This document shows, piece by piece, positions 1-64,000 of a DNA stretch of 64,000 bases. The stretch covers positions 16,660-80,659 of the forward strand of contig CAZHAD010000003.1 of the NCBI GenBank assembly GCA_964529965.1, given 5' to 3'. A program made the translations under genes and the position numbers. The notes beneath the pieces were generated by a model, which was not told where the DNA came from, searched no databases, and saw only the letters and a program-made list of their open reading frames with translations. Every line of letters begins with the position of its first letter. Position 1 is the first letter of the stretch. This DNA is from an uncultured Leptospirales bacterium (lineage in GTDB: Bacteria > Spirochaetota > UBA4802 > UBA5550).

Positions 1-612
1 CTGCACCGCCGCGGTGGCGATCGGGGTCCGGGGCCAGAGCGCGTTGACCGCCACACCCCGGTCCCTGAGCTCCTCAGAAAGGCCCAGCACGCACATCGAC
101 ATCCCGTATTTCGCCATGGTGTAGGCGAGCTGATTTTTAAACCAGCGGCCCTCCATGCTCAGGGGTGGTGAGAGCATCAGTATGTGGGGATTTTCGCTCT
201 TTTCCAAATAGGGCAGGGCTAGCTTCGAGACGAGGAAGGTCCCCCTCGCGTTCACCGCGGCCATGAGGTCGTAGCGCTTCATCTCGGTGCCCTCGATGCG
301 GGACAGGCTGATGGCGCTGGCGTTGTTCACCACGATGTCGATGCCCCCGAACTCTGCCGCCCCGAGCTCAATGGCCGCCCGCACCTGGTCCTCGAACCTG
401 ATGTCGCAGACCGCGGCCACCGCCCTGCCCCCGGCCTTTTTCATCTCGTCTGCGGCCGTGTGCACCGTCCCGGGGAGCTTCGGATGCGGATCCGCGGTCT
501 TGCCCACGACCACGATATTGGCGCCGTCGCGCGCGGCACGCAGGCCTATGGCCTTTCCGATGCCCCGGCTGCTTCCGGTTATGAACAAGGTTTTGTTGTG
601 TAAGCTTCCCAT
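1..612 (-). CDS. Short-chain dehydrogenase/reductase (SDR) family oxidoreductase; C-terminus runs off the window edge
   Basis: Absent from the ORF track because it runs off the edge. Reverse-strand translation from ATG at 612 reads MGSLHNKTLFITGSSRGIGKAIGLRAARDGANIVVVGK...VVNNASAI...AYTMAKYG (TGxxxGxG Rossmann, NNAS, YxxxK). Confidence 0.8.
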   Translation of the reverse strand, partial: MGSLHNKTLFITGSSRGIGKAIGLRAARDGANIVVVGKTADPHPKLPGTVHTAADEMKKAGGRAVAAVCDIRFEDQVRAAIELGAAEFGGIDIVVNNASAISLSRIEGTEMKRYDLMAAVNARGTFLVSKLALPYLEKSENPHILMLSPPLSMEGRWFKNQLAYTMAKYGMSMCVLGLSEELRDRGVAVNALWPRTPIATAAVQ

Positions 613-881
613 TGCGCCCCCTTTCAATCTTATTGCATCAGACCTGGCCGGATCTTCTTTCCGGCTGTTATACAGCCCGAAGGATTACCTCTCTTTATTA
701 TATTAAGTATAATAAGCCGGTTAATAAATGTCGAACTATGTTAGTTAGTCAAGTTAGGGATTTTGAGTTTTCGCCCCGGGCCGGGCCACCAACTTGCATT
801 TCAGTAAGCAAAAAAAGCTTGAAATAAAAGTCAGCCTGTCGGATGATGTCAGCGTAGGTGATTGAAGTGCAATGTGAGAAC

Positions 882-910
882 AAAAGAGAGTGGTCAGGCC
901 ACTCTCTTTT
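882..910. terminator. Perfect stem-loop in the rimP-nusA-infB leader (candidate intrinsic terminator/attenuator)
   Basis: AAAAGAGAGTGG-TCAGG-CCACTCTCTTTT: 12-bp perfect stem, 5-nt loop, A-tract and T-tract arms. Ends 18 nt upstream of the rimP ATG. Confidence 0.5.
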
Positions 911-927
911 GTCAAGCAAGCGTAACA

Positions 928-1365
928 ATGGTAAAAGAAACAATTTCTCACATAATTGAGGAGACTGCGCGCAGTCTCGGATATATGATCTATGATTATG
1001 CAATTTATCTGAAAGGAGAAAATACCAGAATCAACGTCAAGATAGACAGCCTGGCCGGGATATCGCATGCGGATTGCGAGGCATTTTCGCACGAATTATC
1101 GCAGGGGCTTGAGGCCGGTGAGATACTTCCGAATTTCTTCCTGGAGGTGTCATCGCCCGGCATCAGGAGGCGCGTGAGGAGCAGGGACGAATTCATGAGG
1201 TTCACCGGCGCCCCGGTGAAAATCGTAAGCCGCACCGACGCCGGCTCCAGGGTCGTAAAGGGCAGGATCGGCGGCGTAACCGAAACCGGGGTCATGATCG
1301 AATCGGAAAAGGGGGAGACGGCGGTGCCGTTCGAAACGATCGACCGCGCCAATCTTGATTATTAA
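928..1365 (+). CDS. rimP: Ribosome maturation factor RimP
   Basis: ORF 862..1365. The internal ATG at 928 gives MVKETISHIIEETARSLGY...FLEVSSPGIRRRV, a RimP-like sequence. Lies immediately upstream of nusA. Confidence 0.85.
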   Translation: MVKETISHIIEETARSLGYMIYDYAIYLKGENTRINVKIDSLAGISHADCEAFSHELSQGLEAGEILPNFFLEVSSPGIRRRVRSRDEFMRFTGAPVKIVSRTDAGSRVVKGRIGGVTETGVMIESEKGETAVPFETIDRANLDY

Positions 1366-1383
1366 GTTGAAGGTGCAACAGCC

Positions 1384-2790
1384 ATGAGCAATAATTTTTT
1401 TGAAGCCTTGCATCAAATCGCGACCGACAAGGGAATACCGAGGGAGCTGATCGAGCAGATCGTCGAGTCCGCGATGCTGTCCGCGTTTAAAAAGCAGTAC
1501 GGCATGGTCGATAACGTGAGGGTCCTGTTTGACCGTGATAAAAACAGCGTCAAGGTCATATCCAAAAAGATGGTGGTCAACACCGCCAGGAACAGGGCCG
1601 AGGAGATATCGTACGCCGAGGCGGTCAAGATCGCGCCTTCCGCGGTGCTGGGAGATGAAATAGAGGTCGACGAAAATCCCCTCGATTCGTTCGGCAGGAT
1701 CGCCGCCCAGACCGCGAAGCAGGTGATCATCCAGAAAATAAAGGAAGCGGAAAAGAACATCATATACAACGAATTCTCGGACAAGGAGGGAGAGCTGATA
1801 AACGGCTTCCTCCAGCGCAAGACAAGGGACGCGATTTACGTCGACCTGGGCCGCACGGAGGGGATCCTCCCCGCGCGTGAGCAGTCCCCTCTCGAGCATT
1901 ACAAGACGGGAGACCGAATCAAGGCGCTCATACTCTCGGTCCAGAAGAACACCAAGGGCCCGAGCATCATCCTGTCCCGGACCCATCCGAAGTTCATCCA
2001 TAAGCTCTTCGAGATGGAGATCCCGGAGATTTACGACGGCGTGGTCAAAATAATGAACATCGTGCGCGAGCCGGGCATGCGGACCAAGGTGGCGGTCACG
2101 AGCGAAAGGGACGACGTCGATTCCGTGGGAGCGTGCGTGGGCATGAAGGGCATACGGATACAATCGATCGTCCGGGAGCTGGAGGGTGAGAAAATCGACG
2201 TGGTCGAGTATTTCGAGGACAAGAAGATAATGACCTCCAACGCCCTCACGCCCTCCAGGGTCATCGAGATCGTGGAAAAGTCGGACGGGGGGGTCATCGC
2301 GGTGGTTGACAACGACCAGAAGCACCTGGCTCTGGGTAGGGCCGGTCACAACGTGAGGCTCGCGTCCAAGCTCTGCGGCTTCGACATCGACATCAAGACC
2401 GAAGATCAGTACCGCGACTTCCTGGCGTCGAGCGAGTCCCGCGCCATCGTTGAGCAGCTGTTCTCGCGTACGGAAGATAACGAGACCCCGCTCTCCGAGC
2501 TGCCCGGGCTTGAGCCGCGTATCATCAAGCTTCTCGAAAACGGCGGCGTGTTCTCGGTCGAGGACCTGGTGGAAAAATCCGTGGAAGAACTCATGGCGAT
2601 CGACGGAATCGGCGAAAAGACCGCCAAGAAAATCCTCGAAATCATCGAGGAAAGCGTCGATTTCGAGGATTACGAGGAAGAATCATCGGAAGGAAGCGCC
2701 GATGAAGGGAGTGCCGAACCCGAGCAGGCCGGGGAACCCGAGAAACAGGAGGAACAGACCGAACCGACCGGGCAGGACACCGGCCAATGA
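1384..2790 (+). CDS. nusA: Transcription termination/antitermination factor NusA
   Basis: 468 aa with typical NusA S1/KH regions (GELINGFLQRKTRDAIYVDLG; GMKGIRIQSIVRELEGEKIDVV) and an acidic C-terminal tail. Conserved rimP-nusA-infB order. Confidence 0.95.
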   Translation: MSNNFFEALHQIATDKGIPRELIEQIVESAMLSAFKKQYGMVDNVRVLFDRDKNSVKVISKKMVVNTARNRAEEISYAEAVKIAPSAVLGDEIEVDENPLDSFGRIAAQTAKQVIIQKIKEAEKNIIYNEFSDKEGELINGFLQRKTRDAIYVDLGRTEGILPAREQSPLEHYKTGDRIKALILSVQKNTKGPSIILSRTHPKFIHKLFEMEIPEIYDGVVKIMNIVREPGMRTKVAVTSERDDVDSVGACVGMKGIRIQSIVRELEGEKIDVVEYFEDKKIMTSNALTPSRVIEIVEKSDGGVIAVVDNDQKHLALGRAGHNVRLASKLCGFDIDIKTEDQYRDFLASSESRAIVEQLFSRTEDNETPLSELPGLEPRIIKLLENGGVFSVEDLVEKSVEELMAIDGIGEKTAKKILEIIEESVDFEDYEEESSEGSADEGSAEPEQAGEPEKQEEQTEPTGQDTGQ

Positions 2791-2867
2791 GGCCGTTGCC
2801 CCTGAAGCCGGAGGCGCGGAAAGGGCGGCCGCATATTGAAGACGAGTAAAGGAAGTTTTACGAATAC

Positions 2868-5201
2868 ATGAAAGCCATTGAAATATCGAGAAAAAACCAC
2901 ATCTCCATGGAAGACATGATCAAGGTATGCATGGAGCTTGAAATCAACTGCGAAGGCGACGATGCGGACCTCCAGCAGAAGGACATCTTTTTAATAGAGA
3001 AGAAGATAGAAGCGATAAAAAAAAGAAAGGCCCACGAAATCGAAGAGAGCAAGAAGGGAAAGAAAATCAAGCTCAAGCGAAGGGTCCAGGTGCACAAGGA
3101 GGGGAAAGAAGCCGCCGGGGAAACCGCCGGAACCAAGAAAACCCCCGCACGGAAGAAAGCCGGCGAGGCGCCCACGCGTGCAGCCGCGCAAACCCGCACG
3201 CAACCCGCAAGGCCCCCGAGGACGGGAAGGCCCGCGCAGGCAAAGGGCCCGGTAAGGCCCGGCGCGCCGCACAGGGACGCCAAGGCCGCCCCCGGCGCGA
3301 AGCCGGCGCCAGCGGCTGAGGGGAAAGACAAAAAAAGAAAAAAGACCAAGGAAAAGGACAAAAAGAAGTACAAAAGAGAGCAGGCCGAAAAGGAAATTAT
3401 ACTTAAAAAGAGGCACGCCGAAGAGAAAAAAAGGGAGGCGGCCGCCCCGGAGGAGATCCACATCACCGAGAGCGTATCGATCGGCGACCTGGCGAAAAAA
3501 CTGAACATCAAGGCGAACGAGGTGATCGCCAAGCTTATGAATCTTGGCGTAATGGCCACGATCAACCAGGTGATCGACGCCGAAACCGCCGAGATCCTCG
3601 CGGGTGAATACGGCACCAGCGTCAGGGTCGTGTCGCTCTACGACGAAACGGTCATCAAGCAGACCGAAGAGAACCGCCCCGAGGACCGACTGCCCCGGCC
3701 GCCGGTCGTGACCGTCATGGGCCACGTCGACCACGGAAAGACGAAGCTTCTGGACGCAATCCGGAAGACCAACATCATGGACCAGGAGCACGGCGGCATC
3801 ACGCAGCACATCGGCGCGTACAGCGTGAAGATCGGCGAGAAAAAAATCACCTTCCTGGACACCCCGGGGCACGAGGCCTTTACCACCATGCGCGCGCGCG
3901 GCGCCAGGGTGACTGATATCGTCATCCTCATGGTCGCGGCCAATGACGGCGTGATGCCGCAGACCATCGAGGCGATCAACCACGCCAAGGACGCCAAGGT
4001 CCCGATCATCGTGGCGATCAACAAGATCGACCTTCCGGACGCGAACCCGGACAAGGTAAGAAACGAGCTCACGAAATACGACCTGATACCGGAGGAGTGG
4101 GGCGGGCACACCCTGTATGCGCAGATCAGCGCAAAATTCGGCACCAATATCGAGGCGTTGCTCGAGCTCATTCTCATCCAGGCGGAAATACTCGAGCTCA
4201 AGGCCAACCCGAAGGTCATGGCGCGGGGCACGGTGATCGAATCGAGGCTCGATCCGGGCAGGGGCGCGGTGTCCACGGTCCTTATCCAGAGCGGCACCCT
4301 GCACGTGGGCGACCCGTTCGTCATCGGCGTGTTTTCAGGCAAGGTCCGCGCCATGTTCGACGACCTCGGCAGGCCGATCGAAAAAGCGGAGCCCTCGACC
4401 CCGGTTGAGGTCCTCGGGATATCCGGGGTGCCGTCGGCGGGCGACCCGTTCGAGGGTGTCGATTCCGAGAAGAACGCGAAGCAATTTTCCCAGAAGCGCC
4501 TCGAGTACAAGCGGGTCGAATCCGCGAAGAAGGTGCGCAAGGTCACCCTCGAGTCCCTTAACGAGATGATCCGCGAGGGAGAGGTGCAGGAGCTCAGGAT
4601 CATCGTAAAGGCGGACGTCGACGGCTCGTGCCAGGCCCTCAGGGAATCGTTGGAGAAGCTTTCCACCGGAGATATACGGGTGAAGGTGATCCACGTCGGC
4701 ACCGGGGGGATCAACGAGTCGGACGTGATGCTCGCCTCCGCGTCAAACGCGGTCATCATCGGCTACCACGTGCGGCCCACGGGCAGGGTTTCCGAGATCG
4801 CGGAGCGTGAAAACGTGTCGATCAAATTTTACAATGTCATCTTCGAGGCCACCGACTCAGTGAAGGCCGCCATGGAGGGAATGCTCACGCCCGAAATCAA
4901 GGAAGAGGTCACCGGATCCGGCGACGTGAAGCAGATATTCAGGATATCAAAGGTCGGGACCGTAGCGGGCGCGATTCTGAATTCAGGCAGGATCGAACGA
5001 AGCTGCAAGGTCAGGCTCATCAGGGGCGGGTTTGTGGCGTTCGACGGCGCGCTGAGGTCCCTCAAGCGCTACAAGGACGACGTGTCCGAGGTGGCCGCAG
5101 GCCAGGAGTTCGGATTCAGCCTGGAGGGGTTCAACGATATCAAGGAAGGCGACTCGTTTGAGGCCTATAAATTGGTCGAGATCGCCAAGACTATGGGGTA
5201 G
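2868..5201 (+). CDS. infB: Translation initiation factor IF-2
   Basis: 777 aa with GTPase motifs GHVDHGKT, DTPGH and NKID. K/R/A/P-rich N-terminal linker. Confidence 0.95.
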   Translation: MKAIEISRKNHISMEDMIKVCMELEINCEGDDADLQQKDIFLIEKKIEAIKKRKAHEIEESKKGKKIKLKRRVQVHKEGKEAAGETAGTKKTPARKKAGEAPTRAAAQTRTQPARPPRTGRPAQAKGPVRPGAPHRDAKAAPGAKPAPAAEGKDKKRKKTKEKDKKKYKREQAEKEIILKKRHAEEKKREAAAPEEIHITESVSIGDLAKKLNIKANEVIAKLMNLGVMATINQVIDAETAEILAGEYGTSVRVVSLYDETVIKQTEENRPEDRLPRPPVVTVMGHVDHGKTKLLDAIRKTNIMDQEHGGITQHIGAYSVKIGEKKITFLDTPGHEAFTTMRARGARVTDIVILMVAANDGVMPQTIEAINHAKDAKVPIIVAINKIDLPDANPDKVRNELTKYDLIPEEWGGHTLYAQISAKFGTNIEALLELILIQAEILELKANPKVMARGTVIESRLDPGRGAVSTVLIQSGTLHVGDPFVIGVFSGKVRAMFDDLGRPIEKAEPSTPVEVLGISGVPSAGDPFEGVDSEKNAKQFSQKRLEYKRVESAKKVRKVTLESLNEMIREGEVQELRIIVKADVDGSCQALRESLEKLSTGDIRVKVIHVGTGGINESDVMLASASNAVIIGYHVRPTGRVSEIAERENVSIKFYNVIFEATDSVKAAMEGMLTPEIKEEVTGSGDVKQIFRISKVGTVAGAILNSGRIERSCKVRLIRGGFVAFDGALRSLKRYKDDVSEVAAGQEFGFSLEGFNDIKEGDSFEAYKLVEIAKTMG

Positions 5202-5312
5202 ATTCAGCTTCCATGGCTGCCTGATATCCCCCCTAAATCCCCGATGGGGGACTCGCCTTTCTTCCCTGAGGGTGGGGTTTTTAGACTGACCTGGACACTG
5301 TATATTTTCATC

Positions 5313-5693
5313 ATGAGCCATAGAAAAGAAAAACTGGAAGAACAGATCAGAAGAATCGTCTCCGAGCTGCTTATCAAGGAAATCAAAGACCCGCGGATCG
5401 GATTCGCGACCATAACCGGGGTCAAGCTCTCCAGGGACTACTCCCAGGCCGCAATAGGAGTATCCGTTTTGGGGAACGCGAAGGACCTGAGAAAAACCAT
5501 GGAAGGCCTGGAGTCGGCGACCCCCTTCATACAATACCGGACGGGCAAAAGCCTTCAAATCAGGGTCGTGCCGAAAATAAAATTTTTCCCGGATTCCTCC
5601 ATCGCCGAAGGAGTGCGAATGGTGCACCTTTTAGACACCCTCGAGCAATCAGAACGCACGCACAAAGACGAAGACGGTGGCACTGACGACTGA
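5313..5693 (+). CDS. rbfA: Ribosome-binding factor A
   Basis: ATG at 5313 inside ORF 5244..5693 gives MSHRKEKLEEQIRRIVSELLIKEIKDPRIGFATITGVKLS. Follows infB. Confidence 0.9.
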   Translation: MSHRKEKLEEQIRRIVSELLIKEIKDPRIGFATITGVKLSRDYSQAAIGVSVLGNAKDLRKTMEGLESATPFIQYRTGKSLQIRVVPKIKFFPDSSIAEGVRMVHLLDTLEQSERTHKDEDGGTDD

Positions 5694-6648
5694 CACCCAA
5701 AAGCACGCCGGGCTGAAATCCCCTGCCGGAGACTTATTGAATTCGGTGCTCCTCATCGACAAGCCGGAGGGGAAAACCTCGCACGAGACCGCGACTGAGG
5801 TGAAGAGGCTGATCCGCGCGGAAAAGATCGGCCATTCAGGAACACTGGACAGGTTTGCCTCCGGCCTTCTCATCCTGTGCACCGGCCGGGCGACGAAGAT
5901 CGCCCGGTTTCTTCTCGAGGACGATAAGACCTACACCGGAACCATGAGGCTCGGCGTGAGCACGGACACGCACGACCGCGAGGGCGCGGTCGTGGATGAA
6001 AAGCCTACGAATGCCGTCGTCGCGGAAGATATCCTGGAGGCGGCCGCCAGATTCAAGGGGGAGCTGGTGCAGGTGCCGCCGCGCTTTTCAGCGCTCAAGA
6101 TACGGGGGGAAAGGGCTTCAGACAGGGCCCGCCGCGGGGAGAATGTGAAGCTGGCGGGCCGCAGGGTGACCGTTTACGATTTCCGGGTCCTCGGCATCGA
6201 TCCGGCGCGCGCGCATTTCGAATTTCAGGTGCGATGCTCAAAGGGGACCTATATCAGGTCGATCGCGCGGGACATGGGAGGTATGCTGGGCACCGGCGCG
6301 CATCTCGCAAGCCTGCGGAGAACGGGCGCAGGAATCTTTAGTATAGACCAGGCCGCCACCATGCCGGCCCTCGATCTGTATCTGAGCGGCGCCCCGGTCG
6401 ACACCGGCTTTATCGTAAGGCCGATTGACGCGCTTGCCAATTACGGCATGGTCGTCGTCTCGAACAGCTGCCGGAACCGCATACTGAACGGGACCTTTTT
6501 CGGAAGGGAGGGGGCGGTAAAAATCATAGATAAAGGGAAAAAATTGTTTATAATCGCGGACGAAGACCAAAATCTTATTGCAATTGCGGACATGAACATC
6601 GAAAAATGGCAGATAAAATATTTGAATGTCTTTAAGGCTGATAATTAG
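5677..6648 (+). CDS. truB: tRNA pseudouridine(55) synthase TruB
   Basis: Catalytic-Asp motif GHSGTLDRFASGLL. Overlaps the rbfA 3' end. The exact start is uncertain. Confidence 0.9.
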   Translation: MALTTDTQKHAGLKSPAGDLLNSVLLIDKPEGKTSHETATEVKRLIRAEKIGHSGTLDRFASGLLILCTGRATKIARFLLEDDKTYTGTMRLGVSTDTHDREGAVVDEKPTNAVVAEDILEAAARFKGELVQVPPRFSALKIRGERASDRARRGENVKLAGRRVTVYDFRVLGIDPARAHFEFQVRCSKGTYIRSIARDMGGMLGTGAHLASLRRTGAGIFSIDQAATMPALDLYLSGAPVDTGFIVRPIDALANYGMVVVSNSCRNRILNGTFFGREGAVKIIDKGKKLFIIADEDQNLIAIADMNIEKWQIKYLNVFKADN

Positions 6649-6780
6649 AAAGGATTTGCCGTAAAACTGTAATAATATTCCGACATTTTTCACCGCCGCC
6701 GCAGGCGGCGGGGGAAAATGTCGATTATAATTTTAGTTTTGCAGCGAATCCGAAGAATAACTCGGAGGATATACCGAAAT

Positions 6781-7038
6781 ATGGATCAAAAACGCGAAAT
6801 CATCGAGAAGTACAAAACCCACGAGAAGGATACGGGCTCGCCCGAGGTGCAGATCGCCCTCCTTTCCGAGCGTATCAACCATCTGACCGAGCATTTCAAG
6901 GTGCATGCAAAAGATTTTCATTCAAGGCGGGGGCTCCTGAAGCTGGTCGGACAAAGGCGGAGGCTTCTCGATTATCTGAAAAAAAAGGATCTTGAGCGCT
7001 ACCGCGGCCTGATCAAGGAATTGGGCATACGGAGATAG
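6781..7038 (+). CDS. rpsO: 30S ribosomal protein S15
   Basis: ATG at 6781 gives an 85-aa protein, [53 protein letters not shown]. Confidence 0.95.
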
Positions 7039-7247
7039 CGACGATCCGAATTTTCAGCGCCATCGAAGATGTGCGGAGCGGCATTGCCATGGAACCGGGG
7101 TATCCGGAATATAGAAGCCAGGCGTTGCGACAACCGCTCAGAAGCTCCGGCTTCCGGCCCGGGGTTGCGGTAACACCCGACTTCTAAATTCTGTCCGGTT
7201 CTTCCGCCGACATCCATGGCGTAAACATCAACAAAGAGGTGCTACAC

Positions 7248-9320
7248 ATGTCTATAGAATGCAGCGTGGACGTTGGGCGGGAGAAGCTTCATTTCAACAC
7301 GGGCTATCTCGCCAAGCAGGCTGACGGCGCGGTCGCGGTCTCGTACGGCGAGGTGATCGTGTTCGCATCAGCGGTCGCATCGCGGGATATCAAGGAGGGA
7401 CAGGATTTTTTCCCCCTCACGGTCGACTACCGCGAGAAATCGTACGCCGCCGGCAAGATACCCGGCGGTTTCATCAAGCGCGAATCGCGGCCGAACGACA
7501 AGGAGGTGCTGACGAGCAGGCTCACGGACAGGCCGCTCCGGCCCCTATTCCCTAAAGACTTCATCAACGAAGTGCAGATAATCATTTACGTATTGTCCGC
7601 TGACCGGATAAACCAGCATGATATCCTGTCGATAAACGCCGCCTCGGCGGCGCTTTCCATATCCGGCATCCCATTCAACGGTCCGGTCGGTGCGGTGCGC
7701 GTTGGTCGCGGCGGCGGCGAATGGATCGTGAACCCCACGTTCGCGCAGTCCGCCGCGAGCGACTTGGACCTCGTGGTCGCGGGGACCAAAACCGCGGTCA
7801 CTATGATCGAGGGATCGGCGAAAAACGTGTCGGAGAGCGACATGATAGGAGCGGTGGAATTCGCCCATCAGCACATAAAAAGGATCTGCGAGACGCAGGA
7901 AGAGCTGACGAAGTCGGTCGACAAGCCCCGGATGAAATACAGGCCCTCCACGCCCGATGAGAAGCTGAGGGAGGAGCTCAGGAAGCGTTACCAGGGCGGC
8001 ATTGAGGAGCTGTCGATCCTAACGGACAAAAAAAAGCGGGAAGCCGCGATGAGAGGCATTATCGAAAAGGCCGTGGAGGAGCTTTCCGAGCTTTTCCCGG
8101 AGACGATAGGACAGACGGCGGGAATGCTCGGCGATATCGACAGGGAAATCGTGCGCGTCCGCATTCTCGACCAGGGCAAAAGGGCGGACGGCCGCGGCGT
8201 CGCGGACATCCGCCCCATCGATATCATGGTGGGCATACTCCCGCGCGCGCACGGCTCCGCGGTCTTCACCAGGGGCGAGACACAGAGCCTCGGCATCACG
8301 ACCTTCGGATCCGTGTCGGACATACAGCGGCTTGACGATATCGAGGGCGAGGGCAAGAAGCGCTTCATGCTCCACTACCACTTCCCCCCCTTCTGCGTGG
8401 GAGAGACCGGCCGGCACGGCGGGGTGGGCCGGAGGGAGATCGGGCACGGCATGCTCGCCGAGCGCGCCCTCCAGTACGTCATCCCGGCCGAGGAGGAGTT
8501 TCCGTACACCATCAGGCAGGTCTCAGAGGTGCTTGAGTCGAACGGCTCCTCATCCATGGCGTCGGTCTGCTCCGCGTCTCTTTCGCTTTTCAACGCCGGG
8601 ACCCCTCTCAAGGCGGCGGTGGCGGGCATCGCCATGGGGCTCGTCATGGAGGGAGACCGGTACGCGATCCTCTCCGATATAATCGGACTTGAAGACCACG
8701 TGGGGGACATGGATTTCAAGGTGGCCGGCACCGAAACCGGGATCACCGCCTTCCAGATGGACATCAAGATCCAGGGCATCACCCCCCAGATCATGCACGC
8801 CGCGCTCGAGCAGGCGAGGGAGGGAAGGCTCCACATCCTGGACGTGATGAAAAAAATCCTGCCCGTACCCGAGAAAGAGCTCTCGCGCTACGCGCCTAAA
8901 ATGAAGATGATACACATCGATCCCGAGAAGATCGGCGAGGTGATCGGTCCCGGGGGCAAGGTGATCAGGAGGATAATAGAGGAGACCGGCGCGGACATCT
9001 CGGTCGAGGATGACGGCTCGGTGACCCTTACCGGCGCGACCCAGGAATCGGTGGAGCGTGCCGAGCAGTACATCCTCGGCCTGACCGAGGAGGTCGAGAT
9101 CAACAAGATCTACGAGGGAACCGTCAAGCGGATCTTCGATTTCGGGGCGATGGTGGAGATCCTGCCGGGCAAGGAAGGGCTCATCCACATTTCAAAGCTC
9201 GATAATCAAAGGGTTAACAAGGTGAGCGACGTCGTGAAGATAGGCGACCGTGTCAAGGTAAAGGTCATTAAAATCGACGACAAGGGAAGGATCGACCTCA
9301 GCAAAAAGGACGCCATCTGA
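7248..9320 (+). CDS. pnp: Polyribonucleotide nucleotidyltransferase (PNPase)
   Basis: About 690 aa with two RNase PH-like halves (GRREIGHG) plus C-terminal KH and S1 regions (GLIHISKL). The ATG at 7248 is preferred over the track start at 7239. Confidence 0.95.
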   Translation: MSIECSVDVGREKLHFNTGYLAKQADGAVAVSYGEVIVFASAVASRDIKEGQDFFPLTVDYREKSYAAGKIPGGFIKRESRPNDKEVLTSRLTDRPLRPLFPKDFINEVQIIIYVLSADRINQHDILSINAASAALSISGIPFNGPVGAVRVGRGGGEWIVNPTFAQSAASDLDLVVAGTKTAVTMIEGSAKNVSESDMIGAVEFAHQHIKRICETQEELTKSVDKPRMKYRPSTPDEKLREELRKRYQGGIEELSILTDKKKREAAMRGIIEKAVEELSELFPETIGQTAGMLGDIDREIVRVRILDQGKRADGRGVADIRPIDIMVGILPRAHGSAVFTRGETQSLGITTFGSVSDIQRLDDIEGEGKKRFMLHYHFPPFCVGETGRHGGVGRREIGHGMLAERALQYVIPAEEEFPYTIRQVSEVLESNGSSSMASVCSASLSLFNAGTPLKAAVAGIAMGLVMEGDRYAILSDIIGLEDHVGDMDFKVAGTETGITAFQMDIKIQGITPQIMHAALEQAREGRLHILDVMKKILPVPEKELSRYAPKMKMIHIDPEKIGEVIGPGGKVIRRIIEETGADISVEDDGSVTLTGATQESVERAEQYILGLTEEVEINKIYEGTVKRIFDFGAMVEILPGKEGLIHISKLDNQRVNKVSDVVKIGDRVKVKVIKIDDKGRIDLSKKDAI

Positions 9321-9335
9321 TCTAAAGGACGGTTG

Positions 9336-10595
9336 ATGGTCTTCAAGCACACACTGGACAACGGATTATCGCTCGTTCTCGAGCCGATCGACGGGGCCGT
9401 ATCGGTTTCCGTGGGGCTGTGGATTAAATCCGGCTCAAGGCATGAGCTCGACGGCCAGTTCGGATACGCCCATTTCATCGAGCACATGCTCTTCAAGGGC
9501 ACGAAGAATTACTCTGCCAGGGACATCGCCCGCATCGTCGACCGGGTGGGCGGGCAGCACAACGCCGCGACCAACAGGGAATACACCTGCTTCTATATCA
9601 ACGTCGTGTCCGACCATCTCGCGCTGGCGGTGCAGCTTCTCGCCGAGATGTACTACGATTCCCTGTTCGACCCGCTCGATCTAGAAAAGGAAAAAAACGT
9701 CGTCATGGAGGAGATCCGGATGTACGAGGACACTCCCGACGAGTTCATCCACGACCTGTTTATCGATAGCATGCTCAAAAACCATCCCCTGGGCCATTCG
9801 ATACTCGGCACCCACGCCAGCATCAGGCGCTCGACCCGCGACAGCCTGGTCGAATTTTACGAGCGCCAGTACGGGAACGACAACGCAATACTGGTGATCG
9901 CGGGAAAACTGGAAAAAAACCGCGCCGTGGATCTTTTCGTCGAATACTTTTCGCGGCGCAACGGCGCGGCGAAGCCCGGGCTTCAGGCGCCCGCCGTTCC
10001 CACGCGCATCGACTACCGCCATGTCGAGAAGAACCTGGAGCAGATCCATTTCTGCCTGGGCACCGAGGGGATCACCCGGGATGATGATGACCGCTGGGGG
10101 CTTTACATCCTGAGCACCGTCCTCGGCGGCAGCATGTCCTCACGTCTCTTTCAGAACATACGAGAAAAAGAGGGGATCAGCTACTCGATCTATTCGTTCC
10201 ACTCATCCTATTCCGACAACGGGATTTTCGGCATATACTGCGCCACGCTGCCGGAAAACTACGGCCGCGCCGTGGACCTCATCATTGAAGAGTGCAGGAA
10301 CATCCTGAGGTTCGGCATCACGGACGAGGAGCTGCAGGATGCGAAGGACTTCATGAAGGGAAATCTCGCTCTGAGCCTTGAGAGTGTCGAGGTGCGCATG
10401 GGCCAGCTTGCCAAGGACGAGATAACCTTCCAGAGGAGCTTCACCTTTGACGATATCGTCGACCTCATCAACGGAGTGACCCGCGACGATTTCAGCCGAA
10501 TATGCCGGAGGATCTTCGATAATAAGAAGCTGACCGTGGTGTCCGTCGGTAAATTCGGCCGCAGGAAGGTTCCCAAAAAAAGCATTGCGCTGTAA
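9336..10595 (+). CDS. M16 (pitrilysin/insulinase) family zinc peptidase
   Basis: HFIEH (HxxEH inverted zincin motif) near the N-terminus. 419 aa from the ATG at 9336. Confidence 0.85.
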   Translation: MVFKHTLDNGLSLVLEPIDGAVSVSVGLWIKSGSRHELDGQFGYAHFIEHMLFKGTKNYSARDIARIVDRVGGQHNAATNREYTCFYINVVSDHLALAVQLLAEMYYDSLFDPLDLEKEKNVVMEEIRMYEDTPDEFIHDLFIDSMLKNHPLGHSILGTHASIRRSTRDSLVEFYERQYGNDNAILVIAGKLEKNRAVDLFVEYFSRRNGAAKPGLQAPAVPTRIDYRHVEKNLEQIHFCLGTEGITRDDDDRWGLYILSTVLGGSMSSRLFQNIREKEGISYSIYSFHSSYSDNGIFGIYCATLPENYGRAVDLIIEECRNILRFGITDEELQDAKDFMKGNLALSLESVEVRMGQLAKDEITFQRSFTFDDIVDLINGVTRDDFSRICRRIFDNKKLTVVSVGKFGRRKVPKKSIAL

Positions 10596-10600
10596 TAATA

Positions 10601-10634
10601 TACCCACGCAGTCCCGGCGTGACGGGACGGGGTA
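10601..10634. repeat. REP-like conserved hairpin, copy 1 (probable terminator of the M16 peptidase gene)
   Basis: TACCCACGCAGTCCCGGCGTGACGGGACGGGGTA. Shares ACCC-GCAGTCCCG-loop-CGGGACGGGGT with the copies at 43148 and 59638. Confidence 0.7.
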
Positions 10635-10905
10635 TTTGCATAATGTTTTGCGATAAATTTTTCATTGATTAATTTTTTTTACTTTACTTTATATCGAGGT
10701 GCTCTATTAATTTTCAAGGTTCTCGTTAGAGGGATTGATAATTAGTGCGCCATAAGCAGCTTTCTGCTGCATTGAAACGTAAAAAAGAAGTAATAAGAGG
10801 AGATAAAGTGATCTTAAGAGATAAGGGAGTAATTATAAAATATTCGTCTCTACATCTCTAAATATCTCTTAATCCCCTTTTCTTACTCATAATTTCCCTG
10901 AATAC

Positions 10906-10926
10906 TTTATAATTTATAATTTATAA
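10906..10926. repeat. Three tandem copies of TTTATAA in the AT-rich bactofilin upstream region
   Basis: Read directly as TTTATAA TTTATAA TTTATAA. Lies within a roughly 360-nt AT-rich intergenic region. Confidence 0.6.
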
Positions 10927-10980
10927 AATATAAACTATTAGGGGAGAATTGCTTATAGCTAACAAGCGGAGCGTGTAACC

Positions 10981-11415
10981 ATGGCCTTGAAAAACGAGGG
11001 AATGAACAGCACCATAGGGGAAGGGTCGGTTTTTGAGGGAAAATTTTATATAAGCGGATCGCTTAAAATCGACGGTAAGTTCGAGGGCGAGATCAAGACG
11101 GACGAAGAGCTGATGGTCGGAGAATCGGGCAGGGTCAAGACAAACATAACAGCCAAATCAGTGGTCATCGCCGGCACGGTGATCGGAAACATCACCGCAC
11201 GCGGCGAGGTCAGGCTCCTTGAAACCGGCAAGGTGCTCGGCGACATCACCGCACCGATGATAACCCTCTCAAAGGGCGTAATCGTAAGCGGGAATATCAA
11301 CATAACCGGCGGAAACAAAAAAGACATCAAAAAAATCGTAGAGGAAGCCTATAACGGCACGGGCTCCCCAGCCGGCGCGGACACGACAGAAATCCGGACC
11401 ATCGCCTCGAGGTGA
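10981..11415 (+). CDS. Bactofilin (DUF583) cytoskeletal protein
   Basis: 144 aa with a repetitive beta-helical core, GSVFEGKFYISGSLKIDGKFEGEIKTDEELMVGESGRVKTNITAKSVVIAGTVIGNITARGEVRL. Confidence 0.85.
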   Translation: MALKNEGMNSTIGEGSVFEGKFYISGSLKIDGKFEGEIKTDEELMVGESGRVKTNITAKSVVIAGTVIGNITARGEVRLLETGKVLGDITAPMITLSKGVIVSGNINITGGNKKDIKKIVEEAYNGTGSPAGADTTEIRTIASR

Positions 11416-11546
11416 GGCCCTTTTTCAATTTAGCACGACAAGGCAATCAACATTCCGGCGCAAGCCGGGATATCGATAAACAATTAAACAAATTCGGCGG
11501 AACCGCCGACCAATTTATATAGATATTCGATATCCCTTTGTACGGC

Positions 11547-12665
11547 ATGAAGAAGATATTTTCAAAAACGTTCAAATTCAGCAGGTTTACGATCTCTCTG
11601 TTCACCGACGAGATCATGCTGGTATTCATCGGCGATAAAAAAATATATATCAAAAACATACGCCTGAAGCTGCCGTTTGCCGGCTCTTCCCGCCAGAGAC
11701 AGCCGAGAATAAAGATCGACCGGTATACGGTGCCTGGAGTGGTTTTACCGCGCCGTAGCCCGGTCCGCCCGCCAAAAAAAAGACGGGCCCTCGCACTGGC
11801 GATCGCCATATTTTCAATCGGCTATGTGTATTCCCTCCCCACATACAAACAGAAGAGCCCTGCTGCAACCGACGATGAAACAATCAAAAACGACCTGCTC
11901 CTTTCAAAGCAGACGGATTATTCGACTCCGGATAAGTACCAGAAGCTCGTCATACACGAGCATACGGTGGTAAGCGGCGAATATCTGGGGAAAATCGCAA
12001 AGCAATACGGGGTATCGGTTGAGACGATCTGCGGCACGAACAATATTCATCCTGACGGGATTCTGGACATTGGGAAAGTGCTCAAGATACCGAACAAGGA
12101 CGGCATTTTGTATACCATGCGCAAGGGAAACGACCTTGCCTCAATCGCAAAAAAATACAAGGTCTCCCTGAAAAAAATCATCGAGGAGAACGACCTTAAT
12201 AATCCCGACTTCATCGCAGCCAACACCATCCTGTTCATTCCTGACGCAAAACCGCTCAACCTGTTTTCGGGCTTCCTGTGGCCGTCCCCTCTCAGGTCCG
12301 TTACCTGCGGATACGGGTGGAGGAGAAACCCCTTTGACCCGGGCCACAGCGAATTTCACCCGGGCCTTGACATCAGATGCAACTATCACTGGATCAGGGC
12401 CTCTAAATACGGCAAAGTCACCTATACCGGCTGGCTGGGCGGATACGGAAAAACCGTGGTCCTCGCACACCCGGGTGGTTGGAAGACACTGTACGCGCAT
12501 CTCTCCCGCATTATCGTAAGGCCGGGCCAGTACGTCAAACAGGGACAGACGATCGCCAGAGGAGGCAACACGGGCCGTTCCACCGGGCCCCATCTCCACT
12601 TCGAGATATTGAGGAACGGCAAAAATATCAATCCCTATATTTATTTCAGAAGAAACCGGCATTAG
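11547..12665 (+). CDS. LysM-domain M23 family metallopeptidase
   Basis: Two LysM repeats (HTVVSGEYLGKIAKQYGVSVETI; YTMRKGNDLASIAKKYKVSLKKI). C-terminal M23 motifs HPGLDI and GPHLHFE. Start uncertain (ATG 11547 or TTG 11538). Confidence 0.85.
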   Translation: MKKIFSKTFKFSRFTISLFTDEIMLVFIGDKKIYIKNIRLKLPFAGSSRQRQPRIKIDRYTVPGVVLPRRSPVRPPKKRRALALAIAIFSIGYVYSLPTYKQKSPAATDDETIKNDLLLSKQTDYSTPDKYQKLVIHEHTVVSGEYLGKIAKQYGVSVETICGTNNIHPDGILDIGKVLKIPNKDGILYTMRKGNDLASIAKKYKVSLKKIIEENDLNNPDFIAANTILFIPDAKPLNLFSGFLWPSPLRSVTCGYGWRRNPFDPGHSEFHPGLDIRCNYHWIRASKYGKVTYTGWLGGYGKTVVLAHPGGWKTLYAHLSRIIVRPGQYVKQGQTIARGGNTGRSTGPHLHFEILRNGKNINPYIYFRRNRH

Positions 12666-12901
12666 CCGCGCGTTTAAAACAAATACCGGGCGGAAAGGTG
12701 AACCACCCCTTCCCTTCATTCAATGCAATAGCCGGCACCCGGCTTCAAAAAATGAATTGACTCATTTCAACTCCAACGTTCCTGTAACACATCACTCGAC
12801 TTAGGTAATGCCTTTGCTCCCTCCCCCTAAATGGGGGAGGAACAATCTCCTTAATCGAGGGTACCTAATAATCGCATCTGTCATTAATCGGAGCCATGCA
12901 C

Positions 12902-14980
12902 ATGCTTAAGGACGCCAACTTTTTGTGCGAGCTGGGCACAGAGGAAATACCGGCAGGCTACCTGCCGCCCGCGATTGATGCTGCGAAAAAGCTTTTGATC
13001 GACGACCTTGCGGAGCACAGGATAGATGTAGACGGCGTCGAGGTTTACGCGACGCCGCGGAGGATCGCGGTGATGGCGTCGGGCATGGCCACGGCCCAGA
13101 GGGAGGAGACCACGGAGATCAAGGGGCCGCCGATAAAGGCGGCGTACGGCAAAGACGGCTCGCCGACAAAAGCCCTGGAAGGTTTCCTCAATGGGAACGG
13201 AATCACGAGCGACGACCTGATCACCAGGGATACGGAAAAAGGCGCCTACCTTTTCGCCAGGAAAAAGCTCGGGGTGAAAAACACCGCAGATCTCCTGCCC
13301 GGCATCATCGGAGGCCTTATCGCCCGGATCCCTTTTCCAAAAAGGATGCGATGGGGCGACGGGGAGGTCACCTTCCCCAGGCCCATCAGGTATTTCCTCT
13401 TCCTGTTCAATGACCGGGTTATCCCCTTTTCGATCGAAGGGGTCGCATCTTCAAAAAAGACCAGGGGCCACTACATCCAGCACAACCGCATGGTCGAAGT
13501 GCCCTCGATACGGGAGTATGAAGGTATACTCAAGGAAAACGGAGTCATCGTAAGCCAGAGCGAAAGAAAGGAAGCCATCCGCCGCGGGCTTCAAGAAGCG
13601 GCGCGCGCGGCTTCCGGCGCCCTCCTCGAGGACGAGGAGCTCCTCGACACGGTGACGTACCTCGTCGAAAACCCGAGCGTGTGCGTATGCCGATTCGACC
13701 GCGGCTTCCTCAAGCTTCCCGAAATCATACTCATCGCGGAAATGCGCGAGCACCAGAAATACTTTTCGGTCATCGGCGGGGACGGCAGGCTGACGAACGG
13801 TTTCCTCGTCGTTTCCAACAACCCGCCCACCACCCATGTCGCGGCCGGAAACGAGAGGGTCATCGCCGCGCGTTTCAATGACGCGAGGTTCTTTTACGAC
13901 GAGGACCGGAAGGTAAAGCTCGCCGACCGGGTCGAGTCCCTCAAAAATGTCCTCTTCCACAAGGAGCTCGGCTCGATCCACGACAAGGTTTCGAGGATGC
14001 ATGACATCGCGGATTTCATAATCCGGCGCCTGGATCTGGACGACGCGGCCGGGGCAAAAATTCAGAGGGCGATATCCCTGTGCAAGGCAGATCTCGTCAC
14101 CTCCATAGTGTTCGAATTCCCCTCGCTGCAGGGCAGGATCGGCAGAATCTATGCGCTCGAGGACGGGGAGGACGCTGAGGTTGCCGACGCTATCGAGGAC
14201 CATTACAAGCCGCGCTTCAGCGGAGACCCGCTTCCCGTCTCCATGATCTCCATCGTCGTGTCACTCTCAGAAAAGACGGACAATATGTTCGGCTCCTTTT
14301 CGGTGGGGAATGTCCCGAAGGGTTCCGCCGACCCCTACGCCCTGCGCCGGCAGGCCAATGCGATCGTCGAGATTCTGATCAGGAACGATATCAATTTCGA
14401 TTTTAAAGAGCTCCTGGAAGCGGTCTCGAAAAATTACAAAAAAGGCGCCTCCATCGTGGAGCAAATACTCCAGTTCACCGCGGCGAGGGCCAAGACAATT
14501 TTTTCGGAAAGCGGCTTCTCCCATGATGAGATCGAGGCCTGCCTCTCGACCGGTTCGAGCGATTACCTGGAGCTTTTCAGGCGCGCCAAGAGCGTGCATG
14601 AGTTCCGAAAAAATGAAAATTTTTCCCGGATGCTTTTAAGCTTCAAGCGCATGAACAACATAGTGTCCGCGTTCAGGAAGGAGCACGGGGACCGCCGCCT
14701 CTCCTTCGATCCGGCCCTGCTCAAGCACGATGAGGAAAGGGAGCTGTATGATTTTTTTATGTCAAAAAGCGAAACGATCGGGGGGCTCATATCCTCAAGC
14801 AATTACCTCGAACTCTTCGAGCTCTTGATCGAGGCCAAGCCCGTCATAGACAGGTTTTTTGACAAGGTCCTGGTCATGGAAAAGGACACGAGGCTCCGAG
14901 ACAACAGGCTCTATGTCCTGGAGAGCATCCTGAAAAACTTTACAAGGCTCATGGATTTCTCGAGAATCGAGGACCGCTGA
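12902..14980 (+). CDS. glyS: Glycine--tRNA ligase beta subunit
   Basis: About 692 aa. N-terminus LKDANFLCELGTEEIPAGYLPPA and the rest are colinear with GlyS. The GGAG spacing favours ATG 12902 over 12896. Confidence 0.9.
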   Translation: MLKDANFLCELGTEEIPAGYLPPAIDAAKKLLIDDLAEHRIDVDGVEVYATPRRIAVMASGMATAQREETTEIKGPPIKAAYGKDGSPTKALEGFLNGNGITSDDLITRDTEKGAYLFARKKLGVKNTADLLPGIIGGLIARIPFPKRMRWGDGEVTFPRPIRYFLFLFNDRVIPFSIEGVASSKKTRGHYIQHNRMVEVPSIREYEGILKENGVIVSQSERKEAIRRGLQEAARAASGALLEDEELLDTVTYLVENPSVCVCRFDRGFLKLPEIILIAEMREHQKYFSVIGGDGRLTNGFLVVSNNPPTTHVAAGNERVIAARFNDARFFYDEDRKVKLADRVESLKNVLFHKELGSIHDKVSRMHDIADFIIRRLDLDDAAGAKIQRAISLCKADLVTSIVFEFPSLQGRIGRIYALEDGEDAEVADAIEDHYKPRFSGDPLPVSMISIVVSLSEKTDNMFGSFSVGNVPKGSADPYALRRQANAIVEILIRNDINFDFKELLEAVSKNYKKGASIVEQILQFTAARAKTIFSESGFSHDEIEACLSTGSSDYLELFRRAKSVHEFRKNENFSRMLLSFKRMNNIVSAFRKEHGDRRLSFDPALLKHDEERELYDFFMSKSETIGGLISSSNYLELFELLIEAKPVIDRFFDKVLVMEKDTRLRDNRLYVLESILKNFTRLMDFSRIEDR

Positions 14981-15005
14981 CCCGCCCGGTACGGCCGAAG
15001 CAATC

Positions 15006-15680
15006 ATGTTTTACTATTACGAAAATACAAGTCCCGGCTCCGGTATAAGAAAGTTCCTTTATGAAAAGATATATACCTATTGCTATTACCACCTTTTCTT
15101 CAAAAAAAAATTCTCGCATATCGGATCCGCGCCCACGGTCTGGGGCATCCGCAACATCGTCGTATTCGGGCCCAACATCAGCATCGGCGGCCACGTGGTG
15201 TTCATAGGAGGCGACGGCCACAAAACCAACCTTTCATCCATCCGGACCGGGACGCGTGAAGGCAGGATCGACATCGGCGACCACGTGCTCATCATGAACG
15301 GGGTGCGGATAAGCTCGGCCTCGTCCGTCACCATCGCCGATTCATGCATGCTGGCGAACAACTGCTACCTCAACGACTCAGACTGGCACGACATCCACGA
15401 CAGGTCGAGCATGCCCGGGGCGAGCGCTCCCATCGTGCTTGAGCGCGGGGCCTGGATCGGCGACTCGGCGATCGTGTGCAAGGGTGTCAGGATCGGGGAG
15501 AACTCGATCATCGGCGCGGGCTCGGTGGTCACCAGGAACGTGCCCGCCAACGTCATCGCCGCCGGCAATCCGGCAAGGGTGGTCAAGAGGCTCGACCCTA
15601 AAAAGATCGTCCTCCTGGGAGACTGGTACAAGGCCGAAGCAGTGAAGGGGCCAAACGCCGGCGGGGCTCTGAGGCAATGA
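15006..15680 (+). CDS. Hexapeptide-repeat (LbH) acetyltransferase
   Basis: Left-handed beta-helix repeats: IGDHVLIMNGVRI, GAWIGDSAIVCKGVRIGENSIIGAGSVV, AAGNPARVV. Confidence 0.8.
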   Translation: MFYYYENTSPGSGIRKFLYEKIYTYCYYHLFFKKKFSHIGSAPTVWGIRNIVVFGPNISIGGHVVFIGGDGHKTNLSSIRTGTREGRIDIGDHVLIMNGVRISSASSVTIADSCMLANNCYLNDSDWHDIHDRSSMPGASAPIVLERGAWIGDSAIVCKGVRIGENSIIGAGSVVTRNVPANVIAAGNPARVVKRLDPKKIVLLGDWYKAEAVKGPNAGGALRQ

Positions 15681-16900
15681 AGATATGCCTCCTGTCGTAC
15701 CGCGCCAACCCCTATTCCGGAGGGCAGGGGATATACCTCAAGTACGTGGCCGAGGAGATGGCGCGCCAGGGTCACCAGGTGCACGCGGTAACGGGACCGC
15801 CCCACCCGCTTCGCATGAAGGGGGTTACGCTTCACGCGCTGCCGAACAATTGCTACTACGGCCGCACGGGCGCGGACGTCATCGACGGACGCAACCCCTT
15901 CGGTATCTTTGCGCCGCTTGATTTCTACGAGTACTGCGCCACCAGGCTCGGCGCATTTCCCGAGATCAGCACCTTTTCCCTGCGCGCGTTTTATTTTCTA
16001 CGAGGGCTCCATGCATCGCATGGATTCGACGTCATTCACGACAACCAGTCCCTGAGCTACGGGCTCCTTTTGATGAAGCAGCTCGGCGTTCCGGTGATCG
16101 CCACCATCCATCATCCTCTCTCAATCGACCTTGCGAACACCCTCGAACGCGCCCCCTCGTTCAAAAAAAAGCTCAAGACCGTGATGTTCTATCCCACCAT
16201 GATGCAGGCCTTCGTGTCCAAACGGCTCGATCACGTGATCGCCGTGTCCCAAAGCGCTAAGGCGATGATACGCCGCGACTTCGGCGTGCCCTCATCCAGG
16301 GTGACCGTGGTCTACAACGGCATCGACCGGGAGATATTCCGTCCCCTTGCGCGCGTGCGGAAGAAGAGGGGAAAAATCATATTCGTGGGAAACATCGAGG
16401 ACGGGAAAAAGGGGTTCGTGTATCTCTTGAAGGCCCTCCCCCGCATCGACCGTTCGGCCCGGCTTACGGTGGTGGACGGAGGGGCCCCGCACCGGAATAT
16501 CACCGGCCGGCTCGTCGAAAGGCTCGGGCTCGGCGGCAGGGTCGAGTTCACCGGAAAGACCTCAACCGAGGAGCTCGTGCGCCATTACAGCGAGTCCGAG
16601 ATCGCGGTCGTCCCGTCGGTGTATGAAGGCTTCGGCCTGCCCGCGGCCGAGGCGATGTCGTGCGGGGTGCCGGTGATCGCAAGCGACGGCGGCGCGCTCC
16701 CGGAGGTGGTGGGGGACGCGGGCCTCGTGGTAAAGGCCAGGGACGAGGCGGCGATCGCCGCCTCGGTCAACGAGCTCCTCGCCGACCCGAAAAGGCTCGA
16801 TGAATTGGGGCGACGGGGAATCGAGCGGGTAGAGGAGCATTTTAACTGGAAAAAGGCGGTCGGGGAGATGATCCAAGTTTACAAAAGATTCGTGAAATGA
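15677..16900 (+). CDS. Glycosyltransferase family 4 (GT-B)
   Basis: C-terminal motif EGFGLPAAEAMSCGVPVIASDGG. ATGA start/stop overlap with the acetyltransferase. Confidence 0.85.
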   Translation: MKICLLSYRANPYSGGQGIYLKYVAEEMARQGHQVHAVTGPPHPLRMKGVTLHALPNNCYYGRTGADVIDGRNPFGIFAPLDFYEYCATRLGAFPEISTFSLRAFYFLRGLHASHGFDVIHDNQSLSYGLLLMKQLGVPVIATIHHPLSIDLANTLERAPSFKKKLKTVMFYPTMMQAFVSKRLDHVIAVSQSAKAMIRRDFGVPSSRVTVVYNGIDREIFRPLARVRKKRGKIIFVGNIEDGKKGFVYLLKALPRIDRSARLTVVDGGAPHRNITGRLVERLGLGGRVEFTGKTSTEELVRHYSESEIAVVPSVYEGFGLPAAEAMSCGVPVIASDGGALPEVVGDAGLVVKARDEAAIAASVNELLADPKRLDELGRRGIERVEEHFNWKKAVGEMIQVYKRFVK

Positions 16901-16905
16901 GGTTA

Positions 16906-18060
16906 TTATTCCCCCGCCTCGAGCACGATCTGCGCCACGTCCATGACCCTCAGCTGTTCCTCCAATCCCTCGTCCTTGACGGCGTCATCCAGCATTTTTT
17001 TACAAATCGGGCACGCCACCGCGATGACCTCCGCGCCGCGCTCACGCGCCTCCCTGATGCGCACTCTGCTCGAGCTCCCTTCTCCCGAACCGAGCATGTC
17101 GGTGAAATAATTCCCGCCGCCGCCCCCGCAGCAGAGCGCGCTGCTCCCGCTCCGGTCCATCTCGATGTAGTCGAGCCCGGGCACGGATTGAAGCACGTGC
17201 CTCGGCTCCAGGTACACGCCGTTCCACCTGCCCAGGTAGCATGGATCGTGATAGGTCACCCTATGTTTGAACGAGCCGCGCGGCGGCGTGCGGGTGATGA
17301 TCTCGTTTAAAAGCTGGGTGTAATGGGAGACCTCAAACGCCCCCCCCATCTGGGGATAGTCGTTTTTCATCGCATTAAAAGCATGGGGGGAAAGGGCGAC
17401 GATCCTGGTTACGCCCGATTGCTTGAATTGCTCAATATTGGCCGCGGCCAGGTGCTCGCTCAACGCCTGCTCGCCCAAGGCCTTCACGTCGTTTCCGTCG
17501 CTCGTCTCATGTTCGCCGAGAATACCGAAAGAAACGCCGGCGTTCCCCATCAGCGCGACGACGGCGCGAGTCATCTGTATCGCGGTTTCATCGAAGGAGC
17601 CCACGTCCCCCACGTACAAGAGATAATCGTGCTTATCATACAGCGGCACATCCAGGCCTTTCGCCCAGTCGCCCCGCTCGGACTGGGGTCTTTTAAAGGG
17701 ATTGCCCCTGTTGTATATTTCGGTCAGGTAGTTCCTGATCGAGGGAGGAAGCTTGCCCGTGTTTACGATCTCCTCCCTCGCCGCGATCATTATATCCACG
17801 AGGCGGTCTTTTATCCCCGGAATGCCGCACGCCTCCACGCAGTTTTTGCACGTGGCGCAGGAAAAAAGTATCTCCTTGAACCGGTTGCCCGCCTCCATCT
17901 CGCCGAGCAGCCACGCCCGCAGAAGCCAGAGTCTTCCTCCCGGCGAATAGGTCTCGAACCGGTATTTCAGGTACGACGGGCAGTTTATGTCCATAAAGTT
18001 CACCGGCAGCTTGCACCATCCGCACCTGAAGCACCTGTGCAACAGCTCTTCGTATTTCAT
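16906..18060 (-). CDS. (Fe-S)-binding protein with ferredoxin motifs and CCG domains (GlcF/HdrD-like)
   Basis: CFRCGWC...CPS and CATCKNCVEAC cluster motifs, with CCG-type motifs including CCGGGGG. The start is set at ATG 18060, which forms an ATGA overlap with the upstream stop. Confidence 0.8.
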   Translation of the reverse strand: MKYEELLHRCFRCGWCKLPVNFMDINCPSYLKYRFETYSPGGRLWLLRAWLLGEMEAGNRFKEILFSCATCKNCVEACGIPGIKDRLVDIMIAAREEIVNTGKLPPSIRNYLTEIYNRGNPFKRPQSERGDWAKGLDVPLYDKHDYLLYVGDVGSFDETAIQMTRAVVALMGNAGVSFGILGEHETSDGNDVKALGEQALSEHLAAANIEQFKQSGVTRIVALSPHAFNAMKNDYPQMGGAFEVSHYTQLLNEIITRTPPRGSFKHRVTYHDPCYLGRWNGVYLEPRHVLQSVPGLDYIEMDRSGSSALCCGGGGGNYFTDMLGSGEGSSSRVRIREARERGAEVIAVACPICKKMLDDAVKDEGLEEQLRVMDVAQIVLEAGE

Positions 18061-19436
18061 TCGGCCACCTCCCAATTCCCCGGATTCATAATGCCCCTGG
18101 GATCGATCACGGACCGGAGACGGTTCATCAGCTGAAACGTGTTCGGATCCATGTGCCTGATGATCTCCTTCTGCGCAGGCGCCTCGGCCTTCCACGGAAT
18201 GCCGCCCGCTTCCAGGACCATCCTGTTGGTTTCATGCAGCGCGTTCCGAGCCAGATCCACCTCCGCGTCGGCCGCCCTGTTGAAGGTATAGGTGTAGGAA
18301 AACATCATGCTGTGCCCGCCGATGATCCTCGCGGTCATGTAATTGTTGACGCTGAACTTTTGCGAGATGGCGACCCCGATGCCGTACGCCCTGGCAAAGA
18401 GACCGATCGGCATGATGGCACCCACGTATTCGAATCCGCCCCCCTTCTTTTCGTCGGCGATCTGGGTGGGCTGCGGATTGGGGGCCTTCAGCAGGTCGGT
18501 TTTGGCCGAGGGAGGCAGGGGCGCGAACCCGCCGGTTTTTTCATCGATGTATTTCCTCACCGAGGCGCGGATAAGGTTTCTCTTCCACGTGAGCTCCTCC
18601 TTCGTATCCGCCCCGTAATTGATCAGGACGATGGGGAACATCTGGGCCCTGCCGATGATATGGCTCGCGCTCACCGTGATGTCCTCGGCAAGCTGCGTGC
18701 CCGTCAGCCGGTATATGATATCGACGATGGCCTCAACGTCCCCGGTAATGAACACCCGCGCGTCATTGAAGGGATGGTCGGGGAAAAGCTTGATCGAAAG
18801 CTTTGTCACGATCCCCGTGGTTCCGGCCCAGCCGATGAAGAGTCCCGACAGGTCCGGCAGCGGCGCGCGGGAAAACCAGTAGGGGGACGCGGAGCATGAT
18901 CCGGTCTTCACGATCTCACCCGTGGGGAGCACGGCCTCCAGCCCGTTCAGCATCTCGGAGTGGAACCCGCCGATCTGCGAAAGGTGGCCCGAGCCGTGTA
19001 TGAGCACGTTTCCGCCTATAGTGGCGATCGGCGGCGCGTCGGGAAGCGAGTGCTTGAGCCCCGGATGGTGCCTTTTGAGATACGACTTGAGGATTCCCTG
19101 AGATAAGCCGGCCTCCACCAGCGCATACCGGCTCGCCGTGTTCACCTCAAGGACTTTGTTCATCCTTTTCATGTCGAGCACGATCCCGCCCTTGAGCGGC
19201 CTGGTCAGCCCGGAAAGGACAAGCCCTCCGCCCATGGGCACGACCGGCACCTTCTCCCTGTTGGCGAGGAGCACGATCTTTTGCACCTCTTCCGCGTTGC
19301 CGGGCATCGCCACGTAATCCGGAAAAGCGGGAAGCATGGTCCCCATGTCGCGGGAATAGATGAAAAGCTCCTCCGGCTCGGCTGATACGAATTTGGTGCC
19401 TACGATCTCCTTAAGCTCGTTGACTATTTTTTCCAT
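18057..19436 (-). CDS. FAD-binding oxidoreductase (GlcD / D-lactate dehydrogenase-like)
   Basis: PCMH-type FAD-binding N-terminus (KVPVVPMGGGLVLSG) plus a FAD-oxidase C-terminal region. ATG 19436 gives MEKIVNELKEIVGTKFVS. Confidence 0.8.
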   Translation of the reverse strand: MEKIVNELKEIVGTKFVSAEPEELFIYSRDMGTMLPAFPDYVAMPGNAEEVQKIVLLANREKVPVVPMGGGLVLSGLTRPLKGGIVLDMKRMNKVLEVNTASRYALVEAGLSQGILKSYLKRHHPGLKHSLPDAPPIATIGGNVLIHGSGHLSQIGGFHSEMLNGLEAVLPTGEIVKTGSCSASPYWFSRAPLPDLSGLFIGWAGTTGIVTKLSIKLFPDHPFNDARVFITGDVEAIVDIIYRLTGTQLAEDITVSASHIIGRAQMFPIVLINYGADTKEELTWKRNLIRASVRKYIDEKTGGFAPLPPSAKTDLLKAPNPQPTQIADEKKGGGFEYVGAIMPIGLFARAYGIGVAISQKFSVNNYMTARIIGGHSMMFSYTYTFNRAADAEVDLARNALHETNRMVLEAGGIPWKAEAPAQKEIIRHMDPNTFQLMNRLRSVIDPRGIMNPGNWEVAE

Positions 19437-19455
19437 AACACTACCCCCCGCGGAC

Positions 19456-20481
19456 CTATTCACCCAGCGCGACATGGCAGAGCTCGCTCATCATAATGGG
19501 AGCGATGCCGCGCTCGGCAACATGGTCCTTCATGGTATAGAAACAGGCGGGACAATTAAACACGCAGTACTTCGCCCCCGCCGCCTCCATATCGTCGATG
19601 TTTTTTTTCAACAGGTCATCGGCCAGCTCGTCCTTCTGCTGCGCCTGAATGGTGCCCGTGCAGCAGAGCGCGTTTTCCCTGTCGTACTCGCGCTTCACCC
19701 GGTCCGCGCCGATCCTCTCGAATATATCGTCGACCCAGTGCTGGGTCTCGGGTATGAGCCGGTTCGAGCAGGGGCGCTGGTAGGCGACCTTTGCATTAAG
19801 CGGGCGTATCCGGTCCTTCAGCTCGTCCAGCCTGCTGGTCAGGTATTCGAACAGGTGGACCGGCTTGAAGGGAACCTCGATGCCGTAGGCCGGCGCGAGA
19901 TGGGTGTAGGTCCCGTAGCATTCGTCGTGAAAGCAGATGAATTCGTCGACGCCGCTCTCATCGAGGTAATATTTACGGATGTTGTCAATTATAAGGGGAA
20001 GGCGCTCGCGGATCGACGAGCTCTTGGCGAAGTGGAGCCACATGATGTTGCAGAATACGTCGTACCCGCCGAACGCGGACGCCCCCTCGAAGAGCCTGCC
20101 GCGGATCGTGCCCTGCAGCAAGGGAAAGGCGCACATGTTCACCACGGGAGCCTTGAATTTCTGCGGCTTGATCCTTCCCCTGGGCCTCATGACGGCGAGC
20201 TGCTGCTCGGTCAGGGGGATGGGTACGGGCCACGTCTGTTTTTCCTCCTGGCGCTCCACTATCTTGTAAAAGGGATGGTTCCCGTTGGGGCAGTATTCCT
20301 CGCACGCGTAGCAGGTCGCGCAATCCGCAAGAACGCGTGAGTCTTCCCCCCTGACGAGCTTTCCCCACTCGTTCCTGGCCTGGTCCTTATCCATGTCCAT
20401 GTACTGGCATCTCATCATGCAATCTATCGTTTTGCACTTTTCGCAGATTGTTTCATTGAATTTCAATGTATACATATGCAT
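19456..20481 (-). CDS. (Fe-S)-binding protein, HdrD-like with CCG-type cysteine motifs
   Basis: CEKCKTIDCMMRC and CATCYACEEYCP motifs, with downstream CCTG and CPAC motifs. Similar architecture to 48170..49375. Confidence 0.7.
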   Translation of the reverse strand: MHMYTLKFNETICEKCKTIDCMMRCQYMDMDKDQARNEWGKLVRGEDSRVLADCATCYACEEYCPNGNHPFYKIVERQEEKQTWPVPIPLTEQQLAVMRPRGRIKPQKFKAPVVNMCAFPLLQGTIRGRLFEGASAFGGYDVFCNIMWLHFAKSSSIRERLPLIIDNIRKYYLDESGVDEFICFHDECYGTYTHLAPAYGIEVPFKPVHLFEYLTSRLDELKDRIRPLNAKVAYQRPCSNRLIPETQHWVDDIFERIGADRVKREYDRENALCCTGTIQAQQKDELADDLLKKNIDDMEAAGAKYCVFNCPACFYTMKDHVAERGIAPIMMSELCHVALGE

Positions 20482-20502
20482 GCTCCTTTATTTGCAGGCG
20501 AT

Positions 20503-21012
20503 CTATTTTTTCCTTTCCTGCTCCTCGAGAATAATGCTCGTCGCCATCCTCGCCGTCTCGCCGACCAGCGTCGAGCATTTCTCCATCATGCCCGCCTTGG
20601 CGGCCGCTTCAAGCTCGTCGGGGTCGTAGAGGTTGAAAAATCTGCCGAACGTCGATTTCTGGATATCCGCGCACCGCGCGGTCCCGTACTTCTCGACAAA
20701 CCGGTCGTGCAGCTTCTTCGCAAGAAGATTGGCCTTCACCAGCTTCCTCATGTCTCCGAAGTCCTTTTTCTCCCTTCCGAAGATATAGCTGATGGCCATG
20801 GCCCCGCCCGACAGTGCCCCGCAGTGGCCGTCGCCGGTCAATCCTACCCCGTCGGCCAGGCCGGTGCCCGCCTTGAACACGTCGTCATTCTCAATCCCAA
20901 GCGCGTCGAATACGCCCGCGATCGTGCATTGGGGGCACCCCCCTCCACGCATTTCATACTTTTTCGCGTTTTCAAACGCGATGCTTAATTTTTCTTCAGT
21001 TGATTGTTCCAT
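20503..21012 (-). CDS. C_GCAxxG_C_C family putative redox-active protein
   Basis: GGGCPQCTIAGVF ... GHCGALSGGAMAISYIFG ... C ... pattern typical of the family. Confidence 0.7.
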   Translation of the reverse strand: MEQSTEEKLSIAFENAKKYEMRGGGCPQCTIAGVFDALGIENDDVFKAGTGLADGVGLTGDGHCGALSGGAMAISYIFGREKKDFGDMRKLVKANLLAKKLHDRFVEKYGTARCADIQKSTFGRFFNLYDPDELEAAAKAGMMEKCSTLVGETARMATSIILEEQERKK

Positions 21013-21042
21013 TACAAGCTCCTTTCATAACGGTGTCACGGC

Positions 21043-21543
21043 TCACGCCTTCTCCATGGCGTCCATTATCAGCTCGCCCGCAAAGCGCGCCGCCTTTCCG
21101 GCGGGCATCCTGCATTTCCTGGCGGCATCCGACTTGACGAATTCATTCAGGTCGTTTGAATCGCCGAGGTCGAAGCTCCTCCCGAAAATGCGATGCTGGA
21201 CATCGCGGCAGTTGCAGCCGCCGAATTCCTTCTCGAATCGCCCGCATAGCTTCCTGGCCGCCCTGACGGCGCGCTGCAGGGATTCAACATCGTCATGTTT
21301 CTCCCTGCCCAGGGCCATGCCAAGGGCCATAAGCGCCCCGATGACCGCGCCGCATGTTTCTCCTCTGAGCGCGATTCCGGGCATGACGGTCGCGGCCTTA
21401 AGCGTCTGGGCGTCGCCCAGCCGGAACTCTTCCTGCAACGCCAGCAATGTTCCCTGCGCGCAGCTGCCGAAGAGCTCCTCGTAATCGCCCGCGCTTTGTT
21501 CAAGGCGCTTCAGCCTTTCTTCCCTTGTCAACTCATTATTCAT
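21043..21543 (-). CDS. C_GCAxxG_C_C family putative redox-active protein (paralogue)
   Basis: GSCAQGTLLAL ... ETCGAVIGALMALGMALG ... GGCNCRD ... CR pattern. Confidence 0.7.
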   Translation of the reverse strand: MNNELTREERLKRLEQSAGDYEELFGSCAQGTLLALQEEFRLGDAQTLKAATVMPGIALRGETCGAVIGALMALGMALGREKHDDVESLQRAVRAARKLCGRFEKEFGGCNCRDVQHRIFGRSFDLGDSNDLNEFVKSDAARKCRMPAGKAARFAGELIMDAMEKA

Positions 21544-22168
21544 GGGTTTGTTGGCTGTCCCCCATATGTAAAAGATTCAACAGCAGATCGAAGTACTTTT
21601 TTCTGTGCTCTTCAAGCTCGGCAGTGTTCCCGTTATCGGCCTTGAGAAGGCAAAGCTGCTGAAAGTAGTAGTTCATTGCGGCGTTGAGCAGCGCGGATAC
21701 GGTCTCGGGATCATGCGTGCCGAGCAGGCCCGTTTTCTGGATACTCCTGATGTGTTTCGTGCAGCTGTCCCTGTTTTCATCGAAATACCACTCCCGGTAA
21801 AACCGGCGGGCCTTGGGATTGCGCAGCATCTCGATCCACAGGATCCTGGTTATCGCCTCCATTCTCGGTTCCGAGAGTATTTGATTGCGGATTCTGAACG
21901 ATTCCTTGAATTTATCCCTCATACGATCAAAGGACCAATCCTGAACCGGCTCACCCTGAGGTTTGGTCTTGCTTATTTCGGTTTTATAGTATTCGAAAAT
22001 CGCGTCCAGAATCGCTTCCTTGCTCGGAAAGTGATTGTACAGGGAGCTCGTTTTAATTCCGGTAGCGCGTGCGATCTCCCTGATGGAAGTCTCATAAAAG
22101 CCCTTTTGTGAAAACAGATTGATGCTTGCATCAAGTATCTTTTCCTTTGTGCTTATCTGTTTATCCAT
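21536..22168 (-). CDS. TetR/AcrR family transcriptional regulator
   Basis: N-terminal HTH KEKILDASINLFSQKGFYETSIREIARATGIKTSSLYNHFPSKEAIL. Overlaps the next gene by 8 nt. Confidence 0.9.
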   Translation of the reverse strand: MDKQISTKEKILDASINLFSQKGFYETSIREIARATGIKTSSLYNHFPSKEAILDAIFEYYKTEISKTKPQGEPVQDWSFDRMRDKFKESFRIRNQILSEPRMEAITRILWIEMLRNPKARRFYREWYFDENRDSCTKHIRSIQKTGLLGTHDPETVSALLNAAMNYYFQQLCLLKADNGNTAELEEHRKKYFDLLLNLLHMGDSQQTHE

Positions 22169-22240
22169 TCAAAGGTTCTGTCGTCATGGATTTATATTTT
22201 ATTGAGTATCAACCCGAACGGCTCTGACAGGCCATCATCT

Positions 22241-22260
22241 AAACTAACGATCGATAGTTT
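22241..22260. promoter_or_regulatory. Candidate TetR operator (near-perfect 20-bp palindrome)
   Basis: AAACTAACGATCGATAGTTT has 18 of 20 positions palindromic. Lies 73-92 nt upstream of the TetR start codon. Confidence 0.45.
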
Positions 22261-22479
22261 GTCAAGTTTTTTTGCAAGGCGACAGTTGAATAATGCCTTG
22301 CAAAAATGGAACGCGCGCCCGCGAAGCCCGAAGACCGTATTTCCACACACAGCGAGCCAATATTATCGCGCGTTTATTTTGATAAAAGCGGCCGCATCGG
22401 TTTAATATGCCTTTGGATTCACATCAATGTGCCAATCCAAAGGGCCGAGATTACAATGACGCCACGCGCCGGTTGGAAA

Positions 22480-24564
22480 TTATAGGGAATAGAATCCCTT
22501 CCCTTCCCCGGCCAGCTTGGCCAGCAACGGTGAAGGTTCCCAGAATTCGGCTCCGACCATATCTCTGTATTTCAATACGGCATCGTAAACCGTTTTGAGA
22601 CCGATCTTATCGGCGTAAAACATCGGGCCGCCCAGATATACGGGAAATCCGTATCCGTAAATCCAGACAATGTCAACATCCAGCGGACGGGCGGCAATTC
22701 CTACATCCAGAATTTTCGCTCCTTCATTGATCATGGAAAAAATGGCGCGCTCAATAATTTCCTGATCGCTGATGACGCGCCGGGCTATGCCCCGCTCCTC
22801 AGAGTGCTTGATGATTAATTCATCGATCAGAGGATCGGGAGCCGGGGTGCGCTTGTCATCATACTTGTAGAAGCCGGCTCCGGTCTTCTGTCCGTAGCGT
22901 CCCATTTCGCAAATTTTATCCAGAATATTGTTGGCCTTTTCCCTGTCGGTGAGCTGGTCGAATTTGGCTTTGCGGTTGCGCCAGCCGATATCCAGACCGG
23001 CCATATCGCCCATGGCATAAGGTCCCATGGGGAAGCCGAAATCATAGATGACCTTGTCGATTTGCTGGGGTAATGCGCCTTCTTCCAGCATAAAACCGCA
23101 TTCACGCGTGCGCTTGGCCAGCATGCGGTTGCCGACAAATCCGTCGCAGACGCCGACCAGCACCGGGACTTTGCCGATTTTTTTCCCTGTTTTCATCGCA
23201 GTGGCGTAGACTTCAGGTGATGTCTTTGCACCCCGTACGTTTTCCAGAAGCTTCATGACATTTGCGGGGCTGAAAAAATGCATGCCCATGACGTCCTGCG
23301 GTCTTTTGGTGGATGCCGCGATTTCGTCGATATTGAGATAAGATGTGTTGGAGGCGAGAATGGCGCCCGGTTTACATACGGCTTCCAGCTTGGCGAACAC
23401 TTCCTTTTTTATGGCCATATCTTCGAAGACCGCTTCGATCACCAAGTCGACGTTCTTCAAATCATCATAAGAAAGAGTCGGCTTGATCAACGCCATCCTC
23501 TGATCCATATCTTCTTGTTTAAGAGAGCCTTTGGCCACGGTGTTGGCGTAGTTTTTACGTATGACGGCAAGGCCCTTATCCAGAAATTCCTGCTTAACTT
23601 CCAGAAGCACGACCGGTATGCCCACGTTGGCAAAACACATGGCGATCCCGCCGCCCATTGTGCCCGCGCCGAGAACGCCGATGGACTTGATCTCGCGGGT
23701 CGGCTGATCATCAGGCAGCCCGGGAATGCGCGCAACTTCGCGCTCGGCGAAGAATACATGTCTTTGCGCCTTGGACTGGGGAGAGGCCAGCAATTCGACG
23801 ATGAGCTCGCGTTCGCGCTTCATGCCATCGGCGAAAGACAGCTCCGCGGCCGCTTTAACGGCTTTGATGCAGTGGAACGGCGCTAAAAATCCGCGCTGCT
23901 TTTTGGCTATGCTCTTTGCGTATTCATCAAAGACGGCCGGGTTGTCGACCTTAACGTCCAGATCACTGACTTTTCGGACTGGACGTTTTTCGTCGATTAT
24001 CTTTTTGGCAAATACGAGTGCCGCGACCTTCAGATCCCCTTCCACGATTTCATCGATCAACCCCATCGATTGCGCCTTCTGCACGGAAATGGGGTTTCCC
24101 GAAACGATCATATCCAACGCCGTCTGCACACCGACGATACGCGGAAGACGCTGGGTGCCGCCGGCCCCTGGTAAAATACCCAGCTTTACCTCCGGCAATC
24201 CCACCTTGGCGCTTGCCACGGCAATGCGGTAATGACAGCCCAGGGCCACTTCCAACCCGCCTCCCAGAGCCGTGCCGTGAATGGCGGCTATCATCGGCTT
24301 TGACGAGTTTTCAATGAATTGGACAACATCCGGCAAAATGGGCTGCTGGACCGGTTTGCCGAATTCCCGGATGTCAGCTCCGGCAATGAAGGTACGCCCT
24401 TCACACCAGATGATCATGGCGGCGATGTCCTTATCGGCGAGACCTTTTTCGACCCCGTCCTTAATTCCGGCGCGAACCGCGTGGGCGAGCGCATTAACGG
24501 GAGGATTGTTTACTGAAATGACACCTACGTTACCCTGCTTGGAAAACGTTACAACTTCTGACAT
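22480..24564 (-). CDS. Bifunctional enoyl-CoA hydratase / 3-hydroxyacyl-CoA dehydrogenase (FadJ/FadB-like)
   Basis: N-terminal crotonase region (GVISVNNPPVNAL, FIAGADIREF) followed by the NAD-binding motif IGVLGAGTMGGGIA. ATG 24564 gives MSEVVTFSKQ. Confidence 0.85.
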   Translation of the reverse strand: MSEVVTFSKQGNVGVISVNNPPVNALAHAVRAGIKDGVEKGLADKDIAAMIIWCEGRTFIAGADIREFGKPVQQPILPDVVQFIENSSKPMIAAIHGTALGGGLEVALGCHYRIAVASAKVGLPEVKLGILPGAGGTQRLPRIVGVQTALDMIVSGNPISVQKAQSMGLIDEIVEGDLKVAALVFAKKIIDEKRPVRKVSDLDVKVDNPAVFDEYAKSIAKKQRGFLAPFHCIKAVKAAAELSFADGMKRERELIVELLASPQSKAQRHVFFAEREVARIPGLPDDQPTREIKSIGVLGAGTMGGGIAMCFANVGIPVVLLEVKQEFLDKGLAVIRKNYANTVAKGSLKQEDMDQRMALIKPTLSYDDLKNVDLVIEAVFEDMAIKKEVFAKLEAVCKPGAILASNTSYLNIDEIAASTKRPQDVMGMHFFSPANVMKLLENVRGAKTSPEVYATAMKTGKKIGKVPVLVGVCDGFVGNRMLAKRTRECGFMLEEGALPQQIDKVIYDFGFPMGPYAMGDMAGLDIGWRNRKAKFDQLTDREKANNILDKICEMGRYGQKTGAGFYKYDDKRTPAPDPLIDELIIKHSEERGIARRVISDQEIIERAIFSMINEGAKILDVGIAARPLDVDIVWIYGYGFPVYLGGPMFYADKIGLKTVYDAVLKYRDMVGAEFWEPSPLLAKLAGEGKGFYSL

Positions 24565-24810
24565 GGCTAATTCTCCTAAATCATTTTCTTGATCGCTTGA
24601 CATGAATTGTCTGGTTATGTAAAGATGATTTTTATGATACGCTAATTTAGTCAACCCGGATAACGATCGGCTCATTGCCGATAAAATGAATCAACTAAGT
24701 AAAGTCATTTTCCCCAAGACTATGAGAAAAGTCGAGCAGAGCAAATGGAATAATGCAAGACTGACTAAATAAAATATCGCGGAGGAAATTCGTACCATCC
24801 ACCTAATATT

Positions 24811-26175
24811 TTAAATGGCATACCTGTTGGTCAGACCGATCGCCGTGGTGTATCCCTGCCGGTAGACCCGCGCGGGCATGAGGCGGAGCACGTTGAGCGC
24901 ACCCCTGTCGACATTTGCCGGTATGAAATACGTAAACACCTCGGCGACGGTGAGCTGCGTGGTCCCCGCAATCGTGAGGGTGAATCCCATGCTCACGCTG
25001 AATGAATCAAGCGCGTCGTCAAGCTGGCTGCGCGCCCCGGGCCCCGCGCCGGACGAACGCCAGAGGAATCCCGCGCCCACGTTGAGGGGGACCCGCGCGA
25101 ACGTGTAGTCGAGGCCGACCCCGGCGTCAATGCCGCCCGCATAGCGCTTCTCCCTCCCCTGCATGTGTGCGAACTGGTTGAAGAAATAGGCTAATGAAAG
25201 GGAGGTCCTGATGCCGGCGGCTGCATATGAAGCTCCGAAGGCAGCAACCGCGGGGAGCTGCTCCTCCCACCTGTGGTTGTTCTTGAACCCGTGATCGATG
25301 AGCATGAAGACAAGGTCGTCGTGCGTTTTGGTGTCGAGCCGGAACGGCGCGTTCCACTCACCCTTGAGGCCGAGGGTCAGGCCGGCAGCGGGCCGCGCGC
25401 TTACGCCCGCGACGACGCCCTGGGAGAAACCCTGGCGGCGCGAGTGCATGTCGCTGCCGCCGGGGATGTAGCCGCCGTATGCTGCCCCGGGCCCCGGAGC
25501 GAACAGGCTTGCATCGTACACCGCCTCGCCCAGATAAAAGCGTATTCCCAAGGACACGGCCAGCACGCCCTTGATCACCTCATATGCGGCGTTGGCCTGC
25601 ACGGCGTATATCGAATAGGACCCCCTGAATTCGGACACTGCAAGGGACGTCGGACCACCGACCGGCCCCGGCGCGCCGAATGCGTTAAACAGGGCGTTGA
25701 CCGCGGGGCCGTATCCGTACGGAGCGCCTGCCAGGACGTCCAGCTCTTGAAGCCCCTGTTTAAACACCCGTTCGCCGTCGCTGCCGAAGCCGAGTCCGCA
25801 ACCGGAAAGGGCGAGCCTGCCGTATTTCAGCGCCAGATAGCCGTTAAGGGAATACCACGCGTGCTCCTCGCCGGAGTAGGACCTTCGTGACAGCCCCAGC
25901 GCGGCGCTCCGGCCGCTCACGACCTTGATCGGCTGGTAGATCACCTGATCGTTTAGGCTCGTGTATACGCCCTGCCGCATGAACGCGGTGCCCGCGGGGT
26001 TGAAATACGTGGCGTCGGGATCGGTGGACGCGTTCCTGTTGAGCGTCTTGCACCATTCGGCGCTCTGGTTCACGTTCATGTCCACGCCCCCGGCAACGGC
26101 CGTGCCGGCCGACAACAGCATGAACACGGCCAGATGTGGGGCGATTAATATATGCCGGTTAAACTGCATTGACAT
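24811..26175 (-). CDS. Outer-membrane beta-barrel transporter, FadL/TodX-like
   Basis: Signal peptide MSMQFNRHILIAPHLAVFMLLSAGTAVAGG. An N-terminal YFNPAG motif and Gly/aromatic-rich alternating strands. The family call is tentative. Confidence 0.55.
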   Translation of the reverse strand: MSMQFNRHILIAPHLAVFMLLSAGTAVAGGVDMNVNQSAEWCKTLNRNASTDPDATYFNPAGTAFMRQGVYTSLNDQVIYQPIKVVSGRSAALGLSRRSYSGEEHAWYSLNGYLALKYGRLALSGCGLGFGSDGERVFKQGLQELDVLAGAPYGYGPAVNALFNAFGAPGPVGGPTSLAVSEFRGSYSIYAVQANAAYEVIKGVLAVSLGIRFYLGEAVYDASLFAPGPGAAYGGYIPGGSDMHSRRQGFSQGVVAGVSARPAAGLTLGLKGEWNAPFRLDTKTHDDLVFMLIDHGFKNNHRWEEQLPAVAAFGASYAAAGIRTSLSLAYFFNQFAHMQGREKRYAGGIDAGVGLDYTFARVPLNVGAGFLWRSSGAGPGARSQLDDALDSFSVSMGFTLTIAGTTQLTVAEVFTYFIPANVDRGALNVLRLMPARVYRQGYTTAIGLTNRYAI

Positions 26176-26176
26176 G

Positions 26177-27844
26177 TTATATCATAGACCGGTATTCGGG
26201 AGTATACAGCATGGATTCGAGAAACGTACGTATGTCGCCCGGCTTCGCGATTTCCGATAATCCCTGCTCAAAAATCACTTCGCAGATACTTACTGCTGTA
26301 GCGATTTCGACGTCCAGGATGTCGGACTGGGAAGGATAAAGAGAGCCCGCGTCGAGCCCGGCCGGGCTCACCTGCTCCGCCACGCCGCGCGCCGCTGCTA
26401 TGAACATCTCGTCGGTCACCCGCTTCGCCTTTGTGGCGAACACCGCAAGCCCTATCGCCGGGAAGATGTACATGTTGTTCCCCTGTCCCGGCACCAGCGT
26501 CCTTTCACTGACCCTTACCGGCGGGAAGGGCACCCCGGCCGCATACAGCGCCTTCCCCTCCGACCACAGGTAAGCCTCTTCGGCGGTGCATTCCGCGCGA
26601 TCGGTGGGGTTCGAGAGCGCGAATATGACGGGCCGCCGGTTGATCCGGGCCATCGCTTCAATGACCTGCCTGGTGAAGGCCCCGCCGCGGGTGCTCACGC
26701 CGATAATGGCGGTCGGGGCGAGGGATTCGACGGAGGCCAGAAAATCGCGCGAGGGCGCATGTGGATGGGCATAGGGCTTCTGGAAATCGAGAAGGTCCGT
26801 CCTGCCCGATTCGATGAGGCCGTTGACGTCGAACAGGGATATGCGCGAGCGGGCCTGCTCCATGCTCAAGCCCTCCCGCGCCATGGCCATGGCGAGCAGG
26901 TCCGCGATGCCGATGCCGGCCGAGCCCGCGCCCATGATCAGGATTTTCTGTCCGCCCAGCCTGCCGCCGGCCACGCGAAGGGCGCTGAGCATTCCGGCGA
27001 GGACCATGGCGGCCGTGCCCTGGATATCGTCGTTGAAACAGCACGCCCGGTCCCGGTAGCGGGCCAGAAGGCGCATCGCGTCGACCCCTGCCCAGTCTTC
27101 AAAATGAATGCAGCAGTCAGGGAACTCCTCCTGCACCGCCGACACGAATTCATCCATGAATTCGTCCAGCTCATCCGCCGGGATGCGCGGCTGGCGGAGC
27201 CCCAGGTAGAGCGGATCCTCGATCAGCTCCCGGTTGGCCGTTCCGCAGTCGATGTGCATCGGAAGGAGAACGTGCGGCGGGACCGCGGCGCAGGCCGTAT
27301 ACAGGTGCAGCTTGCCGATCGGTATGCCCATGCCGTTTGCGCCCAGATCGCCGAGGCCGAGCACCCTGCCGCCGGACGACACGCAGATGACCCGCACCCC
27401 TTTCCCCGGCCAGTTGCGCAGGACCTCTCTCACGCGCCCCTTGTGCCTGATGGAGAGATACATCCCCCGAGGGCGGCGGAAGATATGCCCGAATTTCAGG
27501 CAGGCCTCCCCCACCGTAGGAGCGTACACGATGGGCAGGAAACGCACCGGGTCGGACATCAGGACCTTATAGAAAAGCGTCTCGTCCGTGTCGTGAAGGC
27601 CGGTGAGGTAAATGTAACGCCCCAGATCGGTCGCTTTGGTGTCCAGATGCTTCATGACGCGGCGGACCTGGATCTCCATTGTATCGATGCCCGAAGGAAG
27701 GAGTCCGTTCAATCCCAGCGCCTCACGCTCCATTTCGCTGAACGCGGTGGATTTGTTGATCTCAGGATCGCGAATCACGTCTATGCCGCGCTTTCCGCCG
27801 CTCGTATCTTTTTCAGGTCTAAACAGGTTTTTTCCCTTATCCAT
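26177..27844 (-). CDS. NAD(P)-dependent malic enzyme (oxaloacetate-decarboxylating malate dehydrogenase)
   Basis: 555 aa. N-terminus IRDPEINKSTAFSEMEREALGLNGLLP and the remaining colinear large-type malic enzyme sequence. Confidence 0.9.
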   Translation of the reverse strand: MDKGKNLFRPEKDTSGGKRGIDVIRDPEINKSTAFSEMEREALGLNGLLPSGIDTMEIQVRRVMKHLDTKATDLGRYIYLTGLHDTDETLFYKVLMSDPVRFLPIVYAPTVGEACLKFGHIFRRPRGMYLSIRHKGRVREVLRNWPGKGVRVICVSSGGRVLGLGDLGANGMGIPIGKLHLYTACAAVPPHVLLPMHIDCGTANRELIEDPLYLGLRQPRIPADELDEFMDEFVSAVQEEFPDCCIHFEDWAGVDAMRLLARYRDRACCFNDDIQGTAAMVLAGMLSALRVAGGRLGGQKILIMGAGSAGIGIADLLAMAMAREGLSMEQARSRISLFDVNGLIESGRTDLLDFQKPYAHPHAPSRDFLASVESLAPTAIIGVSTRGGAFTRQVIEAMARINRRPVIFALSNPTDRAECTAEEAYLWSEGKALYAAGVPFPPVRVSERTLVPGQGNNMYIFPAIGLAVFATKAKRVTDEMFIAAARGVAEQVSPAGLDAGSLYPSQSDILDVEIATAVSICEVIFEQGLSEIAKPGDIRTFLESMLYTPEYRSMI

Positions 27845-28502
27845 CGCGCACTATTTCATCTGACTCGTGAATAAAAACTCCACCACCTCTGTCATGAACC
27901 GCCCGAACCATCGCCCGCGCGACGGACTCGGCCCTGACGGGCGTGTAGGTCCTAAGCGGGCCCCGCATGAATACGTTCATGAACGGCGCCAAGGTCTTTA
28001 TTATATCCTCGCCCGGCCTTTTTTCGACGCGCTCGCCCAGCAGGAGGGAGGGCCTGAAGATGTGCATCGCCTCGAACCCGAGGCCCGCGATGTCCCGCTC
28101 GACCTCGCCCTTGACCCTGGTGTAAAAAATGCGGGAGCGGGAATCGGCACCTATCGAGGAGACCAGGAAATAGCGACGGGCACCCATCTCCCTGGCGATG
28201 CGCGCGGCCCTGACCGGGTATTCATAATCGACGCGCCTGAACATCTCCCTGGTTTTCGCCTTCGCCATCGTCGTGCCGAGGCAGCAGAATACGTCGTCCG
28301 AGGCGAAGAGCTCCCGGAAATCCTCAAGGCGATCGAAGTCGACCATATGAGGAAAAAGCCCGGGATGGACGGCGGGAATCTGTCGCCTGACCGGGACGAT
28401 CACCGATCCATACCAGTCATCTTTCAAAAGAAGGTCGAGAAGGAAACCGCCAATAAGCCCTGTGGCGCCGAGCAGAACCGCCTTTTTTTCATTCATGCGC
28501 AC
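27837..28502 (-). CDS. NAD(P)H-binding atypical SDR (NmrA/HTATIP2-like)
   Basis: KAVLLGATGLIGGFLL Rossmann motif. 8-nt overlap with the malic enzyme gene. Confidence 0.7.
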   Translation of the reverse strand: MRMNEKKAVLLGATGLIGGFLLDLLLKDDWYGSVIVPVRRQIPAVHPGLFPHMVDFDRLEDFRELFASDDVFCCLGTTMAKAKTREMFRRVDYEYPVRAARIAREMGARRYFLVSSIGADSRSRIFYTRVKGEVERDIAGLGFEAMHIFRPSLLLGERVEKRPGEDIIKTLAPFMNVFMRGPLRTYTPVRAESVARAMVRAVHDRGGGVFIHESDEIVRDG

Positions 28503-28547
28503 TACATCCTTGATTGCAGCTCATTGAAAAGCGACTCGGCCCTGCCG

Positions 28548-29162
28548 CTACTGGCGCGCGAGCCTGGCGGCGATCTGCGCCACGTGCCTCCCCTGGAACC
28601 TGGCGCCCGCAAGCTCGTTGCCGCTCGGCTGGCGCTCGCCCTTCCCCCCCGCGATCGTGGACGCCCCGTAGGGTGAGCAGCCCGTTATCTCGTCGATCCG
28701 CATCTGCTCCTGGAAGGCGTAGGGCAGGCCCACGATGATGAAGCCGAGATGCAGGAGCGTCGTGTGAAAGCTAAGAATGGTCGACTCCTGCCCGCCGTGC
28801 TGGGTCGCCGTGCTGGTGAACACGCTTCCGACCTTGCCGACGAACGTGCCCTTCTGCCAGAATTCGGCCGTGCCGTCGAGGAACACCCTCATCTGCCCAC
28901 ACATGTTGCCGTACCTGGTGGGGGCGCCGAATATGACGGCGTCCGCCCTGCCCAGGTCGTCGAGCGTCGCGACCGGCACGGACGCCATGGTCTTCTGGGC
29001 CGCGGCAATGCCGGTTTTTTCAAGGATATCCGCGGGAAGGATCTCCGGAACGCGCATCAAGACCGGCTCCGCGCCCTTCACCTCCTTTACGCCCTCGGTA
29101 ACCGCCTGGGCCATCCTGTATACGTGACCGTATGCCGAATAGAATAGGATCAGAATCTTCAT
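28548..29162 (-). CDS. wrbA: NAD(P)H:quinone oxidoreductase WrbA (flavodoxin-like)
   Basis: [21 protein letters not shown]...[11 protein letters not shown]...GGQESTI...[10 protein letters not shown], colinear with WrbA. Confidence 0.9.
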
Positions 29163-29298
29163 GAATAATCCTCCTTGTGATGGTGGAAATGGCTATAACC
29201 CTTGTCTGATAATTAAAGATATACTTCCTACTCACCACAAACAAAAAAAATCACCGGGTTGCATTTAAAAATTATGCGGTCCGGTGCTCTCCCAATCC

Positions 29299-29871
29299 TC
29301 ATTTTTTGACACACAGCCTTTCGTCAAAAGAATCGATGCTGAAGATGTTCTCCAAGGGAAGCCGCTCCGGCCTGCTCCGCTCCGCCTCCGCGTGCCTTTC
29401 GGAAAGCCTTGACACATCATCCGTCTTTTTACCCACGCTGATGAGCGTGATGAGTAAAAACTCACCAGGTATCCCGAGCGCCTGTTTGACTGTGTCCGAA
29501 TCGAAACCGGCGATCGGGTGAGCCACCAGGCCCATCTCGGTGGCGCGCAGGATCATCGAACCGACCGCCATGCCGAGGTCGAAAAGGTAATACTCCCTCT
29601 CCTTTACAAGGCAATCGTGCTCCCTGCGTGCAAACGCGGCGATAACCAAGGACGCCTTGCGGAACCATTCGTTTCCCTTGTTCAGACCGTTGAAAACCTT
29701 TTCCAGCGAATTCTTCGACCTGACGAACACGAAACGCCACGGCTGATTATTGAAGCACGAGCACATGAGCCGCGCGGCGCCGGCAAGCCCGACTATCACC
29801 TCGTCGGTGATATCCGCCGGACCGAGCGCCCGATAGGCCCGACGCGTCTGAATGGCGTCTTTTACGTCCAT
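29299..29871 (-). CDS. Nitroreductase family protein
   Basis: ATG 29871 gives MDVKDAIQTRRAYRALG, the canonical family N-terminus. The longer track ORF start (29982) is unlikely. Confidence 0.8.
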   Translation of the reverse strand: MDVKDAIQTRRAYRALGPADITDEVIVGLAGAARLMCSCFNNQPWRFVFVRSKNSLEKVFNGLNKGNEWFRKASLVIAAFARREHDCLVKEREYYLFDLGMAVGSMILRATEMGLVAHPIAGFDSDTVKQALGIPGEFLLITLISVGKKTDDVSRLSERHAEAERSRPERLPLENIFSIDSFDERLCVKK

Positions 29872-29946
29872 AGCATCCTCCTTAAGAAAATTGTCCGCCA
29901 GGCTCTTGTTTGTTCGCCCTGTTTCAAAAAAATACCGAATGGCGCT

Positions 29947-29967
29947 CCGCCTGAAATATTCAGGCGG
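29947..29967. promoter_or_regulatory. Perfect 9-bp inverted repeat upstream of the nitroreductase gene
   Basis: CCGCCTGAA-ATA-TTCAGGCGG, 76-96 nt upstream of the 29871 start. Confidence 0.35.
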
Positions 29968-30710
29968 GGTGCGTCTTCCCATGGCGCCTCAACCTCGACC
30001 CCGCGGTTATGTTCCGACAGGATCCTAAATCCCAATCGCCGTATCTCTCCGCGCAGATAGGGAACAGACCCCGGCCCGCACGAGACGGTTAATGATTTAT
30101 TGCTTAATATGTCCACCGGATATCCAACCCACTTAATTATCATTTCGTAAGATAATGTTCAGAGCCGGATGAATCAAGATTCAGTTGGATGTAATTGGCA
30201 AGGATTTTTTATACAGTCATGTATGTTTATAGATTAAATCTCAATTTTCCTAACGCAGAGAGCGCAGAAGGTTTCAGGAGTCTGATGCGTATACGCACCG
30301 CATCGGACGCACGGGAAGGGCGGAGCGTTCCAGTGACGCGTATACCTTTGTCACGGGGGAAGACGCCGGAACCGTTCAGGTGATAGAGAGAAAAATGGGC
30401 GGAAAGATAAAGCGCCGGATGATCGAGGGGTTTAATTACAATGCGCCGAGAAAGGCAGATGCATATGAACAGGAGTCGCGGCGGCCGTTTCGCAGAAGAA
30501 AGGCGTCCTAAGAACCGAGTTCAGTAATACTCCTGGCTTAGGCGGATTGTATCTCATTATCGTCTACCCGGCGATAAAGATTTATAATCCGCCTCTCACC
30601 GGTTTTGGATAAGCCTTCAGACAAATAAAAGATCAAAGAATTATGCTTGATCCGCAGGTGCAATATTAAAGTATGGAAAAAACCTTAATGAATATAAGGA
30701 GAAGAATCGT

Positions 30711-31214
30711 ATGGGCCCGCTAACCGCTATAATTAAAACCAATAAAGGGGATATTAAACTTACGCTTCACCCGGATAAGGCCCCGGTCACAGTCGCAAGC
30801 TTCGTAAACCTCGCGCTTCACGGGTTTTACAACGGCCTTAAGTTCCATCGCGTGATCGCGGACTTCATGATCCAGGGCGGCTGTCCCAAGGGCACCGGCA
30901 CCGGCGGCCCGGGCTATACGTTCGAGGACGAGTGCACGCCTGAGTTGAAGCATGACAGGCCGGGCGTCCTCTCCATGGCCAACGCGGGCCCGCACACGAA
31001 CGGAAGCCAGTTCTTCATCACCCACACGGCCACGCCATGGCTCAACGGAAAGCACACGGTTTTCGGTTCGGCAACCGGTGAAGGAGACATGAAAACCGTG
31101 AACAGCATAAGGCAGGGAGACGTTATTGAATCGGTCACGGTAGAGGGCGATACGAACGAATTGTTCGCTGAAGTTGCCGATAAAATTAAGGAGTGGAATT
31201 CAATTCTGCGGTAA
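30711..31214 (+). CDS. ppiB: Peptidyl-prolyl cis-trans isomerase, cyclophilin type
   Basis: [41 protein letters not shown]. Confidence 0.9.
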
Positions 31215-31256
31215 TCCGCGGCGCACCCTGCCGGCGTAATTAAAAAGGGAGTTCGC

Positions 31257-31595
31257 TTGTCCGACAAAATAATATATTCAACGGCAACGGGCGATTTGCG
31301 GGAAAAAATGAAGAACGAGAACGGCCGCGGATCGCGCACCGGCACCAAAAATGACGGCATCGTCAGGGTACGGAAGGAAAGCAAAGGAAGGGGCGGTAAG
31401 ACGGTGTCGGCGATTTACGGGCTTCCCTTGTCCGGCAAGGAAATATCCGACCTGGCCGCGAAGCTAAAGCGCGGGTGCGGGACAGGCGGGACGGTCAAAA
31501 ACAACGCAATCATCATCCAGGGCGATAAAATCGATTTTCTCATCCAATTCTTGCAACATGAAGGCTTTACGGTTAAACGGTCGGGCGGGAGTTGA
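31257..31595 (+). CDS. yciH: Translation initiation factor SUI1/YciH family
   Basis: TTG start. VRVRKESKGRGGKTVSAIYGL...KRGCGTGGTVKNNAIIIQGDK...GFTVKRSGG. Confidence 0.85.
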   Translation: MSDKIIYSTATGDLREKMKNENGRGSRTGTKNDGIVRVRKESKGRGGKTVSAIYGLPLSGKEISDLAAKLKRGCGTGGTVKNNAIIIQGDKIDFLIQFLQHEGFTVKRSGGS

Positions 31596-31855
31596 TGGAC
31601 GGAATTTTTTTCACTAGAATAGTTTGAACGATAAAAATTTTTATACAGCGTTGTTGCAATCGTACTGGGCCGGTACATAAAATCCCCTAGACTCCTTTAA
31701 AATCGGGCAATAATCCCCCCCTGTCCCTCGTTGGGGGCACGGAAAAAAAATTTTTTTATAATAGAAACAAGCATAATGTTTCATGCCCTCTCGGAGGAAA
31801 GGGGGGTCTATCAACTCATGAAATTATTAATAATTATATAAAAGGCAGATATGCA

Positions 31856-32961
31856 ATGCTAAACGTGCGCGACCTTACGCTCTCTTTCGGCAAGAGAGTG
31901 CTTTTCAAGGAAGTTAATATGAATTTCTCCCCCGGCAATTCGTACGGGCTCATCGGCGCGAACGGTTCCGGGAAATCGACGTTTCTTAAAATATTGTCCG
32001 GCGAAATCGAGCCGACATCGGGCGCGGTCGACCGGAACCCGAAGGAGCGTATCGCCGTCCTGAGGCAGGACCAATCCGCGTTTGACGAACACAGGGCGAT
32101 CGAAACCGTTATAATGGGCCATCCCAAGATGTATGAAGTGCTGAAAGAGCGGGAGGCAGTGTACTCCAAGGAAAAATTTTCCGAGAAGGACGGGCACCGG
32201 GCCGCTGAGCTCGAGGAGATCCTGGACGAGATGAACGGCTACGAGGCGGAATCCGACGCCGCTGCCCTGCTCGGCGGCCTGGGGATCGGCGATGAGCTGC
32301 AGGCGAAGAGGATGAAGGAGCTCGAGGGGGGCGAAAAGGTGCGGGTGCTGCTGGCGCAGGCGCTTTTCGGCAACCCGGATATCCTGCTCCTTGACGAGCC
32401 CACGAACAACCTGGATATTGAATCGATAACATGGCTTGAAAATTTTCTCTATAATTTCAACAACACGGTCGTGGTGGTGTCCCACGACCGGCATTTTATT
32501 AACAAGGTCTGCACGCATATAGCGGACATAGATTTCGGGAGGATACGGCTCTATACCGGTAATTACGACTTCTGGGTGCAGTCAAGCCAGCTCGCGCTAA
32601 AACAAAAGAAAGAGGAAAACAGGAAAAAGGAAGATAAGATCAGGGAGCTGCAGTCGTTCATCGAGCGGTTCAGCTCAAACGCCTCAAAGGCAAGGCAGGC
32701 TACCTCAAGAAAAAAATTACTGGAAAAGCTCACACTTGACGAGATACCGCCCTCAACAACGGCCTCATCAATTTCCCGGGGGTCATCCTGTTCGCCTCGC
32801 ACGACCACCAGTTCATCGATTCGATCGCGAACAGGATCATAGAAATCACTCCTTCCGGGGTCATCGACCGGGTCATACGATTTGATGAATATTTAGAGAG
32901 CGAAGAGGTGCGAAGCCGCAGGGACGAGCTGTACCACGGGCATCAGAGGCTCGGCTTGTAA
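31856..32961 (+). pseudogene. ABC-F family ATPase with an internal deletion of the second nucleotide-binding domain plus a frameshift
   Basis: NBD1 is intact (GANGSGKST, LEGGEKVRV, LLLDEPTNNLD) and so is the linker (SNASKARQATSRKKLLEKLTLDEIPPS). At about 32750-32760 the frame breaks. The extreme C-terminus resumes in another frame (NGLINFPGVILFASHDHQFIDSIANRIIEITPSGVID...*, stop 32959-32961). Confidence 0.75.
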
Positions 32962-32979
32962 TAGTAACCGGAGGGGTCT

Positions 32980-34056
32980 TTATTCGTCATTTTTTTTTGT
33001 GCTTTCATCTTCCCAGTCCCAGAAAAAGTCCTTGTTGGTCAGCTCCTGCTCTTTTTCGCCCGCCGGTTCCGGCCTGCGAAGGTTTTCCGGAAGGTCCGCA
33101 GCGCCGGCATGAATAAAGTCCAGTTGGTCTTCAAGGTCTTCGGTTTCATCCTCCCAGTACTGTGCGGTGCCGAAATGCGGAAAAGCCGGGGGAAACGCCG
33201 GGTCGTCCCAGCGCTGTGCTATCCATGCCGCGTACCGGACATAGCGCAACGCCCTGAGGGGCTCTATCAGCCGCACCCATGTATTATCGAAGTCTCTGAA
33301 CTGCCGGTAGGCCTCGATAAAGACCTCGCGCTGGCGCAGTCCTTCCCGGTCCCGCGCCGGCACGAGCATCCACAGGTCCTGCACTGCCGGACCGGTCAGG
33401 AAATCATCGAAATCGAGGAAGAACCAGCCTTCGCTCCCGTGCAGGAGGTTGCCCAGATGGCAGTCGCCGTGTATACGGTGAAAGGGAACGTCCTTGCAAA
33501 GCGATTCATATATCCCCGCTAACTCCGTCACCGCATTATGGTACCTGTCTCTGCAGTGCTGCGGGAGAAAGTCGTTTTCTTCGAGGAAGGCGAGCGGACC
33601 GAGCCCGTATGTCTCGCCGGTCAGCCGGATCCGGTGCGCGGCTATTTTGGCCGCTCCGTTGTTATGGATGCGGCCGAGCAGCCTGCCCAGGGTTTCGAGG
33701 ACCGGGTCCGAAAGCTCGTCCGGCACCCTGCCCCCGGTGCGCGGCCATATCGCGTAGAGTATCCCTTCGATTTCGCGCAGGGTCGTTCCGTCCTGAAAAT
33801 GTATTGGGGCACATACCGGTATTTCGTCATCCGACAAGTCGAACAGAAATTCGTGTTCTTCCAGAATTTGCTCCCTGGTCCATCTTCCCGGCCTGTAGAA
33901 TTTAGCCACCACGTGCGAGCCGTCCTCAAGCCTGAGGTCATAAACCCTGTTCTCGTAGCTGTTTAAAGCCATGCAGTGGCCGGTCGGCTCAAAGCCGCAG
34001 TTTTCCACCGCTTTAATAACGACATCAGGGGTCAGCTGATAGAAAAAGTTATTCAT
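32980..34056 (-). CDS. srkA: Stress response kinase A (SrkA/RdoA/YihE family Ser/Thr kinase)
   Basis: LNSYENRVYDL, KFYRPGRWT, HGDCHLGNLL, GPAVQDLWML, IEPLRALR, colinear with E. coli YihE. Confidence 0.9.
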   Translation of the reverse strand: MNNFFYQLTPDVVIKAVENCGFEPTGHCMALNSYENRVYDLRLEDGSHVVAKFYRPGRWTREQILEEHEFLFDLSDDEIPVCAPIHFQDGTTLREIEGILYAIWPRTGGRVPDELSDPVLETLGRLLGRIHNNGAAKIAAHRIRLTGETYGLGPLAFLEENDFLPQHCRDRYHNAVTELAGIYESLCKDVPFHRIHGDCHLGNLLHGSEGWFFLDFDDFLTGPAVQDLWMLVPARDREGLRQREVFIEAYRQFRDFDNTWVRLIEPLRALRYVRYAAWIAQRWDDPAFPPAFPHFGTAQYWEDETEDLEDQLDFIHAGAADLPENLRRPEPAGEKEQELTNKDFFWDWEDESTKKNDE

Positions 34057-34077
34057 TAATTAAGAAAACCCGGTAAA

Positions 34078-34632
34078 TTATTTTGCGCCAAACGACCGGT
34101 CGAAGAGCTCGCCAATCGCTCTTTTCGCGTCATCGGTCAGGTTTCGCGTACCGGTGCCGCAGAAGGTTTTGTGCGATATGACCGGCCGGTCTTCAACCCA
34201 TGAGCCATCGGTCCAGGTGAACCACGCCCTGCGCTCCTGGTCATACACGCTTACCGGACGATTAAAGAGCTTTGCAAGCTCGACGCCCCATCCCGTTCCT
34301 CCCTTAATCGTATTGTCAACCTGTATCCAGCCTACGGAAAAGACCTGGTAACCCTTGTTGACCATGTGAAAAAGAGATTGTATTACCTTCCTGATCATGT
34401 CGAGCTCTGAAAATTTTCTGCCCATTTTCATGGACACTATCTCCATGCTCACGTTGCCCTCCGCGAGCTGATCGGGCCCGAGCAACTGGATTCCCTTGGC
34501 TCGCTCCATCCGGTGGCCGTCGAATGAGAAGTTGATTTCTTTGATCCCGTGTTTTTCGGCCTGTCTTCCGAATTCGGCCTCAGCCCCTTTATGGCCGCCG
34601 CTGTATAACGTAAAGTTTGATGAATCAGACAT
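34078..34632 (-). CDS. Hypothetical protein with a DprA/LOG (SLOG)-like YSGGxxGAE motif
   Basis: 184-aa ORF in GC-rich coding-like sequence. The N-terminus LYSGGHKGAEAEFGRQAEKHG resembles the nucleotide-binding loop of SLOG Rossmann proteins. No further family assignment is possible. Confidence 0.55.
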   Translation of the reverse strand: MSDSSNFTLYSGGHKGAEAEFGRQAEKHGIKEINFSFDGHRMERAKGIQLLGPDQLAEGNVSMEIVSMKMGRKFSELDMIRKVIQSLFHMVNKGYQVFSVGWIQVDNTIKGGTGWGVELAKLFNRPVSVYDQERRAWFTWTDGSWVEDRPVISHKTFCGTGTRNLTDDAKRAIGELFDRSFGAK

Positions 34633-35172
34633 TCTAAACTCCTGTATTATTTATGATGCTGCAGATCTTCTATTGAGGTGGTGTTTCTAAAGATTATCTG
34701 ATAGCCGGCACAATATGAATATCCACTGTTCGCGGTCACAAGGGAGACGATGCGGCGTTTTGTCAATGATTAATATGGGTTCACTCAGTTGATGGATATG
34801 AAGACGGTCAAATTATTGCTTTTCCTGAAATTACTGTGACGGAAAGACAGAAGACCGTAATCGTTAAGATCGTTAAAAACGCGGCGGTCATAAATGACGT
34901 CTCACAAAACAATTCCGCGCACGCGCGATGGCCTTTGCCGCTATGTTCCCATATTCCTCATACAGCGTATCCATATAACGCCGCAGCTATCTCTGAAGAA
35001 TAATTCTTTAAAAAATCGATTATTTTTAATTGACAAAGTGCCATCTATGGGCTCCTTCATCATAAGCTTAATAGCCAACATGTTACGTTTAGTGGCGATT
35101 AAAGAAACGATAATCCATCAAACCGCGGCCGCATAGTGAAGCTAATAATTATTCGTATTTTTTTAATTCTAT

Positions 35173-35595
35173 ATGTTCAGAAAAAAAACAAATAACAATT
35201 TTAAAATCAAAACGATTATACTTCTGGCGGGTATTATTTTCAGCCTTTCCGTCGCTACCGAATCAGCAAAAAACCGCTGCAGCGGCGTTGGCGGTAAAAC
35301 AGGATGCAATCATCATTATAATTCGGTCAATACTGAAATATATTTCACAATCTTAAAAACCTGCTGCCACGGCAGCAGCCCTTTATGCGATCTGAGGAAC
35401 AATTCCGAGAATGCGGGGGCAATTCTCAAAACAAATAGTTTTAAATACAAAGTAAACAAACAAGATCCACACGTATTAGCACTGGTGAAGCAAGGTTCCG
35501 ATCTTCAATTTAAAAGGGCGGGACCTTTATTTTTTACATACAAATCAATAATTACATGCCCGATCTATCTGATCAACCAATCCTTCAGATGTTGA
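35173..35595 (+). CDS. Hypothetical secreted Cys-containing protein (weak call)
   Basis: ATG ORF of 140 aa with a signal-peptide-like N-terminus (KIKTIILLAGIIFSLSVA). AT-rich and lacks a convincing RBS. Confidence 0.3.
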   Translation: MFRKKTNNNFKIKTIILLAGIIFSLSVATESAKNRCSGVGGKTGCNHHYNSVNTEIYFTILKTCCHGSSPLCDLRNNSENAGAILKTNSFKYKVNKQDPHVLALVKQGSDLQFKRAGPLFFTYKSIITCPIYLINQSFRC

Positions 35596-35803
35596 GCAAT
35601 CTTTACGCATCATCTCTTTACCGCGGTCAATAAGAATTTTATTTCTTAACAGTAAAATTAAAAATCGTATTATCGATTCATGTTAAGAAATTGGCAGTAT
35701 GCTCAAAATGACCGCTTACACTGAGTGCGGTCATTACGACCCTTCAGTTGTAAGATAGTGTATATGAAGTATTATTTATATTTATATATTTTTGGAGAAA
35801 ACC

Positions 35804-36367
35804 ATGTCAAAGAAGGAAAATAATAATATGCAGAATAAACTAGAGGCCAAAAAGGCCATAGTTTTAAAAAAAAGAAAGAAGCATTTATCAAAACCGGCGA
35901 TAGTTATCGGCGGGATTTTGATTATCGCATCAGCGATATTTGTTGTCTTTAATATGATAAATAAATCCGAAACACCGGTGGCAACCGAGGTACAGACCGG
36001 CGGCAAGGGCCATGAATTTGCCTACCCCGTAGGTCTTTTTGAAGACCGAAAAGCAAAATATTTCAAATATACGAAAGATAATTTGACGATCAATTATTTC
36101 ATTTTGAAAAGCTCAGATGGGATAATACGCGCGGCATTCGACGCCTGCGACGTATGCTGGAGAGCCGGGAAGGGATACTATCAGGACGGCGACGAAATGG
36201 TGTGCGGAAATTGCGGCCGCCGCTTTGCATCTATCCGCATCAACGAAATCCAGGGCGGATGCAATCCTGCTCCTTTAAAGCGTCGCATTGAAGGCAATAA
36301 TGTCGTAATCGCAGCTGGCGACATCATTGAAGGGAAAGAATACTTCGATTTATCCGCAGGGAGATAA
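35804..36367 (+). CDS. Membrane-anchored CxxC...CxxC protein, DUF2318-like
   Basis: A TM helix (PAIVIGGILIIASAIFVVF) is followed by DACDVCWRAGKGYYQDGDEMVCGNCGRRF. GGAGA lies 5 nt upstream of ATG 35804. The family name is recalled from memory. Confidence 0.6.
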   Translation: MSKKENNNMQNKLEAKKAIVLKKRKKHLSKPAIVIGGILIIASAIFVVFNMINKSETPVATEVQTGGKGHEFAYPVGLFEDRKAKYFKYTKDNLTINYFILKSSDGIIRAAFDACDVCWRAGKGYYQDGDEMVCGNCGRRFASIRINEIQGGCNPAPLKRRIEGNNVVIAAGDIIEGKEYFDLSAGR

Positions 36368-36369
36368 GC

Positions 36370-37527
36370 ATGACATTAAAAGACATTGCTGTTAAAAATT
36401 TATTAAGAAGGAAATCCAAAGCGGTTTTCGTTCTGGCCGGTCTGCTCATCGGAGTGGCTACGGTTGTCGTGGTAATCAGTTTTATCGAAGGGATGACACG
36501 GGACATCAATGATAAGCTCGACAAATACGGTGCGAATATTTTAATGATGCCGAAAACCGAGAATCTCGCGCTCAATTACGGAGGACTCTCAATCGGCGGG
36601 GTTTCTTTTGAGATGGAAGAGATCCGCGAGGCCGAGCTTTCGAAAATAAAGACGATCAAAAATGCCGCAAATATAGCCGCGGTCGGACCTCTTGTTCTGG
36701 GGGCGGTCAAGGTTGAAGGTAAAAATGTGCTTCTGGCCGGGGTTGACTTTAACCAGTGCAAAATATTAAAACCGTGGTGGAACCTGAAAGATAAACCGCC
36801 GGCGGAAAATAATATCGTATTGGGTTATGACTCGGCTAAAGCGTTGAATAAAACAAAGGGCAGTTGGCTGGATATAAACGGCAGAACGATGATGGTCTCG
36901 AAGGTATTAAACCAGACCGGATCGCAGGATGATCAGATAATATTCGCTAATTTGAAAAAAGCCCAATACCTGCTCGGGAAAAAAGGCAAGATTTCAATGG
37001 TGGAAGTCGCGGCCCTCTGTTCGGCATGCCCGGTGGAAGAAATGGCAAAGCAGATTTCCGCGGTTATTCCCGGAGCAAAAGTCATGCCAATTCAGCAGGT
37101 TGTAAAGGGAAGGATGGAGACCCTTCAACAGTTCAAAAAATTTTCATATGGCGTATCGCTGGTCGTTCTTCTTATAGGAAGCCTGGTTGTTCTTGTAACC
37201 ATGATGGGCAACGTAAAAGAGCGTACCGACGAAATCGGGATATTACGGGCGATCGGCTTCCGGAAAAGCCATATTATGAAAATAATTTTGCTTGAAGCCG
37301 GAATTTTGTCTGGCATTGCCGGTTTATTCGGGTATCTGTTAGGGCTGGGCGCGACCAAAATCATCATCCGGTTCTTTTCCGAAAATAGTACGGCCAAATT
37401 ATCCATTAATATTGAAATTGCCGTAGGAGCTTTCTTTTTAGCCCTTTTCATAGGAATGGTTTCCAGCATTTATCCGGCCAGGCTTGCGGCCAGGCTTGAT
37501 CCCAGTGAAGCCCTGAGATCACTTTAG
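36370..37527 (+). CDS. ABC transporter permease, FtsX/MacB-like
   Basis: 385 aa with an N-terminal TM, a large extracytoplasmic domain and a C-terminal FtsX-type 3-TM bundle. Confidence 0.8.
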   Translation: MTLKDIAVKNLLRRKSKAVFVLAGLLIGVATVVVVISFIEGMTRDINDKLDKYGANILMMPKTENLALNYGGLSIGGVSFEMEEIREAELSKIKTIKNAANIAAVGPLVLGAVKVEGKNVLLAGVDFNQCKILKPWWNLKDKPPAENNIVLGYDSAKALNKTKGSWLDINGRTMMVSKVLNQTGSQDDQIIFANLKKAQYLLGKKGKISMVEVAALCSACPVEEMAKQISAVIPGAKVMPIQQVVKGRMETLQQFKKFSYGVSLVVLLIGSLVVLVTMMGNVKERTDEIGILRAIGFRKSHIMKIILLEAGILSGIAGLFGYLLGLGATKIIIRFFSENSTAKLSINIEIAVGAFFLALFIGMVSSIYPARLAARLDPSEALRSL

Positions 37528-37536
37528 GGGGTTGAT

Positions 37537-38238
37537 ATGAGCTATATACAGGCATACAATTTAAAAAAAGAGTATGGAACGGACGACGCGGTAGTTCATG
37601 CAGTTAATGGAATGAGCTTTACAATTGAACCGGGAGAATTTGTAAGCATTATGGGAGAATCAGGATCGGGAAAATCCACTCTTCTTTCAATGTTGGGCGC
37701 GATGAACAGGCCGACGTCCGGCGAACTGTTGATAGACGACATCGATATTTACAACATTGACGGTGAACGGCAGGCGGATTTCAGAAGGGAATTTCTCGGT
37801 TTCATTTTCCAGAGCTTTCATCTGATGCCGTATCTTACGGTAATTGAAAATGTCATGCTTCCGCTCGTGATTACCGGTTTTGACAAGAAGGAAAAGATTG
37901 AAATGGCTCACACCGCTCTCGGGCATGTGGGTTTGCTTAAGAAGGCCGATCGTCTCCCGAATCAGATATCCGGAGGCGAAATGGAACGTGTTGCAATAGC
38001 CAGAGCGATTGTAAATGAACCGCCCATTCTTCTTGCGGATGAGCCCACCGGCAATTTGGATACGGAAACATCAGCGGAGATAATGGATCTTTTGCTGAAG
38101 TTCAATTCTGAAGGCATGACGGTCATAATGGTCACGCATAATCCGCAATGCGCGGAATGTGCACACAGGATAATGCGAATATCCGATGGAGTCATTATTT
38201 CGGATAATTCAATTTTAAAAATAATTGGCAGTATTTGA
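37537..38238 (+). CDS. ABC transporter ATP-binding protein (MacB/LolD-type)
   Basis: GESGSGKST (Walker A), ISGGEMERVAIARAI (signature), ILLADEPTGNLD (Walker B). Confidence 0.9.
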   Translation: MSYIQAYNLKKEYGTDDAVVHAVNGMSFTIEPGEFVSIMGESGSGKSTLLSMLGAMNRPTSGELLIDDIDIYNIDGERQADFRREFLGFIFQSFHLMPYLTVIENVMLPLVITGFDKKEKIEMAHTALGHVGLLKKADRLPNQISGGEMERVAIARAIVNEPPILLADEPTGNLDTETSAEIMDLLLKFNSEGMTVIMVTHNPQCAECAHRIMRISDGVIISDNSILKIIGSI

Positions 38239-38313
38239 ATGAAGCCGACCTGACAACCCAAGCCGGTTTCCCGCGGGGCCGGCTGGGTTGCAGGCGAAGT
38301 CCGCATTATGTTG

Positions 38314-38541
38314 TTACAGCGCTCTGATTTCTAAAATTTCGGTTTTCCCATCCAGGCTTTGGATGATCCGCTCCCGGTATTCGGGCAAAAAACGGATACA
38401 GACCCCGCAGTCGGAGCTGATATGCTTCGGCACGGGGACGATCTTGTACGGAATGCCGCACTCCCTCAGTATCCGCTCTGCGTGCATGACGCGGCTCACC
38501 GAGTCGAAGAGCGCGATTAAATATTCGGTCTTTTCACTCAC
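38314..38541 (-). CDS. DUF3343 family small protein (putative Se/S carrier-associated)
   Basis: GTG at 38541 forms a GTGA overlap with the yedF stop. The product is VSEKTEYLIALFDSVSRVMHAERILRECGIPYKIVPVPKHISSDCGVCIRF. Confidence 0.65.
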   Translation of the reverse strand: MSEKTEYLIALFDSVSRVMHAERILRECGIPYKIVPVPKHISSDCGVCIRFLPEYRERIIQSLDGKTEILEIRAL

Positions 38542-39155
38542 GGCTGAACGATGCGGCCCGCAGTCGACATGGTCCCGGCGATGTCGTACATGTTCGATAC
38601 GATACCCGCGGCCACCTTCCCGGTCAGCTCGAAAAAATTCACGCACGTGCCGCACACGAGGATCTTCACCCCCTTTTCTTCAAGGCTTTTCAGATCATCG
38701 AGAACGTCCGATCCCTCTGCCGCGAGCCTCACGCCCGTGTTGTAGAAGATCATGACGTCGGGCCGTGGCTCGAGTTCGATCGCGGTGTGAATGAATGCCT
38801 TCATAAGTATCATTCCCAGTTCGTCGTTGCCCCTCCCCATGGCGTCCGATGAGATCACGAATACGGTGGGTCCGGCCGCGGGTTTGTCGTCGATGTCGCA
38901 GGGAAGATATTCAGGCTGCACCGCGTTTTCAGGCGAAGCCCCCGGCTTTTTAAGAAGCTGTATTTTGAATACCCCCCCCTCTTCGCTACCGACCTCAACC
39001 GAACAACCCGCGCTCGATGCGAGGCGCTGTATGTTTTCCAGCGCGGTGGTATTGTCCACCAGCACCGTGATTTCATCGTTCGACTCAAGTGCTTTTTTGG
39101 TGAGAACGACCGGCTGAGGGCAAGCGAGCCCCCTGGCATTTATTGTTTCCGACAT
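38538..39155 (-). CDS. yedF: YedF-type sulfurtransferase-like selenium metabolism protein (TusA/SirA N-domain + DsrE-like C-domain)
   Basis: N-terminal ARGLACPQPVVLTKKAL (CPxP TusA motif). The C-terminal region VFVISSDAMGRGNDELG...ILVCGTCVNFF is DsrE-like. Confidence 0.75.
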   Translation of the reverse strand: MSETINARGLACPQPVVLTKKALESNDEITVLVDNTTALENIQRLASSAGCSVEVGSEEGGVFKIQLLKKPGASPENAVQPEYLPCDIDDKPAAGPTVFVISSDAMGRGNDELGMILMKAFIHTAIELEPRPDVMIFYNTGVRLAAEGSDVLDDLKSLEEKGVKILVCGTCVNFFELTGKVAAGIVSNMYDIAGTMSTAGRIVQP

Positions 39156-39330
39156 TATTTCCTCCTGGTGTTATTTATGAATTCTTGAAAAAGTAATGGT
39201 AACCACCGATTCACGCCGATAAACGCGGATTTATATCTCCAATTAATTCGATCGGTAATTTTATTCAATTCCCATCCGTGTTCATCCGCGTCCATCGGCG
39301 GTTTCATTATTAATCCAGAATAATTACAAA

Positions 39331-40491
39331 TTATTTCTTATTCTCCTTAACGAGCGTTTCAACGGCCCGAAGCGCGGCGCTGATTTCATCTTCCGTCGTA
39401 AAAACGCCGAAACTGAACCTGACCGTGCCTTCAGGGAACGTGCCGATGGTCCGGTGGGCCGAAGGCGCACAGTGGAGACCCGGCCGAGACATGATCCCGA
39501 ACCGCTCGTCCAGCTCGAAGGACACCTCCGACGGACTCATCCCCTTGACGGCGAATGACACGACCGCTGTTTTTTTCAACGGATCCGGGGGACCATAAAC
39601 GGTCACCCCCTGTATGGCATGGAGGCCCTCCATGAAAAGCCCGGTCAGCGCCGCTTCTTTTTCTCGTATCGCTTCAACGCCGGTGGAAAGAACATGCTCG
39701 ACACCTGCGCCGAGACCGGCGATGCCGATGGCGTTCGGGGTCCCGGATTCGAACCGGTCCGGCATGAATTCAGGCTGGTCCTCGAACTCCGACCCGCTCC
39801 CGGTGCCGCCCCGCTCAAGGGGCTCCACTAGTGTCTCGAGCCCCTTGCGTATATACATCCCGCCGGTCCCCTGGGGACCGTAGAGCGACTTATGGCCGGT
39901 GAAAAAAAGCATGTCTATCCCGGCTTTTTCAACGTCGACAGGCACGCTTCCCGCAGTCTGGGCCGCGTCCGCGCACATAAGCACGCCGCGATCGTGGGCA
40001 ACCGCAGCCAGCTCAGCCAGCGGCATTATGGTTCCGGTTACGTTCGAGGCGTGGGTGACGAACAACGCCCTGGTGTTGCTTTTTATCGCGCGGGCGACGT
40101 CGCCCGGGTCGATCTCCCCGGTCGGGGAGCAAACGATGACGTTCAATTCGACTCCTTCCCGCTCGGCTGCGCGGAGCGGCCGCATGACCGAGTTGTGCTC
40201 CATGCTCGAGCAGATGACGTGATCCCCGGGTCTGATAAGTCCCCTAACCGCGATATTTATGGCCTCGGTCGCATTCCGCGCGAAAATCACGGTGCACGGA
40301 TCACCCGCCCCTAATAAAAAAGCGATGCGCTCTCGCGCGTTAAAGACGATCCTTCCCGCCTCTATGGAAAGGCGATGTCCCGAACGGCCGGGGTTGGCGC
40401 CCACGTTCGCGTTGAAATCAGCCATGGCCCGGATCATCCCCCCGGGCTTCGGCCACGAGGTTGCGGCGTTGTCGAAATAGATACAGCTCAT
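39331..40491 (-). CDS. Class V aminotransferase-fold cysteine desulfurase / selenocysteine lyase family protein
   Basis: YFDNAATSWPKP, the PLP-lysine region FFTGHKSLYGPQGTG, and the C-terminal active-site loop RPGLHCAPSAH. Confidence 0.85.
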   Translation of the reverse strand: MSCIYFDNAATSWPKPGGMIRAMADFNANVGANPGRSGHRLSIEAGRIVFNARERIAFLLGAGDPCTVIFARNATEAINIAVRGLIRPGDHVICSSMEHNSVMRPLRAAEREGVELNVIVCSPTGEIDPGDVARAIKSNTRALFVTHASNVTGTIMPLAELAAVAHDRGVLMCADAAQTAGSVPVDVEKAGIDMLFFTGHKSLYGPQGTGGMYIRKGLETLVEPLERGGTGSGSEFEDQPEFMPDRFESGTPNAIGIAGLGAGVEHVLSTGVEAIREKEAALTGLFMEGLHAIQGVTVYGPPDPLKKTAVVSFAVKGMSPSEVSFELDERFGIMSRPGLHCAPSAHRTIGTFPEGTVRFSFGVFTTEDEISAALRAVETLVKENKK

Positions 40492-40568
40492 AGTTCAGGT
40501 TTACACTCAATGCCACAGCCCGATTGATCAAGGCCGGCATCAGACCACATTTGTGTGCAATTTGACAT
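40488..40568 (-). CDS. Small Cys-rich ORF (26 aa) translationally coupled to the cysteine desulfurase gene
   Basis: AGGAGG-6 nt-ATG precedes the product MSNCTQMWSDAGLDQSGCGIECKPEL. Its TGA overlaps the downstream ATG (ATGA). Too short for the ORF track. Confidence 0.35.
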   Translation of the reverse strand: MSNCTQMWSDAGLDQSGCGIECKPEL

Positions 40569-40581
40569 ATAAAGCCTCCTG

Positions 40582-40616
40582 AAAATAAAATAGCCCGGCC
40601 GTCGTCGCCGCCGGAC
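40582..40616 (-). terminator. Attenuator-like hairpin plus U-tract in the leader of the small-ORF/csd/yedF operon
   Basis: The minus strand reads GTCCGGC-GGCGACGACG-GCCGGGC followed by TATTTTATTTT. An upstream CCCCGCCG (40647-40640) can pair with the 5' arm instead. Confidence 0.4.
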
Positions 40617-40853
40617 TCACAGAAGGCTTGATGGAGTTACGGCGGGGTTACGGCTGAAGAGCACACAAAGGGAAGCCGCCCGGGCTTCCGGTATGCCCCT
40701 CACTGCAAGGAGGTAAATTTGAAAATGTTTACTGTTTCGTTCACTTCTCAATTCCGTCTGAGTTATTTGAATCGAATTATTTTAAAAAACTCCGGGACAA
40801 ATTTTAATCGTTCTTTGATTAAAGAGAACAGATCTGTTTTCCCCGTCAATCAT

Positions 40854-41198
40854 TTATTTTGCGGATCGGTCTTTTCGGATCTCGGGAATAAACCAGTAAA
40901 TCGCTTGATGCGGGCATGATGAAATACAGAGGCCGCACGAATCGCACCGTTCATAGTCGAACGCGATATGCTCGGGACTGCACGGCACATCCATGGTCAG
41001 GCAGTATTTTATACATTTCGAACAGCAGATGTTCAGGGGCTCGATGATCGCTTTAGAGGGGCACGCCTCGATGCATTTATTGCAACTCCTGCACCTGCTC
41101 GATTCAACGGCGGGTAATTGTAGCGACCCCGCCCCCGGTTCCCAGTGGCCGGGGTCGAGTTTTGTGCTACGCCTCATGGCACCCATGCTCGTGCGCAA
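40854..41198 (-). CDS. 4Fe-4S ferredoxin-domain protein
   Basis: CRSCNKCIEACP and CDSCGLCISSCP motifs plus an extra CCSKCIKYC stretch. The start is uncertain (41198, 41186 or 41177) and overlaps the upstream gene end. Confidence 0.75.
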   Translation of the reverse strand: MRTSMGAMRRSTKLDPGHWEPGAGSLQLPAVESSRCRSCNKCIEACPSKAIIEPLNICCSKCIKYCLTMDVPCSPEHIAFDYERCDSCGLCISSCPHQAIYWFIPEIRKDRSAK

Positions 41199-41529
41199 GG
41201 CATGCCTCGCCTGAGTCTTTCAGGCTTCCGGCGAGCCACTGTTTGGTGACTTCCTTTACGTCTCCGGCACAGCCCCTCAGCACTTCAATGCCGTAGCTGT
41301 TAAGTACGTTGACCGCCCCCTCGCCCATGTTTCCGGCCAGCATCATACCGACCCCCATCTGCGAAAGGGTATGGACGATATTGGACCTGCATCCGCAACC
41401 GGCCGGAGAAGACACCTTTTCCTCGGTTACTATCTCATTGTTATCGCTAATGGTGAACACCGTGAAATATTCGCAGTGTCCGAAATGCTCGTCCACCTTG
41501 TTCTGAACTGAAGGTAATGCTATCTTCAT
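41167..41529 (-). CDS. NifX/NifB-C-terminal-like (dinitrogenase FeMo-cofactor biosynthesis domain) protein
   Basis: MKIALPSVQNKVDEHFGHCEYFTVF...MLAGNMGEGAVNVLNSYGIEVL. A Cys/His-rich C-terminal tail (EACLAHEHGCHEA). Confidence 0.75.
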   Translation of the reverse strand: MKIALPSVQNKVDEHFGHCEYFTVFTISDNNEIVTEEKVSSPAGCGCRSNIVHTLSQMGVGMMLAGNMGEGAVNVLNSYGIEVLRGCAGDVKEVTKQWLAGSLKDSGEACLAHEHGCHEA

Positions 41530-41579
41530 TTTTTTTCTCCTTGATTTATTAAAGATTTATTAAATCAGTATTTTGCCAT

Positions 41580-41969
41580 CTAACGCTTATGGCAATGCGG
41601 ACAAACAGACGCCTCCTTTGGAGAAGACGCTGAATCATAAACCCTTTTGCACTTGGGGCACCTTATTCGTATCATCTCCTCCATTGAGACCTCTCCCCCC
41701 TCGATTTTAAGCGCCTTTCCGTTTATCAGCACGTCCGCGATCTTTTTATGCGCCGTCTCGATTATCCGGCCGAAGGTCTGCCTCGATATGCTCATCCTGC
41801 CCGCGCCCTCCTCCTGGTACATGCCCTCAAAGTCGGCGAGTCGTATCGCCTCAAATTCATCAAGGCTCAATACGACTTCCTCGAGCAAAGACGCCGGAAT
41901 CCCCCTCGGCTTGAAATAGTTTCTGTCGGGTGCGCAGCCCACCCTTCTGCAATATTTAGGCCTCGACAT
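41580..41969 (-). CDS. DUF134 (UPF0251) putative DNA-binding protein with a C-terminal zinc ribbon
   Basis: MSRPKYCRRVGCAPDRNYFKPRGIP...LSLDEFEAIRLADFEGMYQEEGAGRMSISRQTFGRII (HTH-like). C-terminal CPKC...CPHC. Confidence 0.75.
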   Translation of the reverse strand: MSRPKYCRRVGCAPDRNYFKPRGIPASLLEEVVLSLDEFEAIRLADFEGMYQEEGAGRMSISRQTFGRIIETAHKKIADVLINGKALKIEGGEVSMEEMIRIRCPKCKRVYDSASSPKEASVCPHCHKR

Positions 41970-41990
41970 ATAACCCGTCTTGTCTTGACC

Positions 41991-42020
41991 ATAATGAGCA
42001 TATGCTCATAACCTGTCAAG
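41991..42020 (-). promoter_or_regulatory. Sigma-70-like promoter of the DUF134 operon with an embedded perfect 16-bp palindrome
   Basis: The minus strand reads TTGACA-17 nt-CATTAT. The spacer carries ATGAGCATATGCTCAT (41994-42009). Confidence 0.55.
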
Positions 42021-42519
42021 CAATATTGCCTAATTAAATCATTCCCATCCCTTTTCACCTCCACCACAAACCTCCCTCATATCCCTACAATCTCTTCTAT
42101 CTATCCACTATTATTACACCTGGAGAAAGGAGAATAATTTTATCGCAGCGAGCAAAACATTATGAGCACATCTATGCGAAAAAAAGCGAAAATATTTCTA
42201 AAAATCACTTATATCGTTATATTATTATACAATATGTTCAGAATTTAATGTTGAAATATTATCTGAATTGAAATATTTTCAATTAACCATTCGAGAAACA
42301 GGCGATAAAATGCATGATCTCATACACATAAGCGGACAAATATGCCGAAATTGCAATGAAATACAGCTCACCGACCTGCTCGTCGGCTTCATGATTTGCT
42401 TTCTGATTGTATTTATATCAAAACTTGTTAAAAGAATAAAATCCTGAAAAAATCCACACATCCTCATTTTTTTAATTATATTTAAAGTTAATCTTATTTT
42501 AACAAGGAGGAGCATGTAG

Positions 42520-42993
42520 ATGAAATCAAAATATTCAATAAGCTCATTAATGGTGGGCTTAGCCATTTTACTTTTTATATCCGGTGTGCCGGACCGCCAG
42601 GCAGCAGCCGCTTCGTCCAGCACATCATGGGCGGGCGAAATGGCCATCAGGGGATACGATCCCGTCTCTTATTTCAGGGCGGGAAAGCCGATGAAGGGGG
42701 AACGCTCGATTTCATTCCGCTGGCACGGGCTCACATGGTATTTTTCGTCCGCGGAAAACAGGCGCCTTTTCACGGCTGATCCGAAAAAATACGCGCCCCA
42801 GTACGACGGATATTGCGCATGGGCCATGAGCGAGGCACGGATCGCGGTAACCGATCCTGAGGCGTGGAAAATCGTCGACGGCAAGCTCTATCTCAACTGC
42901 AGCAGGGCCGCGTTTGCAAAATGGGCGAGGGACATACCGGGAAACATAAAAAAGGCGGATGAGAATTGGAAAAGAATCCGCGGTAATAAATGA
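42520..42993 (+). CDS. YHS-domain protein with signal peptide
   Basis: Signal peptide MKSKYSISSLMVGLAILLFISG. YHS-like core GYDPVSYF...W.F.S..N...F...P.KY.PQYDGYCA. Confidence 0.75.
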   Translation: MKSKYSISSLMVGLAILLFISGVPDRQAAAASSSTSWAGEMAIRGYDPVSYFRAGKPMKGERSISFRWHGLTWYFSSAENRRLFTADPKKYAPQYDGYCAWAMSEARIAVTDPEAWKIVDGKLYLNCSRAAFAKWARDIPGNIKKADENWKRIRGNK

Positions 42994-43147
42994 ATCCACG
43001 GCCGGATTTCTTTCCACCTTCTTAATTCGGCATATATCTGAAAAAGCAATGATCGTGCGCTTCTACGATCAAGCATCCGCTCGATATCCGTACGGTTGAG
43101 CCACGCGTATCGTTCATACGACAATTGCTTCATCAGCTGCCTCACAA

Positions 43148-43191
43148 TAAAATACCCAGCAGTCCCGATGAGTCGGGACGGGGTATTTTTT
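43148..43191. repeat. REP-like conserved hairpin, copy 2 (bidirectional terminator-like)
   Basis: AAAATACCCAGCAGTCCCGATGAGTCGGGACGGGGTATTTTTT. Confidence 0.7.
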
Positions 43192-43435
43192 CACATAAGG
43201 AAATTTTCAAAAACATTTAAATGATATTTCCTTTTTAAGCGCTATTAGGGTGAAACCGTTTTCCCCATTATTTTTAAAATGAAAAAAACGGTTTTGATGC
43301 GCCGAATTTTTCATGCCCAGCGCTATGAAAAAAATATTTGACAAAAAAAGCATGCTAGAATCATGCTACATAAATAAATAAAGTAACACGATTCATATAC
43401 TATTTTAAAAAAAATATAATTCTAATGACGATCAG

Positions 43436-45718
43436 ATGAAAGTACATGTTACCATCGTCTGCCTCTGCATTATTACATGCATGCATGTATCCAACAGCGT
43501 TTCGGCGAGGGAGAAAAATCCGGAATCCGGAGAAATCGATGCGGTTGAGGGCGTTCAAACAAAAGAAAACAACGCCGGCGTTACGAACAACGTCGGGGAA
43601 AAAACAAATGAAAGCGAAACTTCCCGAAAACATGGCAAACCCACGGGCGTTGACGAAATAATCGTCAAATCGAAGCGCGAGTTACAGCCGTCCAGGACGG
43701 TGATTGACGTTGAATCCTCCCTCCCGCTCGGCATGCCCCAGAACATAATGGAGCTGCTGAAGAACCAATCGATGCTCGATTACCGCGGACAAACGAACCT
43801 GGTTCCGAATGATGACACCTACTACCTCAGGGGCTTCAGCGCCGACCGGTTTGTAACCGCAGTTGACGGTATGACCTTCCGCAAAACCGGGGGAAGAAAA
43901 TCGAGCCACATAGTGGATTACGCCCTCATACCCGTATGGCTTATACAACGGGTTGAGATTCTTCCCGGCCCGCATTCGGCCCTGTATCCGGGCAAAGCCA
44001 TCGGCGGGGTGGTCAATCTCATCACGAAAACACCGAAGAAACATGAAACCCTGAAGCCGGATGTCGGCCTGTCGGCGGGTTATGGGTCATACAATACGCA
44101 AAATTATAACGCCATGGTCAACGGCGGCGTCGAATCATTCATTTACGACCTGGGGTTCCAACACTACCGCACCAATGGAAACCTGAGACAGAGCGACGCC
44201 GACATCAGCACCATGTACGGAAGGATCGGGGGAGTATTTCCGAGAGAAGGATTTCTTACCGTAAGCCATTCATATTCAAGGTCGGACCGCGCAATACCGG
44301 TCAACAACAACCTGGGCTCAATGCTCACCGACCCCCTGGCCTCGTTCAACCCCGACTATCCGGTCGTGGCGAACTCTGAGTTCAACAACTGGCAGAATCC
44401 TTCCTGGAAGGATAAGGCGAACACGACAAGGTTTAATTTTTATCAGCCGACCCCGGCCGGGATCATAAAGGCCACCGGCTATTATGACACGGAAAGCCTC
44501 AACCGAAGGTATCCCGCATATATAAAAAAAGCAAATCCTTCGGCCGGAATCTACGATGCCTCCTGGGAGACCATATTCTGGCAATACGGCGGAAGAGTCG
44601 AATACGGGATAACCTACGCGAAAGAGCACACCACTACGGCGGCTTTCGACTTTGAGGAGCTTGAGGACGGAATGGGCCGGGCGCCTTCTTACAACCTCAT
44701 GAGGTACTCAAGGAAACAAAGGGTGGAAATCAAGGCGGGCGCCCTTCAGCACCGCTGGAACATATCGAGGATCATGGACCTGACCGTCGGTTTACGGTAT
44801 GAAGACGTATCTATATGGATATCGAATTTTTCCACATCCAGCTATAAATTGTATATCACCGGCAGGCCCACCTGGATCAAGCGACATTGGTGTGGCTGGA
44901 TGCCGAAATCATTCGTGACCTTCAAATTCGACAAAATCGCCGACCTTTTGAAGCACACCTCTTTGTCAGTCGGGGTGAGCAGGATCTGGCACGCTCCGGA
45001 CTATCACGGCTTATACAACCCGCAGGGAAGGCCGGCGGGCGTATGGCTTCACAACGAAGACGGCGTCGGCTACGACTTCATCGCGATGAGGAGGATCTGG
45101 CGCGATATAACCCTGCAGGCCAGGTATTATCTCTATGACATCAAGAATTTTATCGCTTCTAATGGGAGCTTTGCTCAATTCAGCGGCCCGACCGCTCCGC
45201 CCGGATTCGAATATAAGGATTATGTGACGAATCTGACAAAGGTGCGCCACTACGGCGTGGAGATCGACCTTTACGGGGAGATTATCAGGGGTCTTTCGCT
45301 CCATACCTCATACACCTACCAGGAGTTTTTTTATATGGGAAATTCCGTGTTCGGCAGGCTCACTGCGAAGGTTGCGCTTGACGGGCAAGCCAAACACCGG
45401 TTCAGGGCCGGGCTCCGCTATCTGCTTCCCTACACAAACACCCTTTTCATGGCGGACTACGGATATGAATCCGATCAGGTTTACCTGAATCCGGTTCAGG
45501 TGGAGACCGACGTCTATCTGTTTTACATTACAAAAAACAATCCCTATCACCTGCTCGATGTCGGCATCGAACAGATAATATTAGAGGACATGTATCATTT
45601 CAGAACCCTGCGCGTCAAGGTATACATCAAAAACATCCTGAACGACATATACCAGGATGAATTCGGGTACCAGATGCCGGGCCGCACCTTCGGCGGTGAA
45701 ATCAGCATAAAATTCTAA
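43436..45718 (+). CDS. TonB-dependent outer-membrane receptor
   Basis: 760 aa with a signal peptide, an N-terminal plug region (DEIIVKSKRE...), a long beta-barrel and a C-terminal aromatic terminus ...GGEISIKF. Confidence 0.85.
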   Translation: MKVHVTIVCLCIITCMHVSNSVSAREKNPESGEIDAVEGVQTKENNAGVTNNVGEKTNESETSRKHGKPTGVDEIIVKSKRELQPSRTVIDVESSLPLGMPQNIMELLKNQSMLDYRGQTNLVPNDDTYYLRGFSADRFVTAVDGMTFRKTGGRKSSHIVDYALIPVWLIQRVEILPGPHSALYPGKAIGGVVNLITKTPKKHETLKPDVGLSAGYGSYNTQNYNAMVNGGVESFIYDLGFQHYRTNGNLRQSDADISTMYGRIGGVFPREGFLTVSHSYSRSDRAIPVNNNLGSMLTDPLASFNPDYPVVANSEFNNWQNPSWKDKANTTRFNFYQPTPAGIIKATGYYDTESLNRRYPAYIKKANPSAGIYDASWETIFWQYGGRVEYGITYAKEHTTTAAFDFEELEDGMGRAPSYNLMRYSRKQRVEIKAGALQHRWNISRIMDLTVGLRYEDVSIWISNFSTSSYKLYITGRPTWIKRHWCGWMPKSFVTFKFDKIADLLKHTSLSVGVSRIWHAPDYHGLYNPQGRPAGVWLHNEDGVGYDFIAMRRIWRDITLQARYYLYDIKNFIASNGSFAQFSGPTAPPGFEYKDYVTNLTKVRHYGVEIDLYGEIIRGLSLHTSYTYQEFFYMGNSVFGRLTAKVALDGQAKHRFRAGLRYLLPYTNTLFMADYGYESDQVYLNPVQVETDVYLFYITKNNPYHLLDVGIEQIILEDMYHFRTLRVKVYIKNILNDIYQDEFGYQMPGRTFGGEISIKF

Positions 45719-45759
45719 TGTCGCAATCTCTATTGTAATTATAAAAAAAGGAGAGAATC

Positions 45760-46641
45760 ATGAATCAGATTGGACAAGGCGTCATGAAACAGGCGGCTTT
45801 TTTTTCCTGTATGATCTTGGTCGTTTGGGGAATCATTCTGGCACCGGCCCATGGGATGAGGAAGAGCGCAGGCCGCGCGGCCGTGTACCTGGTCGGGGTG
45901 GGTCCCGGTGATCCGGACCTTATGACGTTGAGGGCGCTGGGCGTCATAAAAAAAGCGGATGTAATCGTATGCTACCGCAAGGTGAGCGAACGATTTGCGG
46001 AATATCTTTCCGGCAAAGAGGTTATCGAAGGATCCCACCAGCTATTCAGGTTTTATGGGAAAAAAAGATCGTCGATCAGAAAAGAAGACATCGGCCAATA
46101 TGATGAAATCACCCCAAGAAGAAACGCATTGATAACCCGCATGAGAAAGGAGTTGAAGAAGGGAAAGACCATCGCGGTCCTTGACTACGGAGACCCCATG
46201 CTGTACGGGCCATGGGTGTGGATTTTGGAAGAATTCAGCGACGTGAGGCCGGAAGTCATTCCCGGAATAAGCGCGTTTAACGCGGCCAGCGCAGCCCTGA
46301 AAAAATCCCCAACCCTTGCGGAAAGAACAAAATCGGTGATCCTCTCATCCAACGATTGGCCGGGGAAAACCGACACGATTGAAAGAGTATCGACCCACGG
46401 ATCCTCCATGGTCCTTTTCACCATGAAAGCAGAATTCGATTTTTTTATCAATGAGCTTACAAAAAAATACGATTCACGCACGCCGGTTGCCGTGGTCATG
46501 TATGCGGGTTATAAGGGAAAAGAACGGGTGATTGCAGGGAACCTGGGAAACATAAGAAAAAAAATCTCAAAACCTGAATTGCCTTTTGAGTATCTCATCT
46601 GCGTCGGCGATTTCATAACATACCGGGAAAAAAAGAAATAG
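45760..46641 (+). CDS. Tetrapyrrole (corrin/porphyrin) methylase family protein with an N-terminal hydrophobic segment
   Basis: VYLVGVGPGDPDLMTLRALGVIKKADVIV signature. AGGAGA RBS before ATG 45760. Residues 10-30 are hydrophobic (AAFFSCMILVVWGIILAPA). Confidence 0.75.
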   Translation: MNQIGQGVMKQAAFFSCMILVVWGIILAPAHGMRKSAGRAAVYLVGVGPGDPDLMTLRALGVIKKADVIVCYRKVSERFAEYLSGKEVIEGSHQLFRFYGKKRSSIRKEDIGQYDEITPRRNALITRMRKELKKGKTIAVLDYGDPMLYGPWVWILEEFSDVRPEVIPGISAFNAASAALKKSPTLAERTKSVILSSNDWPGKTDTIERVSTHGSSMVLFTMKAEFDFFINELTKKYDSRTPVAVVMYAGYKGKERVIAGNLGNIRKKISKPELPFEYLICVGDFITYREKKK

Positions 46642-46705
46642 CTGGACCGCTGACGGCCCGGGAATGTACGCGCCTGTTTCAGGCGCAGGCTGACGCTTTA
46701 AGTTA

Positions 46706-46734
46706 TTGACATTATGGGCATATGCTCATAAATT
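46706..46734 (+). promoter_or_regulatory. Sigma-70-like promoter of the sigma-54 activator gene with a near-identical copy of the 16-bp palindrome
   Basis: TTGACA-17 nt-TAAATT. The spacer carries ATGGGCATATGCTCAT (46714-46729), matching the 41994-42009 palindrome at 15 of 16 positions. Confidence 0.5.
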
Positions 46735-46768
46735 GGCGCATGACGAAGGGAGGAATGCGCCACCCGAT

Positions 46769-48076
46769 ATGACGGAGCCGGAAGAAAAAAACATCATCCT
46801 CGACAGCATCGCCGACGGAATCTTCACCGTTGACATGGATTTCCGCATCACCTCCATGAACCGCGCGGCAGAGGAGATTCTGGGCATCGATGAAAAGGAC
46901 GCCCGGGGAAAGCTCTGTTTCGAGGTCTTCCATGCCAATATCTGCGAGCACTCCTGCGCATTGAAAGAGACGCTGCACACCGGGGATAAAATAATCAACA
47001 AGACGATATATATCGTCAATTCCAGGGGGGAAAAGATCCCGATCAGCGTGAGCACCGCCCTTTTGAAGAACAAAAAGGGAACGATCATCGGCGGGGTGGA
47101 GACCTTCCGCGACCTGACCCCGCTCGAAACCCTGAGGAAGCAGATCGAGCAAAGCTACACCTTCGAGGACATCGTCAGCAAAAATAAGATCATGCGCGGG
47201 CTCTTCGGCATTCTTCCCGACATTGCGGCGAGCGACAGCTCGGTGCTCATCGAGGGCCGAAGCGGAACCGGGAAGGAGCTGATCGCACGGGCGATCCATT
47301 CGTTAAGCAACAGAAGTTCAAGGCCCCTCGCGGTCATAAACTGCGCGGCGGTGCCGGACCCGCTGCTTGAATCCGAGCTTTTCGGGTACAAGGCGGGGGC
47401 GTTCACCGACGCGAAAAAGGACAAGCCGGGGAAAATAGCCCTTGCAGAGGGAGGCACCCTCTTCTTCGACGAAATCGGCGAGATATCGCCCGCCATACAG
47501 GTGAAGCTTCTCCGCTTCATACAGGAGCGCGAATACGAGCCCCTGGGCGGCACGGCGCCGGTAAAATCAAACGTGAGGATAATATCCGCCACGAACAGGG
47601 ACCTCTCCGTCGCGGTGAAGGAGCGCGCGTTCAGGGACGATCTCTTTTACAGGCTCAACGTCTTCAATATAAAGCTCCCTCCCCTTGCGGATCGGAGGGA
47701 GGACATTCCGCTGCTGGTGAAGCATTTCATCGACAAATACAACGTCCTCAAAAACAAGCATATAGAAGGCGCATCAGATGAGGTCATGAAGATACTGATG
47801 AATTACGATTATCCGGGCAACATCCGCGAGCTCGAGAACATCATCGAGCACGCCTTCGTTCTCTGCCGCGAACCGTATATCCGGACCGCCCATCTGCCGG
47901 TCAATCTCTTGCGGGACGAAGCGGCCTCGGAAAAAACGATGAAGCTGGAAAAGATCGAGCGGATATACATTCTACGCGCGCTCGAGAAAAACTCCTGGAA
48001 CAGGTCGAAGGCGGCCGCCGACCTCGGTATTGACTCCTCGACCCTCTGGCGCAAAATGAAAAAATATAAGATCTAG
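46769..48076 (+). CDS. Sigma-54-dependent transcriptional activator (PAS sensor + AAA+ + Fis-type HTH)
   Basis: PAS region ILDSIADGIFTVDMDFRITSMNRAAEEILG. AAA+ motifs GRSGTGKE, GAFTDA and ESELFGY. C-terminal HTH NRSKAAADLGIDSSTLWRKMKKY. The start at ATG 46769 follows GGGAGG; the track start 46706 is the promoter -35. Confidence 0.9.
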   Translation: MTEPEEKNIILDSIADGIFTVDMDFRITSMNRAAEEILGIDEKDARGKLCFEVFHANICEHSCALKETLHTGDKIINKTIYIVNSRGEKIPISVSTALLKNKKGTIIGGVETFRDLTPLETLRKQIEQSYTFEDIVSKNKIMRGLFGILPDIAASDSSVLIEGRSGTGKELIARAIHSLSNRSSRPLAVINCAAVPDPLLESELFGYKAGAFTDAKKDKPGKIALAEGGTLFFDEIGEISPAIQVKLLRFIQEREYEPLGGTAPVKSNVRIISATNRDLSVAVKERAFRDDLFYRLNVFNIKLPPLADRREDIPLLVKHFIDKYNVLKNKHIEGASDEVMKILMNYDYPGNIRELENIIEHAFVLCREPYIRTAHLPVNLLRDEAASEKTMKLEKIERIYILRALEKNSWNRSKAAADLGIDSSTLWRKMKKYKI

Positions 48077-48169
48077 GCATTCCCAACAAAAATATATTTG
48101 CAATTTCAAGTTCCCGGTTTGATAAATACGTACAATCGCGTTTATGATTTTCTTTTACACAGGCACAAC

Positions 48170-49375
48170 ATGAATAATAAATCGTACATGGATGCGTTTG
48201 ACCAGAAAGGAAAAAGCGAAAAGATCTGCAAAAATTGCGGGTTATGCCTGCAAAAATGCCCGGTAATGAGAATGGACAAAAACGAAGCCATTGCCGAGCA
48301 TGCCCGCTTGAGAAACGGAGAGAGCACGCTGCGCGTCCTGCAGGAATGCGATTTCTGCTACAATTGCAATACGTACTGCCCGCACGGCCTGAACCCCATG
48401 GCCCTCATCATGGCGCGCATCTCGGACAGGATAAAAAAATCAGGGAAGGGGATACCGGAATATCTCCAATATCTCTTTGTCGGCCGGGGGGAGCCTTCTG
48501 TATTTGAGGACTTATATAAAATGCTGCCTGAAGAAGAACAGTCGGTCCTGGACCGATGGGAAACGCCTCCGGCAAAATGCAAAGAGGTTTTGTTTATCGG
48601 GTGTATCGGCAGGGAGATACCCCTTGAAATCGAACATTCCTCCGTGCTTAAGGAGCTCCCGAAGTACGGGCCGCGCATCGCCTGCTGCGGCGAGCTCCCC
48701 TTCCGGCTGGGGGATTTCAATGAATTCAGCAGGATTGCGGAAAGGACGATGACGCTGCTTTCAAAACTTCAAACCGACCGCCTGGTATGCTACTGCGGCT
48801 CGTGCACGCACTCGTTCATGAACATCTGGCGCCAGTATCTGGGCGTCACCCTGCCGTTTGAGATCGTGTCCGTATGGGAATGGCTCTGGGACAAGGTCAG
48901 AAACAAGGAGCTTGTCGCACGAAGAACAATAGCGAAAAAAATCGCGCTCTCGGATTCATGCTACGGCAGCGAGCTGGGCGATCCGTTCTTTGCCGCGGTC
49001 AGGGGTCTGCACGAGGCGGCCGGGTTTGAAGTCGTCGAGCTGCAAAACAACCGGTATGACAACCATTGCTGCGGCATGGTGAGCATTGTCCGGAACGACT
49101 TTGACTTCATGCAGCCGCTCAAAGCGGCGCAGAGAAAAATCGGGCAGGTGATGGAATCCGGAGCGCCCGGTGTGGCCTGCTATTGCCCGGGGTGTTTGAC
49201 GCGGCTTGCGGGCCCTGCGAAAAAGGCGGAGCTGGAGTCAAGATATTCGCTGGAGGACATCCTCTGGGCTTTTGGTGACGATTGCGAGGTTCCCTTGAAG
49301 AAGCGGCTGTCTTTGCAGAGCAAGCTTGTCGTGGAGCAATTCCAGAAATACATGGCCCGTTCGTCATCCCAATAG
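48170..49375 (+). CDS. (Fe-S)-binding protein, HdrD-like with CCG domains
   Basis: CKNCGLCLQKCP and CDFCYNCNTYCP motifs. CCG-type motifs ACCGE, CYCGSC, HCCGM and CYCPGC. ATG 48170. Confidence 0.75.
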   Translation: MNNKSYMDAFDQKGKSEKICKNCGLCLQKCPVMRMDKNEAIAEHARLRNGESTLRVLQECDFCYNCNTYCPHGLNPMALIMARISDRIKKSGKGIPEYLQYLFVGRGEPSVFEDLYKMLPEEEQSVLDRWETPPAKCKEVLFIGCIGREIPLEIEHSSVLKELPKYGPRIACCGELPFRLGDFNEFSRIAERTMTLLSKLQTDRLVCYCGSCTHSFMNIWRQYLGVTLPFEIVSVWEWLWDKVRNKELVARRTIAKKIALSDSCYGSELGDPFFAAVRGLHEAAGFEVVELQNNRYDNHCCGMVSIVRNDFDFMQPLKAAQRKIGQVMESGAPGVACYCPGCLTRLAGPAKKAELESRYSLEDILWAFGDDCEVPLKKRLSLQSKLVVEQFQKYMARSSSQ

Positions 49376-49431
49376 CGGGCAGGCTCTTCCTGCCCGAAAA
49401 TATTCTGCAACTGTATGTTAATCGATGGGTA

Positions 49432-49476
49432 TTGCAAAATGCACGAATCTCTACGCATCAGATTTGCAAAACGCAA
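49432..49476. promoter_or_regulatory. Candidate enhancer (UAS) pair for the sigma-54 activator
   Basis: TTGCAAAATGCA (49432-49443) and TTGCAAAACGCAA (49464-49476) have starts 32 nt apart. They lie about 215-260 nt upstream of the -24/-12 promoter. Confidence 0.35.
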
Positions 49477-49689
49477 TGATCCTGGCACTTGAGGTATATT
49501 TAATGTCACATCAGCACTTTTAAAATCAATACAATTCAATTATTGCGTAATACTTAGTGCCTTCAAAAGTGAAGTCAGTCCATAAGTCAGCCACAAAGGC
49601 AAAGAAGCCGCAGGGATTAATATAGTTTATTAATAAAATGCTCATCTATGCGTAATTAAAAGTGTTTTCCTTAACCTTTTCACGAGGTT

Positions 49690-49704
49690 TGGCACGAATA
49701 TTGC
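49690..49704 (+). promoter_or_regulatory. Sigma-54 (-24/-12) promoter
   Basis: TGGCACgaataTTGC matches the consensus TGGCAC-N5-TTGC exactly. Lies 14 nt upstream of the 49718 start codon. It is the only such match found by eye on either strand. Confidence 0.8.
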
Positions 49705-49717
49705 TTTAATAATTATC

Positions 49718-50137
49718 ATGAAAAGCGAGGTAATAGCGATACCGGCGTTTCAGGAACGGGTATCCCCGCTGCTCGACGTGTCGGACCGATACGCCATATA
49801 CGAAACCGAAAACGGCGAGATAAAACAGAAGGTCGGAATAACGGTCGCATGCGACAGCGATGCGCAGAGGATTGAAAAGCTGAAGGAGATAGGCGTCGAC
49901 ACCATCATCTGCGGAGCGGTGAGCGGCTATATCGCTCGCTTCATAAATGAAAGGGGAATGAGGCTTGTATCGATGATATACGGGCCCCTGGAGGAAATAA
50001 TCGACGCCTACCTGAGAAACGCATTACCCGCATGCCGCACCGGCCCGGTTGCATGCGGGCGCCGGCAAAGAAGGAGGCGCGGCCCGGGAAGCGGCGCGGC
50101 CGCGCGGAGAAATCATACAAAGGAGGAGGAGCGATGA
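49718..50137 (+). CDS. NifX/NifB-C-terminal-like domain protein with an Arg-rich C-terminal tail
   Basis: MKSEVIAIPAFQERVSPLLDVSDRYAIYE...IICGAVSGYIARFINERGMRL. Tail CGRRQRRRRGPGSG. Confidence 0.65.
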   Translation: MKSEVIAIPAFQERVSPLLDVSDRYAIYETENGEIKQKVGITVACDSDAQRIEKLKEIGVDTIICGAVSGYIARFINERGMRLVSMIYGPLEEIIDAYLRNALPACRTGPVACGRRQRRRRGPGSGAAARRNHTKEEER

Positions 50138-50493
50138 AGATAGCGGTGACCTCGACGACAAAAACCATAGACTCGCTCATGGATGAACGGTTCGGAAGGG
50201 CCAGTGGTTTTATTATCTTTGACACCGAAACGAGCGGGTACGAGCATATCGACAACACGCAAAATCTGAATTCGACCCAGGGAGCGGGCATTCAGGCCGC
50301 GAAGTCGGTGATAAACACAGGTGCGACCGTGCTCATCACGGGAAACGTCGGACCCAAGGCGTATGCGGCGCTCGCGGCTGCGGGAGTGGAGGTCTTCCTG
50401 AAAAAAGGGGGAACGGCCATGGATGCGGTCGGGGCCTATCTCTCGGGCGCGCTTGCGAAAGCGGCTGAGGCGAATGCCAAAGCACACTGGTGA
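50134..50493 (+). CDS. NifX/NifB-C-terminal-like domain protein
   Basis: AGGAGGAGGA RBS and an ATGA overlap with the upstream gene. MKIAVTSTTKTIDSLMDERFGRASGFIIFD...VLITGNVGPKAYAALAAAGVEVF. Confidence 0.75.
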   Translation: MKIAVTSTTKTIDSLMDERFGRASGFIIFDTETSGYEHIDNTQNLNSTQGAGIQAAKSVINTGATVLITGNVGPKAYAALAAAGVEVFLKKGGTAMDAVGAYLSGALAKAAEANAKAHW

Positions 50494-50603
50494 TCACAAG
50501 AGGTAAGCGGCAAAGATTGAATCGCTGTTTTAAAAAATCGTAACGCGATACTTTCCGGTTCAGTGTATATTTTTAATTTAAAAAAAAAATTCATGGTTGG
50601 GTC

Positions 50604-51446
50604 ATGAAAACTAAAATTACGGTGGTATGCGAGAATAGCGTCGTGGTACCTCTGCCCCTCATCGGAGAGCACGGATTCTCATGCCTGATCGAATCAGAAG
50701 AGGTCACGCTTTTCGATACCGGCCAGGGTCTCGGCATCTTCAACAATCTGAAAAACATGGGAAAAAACATCGACGGAATTAAGCGCGTGGTCCTGAGCCA
50801 CGGGCATTACGACCATACGGGCGGCCTCCTGTCGGTTCTTGAAAGCAGGAACGAGAAGACCCCCGTGTTCGTCCACCCTGACGCCTTCAACGACAAGCGG
50901 GCGGTCATCGCCGCGCCGCAACGAACGATCGACGTCCCCATAGGCATGCGCGCCTCAAAAGAGGCATACGAGCAGGCGGGTGCGGAATTCAATTTTATCA
51001 GGGGATTTGTAAAAATCACCAATTCCATTTCCGCCCTGTCGGAGGTGCAGCGTCCCTCGGGCTGGAAAACCTGGGACAGCCGTCTCAAGCAAAAAGTCAA
51101 CGATATAAATTCCGATGATCCATTCACCGACGACCTCTCGCTTCTGATCACGACAGAATCGGGCCCGGTGGTGCTTCTGGGGTGCGCGCATGCGGGGATC
51201 GTCGAAATCCTTGATGATATTTCAAATAAAACGGGATTCCGTGAATTCCACGCGGTCATCGGCGGCACGCACCTTGAAAGCGCGCCCGAGGACTACATCG
51301 CCAGGACCTTCGACACGCTCAGGAGGTATGCCGTGTGCATAATCGCCGTGTCCCATTGCACCGGATTGAAAACGGCGTGCAGGTTCGCATCTGAGTTTAA
51401 GAGCGAATTCGCTCACGCCTCGGTCGGAAGCGTTTTCGAGTTTTAA
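50604..51446 (+). CDS. MBL-fold metallo-hydrolase (COG1237-like)
   Basis: LSHGHYDHTGGL (HxHxDH) and a later GCAHAG region. 280 aa. Confidence 0.8.
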   Translation: MKTKITVVCENSVVVPLPLIGEHGFSCLIESEEVTLFDTGQGLGIFNNLKNMGKNIDGIKRVVLSHGHYDHTGGLLSVLESRNEKTPVFVHPDAFNDKRAVIAAPQRTIDVPIGMRASKEAYEQAGAEFNFIRGFVKITNSISALSEVQRPSGWKTWDSRLKQKVNDINSDDPFTDDLSLLITTESGPVVLLGCAHAGIVEILDDISNKTGFREFHAVIGGTHLESAPEDYIARTFDTLRRYAVCIIAVSHCTGLKTACRFASEFKSEFAHASVGSVFEF

Positions 51447-51461
51447 CAAGGGGAGTGGGCC

Positions 51462-52322
51462 ATGAACATAACGGTAGCGAGCGGGAAGGGAGGCACGGGA
51501 AAGACGACCGTTGCGCTGTCCCTGGCGGCGTGTTATTCACGCAACGGCATACGCGTCTCCATACTCGACTGCGATGTCGAGGAGCCGAATGTCAATCTCT
51601 TCCTGAAGGCCGAAATAGAGGGCGTCGAAACCTTCAGCATGCCGGTCCCCCGTGTGGAGGAATCACGCTGCACAGGATGCGGGGAGTGCGAGCGGATATG
51701 CGCATTCAACGCCGTCGTGCTTGTAAAGGGAAAGCCGCTGATCTTCCCGGAACTGTGCCATTCATGCGGGGGGTGCGGCCTCGTCTGTCCCGAGGGCGCG
51801 GTCACGGAAACGGCTAAACCGATCGGCGTTATAGAAAGTGGGTACAGAGACGGCGTCAGCTACGCGGGTGGCAGGCTCAATATAGGCGAGCCGATGTCCC
51901 CGCCGCTCATCAGGGAGGTGAAGCGGCGCCATATGGAATCGGACGTCAGGATCATCGATTCGCCTCCGGGTACGTCCTGCCCCGCGGTGGAAGCAATGAA
52001 GGAAAGCGATTACGTTGTGCTGGTGACCGAGCCCACTCCTTTCGGCCTCCACGATCTTACCCTCGCCGCGGGTGCGGTGCGCGCGCTCGGGATCCCGTTC
52101 GGCGTGGTGGTCAACCGGGCGGACATCGGCGACGACTCCTTTATGGAAGAGTGCCTGGCCAGGAGGTATGAGATTATCGCAACCATCCCCCATTCAAGAG
52201 AAATCGCGGAATCATATTCGCGCGGCGACTGCATTTCATATATAATGTACCGCTATCGCGAAGAAATAGAAAAAATCGCGTCACGCGCGGAATACTGCAA
52301 TGCGAGGAACGTTCGGGCATGA
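51462..52322 (+). CDS. MinD/ParA-class P-loop ATPase with inserted 2x[4Fe-4S] ferredoxin module (COG1149-like), type 1
   Basis: SGKGGTGKTT P-loop. CTGCGECERICAFNA and CHSCGGCGLVCPEGA motifs. DSPPGTSCP. Confidence 0.85.
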   Translation: MNITVASGKGGTGKTTVALSLAACYSRNGIRVSILDCDVEEPNVNLFLKAEIEGVETFSMPVPRVEESRCTGCGECERICAFNAVVLVKGKPLIFPELCHSCGGCGLVCPEGAVTETAKPIGVIESGYRDGVSYAGGRLNIGEPMSPPLIREVKRRHMESDVRIIDSPPGTSCPAVEAMKESDYVVLVTEPTPFGLHDLTLAAGAVRALGIPFGVVVNRADIGDDSFMEECLARRYEIIATIPHSREIAESYSRGDCISYIMYRYREEIEKIASRAEYCNARNVRA

Positions 52323-53182
52323 TCCGGGAACTGGTGATCATCAGCGGAAAGGGGGGGACGGGAAAGACGAGCATAGCGGCTTCGTTCGCGGCGCTTGCGA
52401 AAAACAAGGTCATGGCCGACTGCGACGTGGACGCGTCCGACCTTCACCTGGTATTGCAGCCCGGGATCATTCAAACCGAACCCTTTGAAGGCGGCATGAA
52501 GGCATTCATCAACAAGGGCCTGTGCGCCTCATGCGGAGAATGCCTGCGGACATGCCGCTTCGACGCGATCGACGATAATTTTGACGTGGACCAGATATCC
52601 TGCGAGGGGTGCGGAGTGTGCGCGCGTTTCTGCCCCCAGGAGGCGATTGAAATGAGGCGACACGTTTCCGGCAAATGGTTCGTGTCCGATACACGACACG
52701 GGCCGCTCGTGCACGCCCGCCTCGGCATCGCGGAGGGGAATTCGGGCAAGCTCGTCACCCTTATCAAAAAGAAGGCACGTGAGATCGCGGACGAAAGGGG
52801 ACAAGGCCTCGTCATCGTGGACGGCTCGCCGGGCACGGGCTGTCCGGTCATCGCCACGATCTCCGGCGCATCCCTGATCCTGATCGTGACCGAGCCGACC
52901 GTGGCAGGGCTTCACGATCTGCAGAGGGTCTTCGATCTGACCCGCCATTTCCGCGTCAAAGCGGCGGTCTGCGTCAACAAGGCCGACATCAACCCGGACA
53001 AGGCCGCGGAGATAAAGGCGTTTTGCGAACAAAACGCCGTCCCCCTGCTGGCGTCCGTTCCCTATGACACTGAAGTGACGCGGGCGCAGGTGGCCGGAAA
53101 AAGCCTTGTGGAATTTTCCGGGGGAACGGCATCCCGGATATTACGTTCAATGTGGAAAGATATCGAAATATTGTTACATTAG
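52319..53182 (+). CDS. MinD/ParA-class P-loop ATPase with inserted ferredoxin module (COG1149-like), type 2
   Basis: SGKGGTGKTS P-loop. CASCGECLRTCRFDA and CEGCGVCARFCPQEA motifs. DGSPGTGCP. ATGA overlap with the type-1 gene. Confidence 0.85.
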   Translation: MIRELVIISGKGGTGKTSIAASFAALAKNKVMADCDVDASDLHLVLQPGIIQTEPFEGGMKAFINKGLCASCGECLRTCRFDAIDDNFDVDQISCEGCGVCARFCPQEAIEMRRHVSGKWFVSDTRHGPLVHARLGIAEGNSGKLVTLIKKKAREIADERGQGLVIVDGSPGTGCPVIATISGASLILIVTEPTVAGLHDLQRVFDLTRHFRVKAAVCVNKADINPDKAAEIKAFCEQNAVPLLASVPYDTEVTRAQVAGKSLVEFSGGTASRILRSMWKDIEILLH

Positions 53183-53212
53183 TATTAATAGCAAATCAGA
53201 AGGATAAATTAA

Positions 53213-54091
53213 ATGTTGAAAAAGCAGGCTGAAGAAGCATCAAACAACCAGAACCCTGAGGGACCCGTACATGCGGACAAAGAGGCGGAGGAACGCGCCG
53301 CGCTCAAAAAGAACATGGACAGGATATCCCATAAGATCATAGTTCTTTCCGGCAAGGGCGGCGTGGGCAAAAGCACGGTGGCCGTAAACCTCGCCGTTTC
53401 CCTTGCAGAAAAAAAATTCAAGACCGGGCTGCTCGATATCGACATTCACGGCCCCAGCGTCCCGAAGCTCCTGGGAATCGAAAAGGGCCAGGTGCTCGGA
53501 GCCGGAGACGGAAAACTGCTGCCGGTTGAATACAACGAGCACCTCAAGGTCATGTCAATCGGTTTTCTGCTCCAAGACCACGACGATGCGGTGATCTGGC
53601 GCGGGCCGTTGAAATACGGCGTCATCAGGCAGTTCCTCTCCGACGTGGACTGGGGCGAGCTTGACTATCTCATCATCGATTCCCCGCCGGGGACCGGAGA
53701 CGAGCCCCTCACCATATGCCAGCTCATCGAAAATCCGGACGGGGCGATCGTAGTCACCACGCCGCAGGACGTCGCGCTCATCGATGTCAGAAAATCCATA
53801 AGCTTCTGCAAGCAGCTCAATATGCCGGTCATCGGAGTCATTGAAAACATGAGCGGGTTCGTCTGTCCCCATTGCGGAAAAGAAACCGACATATTCAAGA
53901 ACGGCGGCGGGAAAAAAATGGCCGGCGAAACGAGCGTTCCCTACCTCGGCAGTATACCGATCGAGAGCCGCATCACTGCAAGCGGGGACAGCGGAAAGCC
54001 CTTTTACGATGCCGCCGGAGATATCGCCACCGCGGCCCAGAAAAATTTTTCATCCATCGTGGAAACAATAATAAAAGGAGCAACAAAATGA
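53213..54091 (+). CDS. Mrp/NBP35 (ApbC) family Fe-S cluster carrier ATPase
   Basis: SGKGGVGKSTVAVNLA, DSPPGTGDE, and the CPHCG motif in ENMSGFVCPHCGKETDIF. Confidence 0.9.
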   Translation: MLKKQAEEASNNQNPEGPVHADKEAEERAALKKNMDRISHKIIVLSGKGGVGKSTVAVNLAVSLAEKKFKTGLLDIDIHGPSVPKLLGIEKGQVLGAGDGKLLPVEYNEHLKVMSIGFLLQDHDDAVIWRGPLKYGVIRQFLSDVDWGELDYLIIDSPPGTGDEPLTICQLIENPDGAIVVTTPQDVALIDVRKSISFCKQLNMPVIGVIENMSGFVCPHCGKETDIFKNGGGKKMAGETSVPYLGSIPIESRITASGDSGKPFYDAAGDIATAAQKNFSSIVETIIKGATK

Positions 54092-54426
54092 AAATAGCAC
54101 TGCCCATATCGGATAATAAGCTCTGCATGCACTTCGGACACTGCGAGCGCTTTGAGGTCTTCGATGTTGACGACGACACCAAAGAGATTACCGCGCGCGC
54201 GACGTTCGACGCGCCGCCGCACCAGCCCGGGCTTCTGCCGCGCTGGCTGGCTGAGAAAGGGGTGACGTGCGTAATTGCCGGCGGCATGGGCTCACGCGCC
54301 GTCGACATTTTCAGGGAAAACGGCGTGAGCGTCGTCACGGGAGCGAATGCGGGGGAACCGGATTCGATCGTGAAAGATTTTATCCAGGGCCGGCTCATTG
54401 CTGGCGAGAACGTGTGCGACCATTAA
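54088..54426 (+). CDS. NifX/NifB-C-terminal-like domain protein
   Basis: ATGA overlap with the Mrp gene. MKIALPISDNKLCMHFGHCERFEVFDV...CVIAGGMGSRAVDIFRENGVSVV. Confidence 0.8.
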   Translation: MKIALPISDNKLCMHFGHCERFEVFDVDDDTKEITARATFDAPPHQPGLLPRWLAEKGVTCVIAGGMGSRAVDIFRENGVSVVTGANAGEPDSIVKDFIQGRLIAGENVCDH

Positions 54427-54516
54427 CATTACTCACGCCGCGCACATGGTCCATTGACGAACATCCTGATCGATATGGGGGAGTGCCGATACTGATCAAG
54501 GCCGGGGGTAAGCGGC

Positions 54517-54837
54517 ATGGATGAATTTAAATTTAGAAGCGAGGAAATTATCGAGGCGTGCCGCCTCCTGGGAATCGAGGACGGCCATTCCCTTAGAGAT
54601 GTGAAGCGCGCGTATCGCCGTCTGGCCGCGCATCTTCATCCGGATGTCTGCGATGAACCGCTGGACGTGTGCGCAGGGCGCTTCCAGGCCCTCAAAAGGG
54701 CCTATGACCTGCTCGTTCACCACTGCGAAACGCATCCCATTCGTTTTTCAGCGGATAAAAGGCGCAGCGACCCCGAATTTGACCATATCATGAGGTTTTA
54801 CGACGGCTGGCTTGGTGATATTCCAAAAAAACGTTAA
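54517..54837 (+). CDS. J-domain-only protein (DnaJ/HscB-like co-chaperone)
   Basis: LLGIEDGHSLRDVKRAYRRLAAHLHPDV, with the HPD tripeptide. 106 aa. Confidence 0.75.
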   Translation: MDEFKFRSEEIIEACRLLGIEDGHSLRDVKRAYRRLAAHLHPDVCDEPLDVCAGRFQALKRAYDLLVHHCETHPIRFSADKRRSDPEFDHIMRFYDGWLGDIPKKR

Positions 54838-54867
54838 TGAACATCAGAAAAATAGCGGCGGATTCAC

Positions 54868-55161
54868 ATGGGCATCAGGTTAAATAATGTGGAAATTGAG
54901 CTGATTCTCGGACAAGGCTGCTGCATCGAATGCGCGGCCAAGCGTGAATACAACAGGCGCATGGCACACATCATGACAAGCGATGTGACGACCGAACCGG
55001 ATGATGAGACCAAAATGGAGCTGCTGCTGGACTTTCTTGAAACGGCTGATTTCGCCGCACTCCGTGCTTCCGACGAAAGCCTTGCGGGGATGCGAGATTC
55101 CCGTTGCCTTTTAAGAATGAGCGACGACGGCAAGCCGCATGTGACCGTCATTGAACGTTAA
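54868..55161 (+). CDS. Hypothetical 97-aa protein
   Basis: ATG ORF with coding-like composition. Contains GCCIEC. No family recognised. Confidence 0.45.
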   Translation: MGIRLNNVEIELILGQGCCIECAAKREYNRRMAHIMTSDVTTEPDDETKMELLLDFLETADFAALRASDESLAGMRDSRCLLRMSDDGKPHVTVIER

Positions 55162-55193
55162 TTTTATTCTTAATCTAATATAGAGGAATCAAC

Positions 55194-55430
55194 ATGCCAA
55201 CGTATGAATATCATTGTACACAATGCGGATATCGTTACGAGCTCTTTCAGAGAATGAGCGACGAGCCGCGTTCTGCGTGCCCCTCATGCGGCGGAGAGGG
55301 GAAGCGATTGATTTCCGCGGGCGCGGGAATCATCGTCAAGGGAAAAAATACCGCGCCGACTCCCTGCGGGAACGACAGCCCATGCTGCGGCAGGGGTGAG
55401 CCGTGCGGGAAGTCTTTTGAGTGCGGATAA
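55194..55430 (+). CDS. FmdB-family zinc-ribbon protein (CxxC_CxxC_SSSS type)
   Basis: [34 protein letters not shown]. Confidence 0.8.
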
Positions 55431-55449
55431 TATATTAAAGGAGGCGCCT

Positions 55450-56175
55450 ATGCCGGAAGAATTCAAACCGGGTTGCGCGAGGCCTACGGGGGGACCCGTG
55501 GGTGAGGAGCCGGCCTCGGCCGGTTCCAAGGAACCGATCCTAATAGAGGAGGAAAAAAAGGTCATGATCCAGGTCGGAAAAAAAGCCCCTGATTTTATTG
55601 CGCCAGCGTATTATCAGGGAAAATTCGTCACTGTCAAGCTTTCGGAATATCTCGGCAAGTGGACCCTGCTCTGCTTCTATCCCGGAGATTTCACTTTCGT
55701 TTGAGCTACTGAAATTTCGGCGGTCGCCGAAAAATATCCCGAGTTCCAGAAGCTCGGAGTCAACATCCTCTCAATGAGCATCGACAGCGTGTTCGTGCAT
55801 AAAATGTGGAACGACAATGAGCTGTCCAAAATGGTGAAAGGAGGCGTGCCATTCCCCATGCTCTCGGACGCGGGAGGCAAGGTGGGATCGGCATACGGCA
55901 TCTACGACGCAGACGCCGGAGTGGAGACCCGGGGCAGGTTCATCATCGATCCCGACGGGATCGTGCAGGGATTCGAGGTCCTCACGCCGCCGGTCGGCCG
56001 CAACGTGGCCGAGTCGATACGGCAGGTGCAGGCCTTCCAGCTAGTCAGAAACAGCAAGGGCGCCGAGGCCACTCCCTCCGGATGGAAACCGGGCAAGAAG
56101 ACCCTGAAGCCGGGCCCGGACCTTGTGGGCAAAGTCTGGGAGGTTTGGAAAACAAGCATGGCCTTCGACGATTAA
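55450..56175 (+). CDS. Selenocysteine-containing peroxiredoxin (PrxU-like); UGA at 55702-55704 read as Sec
   Basis: Track ORFs 55396..55704 and 55774..56175 are in the same frame, separated only by TGA. Joined, they read [23 protein letters not shown], which is the universal FYPxDFTFVCPTE peroxidatic motif. AAGGAGG precedes ATG 55450. An alternative start at 55564 gives [11 protein letters not shown]. Confidence 0.75.
55715..55732 (+). promoter_or_regulatory. Bacterial SECIS-like hairpin downstream of the peroxiredoxin UGA
   Basis: TTTCGGC-GGTC-GCCGAAA is a 7-bp stem with a GGUC apical loop. It starts 10 nt after the UGA. Confidence 0.6.
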
Positions 56176-56190
56176 GCTCTTTTCACTACT

Positions 56191-56216
56191 CTTGCCCCCG
56201 AAATATCGGGGGCAAG
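56191..56216 (+). terminator. Hairpin after the peroxiredoxin gene
   Basis: CTTGCCCCCG-AAATAT-CGGGGGCAAG is a 10-bp perfect stem. The T-tract is weak (TCTTC). Confidence 0.45.
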
Positions 56217-56426
56217 TCTTCAAAAGGCGATTGCCGTCGGTTCCGCATGCCCGGCACCCGAAATCAACCGCCCTCGATCATTTCTTTTCTCAGAGCATCG
56301 ATCATTTCAAGTGCCTTCGCCGCTGATTTGGCCGAATCCTCGTCTTCGACTGAATTGATCGAATCAAAATCGCCGTAATCGACGTCCGTTCACGAGCCTT
56401 GATAAATAATGAACACCGGGGACTTT

Positions 56427-56915
56427 TCAGCTAATAAAAAATCCCCCCGGCTTTTCTTCAATCGATTCCGGCATCCTTTCCACAAAGTCTTTGATTTCGT
56501 CCCTGACGCGCCGGTATATGGCGAGGGCTTCCTCCTGATTCGCCGCGCTTTTCGCAAGCGTCGGGGGATCTTCAAATCCGTGGTGAACCACTTTTGTCCT
56601 TCCGGGGAATACGGGACAATGCTCGGCGGCGTGTCCGCACAACGTGATGACGAAGTCGAATTCTGTTCCGGCAAATTCATCGACGTGCTTCGAGCGCCGT
56701 CCTGAAATGTCGATTCCTATCTCGGCCATTACCTTGACCGCGAGGGGATCGACGCCGCGCGGCTCGGTGCCTGCGGAATACGCCTCAATGACGCCGCTCT
56801 TGAGCGCACCCGCAAGCCCCTCGGCCATCTGGCTACGGCAGGAGTTGCCGGTGCAGAGGAAAAGTATCTTTAATTTATTTTCCGCCAAATTACATCCGCG
56901 TCCCTGTATGATCAT
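56427..56915 (-). CDS. arsC: Arsenate reductase, LMW-PTPase/thioredoxin-coupled type
   Basis: ILFLCTGNSCRSQMAEG (CX5R loop) and the Cys pair in ITLCGHAAEHCP. The start may be downstream of 56915. Confidence 0.85.
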   Translation of the reverse strand: MIIQGRGCNLAENKLKILFLCTGNSCRSQMAEGLAGALKSGVIEAYSAGTEPRGVDPLAVKVMAEIGIDISGRRSKHVDEFAGTEFDFVITLCGHAAEHCPVFPGRTKVVHHGFEDPPTLAKSAANQEEALAIYRRVRDEIKDFVERMPESIEEKPGGFFIS

Positions 56916-57040
56916 TTGAAAAGCCAGTCATATCTCACAACGATGTATATTCACCTGAATTTTCAATCATTAATTCTTCCGTTTCCATAAGTTGAAGTAT
57001 TTTATCTCGGCATTATAACATCGAGGGCGGTATAAACAAA

Positions 57041-57063
57041 GCTCGCGGCAGGATACCGCGAGC
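57041..57063 (-). terminator. Intrinsic terminator after the rhodanese gene
   Basis: The minus strand reads GCTCGCGG-TATCCTG-CCGCGAGC followed by TTTGTTTAT. A perfect TATAAT (57017-57012, minus strand) follows and may be the arsC promoter -10. Confidence 0.55.
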
Positions 57064-57163
57064 ATGTAAGGTATCAACGACCTAGTCGCTTCAACGGCAG
57101 CACAGACGGCCGTGAAGGCACCCGTGACGGTCGTTTCGCTTGGCTCACATTGAGAGCAGGGCC

Positions 57164-57607
57164 TTACTCTACGGGATAACCCTTTCTGGACCAGGCCTGC
57201 CAGCCACCGTCTATATTTTTGATATTCGTGTAGCCCATTCTTGTCAGATTGAAGGCGGTTAGACAGGCACGTCCGCCCGACTTGCAATAAATAATGATTT
57301 GAGCGGCTTTATCAGGGATCTTGCTCGTGACCTTAAACTCGATAAGACCCCTCGGAATATTAATTGCATTAGGCACATGACCGGCCTTATACTCCTTTGG
57401 CTCTCTCACATCGAGAAAAATAACACCGCTCTTGCCGAGCATGGCTTTGGCTTTATCCACAGAAATGGAAACAACTGATTTCTTCGCCTCGTCAACGAGG
57501 TCTTTGGCGGTCATATCCTTGGCTAAAGAAAAATCGACCTTGAAAACGAAAGCAAAGCCAATCATTAAGATCACTGTCAAGCGAAGAAGCAAATTTTTTT
57601 CTCTCAT
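57164..57607 (-). CDS. Periplasmic rhodanese-domain sulfurtransferase
   Basis: Signal peptide MREKNLLLRLTVILMIGFAFVF. Active-site loop YCKSGGRA. Rhodanese core FLDVREPKEYKAGHVPNAINIP. Confidence 0.85.
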   Translation of the reverse strand: MREKNLLLRLTVILMIGFAFVFKVDFSLAKDMTAKDLVDEAKKSVVSISVDKAKAMLGKSGVIFLDVREPKEYKAGHVPNAINIPRGLIEFKVTSKIPDKAAQIIIYCKSGGRACLTAFNLTRMGYTNIKNIDGGWQAWSRKGYPVE

Positions 57608-57703
57608 GAAGCTCTCTCCTTACTTTTAATTTTTAAATAAAACCCGTAGTTTGTAAAAATGTATTGAATCCATCGGAACAACCCACATCCGCTCCACGTT
57701 GAA

Positions 57704-59050
57704 CTAGCGATCCCGCATTTCGGAAATCCTTTCGGGTACCTTGTCAACCGGAACGATAACGCTCTCATTCGCTTTAAGCTCGCTGTCGACGACATCTTTC
57801 TTGAGAAGAAATAACGATTCGTTCCCGTGACACGAATTACAGCTCTTATTCTGCGACGTCTTTCTTCTGATATTATGGGGCGTCGTCATCTTCCACGTGG
57901 GAACACTGTTAAAATTCACTAAGGATCTCTTGGTATAATACTCACAAGTGCTGTCACAGACAGGTATATGCCTGAGGACGGAAAACTTTTCCGGCCTTTT
58001 CTTCGACCGCATCGGATTGAATCCGATCTTAAAGGCCATCCAGGAGGCCTTGCTCTTATAACAGGGAATCCCTCTTGTGTCGATACTCACGTGACAGGAA
58101 GTGCAATTTTTATACGGCTGGGAATGACAGACATAGCAGCTCGCTTTATCCCTGTGAATTGTATGTGTTTTAGCATTCTTAGAGTTACTGTCATAGATCT
58201 TCTTATGGCAATTTATGCACATCGGACCATTATCAACAGCGTATCGATTTTTGTATTCCTTGTCACCGCCATGCATCTCCGTACCGGTATGGCACTTCTC
58301 ACATTTCATAAATTTTTCGTAATGAACATCAGGCTTCATGTCCTTGTTCTCGCCGAAATATTCCTTTCCGATTCTGCTGCCGTGACATGCAGTGCAAACC
58401 AATTTCATGGGAGGCTTTCTCTGAAAGAGATGCCCTTCAAGGAACCCGCCATCAATAGAGTTCGGTCTGCTGATATGACACTGCCCGCAGCTGCTATGGC
58501 ACGTGCTGCAGTGATTCTTGAAGACTTTATCCATTTTTTTCCGAATTGCCTTATCGGAGCCCGCCCTCTTGTAGAGCGCCGTTTTAAAAGGCTTCAGGGT
58601 AACGTGAAGGCTCTTTCCGTAATTCTTTACTATGTCATCGTGACAATCACCGCAGACCTTCCCTGCATCGGGATAGGTCGGGTCTTTAACCACGCCCTTG
58701 TGTGCGGTTTTCCAATTGGGATCCCCCGGGTTGCCTCCATGGCAGGTGTGACACTCGATATTTCCGTGGTTTTCATCCTCAAGAATGTCACTGTCTACGA
58801 AGATCTTTTCATGCGGGGCCAACGGCTCCACCTCACCGCCTCATCCCTCACCCTCATTGGCAGGTTTAATTACCGGCCTTGTTTTGGCGATCTCCCTGGT
58901 TATTTCAATCAACGTGCGTGCATTTGTATGGCACTTGAAGCACTGGCTTGCAGGTACCTCGGCGCCGAAGGGTTCGCCCTGCATGAGAAGCAGACAGGAT
59001 ACAACGAAAAGACAAAATAACCCGGCAATGCCCAAATATTTCCCCATCAA
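57704..59050 (-). CDS. Multihaem c-type cytochrome (10 CxxCH + 1 upstream CxxCH); the signal-peptide segment is joined through an in-frame UGA (58843-58841), so a possible selenoprotein
   Basis: Track ORFs 58841..59050 (signal peptide + CFKCH) and 57704..58831 (GTG start, no signal peptide, 10 CxxCH) are in the same frame. They are separated by TGA-GGC-GGT-GAG. The fused reading is ...PANEGEG-U-GGEVEPLAPHE.... Confidence 0.55.
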
Positions 59051-59259
59051 TACGTTTACCTCATAATAATTGTTAAAGCGTCTGAAAGATGATGAATTAC
59101 TGGATTATTTCAGCTCCAATCAGCCGCCTTGAAGTCCTAATTTAAAATCCATTCCTCAAAAATAAATACCCTTCCCTCCGATCATCATATTACGTTCAGC
59201 CGGATAATTGATAATTGACTGCGGTATTGGTCACTATTCCTTCGGGGTGGAATGCTGCA

Positions 59260-59607
59260 CTATTTAATCCTTTTCGAAAACAGCTTTGATCTCAACTGCA
59301 TTATTTCAATAATACCCTCTCTAATCGTTTTATATCCTTTGATAATTTTAGGATTGGCTATCTGGTAAAAAACATGCTTTCCCTCTTTCCGTTCAATCAG
59401 CACCCCCCATTCCTTCATGAGACGCAGGTGCTGGGATACGTTCGAGGGCGAGATGCCGATTTTTTTAGCTAGTTCCCCAACAGAATATTTATGCCCCTCA
59501 AGGGCCCACAAGATCTGGAGCCTCTTCTCATGTGAAAAAACGCTGCAGATGCCGGCATGTATTTTAAAAATCTCTAAATCTTTATTTTCGTTCATGGCAA
59601 ATTTCAC
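59260..59607 (-). CDS. ArsR/SmtB family transcriptional regulator (lacks the CVC As(III)-binding triad)
   Basis: HEKRLQILWALEGHKYSVGELAKKIGISPSNVSQHLRLMKEWGVL winged HTH. Only one Cys (GICSVF). Confidence 0.85.
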   Translation of the reverse strand: MKFAMNENKDLEIFKIHAGICSVFSHEKRLQILWALEGHKYSVGELAKKIGISPSNVSQHLRLMKEWGVLIERKEGKHVFYQIANPKIIKGYKTIREGIIEIMQLRSKLFSKRIK

Positions 59608-59637
59608 CCGATGATGAATGCGGCTGTTAATTCATGT

Positions 59638-59674
59638 AAAATACCCCGCAGTCCCGACGAGTCGGGACGGGGTT
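59638..59674. repeat. REP-like conserved hairpin, copy 3
   Basis: AAAATACCCCGCAGTCCCGACGAGTCGGGACGGGGTT, between the IscU-like gene and arsR. Confidence 0.7.
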
Positions 59675-60016
59675 TATAGGCTTTCCTATCGAAAAGAACG
59701 GACGCGCTGTGATAAAAAGTAATTCCAAACATGCGGCTGACAAATCGCTTTCCCAAAAGCTCTTACCGGAAAAAAAACGAGCACTATTTGAAATTTAAGC
59801 GCATCAGTATAGCCATGTTCTTCAATAATTACAATCTGTTATATGCAATTATGTTTATATTCGAATATTATAATATATGAATAACTAAATATACTTGTTT
59901 CTGTCAATAAAAAATTCAGACCGGCAATTAATAAAAACGCGGTTTTCGACCGAAAGAATGCCGGCGGCGGCGCAAAAAATCAATATTACAGTCAATCTGC
60001 TCATCAGATTCGTCTT

Positions 60017-60400
60017 CTATAAATTTTCAAGACGGAGCAGGTAAACGGCCACCGCCTTGTGAAGCGTCATGACCGCGAGTATGGCGCAGTGTACGTCCTC
60101 CCCGGATAAGTCACCCAGTGCATCGATTACGCCAGCCGGCGATATCCTGAGCGCTTCCCTGATTGTTCTTCCTACGGCGAACTTTGCCGCCGTCGAACCG
60201 CATCCCACCGATGACATGCAGCCGTCGGTGTAGAATAGCGCCTCCGCAATCCGCCCGTCGGCTATGACGAGATACATCTCCATCGTGTCGCCGCACAGTC
60301 CCTTGATGAAGGCCGAACCGTCGGGATCGTTCATGCGGCCCATGTTGCCGGGAATCTTATGCCGTTCGTTCATTGGAGTCGCCCCGTTATTTCGCTCCAT
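60017..60400 (-). CDS. IscU/NifU N-terminal-like Fe-S scaffold protein
   Basis: Three conserved Cys contexts: GLCGDTMEMYL, FYTDGCMSSVGCGS and DVHCAILAV. Confidence 0.8.
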   Translation of the reverse strand: MERNNGATPMNERHKIPGNMGRMNDPDGSAFIKGLCGDTMEMYLVIADGRIAEALFYTDGCMSSVGCGSTAAKFAVGRTIREALRISPAGVIDALGDLSGEDVHCAILAVMTLHKAVAVYLLRLENL

Positions 60401-60450
60401 AGTGATCTCCCATTGAGAAGAGCGTGATGTGACGCTTAAGATTTCAGCGT

Positions 60451-60987
60451 TTAAACGATTTTGATATGGATATCAAACCCTTCATCGGGGAAGCCGTCCG
60501 CCGCTTTGCCTACGCGGTACACGGTACCGTTTTCCGCGCCCGGCGGTATGGCAACCGATACTTTACTGAAGCCGGAAGGCCCTTCCATGATGAATTCCCG
60601 CTCGGCGCCTATTCGAGCCTCCTCCGGCGAAAGCTCCACCACGCAGGCAAAGACGAAGGCTGCACGCCGGCCGAACTTACCGCGCCTTCCGCAGCACCCG
60701 CGACCCCGGCCATACATGGCCGCCCCCATGCCTCCCGGCCGCATGAAAAAATCCATTCCATAAGGGACCCCGCGGGCGCGCGACAGGTCATAAGCCCTCC
60801 TCTTTAATGGGTCGGCAAGCACATCATAGGCGACGACGATCTCCTTGAATTTCCTTTCGGCCTCCTGGTCTCCTGGATTTTTATCTGGATGATATTTCAG
60901 CGCAAGCCTGCGAAAAGCAGTTTTGATTTCGCCTTGCGAGGCGCCGTCGCTTATATCCAGCGCTGAATAGTAATCGCGAGCATACAT
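60451..60987 (-). CDS. DnaJ-domain protein with a short C-terminal domain
   Basis: [36 protein letters not shown]. Followed by a Gly/Arg-rich linker and a DnaJ-C-like fragment. Confidence 0.8.
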
Positions 60988-60990
60988 TTT

Positions 60991-61460
60991 TTATCTGCCT
61001 TTTTTATATTCGCGTAAGCCTCTCTCCCTGGCCGTTGTTTCGGTAATCGAATCCTGCCATCCGTTACGCGTCGAATCTATCCGATCAAACCTTTTTACAT
61101 AGGGTTTTATATCAATAACGGGAGTGCCGTCAAGGACATCAAGATCGTCACAAGGTACAGCGTGCTGCCCTCGATCCCGAGGAGCTGTACGATGCTCAGG
61201 CCTATCGGGTTCGGCCTTGCGGGTAAGCGTGTCGCGAACAGGCCCCTTTCCGCATCGTCCAGGAAAGGTCTCACCAGCAGCTTGGCGGAACCGGCGCGGT
61301 GGAGATAGTAAATAATATAAATATGGGAAAATTCCTCCAGGTCTTTCAAACCCTCCGCGTATTCAGAAAATATCTCCGCGTATCCGCGGCAGCCGTTCGA
61401 CTAGGCGGGCTGGACCGGCGTTTCAGAAGTATCTGCATGTTCGCTGTGGATGACTCCGAT
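60991..61460 (-). pseudogene. TrmO/TsaA (YaeB) family methyltransferase with three lesions (no start codon, in-frame TAG, frameshift)
   Basis: The reading frame starts at ATC directly after the upstream stop (IGVIHSEHADTSETPVQPA). TAG lies at 61403-61401. Then SNGCRGYAEIFSEYAEGLKDLEEFSHIY...ATRLPARPNPIGLS. A frameshift near 61144-61148 restores LDVLDGTPVIDIKPYVKRFD... up to the stop at 60991-60993. Confidence 0.7.
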
Positions 61461-61463
61461 TTA

Positions 61464-62120
61464 TCAATCGCTGTTTTTCCGTCGCGCCGAATACAATATC
61501 TGCCACTCGTCCTCGACAACACTCACATCGAAATTAAATTCCTTCATGTAAGCGCCAACGATGCTGAAATCGCCCGGTTTCCTCTCATGGGTCCTCCCCT
61601 CAAACCTGTGAACCCGTTCAACGGCGTCGAAACCTTTTTCGGTAAAATCGGAAACGACGATCTGCCTGTCCGCAATCCGCATCATTTCTCTCATAACCTT
61701 GAATAGAAAATCGAGATGATGAAAAGTAAATGCCGATACGACCGCATCAAAGCTCTTATCCGGGTAGCCAAGCTTACCCGCGTCCGCCGTTACGAATTCA
61801 ATCTTATGTAATAGACCGTAATACGCCGCGTTAAGCATCGCCGTTCGATGCTCATTGCCGTCAAGCCCAACAGAAACAATTCTGTCAAAAGACCTGGCCA
61901 GCATAACCGTACAGTACCCCCTCCCGGTACCAATCTCAAGAACCGATTTGTTATGTTCAGACACCTGGTTGACAAATCTCCTCCGCGCCTCTTCCTGATC
62001 GAACCCGTATCTCTTATAAAGAGCCATTCTCTCAGAGAAAAAAGCATGGTTGACGGCAATGTCTTCATCCGAAGCGCCTTCCGCAATATTCAAGTTCGCG
62101 CAATCCCTGTCCGCGTTCAT
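61464..62120 (-). CDS. Class I SAM-dependent methyltransferase
   Basis: Motif I VLEIGTGRGYCT. DAVVSAFTFHHL. Confidence 0.8.
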   Translation of the reverse strand: MNADRDCANLNIAEGASDEDIAVNHAFFSERMALYKRYGFDQEEARRRFVNQVSEHNKSVLEIGTGRGYCTVMLARSFDRIVSVGLDGNEHRTAMLNAAYYGLLHKIEFVTADAGKLGYPDKSFDAVVSAFTFHHLDFLFKVMREMMRIADRQIVVSDFTEKGFDAVERVHRFEGRTHERKPGDFSIVGAYMKEFNFDVSVVEDEWQILYSARRKNSD

Positions 62121-62431
62121 GTTTGATCGTCCTTCTCATTAATCATGGAGGTGATCATGTCCGCCATCCGATGTCCGACAACCGTGACCGTCACGCCGCT
62201 GACCCCCTCCAGTCTCTCAAGGGCCTCCCTGATACGAAATGCCAGCGGCAACACCAGCGGGCACTCGGGAGACGATGGGCGGAACTCCATAGAGACCGCG
62301 CCCCCGCCGTTTATCGACAGGTTTCGTATCAGCCCCATGCTCATCACATCCATGTTGGTGCCTGGGTCGGTTACTTCCTTGAGCCTTTGATGAAGCCGTT
62401 CCATCATATCCATCGCCCACTCACGTTTCAA
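62117..62431 (-). CDS. DUF59 (MIP18/SufT-like) Fe-S assembly domain protein
   Basis: LKEVTDPGTNMDVMSMGLIRNLSI...FRPSSPECPL. 4-nt overlap with the methyltransferase gene. Confidence 0.7.
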   Translation of the reverse strand: MKREWAMDMMERLHQRLKEVTDPGTNMDVMSMGLIRNLSINGGGAVSMEFRPSSPECPLVLPLAFRIREALERLEGVSGVTVTVVGHRMADMITSMINEKDDQT

Positions 62432-63281
62432 GACGGCCCCGTATGCGTTCCCACATTTTTTTCACCTCAGCGGTAACTTCCCCGCAATCGTGTTCCACCA
62501 CGGACTTGCGCAGTATCATGGCCTTGGTTACCTCCGGGTCGTACCGTATCTTCCCCGCGACATCGAGTCCTTTTGCCGCACAGTACTCCTCGATGGTTGA
62601 CGCATTATAGGGATTGATGTCGCACTTGTTGATGCATACCATAACCGGTATGTCAAAGTGCGCTGCCACATCAACCACGCGTTTGAGGTCATGGATGCCC
62701 GAAAGCGTCGGTTCCGTGACGGCCAGAAGAAGATCCGCGCCGGTGATCGAGGCTATTACCGGACAGCCGATACCCGGCGGCCCGTCCGTGATAATCGTGG
62801 GGGTAGCTTCCCCTTCCGCGGCATTTGACGCCAGCTGGCGCACCAGGGTCACCAGTTTGCCGGAGTTCTCTTCTGCGATGCCGAGCCGGGCGTGCGTCAT
62901 GGTCCCGGCTCTGGTATGCGATATGAACCACCTGCCCGAGATGGCGCGCTCCATGGCGATCGCCTCTTCCGGGCAGGTCCGCGCGCAAAAGGCGCACCCC
63001 TCGCAGGACACCGGGTCGACGGTGAAATCGTGTATGGCGTCGAAGCGGCAGAGGCTCTCGCAAAGACCGCAGCGCGTGCATTTCGATTCGTCAATGACGG
63101 CTATCTTTCCCCCGAGAAAATCGCCGGTTTCCACGCTTTCCGGATCCAGTATGAGATGGAGGTCCGCCGCGTCGACGTCGCAGTCGGCGATTACCGGGGC
63201 CTTCGCCAGCATCGAGAGCGCCGCCGTGATGCTGGTTTTCCCTGTCCCACCCTTACCGCTTATGACAGTGAGCTTTTTCAT
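62421..63281 (-). CDS. MinD/ParA-class P-loop ATPase with inserted ferredoxin module (COG1149-like), type 2 paralogue
   Basis: MKKLTVISGKGGTGKTS. CTRCGLCESLCRFDA and CEGCAFCARTCPEEA motifs. DGPPGIGCP. Colinear with 52319..53182. Confidence 0.85.
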   Translation of the reverse strand: MKKLTVISGKGGTGKTSITAALSMLAKAPVIADCDVDAADLHLILDPESVETGDFLGGKIAVIDESKCTRCGLCESLCRFDAIHDFTVDPVSCEGCAFCARTCPEEAIAMERAISGRWFISHTRAGTMTHARLGIAEENSGKLVTLVRQLASNAAEGEATPTIITDGPPGIGCPVIASITGADLLLAVTEPTLSGIHDLKRVVDVAAHFDIPVMVCINKCDINPYNASTIEEYCAAKGLDVAGKIRYDPEVTKAMILRKSVVEHDCGEVTAEVKKMWERIRGRLET

Positions 63282-64000
63282 ATCTGGCATACTCCGCTTT
63301 GATGTGGTCAAACAGGGACTCATAGCGCGCACGGTATTCCCGGAGGTTCTCAAGAATGAGCATCCCCGCCGAGTACTGCTCCGCGATACGACGGTCCCAG
63401 GGAAAAGACATCAATATCGGAATTTTTTCCTCTTCGCAGTAGTTGCTCACCTCGTTATCGCCGATATTGCATAAATTTATTACCACGCCCATTGGAACGT
63501 TGAGTTTCCTGACCATTTCAACCGCGAGCTTTAAATCGTTGAGGCCGAAAGGCGTCGGTTCCGTCACCAAAACGCAGAAATCGGCACCCTTCACGGTTTC
63601 CACCACCGGGCAGGATGTTCCGGGCGGCGAGTCCAAGATGACCGTACGCCCGGACTCGATGCGATCCTTCACCCTACGTATGAGAGGTGGCGCCATGGGC
63701 TCCCCGACGTTCAGGACGCCGTGAACGAAGGATAGACCACCAGTTGATCCTGTTTCAATGACGCCTATCTCGCGATCCTCCTCGCGGATGGCCTTTTCCG
63801 GGCAGAAATACTCACATGCGCCGCACCCGTGGCAGAGCTCCGGGAATACCATGACGCGCTTCTTTATAACGACGATCGCGCTGAACTCGCAAACCTCGCC
63901 GCACTTCCCGCAATGGGTGCACCGCGATTCATCGACCACGGGCACAGGAAGCCCTACTGTTTCCCTTTTATAAATAACCGGCTTCAAGAACAGATGTGTG
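63253..64000 (-). CDS. MinD/ParA-class P-loop ATPase with inserted ferredoxin module (COG1149-like), type 1 paralogue; N-terminus beyond the window
   Basis: The frame stays open to the window edge (THLFLKPVIYK...). CTHCGKCGEVCEFSA and CHGCGACEYFCPEKA motifs. DSPPGTSCP. Colinear with 51462..52322. Confidence 0.85.
   Translation of the reverse strand, partial: THLFLKPVIYKRETVGLPVPVVDESRCTHCGKCGEVCEFSAIVVIKKRVMVFPELCHGCGACEYFCPEKAIREEDREIGVIETGSTGGLSFVHGVLNVGEPMAPPLIRRVKDRIESGRTVILDSPPGTSCPVVETVKGADFCVLVTEPTPFGLNDLKLAVEMVRKLNVPMGVVINLCNIGDNEVSNYCEEEKIPILMSFPWDRRIAEQYSAGMLILENLREYRARYESLFDHIKAEYARYEKAHCHKR

Follow-up and report, generated by a model that had tools for sequence, protein, structure and literature searches.

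Locus 2 (60017-64000), at the end of the window (the whole 64-kb stretch of DNA analysed here), probably encodes a second, Fur-controlled module of the ORP (orange protein complex) type, which would use ATP and electrons to handle iron-sulfur or metal-sulfide species. In this locus, genes for an iron-sulfur scaffold, a chaperone and carriers stand beside the ORP machinery of anaerobes. Judged by its OrpR gene, its sigma-54 promoter and a split MrpORP, locus 1 is a canonical orp cluster. The features of both loci are collected in Table 1.

Table 1. Features of the two loci, with positions in the window
Feature	Position	Strand	Basis
Locus 1
OrpR-like sigma-54 activator	46706..48076	+	Pfam PAS, Sigma54_activat, HTH_8
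Sigma-54 promoter TGGCACGAATATTGC	49690..49704	+	sole exact match in 64-kb window
Two NifX/Orp-like Nitro_FeMo-Co genes	49718..50493	+	PF02579, 2e-7 and 9e-22
Metallo-beta-lactamase-fold protein	50604..51446	+	Pfam Lactamase_B; in 29% of surveyed clusters
Type-1A + type-2A ATPase pair, native spirochaete lineage	51462..53182	+	Pfam
MrpORP split in two genes	53213..54426	+	NF041136, 392 bits, profile positions 1-251 of 365
Mrp/NBP35 ATPase half of MrpORP	53213-54091	+	NF041136
Di-Nase domain half of MrpORP, CMHFGHCE motif	54085-54426	+	PF02579
Short J-domain protein	54517..54837	+	PF00226, 4.5e-10
Locus 2
Type-1 ATPase B (Orp3/4-like; MinD-type P-loop, 2x[4Fe-4S] ferredoxin insert)	63253..64000	−	Pfam Fer4 + partial ParA
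Type-2 ATPase B, 286 aa	62421..63281	−	Pfam CbiA + Fer4
DUF59 / FeS_assembly_P protein	62117..62431	−	PF01883, 1.1e-15
Class I SAM-dependent methyltransferase, 218 aa	61464..62120	−	Methyltransf_11, 7e-15
TrmO-like pseudogene	about 60988..61463	−	PF01980 matches 80-aa fragment
J-domain protein, 178 aa	60451..60987	−	PF00226, 1e-25
NifU_N / IscU-like scaffold, 127 aa	60017..60400	−	PF01592, 7e-19

Two loci, probably under different control

An earlier note on this DNA had placed seven features on the minus strand of locus 2, and Pfam matches and open frames locate all of them. The genes form a real, conserved operon of 11 genes plus the TrmO pseudogene, and the window holds its 3′ two-thirds; the type-1 frame is open up to 64000 and its 5′ part lies beyond the window end. 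We read the operon start from L001, a separate Logan contig that may or may not share the window's sample, and from L002, which is 99.6% identical to the window; on these contigs the full-length type-1 ATPase B has 287 aa. Three Fur boxes are followed by genes for DUF5320 (a coiled coil and a Gly/Arg/aromatic-rich head), a carrier resembling NifX/IssA, a ferredoxin of the 2x[4Fe-4S] type and a ~73-aa zinc-ribbon protein that is rich in Gly/Arg and unannotated, and then by type-1, type-2 (the two genes overlapping by 29 nt), DUF59, the methyltransferase, the TrmO pseudogene, the J-protein and the NifU_N scaffold. This extended operon is kept in Spirochaetota relatives at 74-80% identity, and DUF59 lies directly 3′ of type-2 in L001-L008 (L007 included), L015 and L089. 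In L007, a MAG labelled Thermodesulfobacteriota, the pair-B clade sits inside one cluster with OrpR, Mrp, NifX, DUF5320, type-1, type-2, DUF59, the zinc ribbon, NifU_N and sometimes DnaJ, and the same cluster is found in L089 (labelled 'Pseudomonadota').

The TrmO remnant is 70% identical to the intact 167-aa orthologue of L003 (tblastn) and has lost its start, with an in-frame stop and a frameshift in addition; identical lesions are found in L001, where one of 4339 bases differs from the window. The DUF59 protein has 96 aa using the gene caller's start. The J-protein combines an HPD motif, a Gly/Arg-rich linker with a CC pair and a DnaJ-C-like tail; it matches NCBIfam DnaJ models but scores 21 bits against an hscB cut-off of 46.75, and its J-domain shares 45% identity with the one in the locus-1 J-protein. 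The NifU_N protein keeps the Cys/Asp/His scaffold residues, scores below the IscU, NifU and SufU equivalog cut-offs, and has LSGEDV at the position of the IscU LPPVK motif.

The operon is apparently switched by iron. Its three Fur boxes were recognized with the E. coli consensus, and a Zur- or PerR-type paralogue could be the regulator; the 64-kb window itself contains no Fur boxes. FUR genes with preceding Fur boxes head such clusters in the spirochaete relatives L003-L006 and likewise in L020, L052, L071, L079 and L080, five MAGs from other lineages.

Locus 1 has the regulatory features of an orp cluster. The PAS domain of its OrpR has a C-x8-C-x3-C arrangement with the spacing of C52/C61/C65 in D. 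vulgaris OrpR, and its sigma-54 promoter stops 13 nt short of the first NifX-like gene. The Cys-containing motif of its Di-Nase half fits the published CXHFGHCE motif (PMC6345978). L088 shows the same synteny around the A pair, and the layout recurs in other Spirochaetota.

A conserved pair of ATPases

Both loci have type-1 followed by type-2, as previously noted, and the impression by eye that about half the positions are identical agrees with the computed values of 50% for type-1A and type-1B (over 236 aa) and 52% for type-2A and type-2B (over 281 aa); cross-type identity is 30-32%. The proposal that the pair was duplicated as a unit in this genome is not supported, pairs A and B being sisters in 2/50 bootstraps for type-1 and 0/50 for type-2. 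Pair B nests with Desulfobacterota homologues, and for type-2A many Spirochaetota proteins, 60-73% identical, are the closest relatives. By these trees the two pairs are old paralogous lineages and not a local duplication.

We surveyed such pairs in 79 bacterial and archaeal species of many anaerobic phyla; in 76 of them type-1 precedes type-2 on the same strand. The type-1/type-2 split was recovered in 50/50 bootstraps, and the two trees co-vary (mirror-tree r = 0.65, a value reached by 0/999 Mantel permutations). Natural fusions of ~600 aa make up 31 of the top 150 representative clusters, and all 31 have a type-1 N-half and a type-2 C-half. Conserved order, co-evolution and type-1–type-2 fusions together support a heterodimer, and Desulfovibrio Orp3 co-purifies with Orp4 and Orp8, and they receive Fe-S clusters from MrpORP (PMC6345978). 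The pair forms a conserved unit that is very probably heterodimeric, as the earlier note had supposed.

The identity given there to the ATPases, Mrp/NBP35, does not hold: they lack the CXXC motif and match PF10609 only in part, scoring 32-61 bits where the true Mrp of locus 1 scores 339. In architecture and gene context they match Orp3/Orp4 of Desulfovibrio. Across 78 pairs the Walker A motif SGKGGTGKT, eight insert cysteines and the switch-II 'GCP' cysteine are invariant, and the ferredoxin insert sits after switch I. With one conserved switch-II cysteine per subunit, a bridging [4Fe-4S] cluster of the NifH or Mrp type (two cysteines per subunit) is not obviously possible, which counts against the reading preferred here. 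Foldseek matches the AF2 model of type-1 ATPase B (pLDDT 93) to MinD, ApbC, ATPase-type HypB and NifH; Cfd1 is also among the fold matches of the pair, and the closest folds are those of archaeal MinD.

Partners and possible function

Neighbours in the census were counted on the same strand within 8 kb, using single-sequence phmmer searches, crude ORF calls and truncated contigs, and with opposite-strand matches, almost absent, as an internal control. NifX-like genes accompany 85% of the pairs, followed by Mrp (57%), DUF5320 (46%), NifU_N (33%), metallo-beta-lactamase-fold proteins (29%), ferredoxin (22%), J-proteins (20%), methyltransferases (15%), TrmO (8%) and DUF59 (4%). The low frequencies of DUF59 and TrmO, together with the decay of TrmO here, indicate that parts of the operon are dispensable accessories. 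A methyltransferase gene sometimes lies between type-1 and type-2, as does a J-protein gene in Planctomycetota, and genes for ZIP transporters and DUF364/DUF4213 'heavy-metal chelation' proteins recur near the clusters. Gly/Arg-rich proteins are encoded on the cluster strand in 60/79 loci and on the opposite strand in 9/79, the zinc-ribbon family is found in 31/77 loci, and the composition of these partners mirrors that of the thioferrate-binding tail of IssA (PMC5524996).

Domain content and recurrent neighbours both back the iron-sulfur theme recognized earlier. The upstream sequence, proposed as a check for a known pathway, does reveal an ORP-type cluster (NifX-like, DUF5320 and ferredoxin genes); the name does not fully explain the finding because the function of the ORP system is itself poorly understood.

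Gene content, conservation, pairing, fusions, motifs and regulatory sites are direct observations; for the chemistry of the heterodimer, its substrate and the direction of flow we infer the following. Type-1 and type-2 would pair 1:1 as an ATP-sandwich heterodimer of the MinD/Mrp/NifH (SIMIBI) class, to which each subunit contributes a two-cluster ferredoxin insert and one invariant switch-II cysteine. Using ATP and electrons from the operon ferredoxin, it may build, reduce or hand over iron-sulfur or metal-sulfide species, which the NifX/IssA-like carrier and the cationic Gly/Arg-rich proteins would hold. NifU_N would serve as scaffold, the J-protein could recruit DnaK for cluster release, and DUF59 may act as an adaptor, loading the machine and handing clusters onward. 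Locus 1 would be the native version, under OrpR/sigma-54 (redox) control and with MrpORP, and locus 2 a Fur-box (iron)-controlled version from a Desulfobacterota-related lineage.

The earlier note had likened the two loci to a CIA-like or hybrid assembly pathway in bacteria. As a general pathway, with ISC as the other half of the hybrid, this model would have Mrp/NBP35-type ATPases and DUF59 mature many cytosolic Fe-S proteins, and IscU with a J-protein carry out the transfer step. DUF59, NifU_N, a J-protein and, in locus 1, a true Mrp are all there, and MrpORP transfers a cluster to aconitase in vitro (PMC6345978). This reading is nevertheless unlikely and the analogy superficial, with only two shared domain families. 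Equivalents of Nar1, Cia1 and Met18, an HscB-type co-chaperone and a cysteine desulfurase are absent from both loci and from the recurrent neighbours; the ATPases and the NifU_N protein lack the motifs expected of them (CXXC and LPPVK); and the invariant cross-phylum partners are the NifX-like carriers, which have no CIA or ISC counterpart.

We give little credence to the idea that the module handles Mo, W or Cu as thiometallates or heterometal sulfide clusters, whether for detoxification, for storage or to supply cofactors in sulfidic habitats. The NifX-like carriers are homologous to the orange protein, which in its native form holds [S2MoS2CuS2MoS2] and not Fe-S (PMC6345978), a point that counts against our preferred reading, and the recurrent ZIP and DUF364/DUF4213 genes would also suit such a role. 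Molybdate/tungstate transporters and molybdopterin genes are, however, absent from the loci examined, the Fur boxes indicate iron, and the families NifU_N, Mrp and DUF59 are specific to iron-sulfur. It is comparably doubtful that the pair works in the manner of NifH, BchL or CfbC as an ATP-dependent low-potential reductase, activating or reducing an enzyme or cofactor, with the methyltransferase and TrmO-like proteins modifying the same substrate. NifH is among the SIMIBI fold matches, the insert follows switch I on what NifH numbering suggests is the partner-docking face, the operon has its own ferredoxin gene, and radical SAM and methyltransferase genes recur nearby; but a conserved NifD/K-like or BchN/B-like catalytic partner is absent beside the pair, TrmO is decayed here, and methyltransferase and TrmO occur in a minority of clusters. 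Least likely of all is a MinD-like spatial regulator of septum positioning and cell division, acting through a C-terminal amphipathic helix and using its Fe-S domains for redox sensing only: the archaeal MinD fold, the polar localisation of MrpORP, and the cell-division role and MinD-like C-terminal helices proposed for the ORP complex and Orp3/Orp4 (PMC6345978, PMC3897727) favour it, the published division role counting against our reading as well, yet the conserved neighbours (NifX-like, Mrp, NifU_N, DUF59, ferredoxin, Fur, ZIP and DUF364) include 0 division proteins, archaea carry such clusters too, and Fur-box control is unexpected in a division system. The Fe-S scaffold, chaperone and carrier genes and the apparent iron switch point away from cell division and towards the handling of metal-sulfur clusters.

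Comparison with known systems

Like ISC (IscU, HscB, HscA), locus 2 has a NifU_N scaffold with Cys/Asp/His ligands adjoining an HPD-motif J-protein; unlike ISC, it has no LPPVK motif, its J-protein is DnaJ/CbpA-like and not HscB-like, and IscS and HscA genes are absent from the operon. The pair shares with Mrp/NBP35/ApbC/Cfd1 the SIMIBI fold, a deviant Walker A with a signature lysine and a genomic association with DUF59 (compare CIA2), and DUF59-Mrp fusions exist; it differs in having a ferredoxin insert, in lacking the CXXC cluster-bridging motif and in being an obligate heteropair of two old paralogues. An ATP-dependent dimeric SIMIBI Fe-S protein, IPR003731 carriers and a NifU-type scaffold are common to locus 2 and nitrogenase cofactor assembly (NifH with NifX/NafY/NifB-C), whereas a NifEN/DK-like partner and the NifB radical-SAM core are absent from the operon, and the clusters lie in an inserted ferredoxin domain instead of at the Cys97/Cys132 bridge of NifH.

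With Pyrococcus furiosus IssA the module shares the IPR003731 / Nitro_FeMo-Co domain and cationic, Gly-/aromatic-rich disordered sequence. The likeness of the disordered parts is one of composition: of the 82 residues in the DUF5320 head, 23 are Gly, 9 Arg+Lys+His and 16 aromatic, and of the 70 in the IssA tail, 15 are Gly, 7 cationic and 14 aromatic. Here, unlike in IssA, tail-like sequence is spread over distinct polypeptides: DUF5320, the zinc-ribbon protein and the J-protein, in its linker.

The D. vulgaris ORP complex comprises Orp3 (DVU2103), Orp4 (DVU2104), Orp5, Orp8 and MrpORP (DVU2109); its regulator is OrpR (DVU2106). That system and the present one both have a pair of neighbouring, paralogous MinD-like ATPases with two [4Fe-4S] ferredoxin motifs apiece, both have NifX/Di-Nase-fold partners, and both occur in anaerobes only; locus 1 additionally matches it in OrpR, the sigma-54 promoter and MrpORP. 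Locus 2 lacks OrpR and Mrp, has Fur boxes in place of the sigma-54 promoter, and adds DUF5320, a ferredoxin, the Gly/Arg-rich zinc-ribbon protein, DUF59, the methyltransferase, the TrmO pseudogene, the J-protein and NifU_N.

Locus 2 beyond the window and its putative control

The minus-strand operon at the end of the window (locus 2) encodes one copy, pair B, of two paralogous Orp3/Orp4-like P-loop ATPases with a ferredoxin insert, here called type-1 and type-2; the other copy, pair A, lies in a plus-strand cluster, locus 1. ORF listing and profile scans recovered each locus-2 gene that an earlier note had named, all on the minus strand, and the sequence beyond base 64000, a check proposed in that note, was obtained from two near-identical contigs, L001 and L002, which provide the rest of the operon and its leader. 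L001 supplies the complete type-1B (287 aa), and L002, which is 99.6% identical to the window over 1890 bases, adds 3.2 kb upstream with genes on the same strand for DUF5320, a 123-aa Nitro_FeMo-Co protein (NifX-like, PF02579), a 2x[4Fe-4S] ferredoxin and a small protein whose gene abuts type-1. The conserved product of this small gene, also found in relatives, has ~73 aa and joins a Gly/Arg-rich N-terminus to a four-Cys ribbon (…CICPSCG…CPKCGTPMQRK). A 76-aa ORF called by JGI upstream of type-1B was rejected as lying in the wrong frame, the conserved frame being that of the Gly/Arg-rich zinc-ribbon protein.

The 360-bp leader ahead of DUF5320 contains a 21-nt palindrome three times, each copy 2-4 mismatches from the Fur-box consensus of E. 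coli, and no match of that quality occurs across the whole 64-kb window. These putative Fur boxes suggest that locus 2 is induced under iron limitation. Upstream of locus 2 we found no sigma-54 promoter, which would have implied co-regulation with locus 1, and neither an Mrp nor an OrpR gene is present in locus 2. The TrmO region retains 70% identity to an intact 167-aa orthologue and has lost its start and acquired an in-frame stop and a frameshift; the same lesions are found in L001, a Logan contig with 1 difference from the window in 4339 bases, whose sample may be the window's own. No convincing intrinsic terminator follows NifU_N as the 3' end of the operon.

Downstream of the operon, at 56427-59607 (-), is a separate-looking set of genes. 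They encode an ArsR-family regulator, a small CxxCH protein, a multihaem cytochrome c of 375 aa, a secreted rhodanese and a low-molecular-weight phosphatase/ArsC-like protein, and in relatives a ZIP transporter takes the place of this set. Further along, a peroxiredoxin (AhpC-TSA) gene at 55396-56175 (+) is split by an in-frame TGA (55702-55704) exactly at the peroxidatic cysteine (FTFV-U-ATE), and its orthologue in the spirochaete relative L003 is split identically by the gene caller. The gene probably encodes a selenocysteine peroxiredoxin.

Features of locus 2 and zinc-ribbon genes of its extension and relatives (window coordinates unless a contig is named)
Feature	Position	Strand	Source or remark
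Type-1 ATPase B	stop end 63253; frame open to base 64000, start outside the window	-	ORF listing
Type-2 ATPase B	62421-63281	-	ORF listing and profiles
DUF59 protein	62117-62431	-	PF01883, 1e-15
Class I SAM methyltransferase	61464-62120	-	profile scan
TrmO_N fragment, 80 aa	preceding the J-protein gene	-	profile scan
J-domain protein	60451-60987	-	profile scan
NifU_N protein	60017-60400	-	profile scan
Zinc-ribbon protein	L002 about 2981-3202, just past window base 64000	+	gene caller used wrong frame
Zinc-ribbon protein	L003 9770-9994; L007 9650-9880		conserved family

Pairing and origin of the two ATPases

A pattern scan covering a single genome per species returned at least 589 relatives, from which the best 80 loci were taken; these span Dehalococcoidia, Planctomycetota, Omnitrophota, Clostridia, Desulfobacterota, Ignavibacteria, Zixibacteria and several archaeal lineages. 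In 76 of 79 of these best loci, type-2 follows type-1 on the same strand, and in 47 the two genes directly abut. Mean identity over 78 pairs is 53% within type-1, 55% within type-2 and 30% across types, and the split between the types is recovered in 50 of 50 bootstraps. Type-1 distances track those of their type-2 partners (r = 0.65; none of 999 Mantel permutations as high). A search of 1.84 billion representative proteins gave 668 clusters at E <= 1e-30, the top 150 of which include 31 natural fusions of ~600 aa (among proteins P0241-P0327), with type-1 as the N-terminal half and type-2 as the C-terminal half in all 31.

Across the 78 pairs the Walker A sequence SGKGGTGKT, with its signature lysine, is invariant in both types and fits the deviant Mrp/NBP35/ApbC form GKGGhGK[ST]; the Walker B aspartate, eight cysteines of the ferredoxin insert and one switch-II cysteine in PG-x-x-CP are likewise kept, and the cysteine of a 'DCD' motif is universal in type-1 (100%) and present in 91% of type-2 proteins. 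Pfam describes both as CbiA/ParA plus Fer4, that is, a MinD-like P-loop ATPase into which two [4Fe-4S] ferredoxin motifs have been inserted, and an AF2 model of type-1B (pLDDT 93) structurally matches archaeal MinD, ApbC, the ATPase-type HypB, Cfd1 and NifH. Searching the PDB by sequence brought up no solved member of this family; the hits were limited to MinD for the P-loop part and polyferredoxins for the insert. Taken together, the conserved order, co-evolution, fusions, shared motifs and fold support a 1:1 ATP-dependent heterodimer of type-1 and type-2.

The earlier note had described the pair as an obligate heterodimer duplicated as a unit, its two copies being roughly half identical, and had called for a phylogeny. 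The estimate is accurate (BLASTP identities of 50% over 236 residues for type-1A and type-1B and 52% over 281 residues for type-2A and type-2B, against 30-32% across types among the window's ATPases) and the pairing stands, but duplication in this genome is contradicted by the trees. Pairs A and B group as sisters in only 2 of 50 replicates for type-1 and 0 of 50 for type-2. Pair B instead groups with spirochaete relatives (49/50 and 48/50 bootstraps) and next with Desulfobacterota MAGs, in the type-1 and type-2 trees alike, and is 61-67% identical to its Desulfobacterota homologues versus 50-52% to pair A; a recent duplication within this genome was rejected on these grounds. The nearest named relatives of type-2A are almost all Spirochaetota (60-73% identity). 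From tree placement and identities we interpret the two pairs as old paralogous lineages, pair A being native and pair B probably acquired long ago. No compositional sign of a recent transfer is seen in the GC content of 1-kb bins, which is 50-57% at locus 2 (60000-64000) and 54-60% at locus 1. What the trees do support is that the two ATPases are inherited and transferred together.

Locus 1, the relatives of locus 2 and their neighbourhoods

The Mrp protein of locus 1 (53213-54091) scores 392 bits on the NCBIfam model 'MrpORP', over the ATPase part of the profile, and carries CPHC; the next gene encodes a Nitro_FeMo-Co domain that opens with CMHFGHCE, and CXHFGHCE is the motif of the MrpORP Di-Nase domain (PMC6345978). 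MrpORP is one two-domain protein in Desulfovibrio, and at 53213-54426 (+) the Mrp ATPase and the CMHFGHCE Di-Nase domain are encoded by two overlapping genes. The sigma-54 activator of locus 1 (46706-48076) has a PAS domain with C-x8-C-x3-C, a spacing equal to that of C52, C61 and C65 of OrpR, which are needed for redox sensing; the OrpR PAS domain carries a [4Fe-4S] cluster. An exact TGGCAC-N5-TTGC site occurs just once in the window, its end lying 13 nt ahead of the first NifX-like gene. Given the OrpR-type activator, the sigma-54 site and the MrpORP parts, locus 1 is, by its gene content, an orp cluster like that studied in Desulfovibrio vulgaris, and its layout recurs in another Spirochaetota MAG (L088), reached via a protein among the closest to type-2A. 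Locus 1 also has, between its OrpR gene and its sigma-54 promoter, a gene (48098-49375, +) for an HdrD-like protein that combines CCG and 4Fe-4S dicluster domains; this gene is not seen at that place in L088, and L088 has a DUF5320 gene that is not in locus 1 of the window's organism. The first NifX-like protein of locus 1 (49718-50137, +) has a cationic C-terminal tail (…CGRRQRRRRGPGSG…) that recalls IssA-type tails and whose coding sequence runs into the start of the next gene.

The closest relatives of locus 2 are 74-80% identical, and those that are labelled are 'Spirochaetes/Spirochaetota bacterium'. Their order is (FUR)-DUF5320-NifX-ferredoxin-small gene-type 1-type 2-DUF59-(methyltransferase-TrmO)-J-protein-NifU_N-(ZIP), with TrmO intact. 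In two further MAGs of the pair-B clade, L007 (labelled Thermodesulfobacteriota) and L089 (labelled 'Pseudomonadota'), one single cluster, the same in both, reads OrpR-NifX-Mrp-NifX-DUF5320-NifX-small gene-type 1-type 2-DUF59-Zn_ribbon_8-NifU_N, sometimes followed by DnaJ. Mrp and OrpR/sigma-54 control accompany the pair both in locus 1 and in these relatives of pair B. Judged against this single cluster, locus 2 reads as the ATPase-DUF59-scaffold half of an ORP-type cluster, parted from OrpR and Mrp in the window's organism and placed under putative Fur-type operators. FUR genes with Fur boxes ahead of them head the clusters of the spirochaete relatives L003-L006 and of five MAGs of other lineages (L020, L052, L071, L079 and L080).

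Six-frame ORFs of the best 80 loci were searched with the window's proteins, and matches on the same strand within 8 kb were taken as neighbours. NifX-like proteins accompany the pair at 85% of loci, Mrp at 57%, DUF5320 at 46%, NifU_N at 33%, MBL at 29%, ferredoxin at 22%, the J-protein at 20%, the methyltransferase at 15%, OrpR at 13%, FUR at 9%, TrmO at 8%, and DUF59 and ZIP at 4% each. Matches on the opposite strand are nearly absent, which argues against chance co-location. The J-protein gene lies between type-1 and type-2 in several Planctomycetota, and the methyltransferase gene does so at three loci. Other recurrent neighbours are DUF134, Zn_ribbon_8, radical SAM, ARMT1-like, DUF169, OsmC, DUF364/DUF4213 and CGGC proteins; no cysteine desulfurase family is among those of the surveyed loci. 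A role in RNA modification, drawn from TrmO, the methyltransferase and RGG-like repeats, was set aside because the TrmO gene of this locus has decayed and because only a minority of the neighbourhoods include it or the methyltransferase gene.

At 60 of 79 loci the cluster strand carries Gly/Arg-rich small ORFs, whereas the other strand does so at 9 of 79. The family of zinc-ribbon proteins (MPRGDGTGP…GRG…C[VI]CPxCG…CPKCG; ~70-90 aa) is present at 31 of 77 ORP-type loci, mostly immediately before type-1. It has no model in Pfam or NCBIfam, its N-terminus resembling the first half of DUF5320 below threshold, and we flag it as an abundant family of small proteins missed or misframed by gene callers. 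DUF134, a predicted DNA-binding protein (10863-11297 in L073 and at other survey loci), is fused to a Gly/Arg-rich zinc-ribbon module in some archaea.

A possible function and comparison with known systems

The ways in which strict anaerobes make, store and mobilise iron-sulfur clusters are poorly understood, and many of these organisms lack cysteine desulfurases. For the orange protein complex (ORP), a puzzle since 2011, a role in cell division is the published guess. Locus 2 and its cross-phylum relatives link the Orp3/4-type pair, whose working unit is defined by the natural fusions, to an IscU-type scaffold, a DUF59 adaptor and a J-protein, as well as to IssA-like carriers, Gly/Arg-rich partners and Fur control, and this wider pattern gives the ORP problem a testable hypothesis: iron-regulated, ATP- and ferredoxin-dependent handling of Fe-S species. 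The heterodimer would couple ATP hydrolysis and electrons from the operon's ferredoxin, received via the inserts, to the assembly, reduction or transfer of Fe-S or metal-sulfide species carried by the NifX/IssA-like carrier and the Gly/Arg-rich proteins, while NifU_N, the J-protein (with DnaK) and DUF59 would supply clusters or pass them on.

IssA, which has the IPR003731 fold, stores iron and sulfide as an anionic thioferrate via a tail that is cationic and rich in Gly and aromatic residues, and it is able to rebuild [4Fe-4S] ferredoxin (PMC5524996); IssA homologues increase in Methanococcus voltae grown on pyrite. In composition the DUF5320 head, with 23 Gly, 9 Arg+Lys+His and 16 aromatics among 82 residues, is similar to the IssA tail, where 70 residues include 15 Gly, 7 cationic and 14 aromatic ones. 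Locus 2 encodes the IPR003731 domain and such a tail-like sequence as separate proteins, fused NifX-plus-tail forms being found in related clusters. Because of this resemblance we entertain a broader reading, which we consider rather unlikely: that the ORP-type neighbourhood is one widespread anaerobe-specific pathway for storing iron and sulfide and then mobilising them. Its parts would be the heterodimer, NifX/IssA-like carriers, DUF5320, the Gly/Arg-rich zinc-ribbon proteins, Mrp, NifU_N, DUF59 and the J-protein. An anionic thioferrate-like polymer would be kept on the cationic Gly/Arg-rich proteins and released by ATP-consuming reduction to form [4Fe-4S] clusters, with no cysteine desulfurase required. 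If true, this reading would unite the orange protein complex of Desulfovibrio, IssA of Pyrococcus and the IssA homologues of pyrite-grown methanogens, and the window's organism would have two differently wired copies, one under redox and one under iron control.

The earlier note had likened the two loci together to a CIA-like or hybrid assembly pathway, invoking Mrp/NBP35 ATPases and the ISC transfer step; locus 2 does not qualify as Mrp/NBP35, CIA or canonical ISC. Of the CIA components (Cfd1/Nbp35, Nar1, Cia1, Cia2, Met18) only the DUF59 and Mrp families are present, in different loci, and neither locus nor the recurrent neighbours include hydrogenase-like or WD40 genes. Compared with ISC, the NifU_N protein keeps the ligand motifs GLCGD, GCGS and HC but reads LSGEDV in place of LPPVK and scores 46.5 bits on the iscU equivalog (cut-off 192); the operon has no HscB-type co-chaperone (hscB 21 bits, cut-off 46.75, with DnaJ models scoring higher) and, in a profile scan that included the upstream genes, no cysteine desulfurase (IscS). 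The ATPases share the deviant Walker A with Mrp/NBP35/ApbC, but we rejected membership because the C-terminal CXXC bridging motif is absent, the only conserved cysteines outside the insert being those of 'DCD' and the switch-II 'CP', and matches to PF10609 are partial (32-61 bits, versus 339 for the true Mrp); on NCBIfam MrpORP the pair scores 32-50 bits (cut-off 450).

In D. vulgaris, the MinD-like pair Orp3 and Orp4, which both have ferredoxin motifs, co-purifies with Orp8, the orange protein, in a complex that receives Fe-S clusters from MrpORP (PMC6345978). Locus 2 differs in its predicted Fur boxes, where Desulfovibrio has OrpR/sigma-54 control, and in its additional genes for DUF59, NifU_N, a J-protein, DUF5320 and the zinc-ribbon protein, associations of the ORP pair that, like Fur control, we did not find described in the searchable literature; nothing relevant was found on COG1149, DUF5320 or DUF134 combined with NifX-like proteins. 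It shares the side-by-side paralogous ATPases, for which a physical complex is published only in D. vulgaris, and a Nitro_FeMo-Co partner. By architecture, pairing and carrier partner, locus 2 belongs to the ORP-type neighbourhood.
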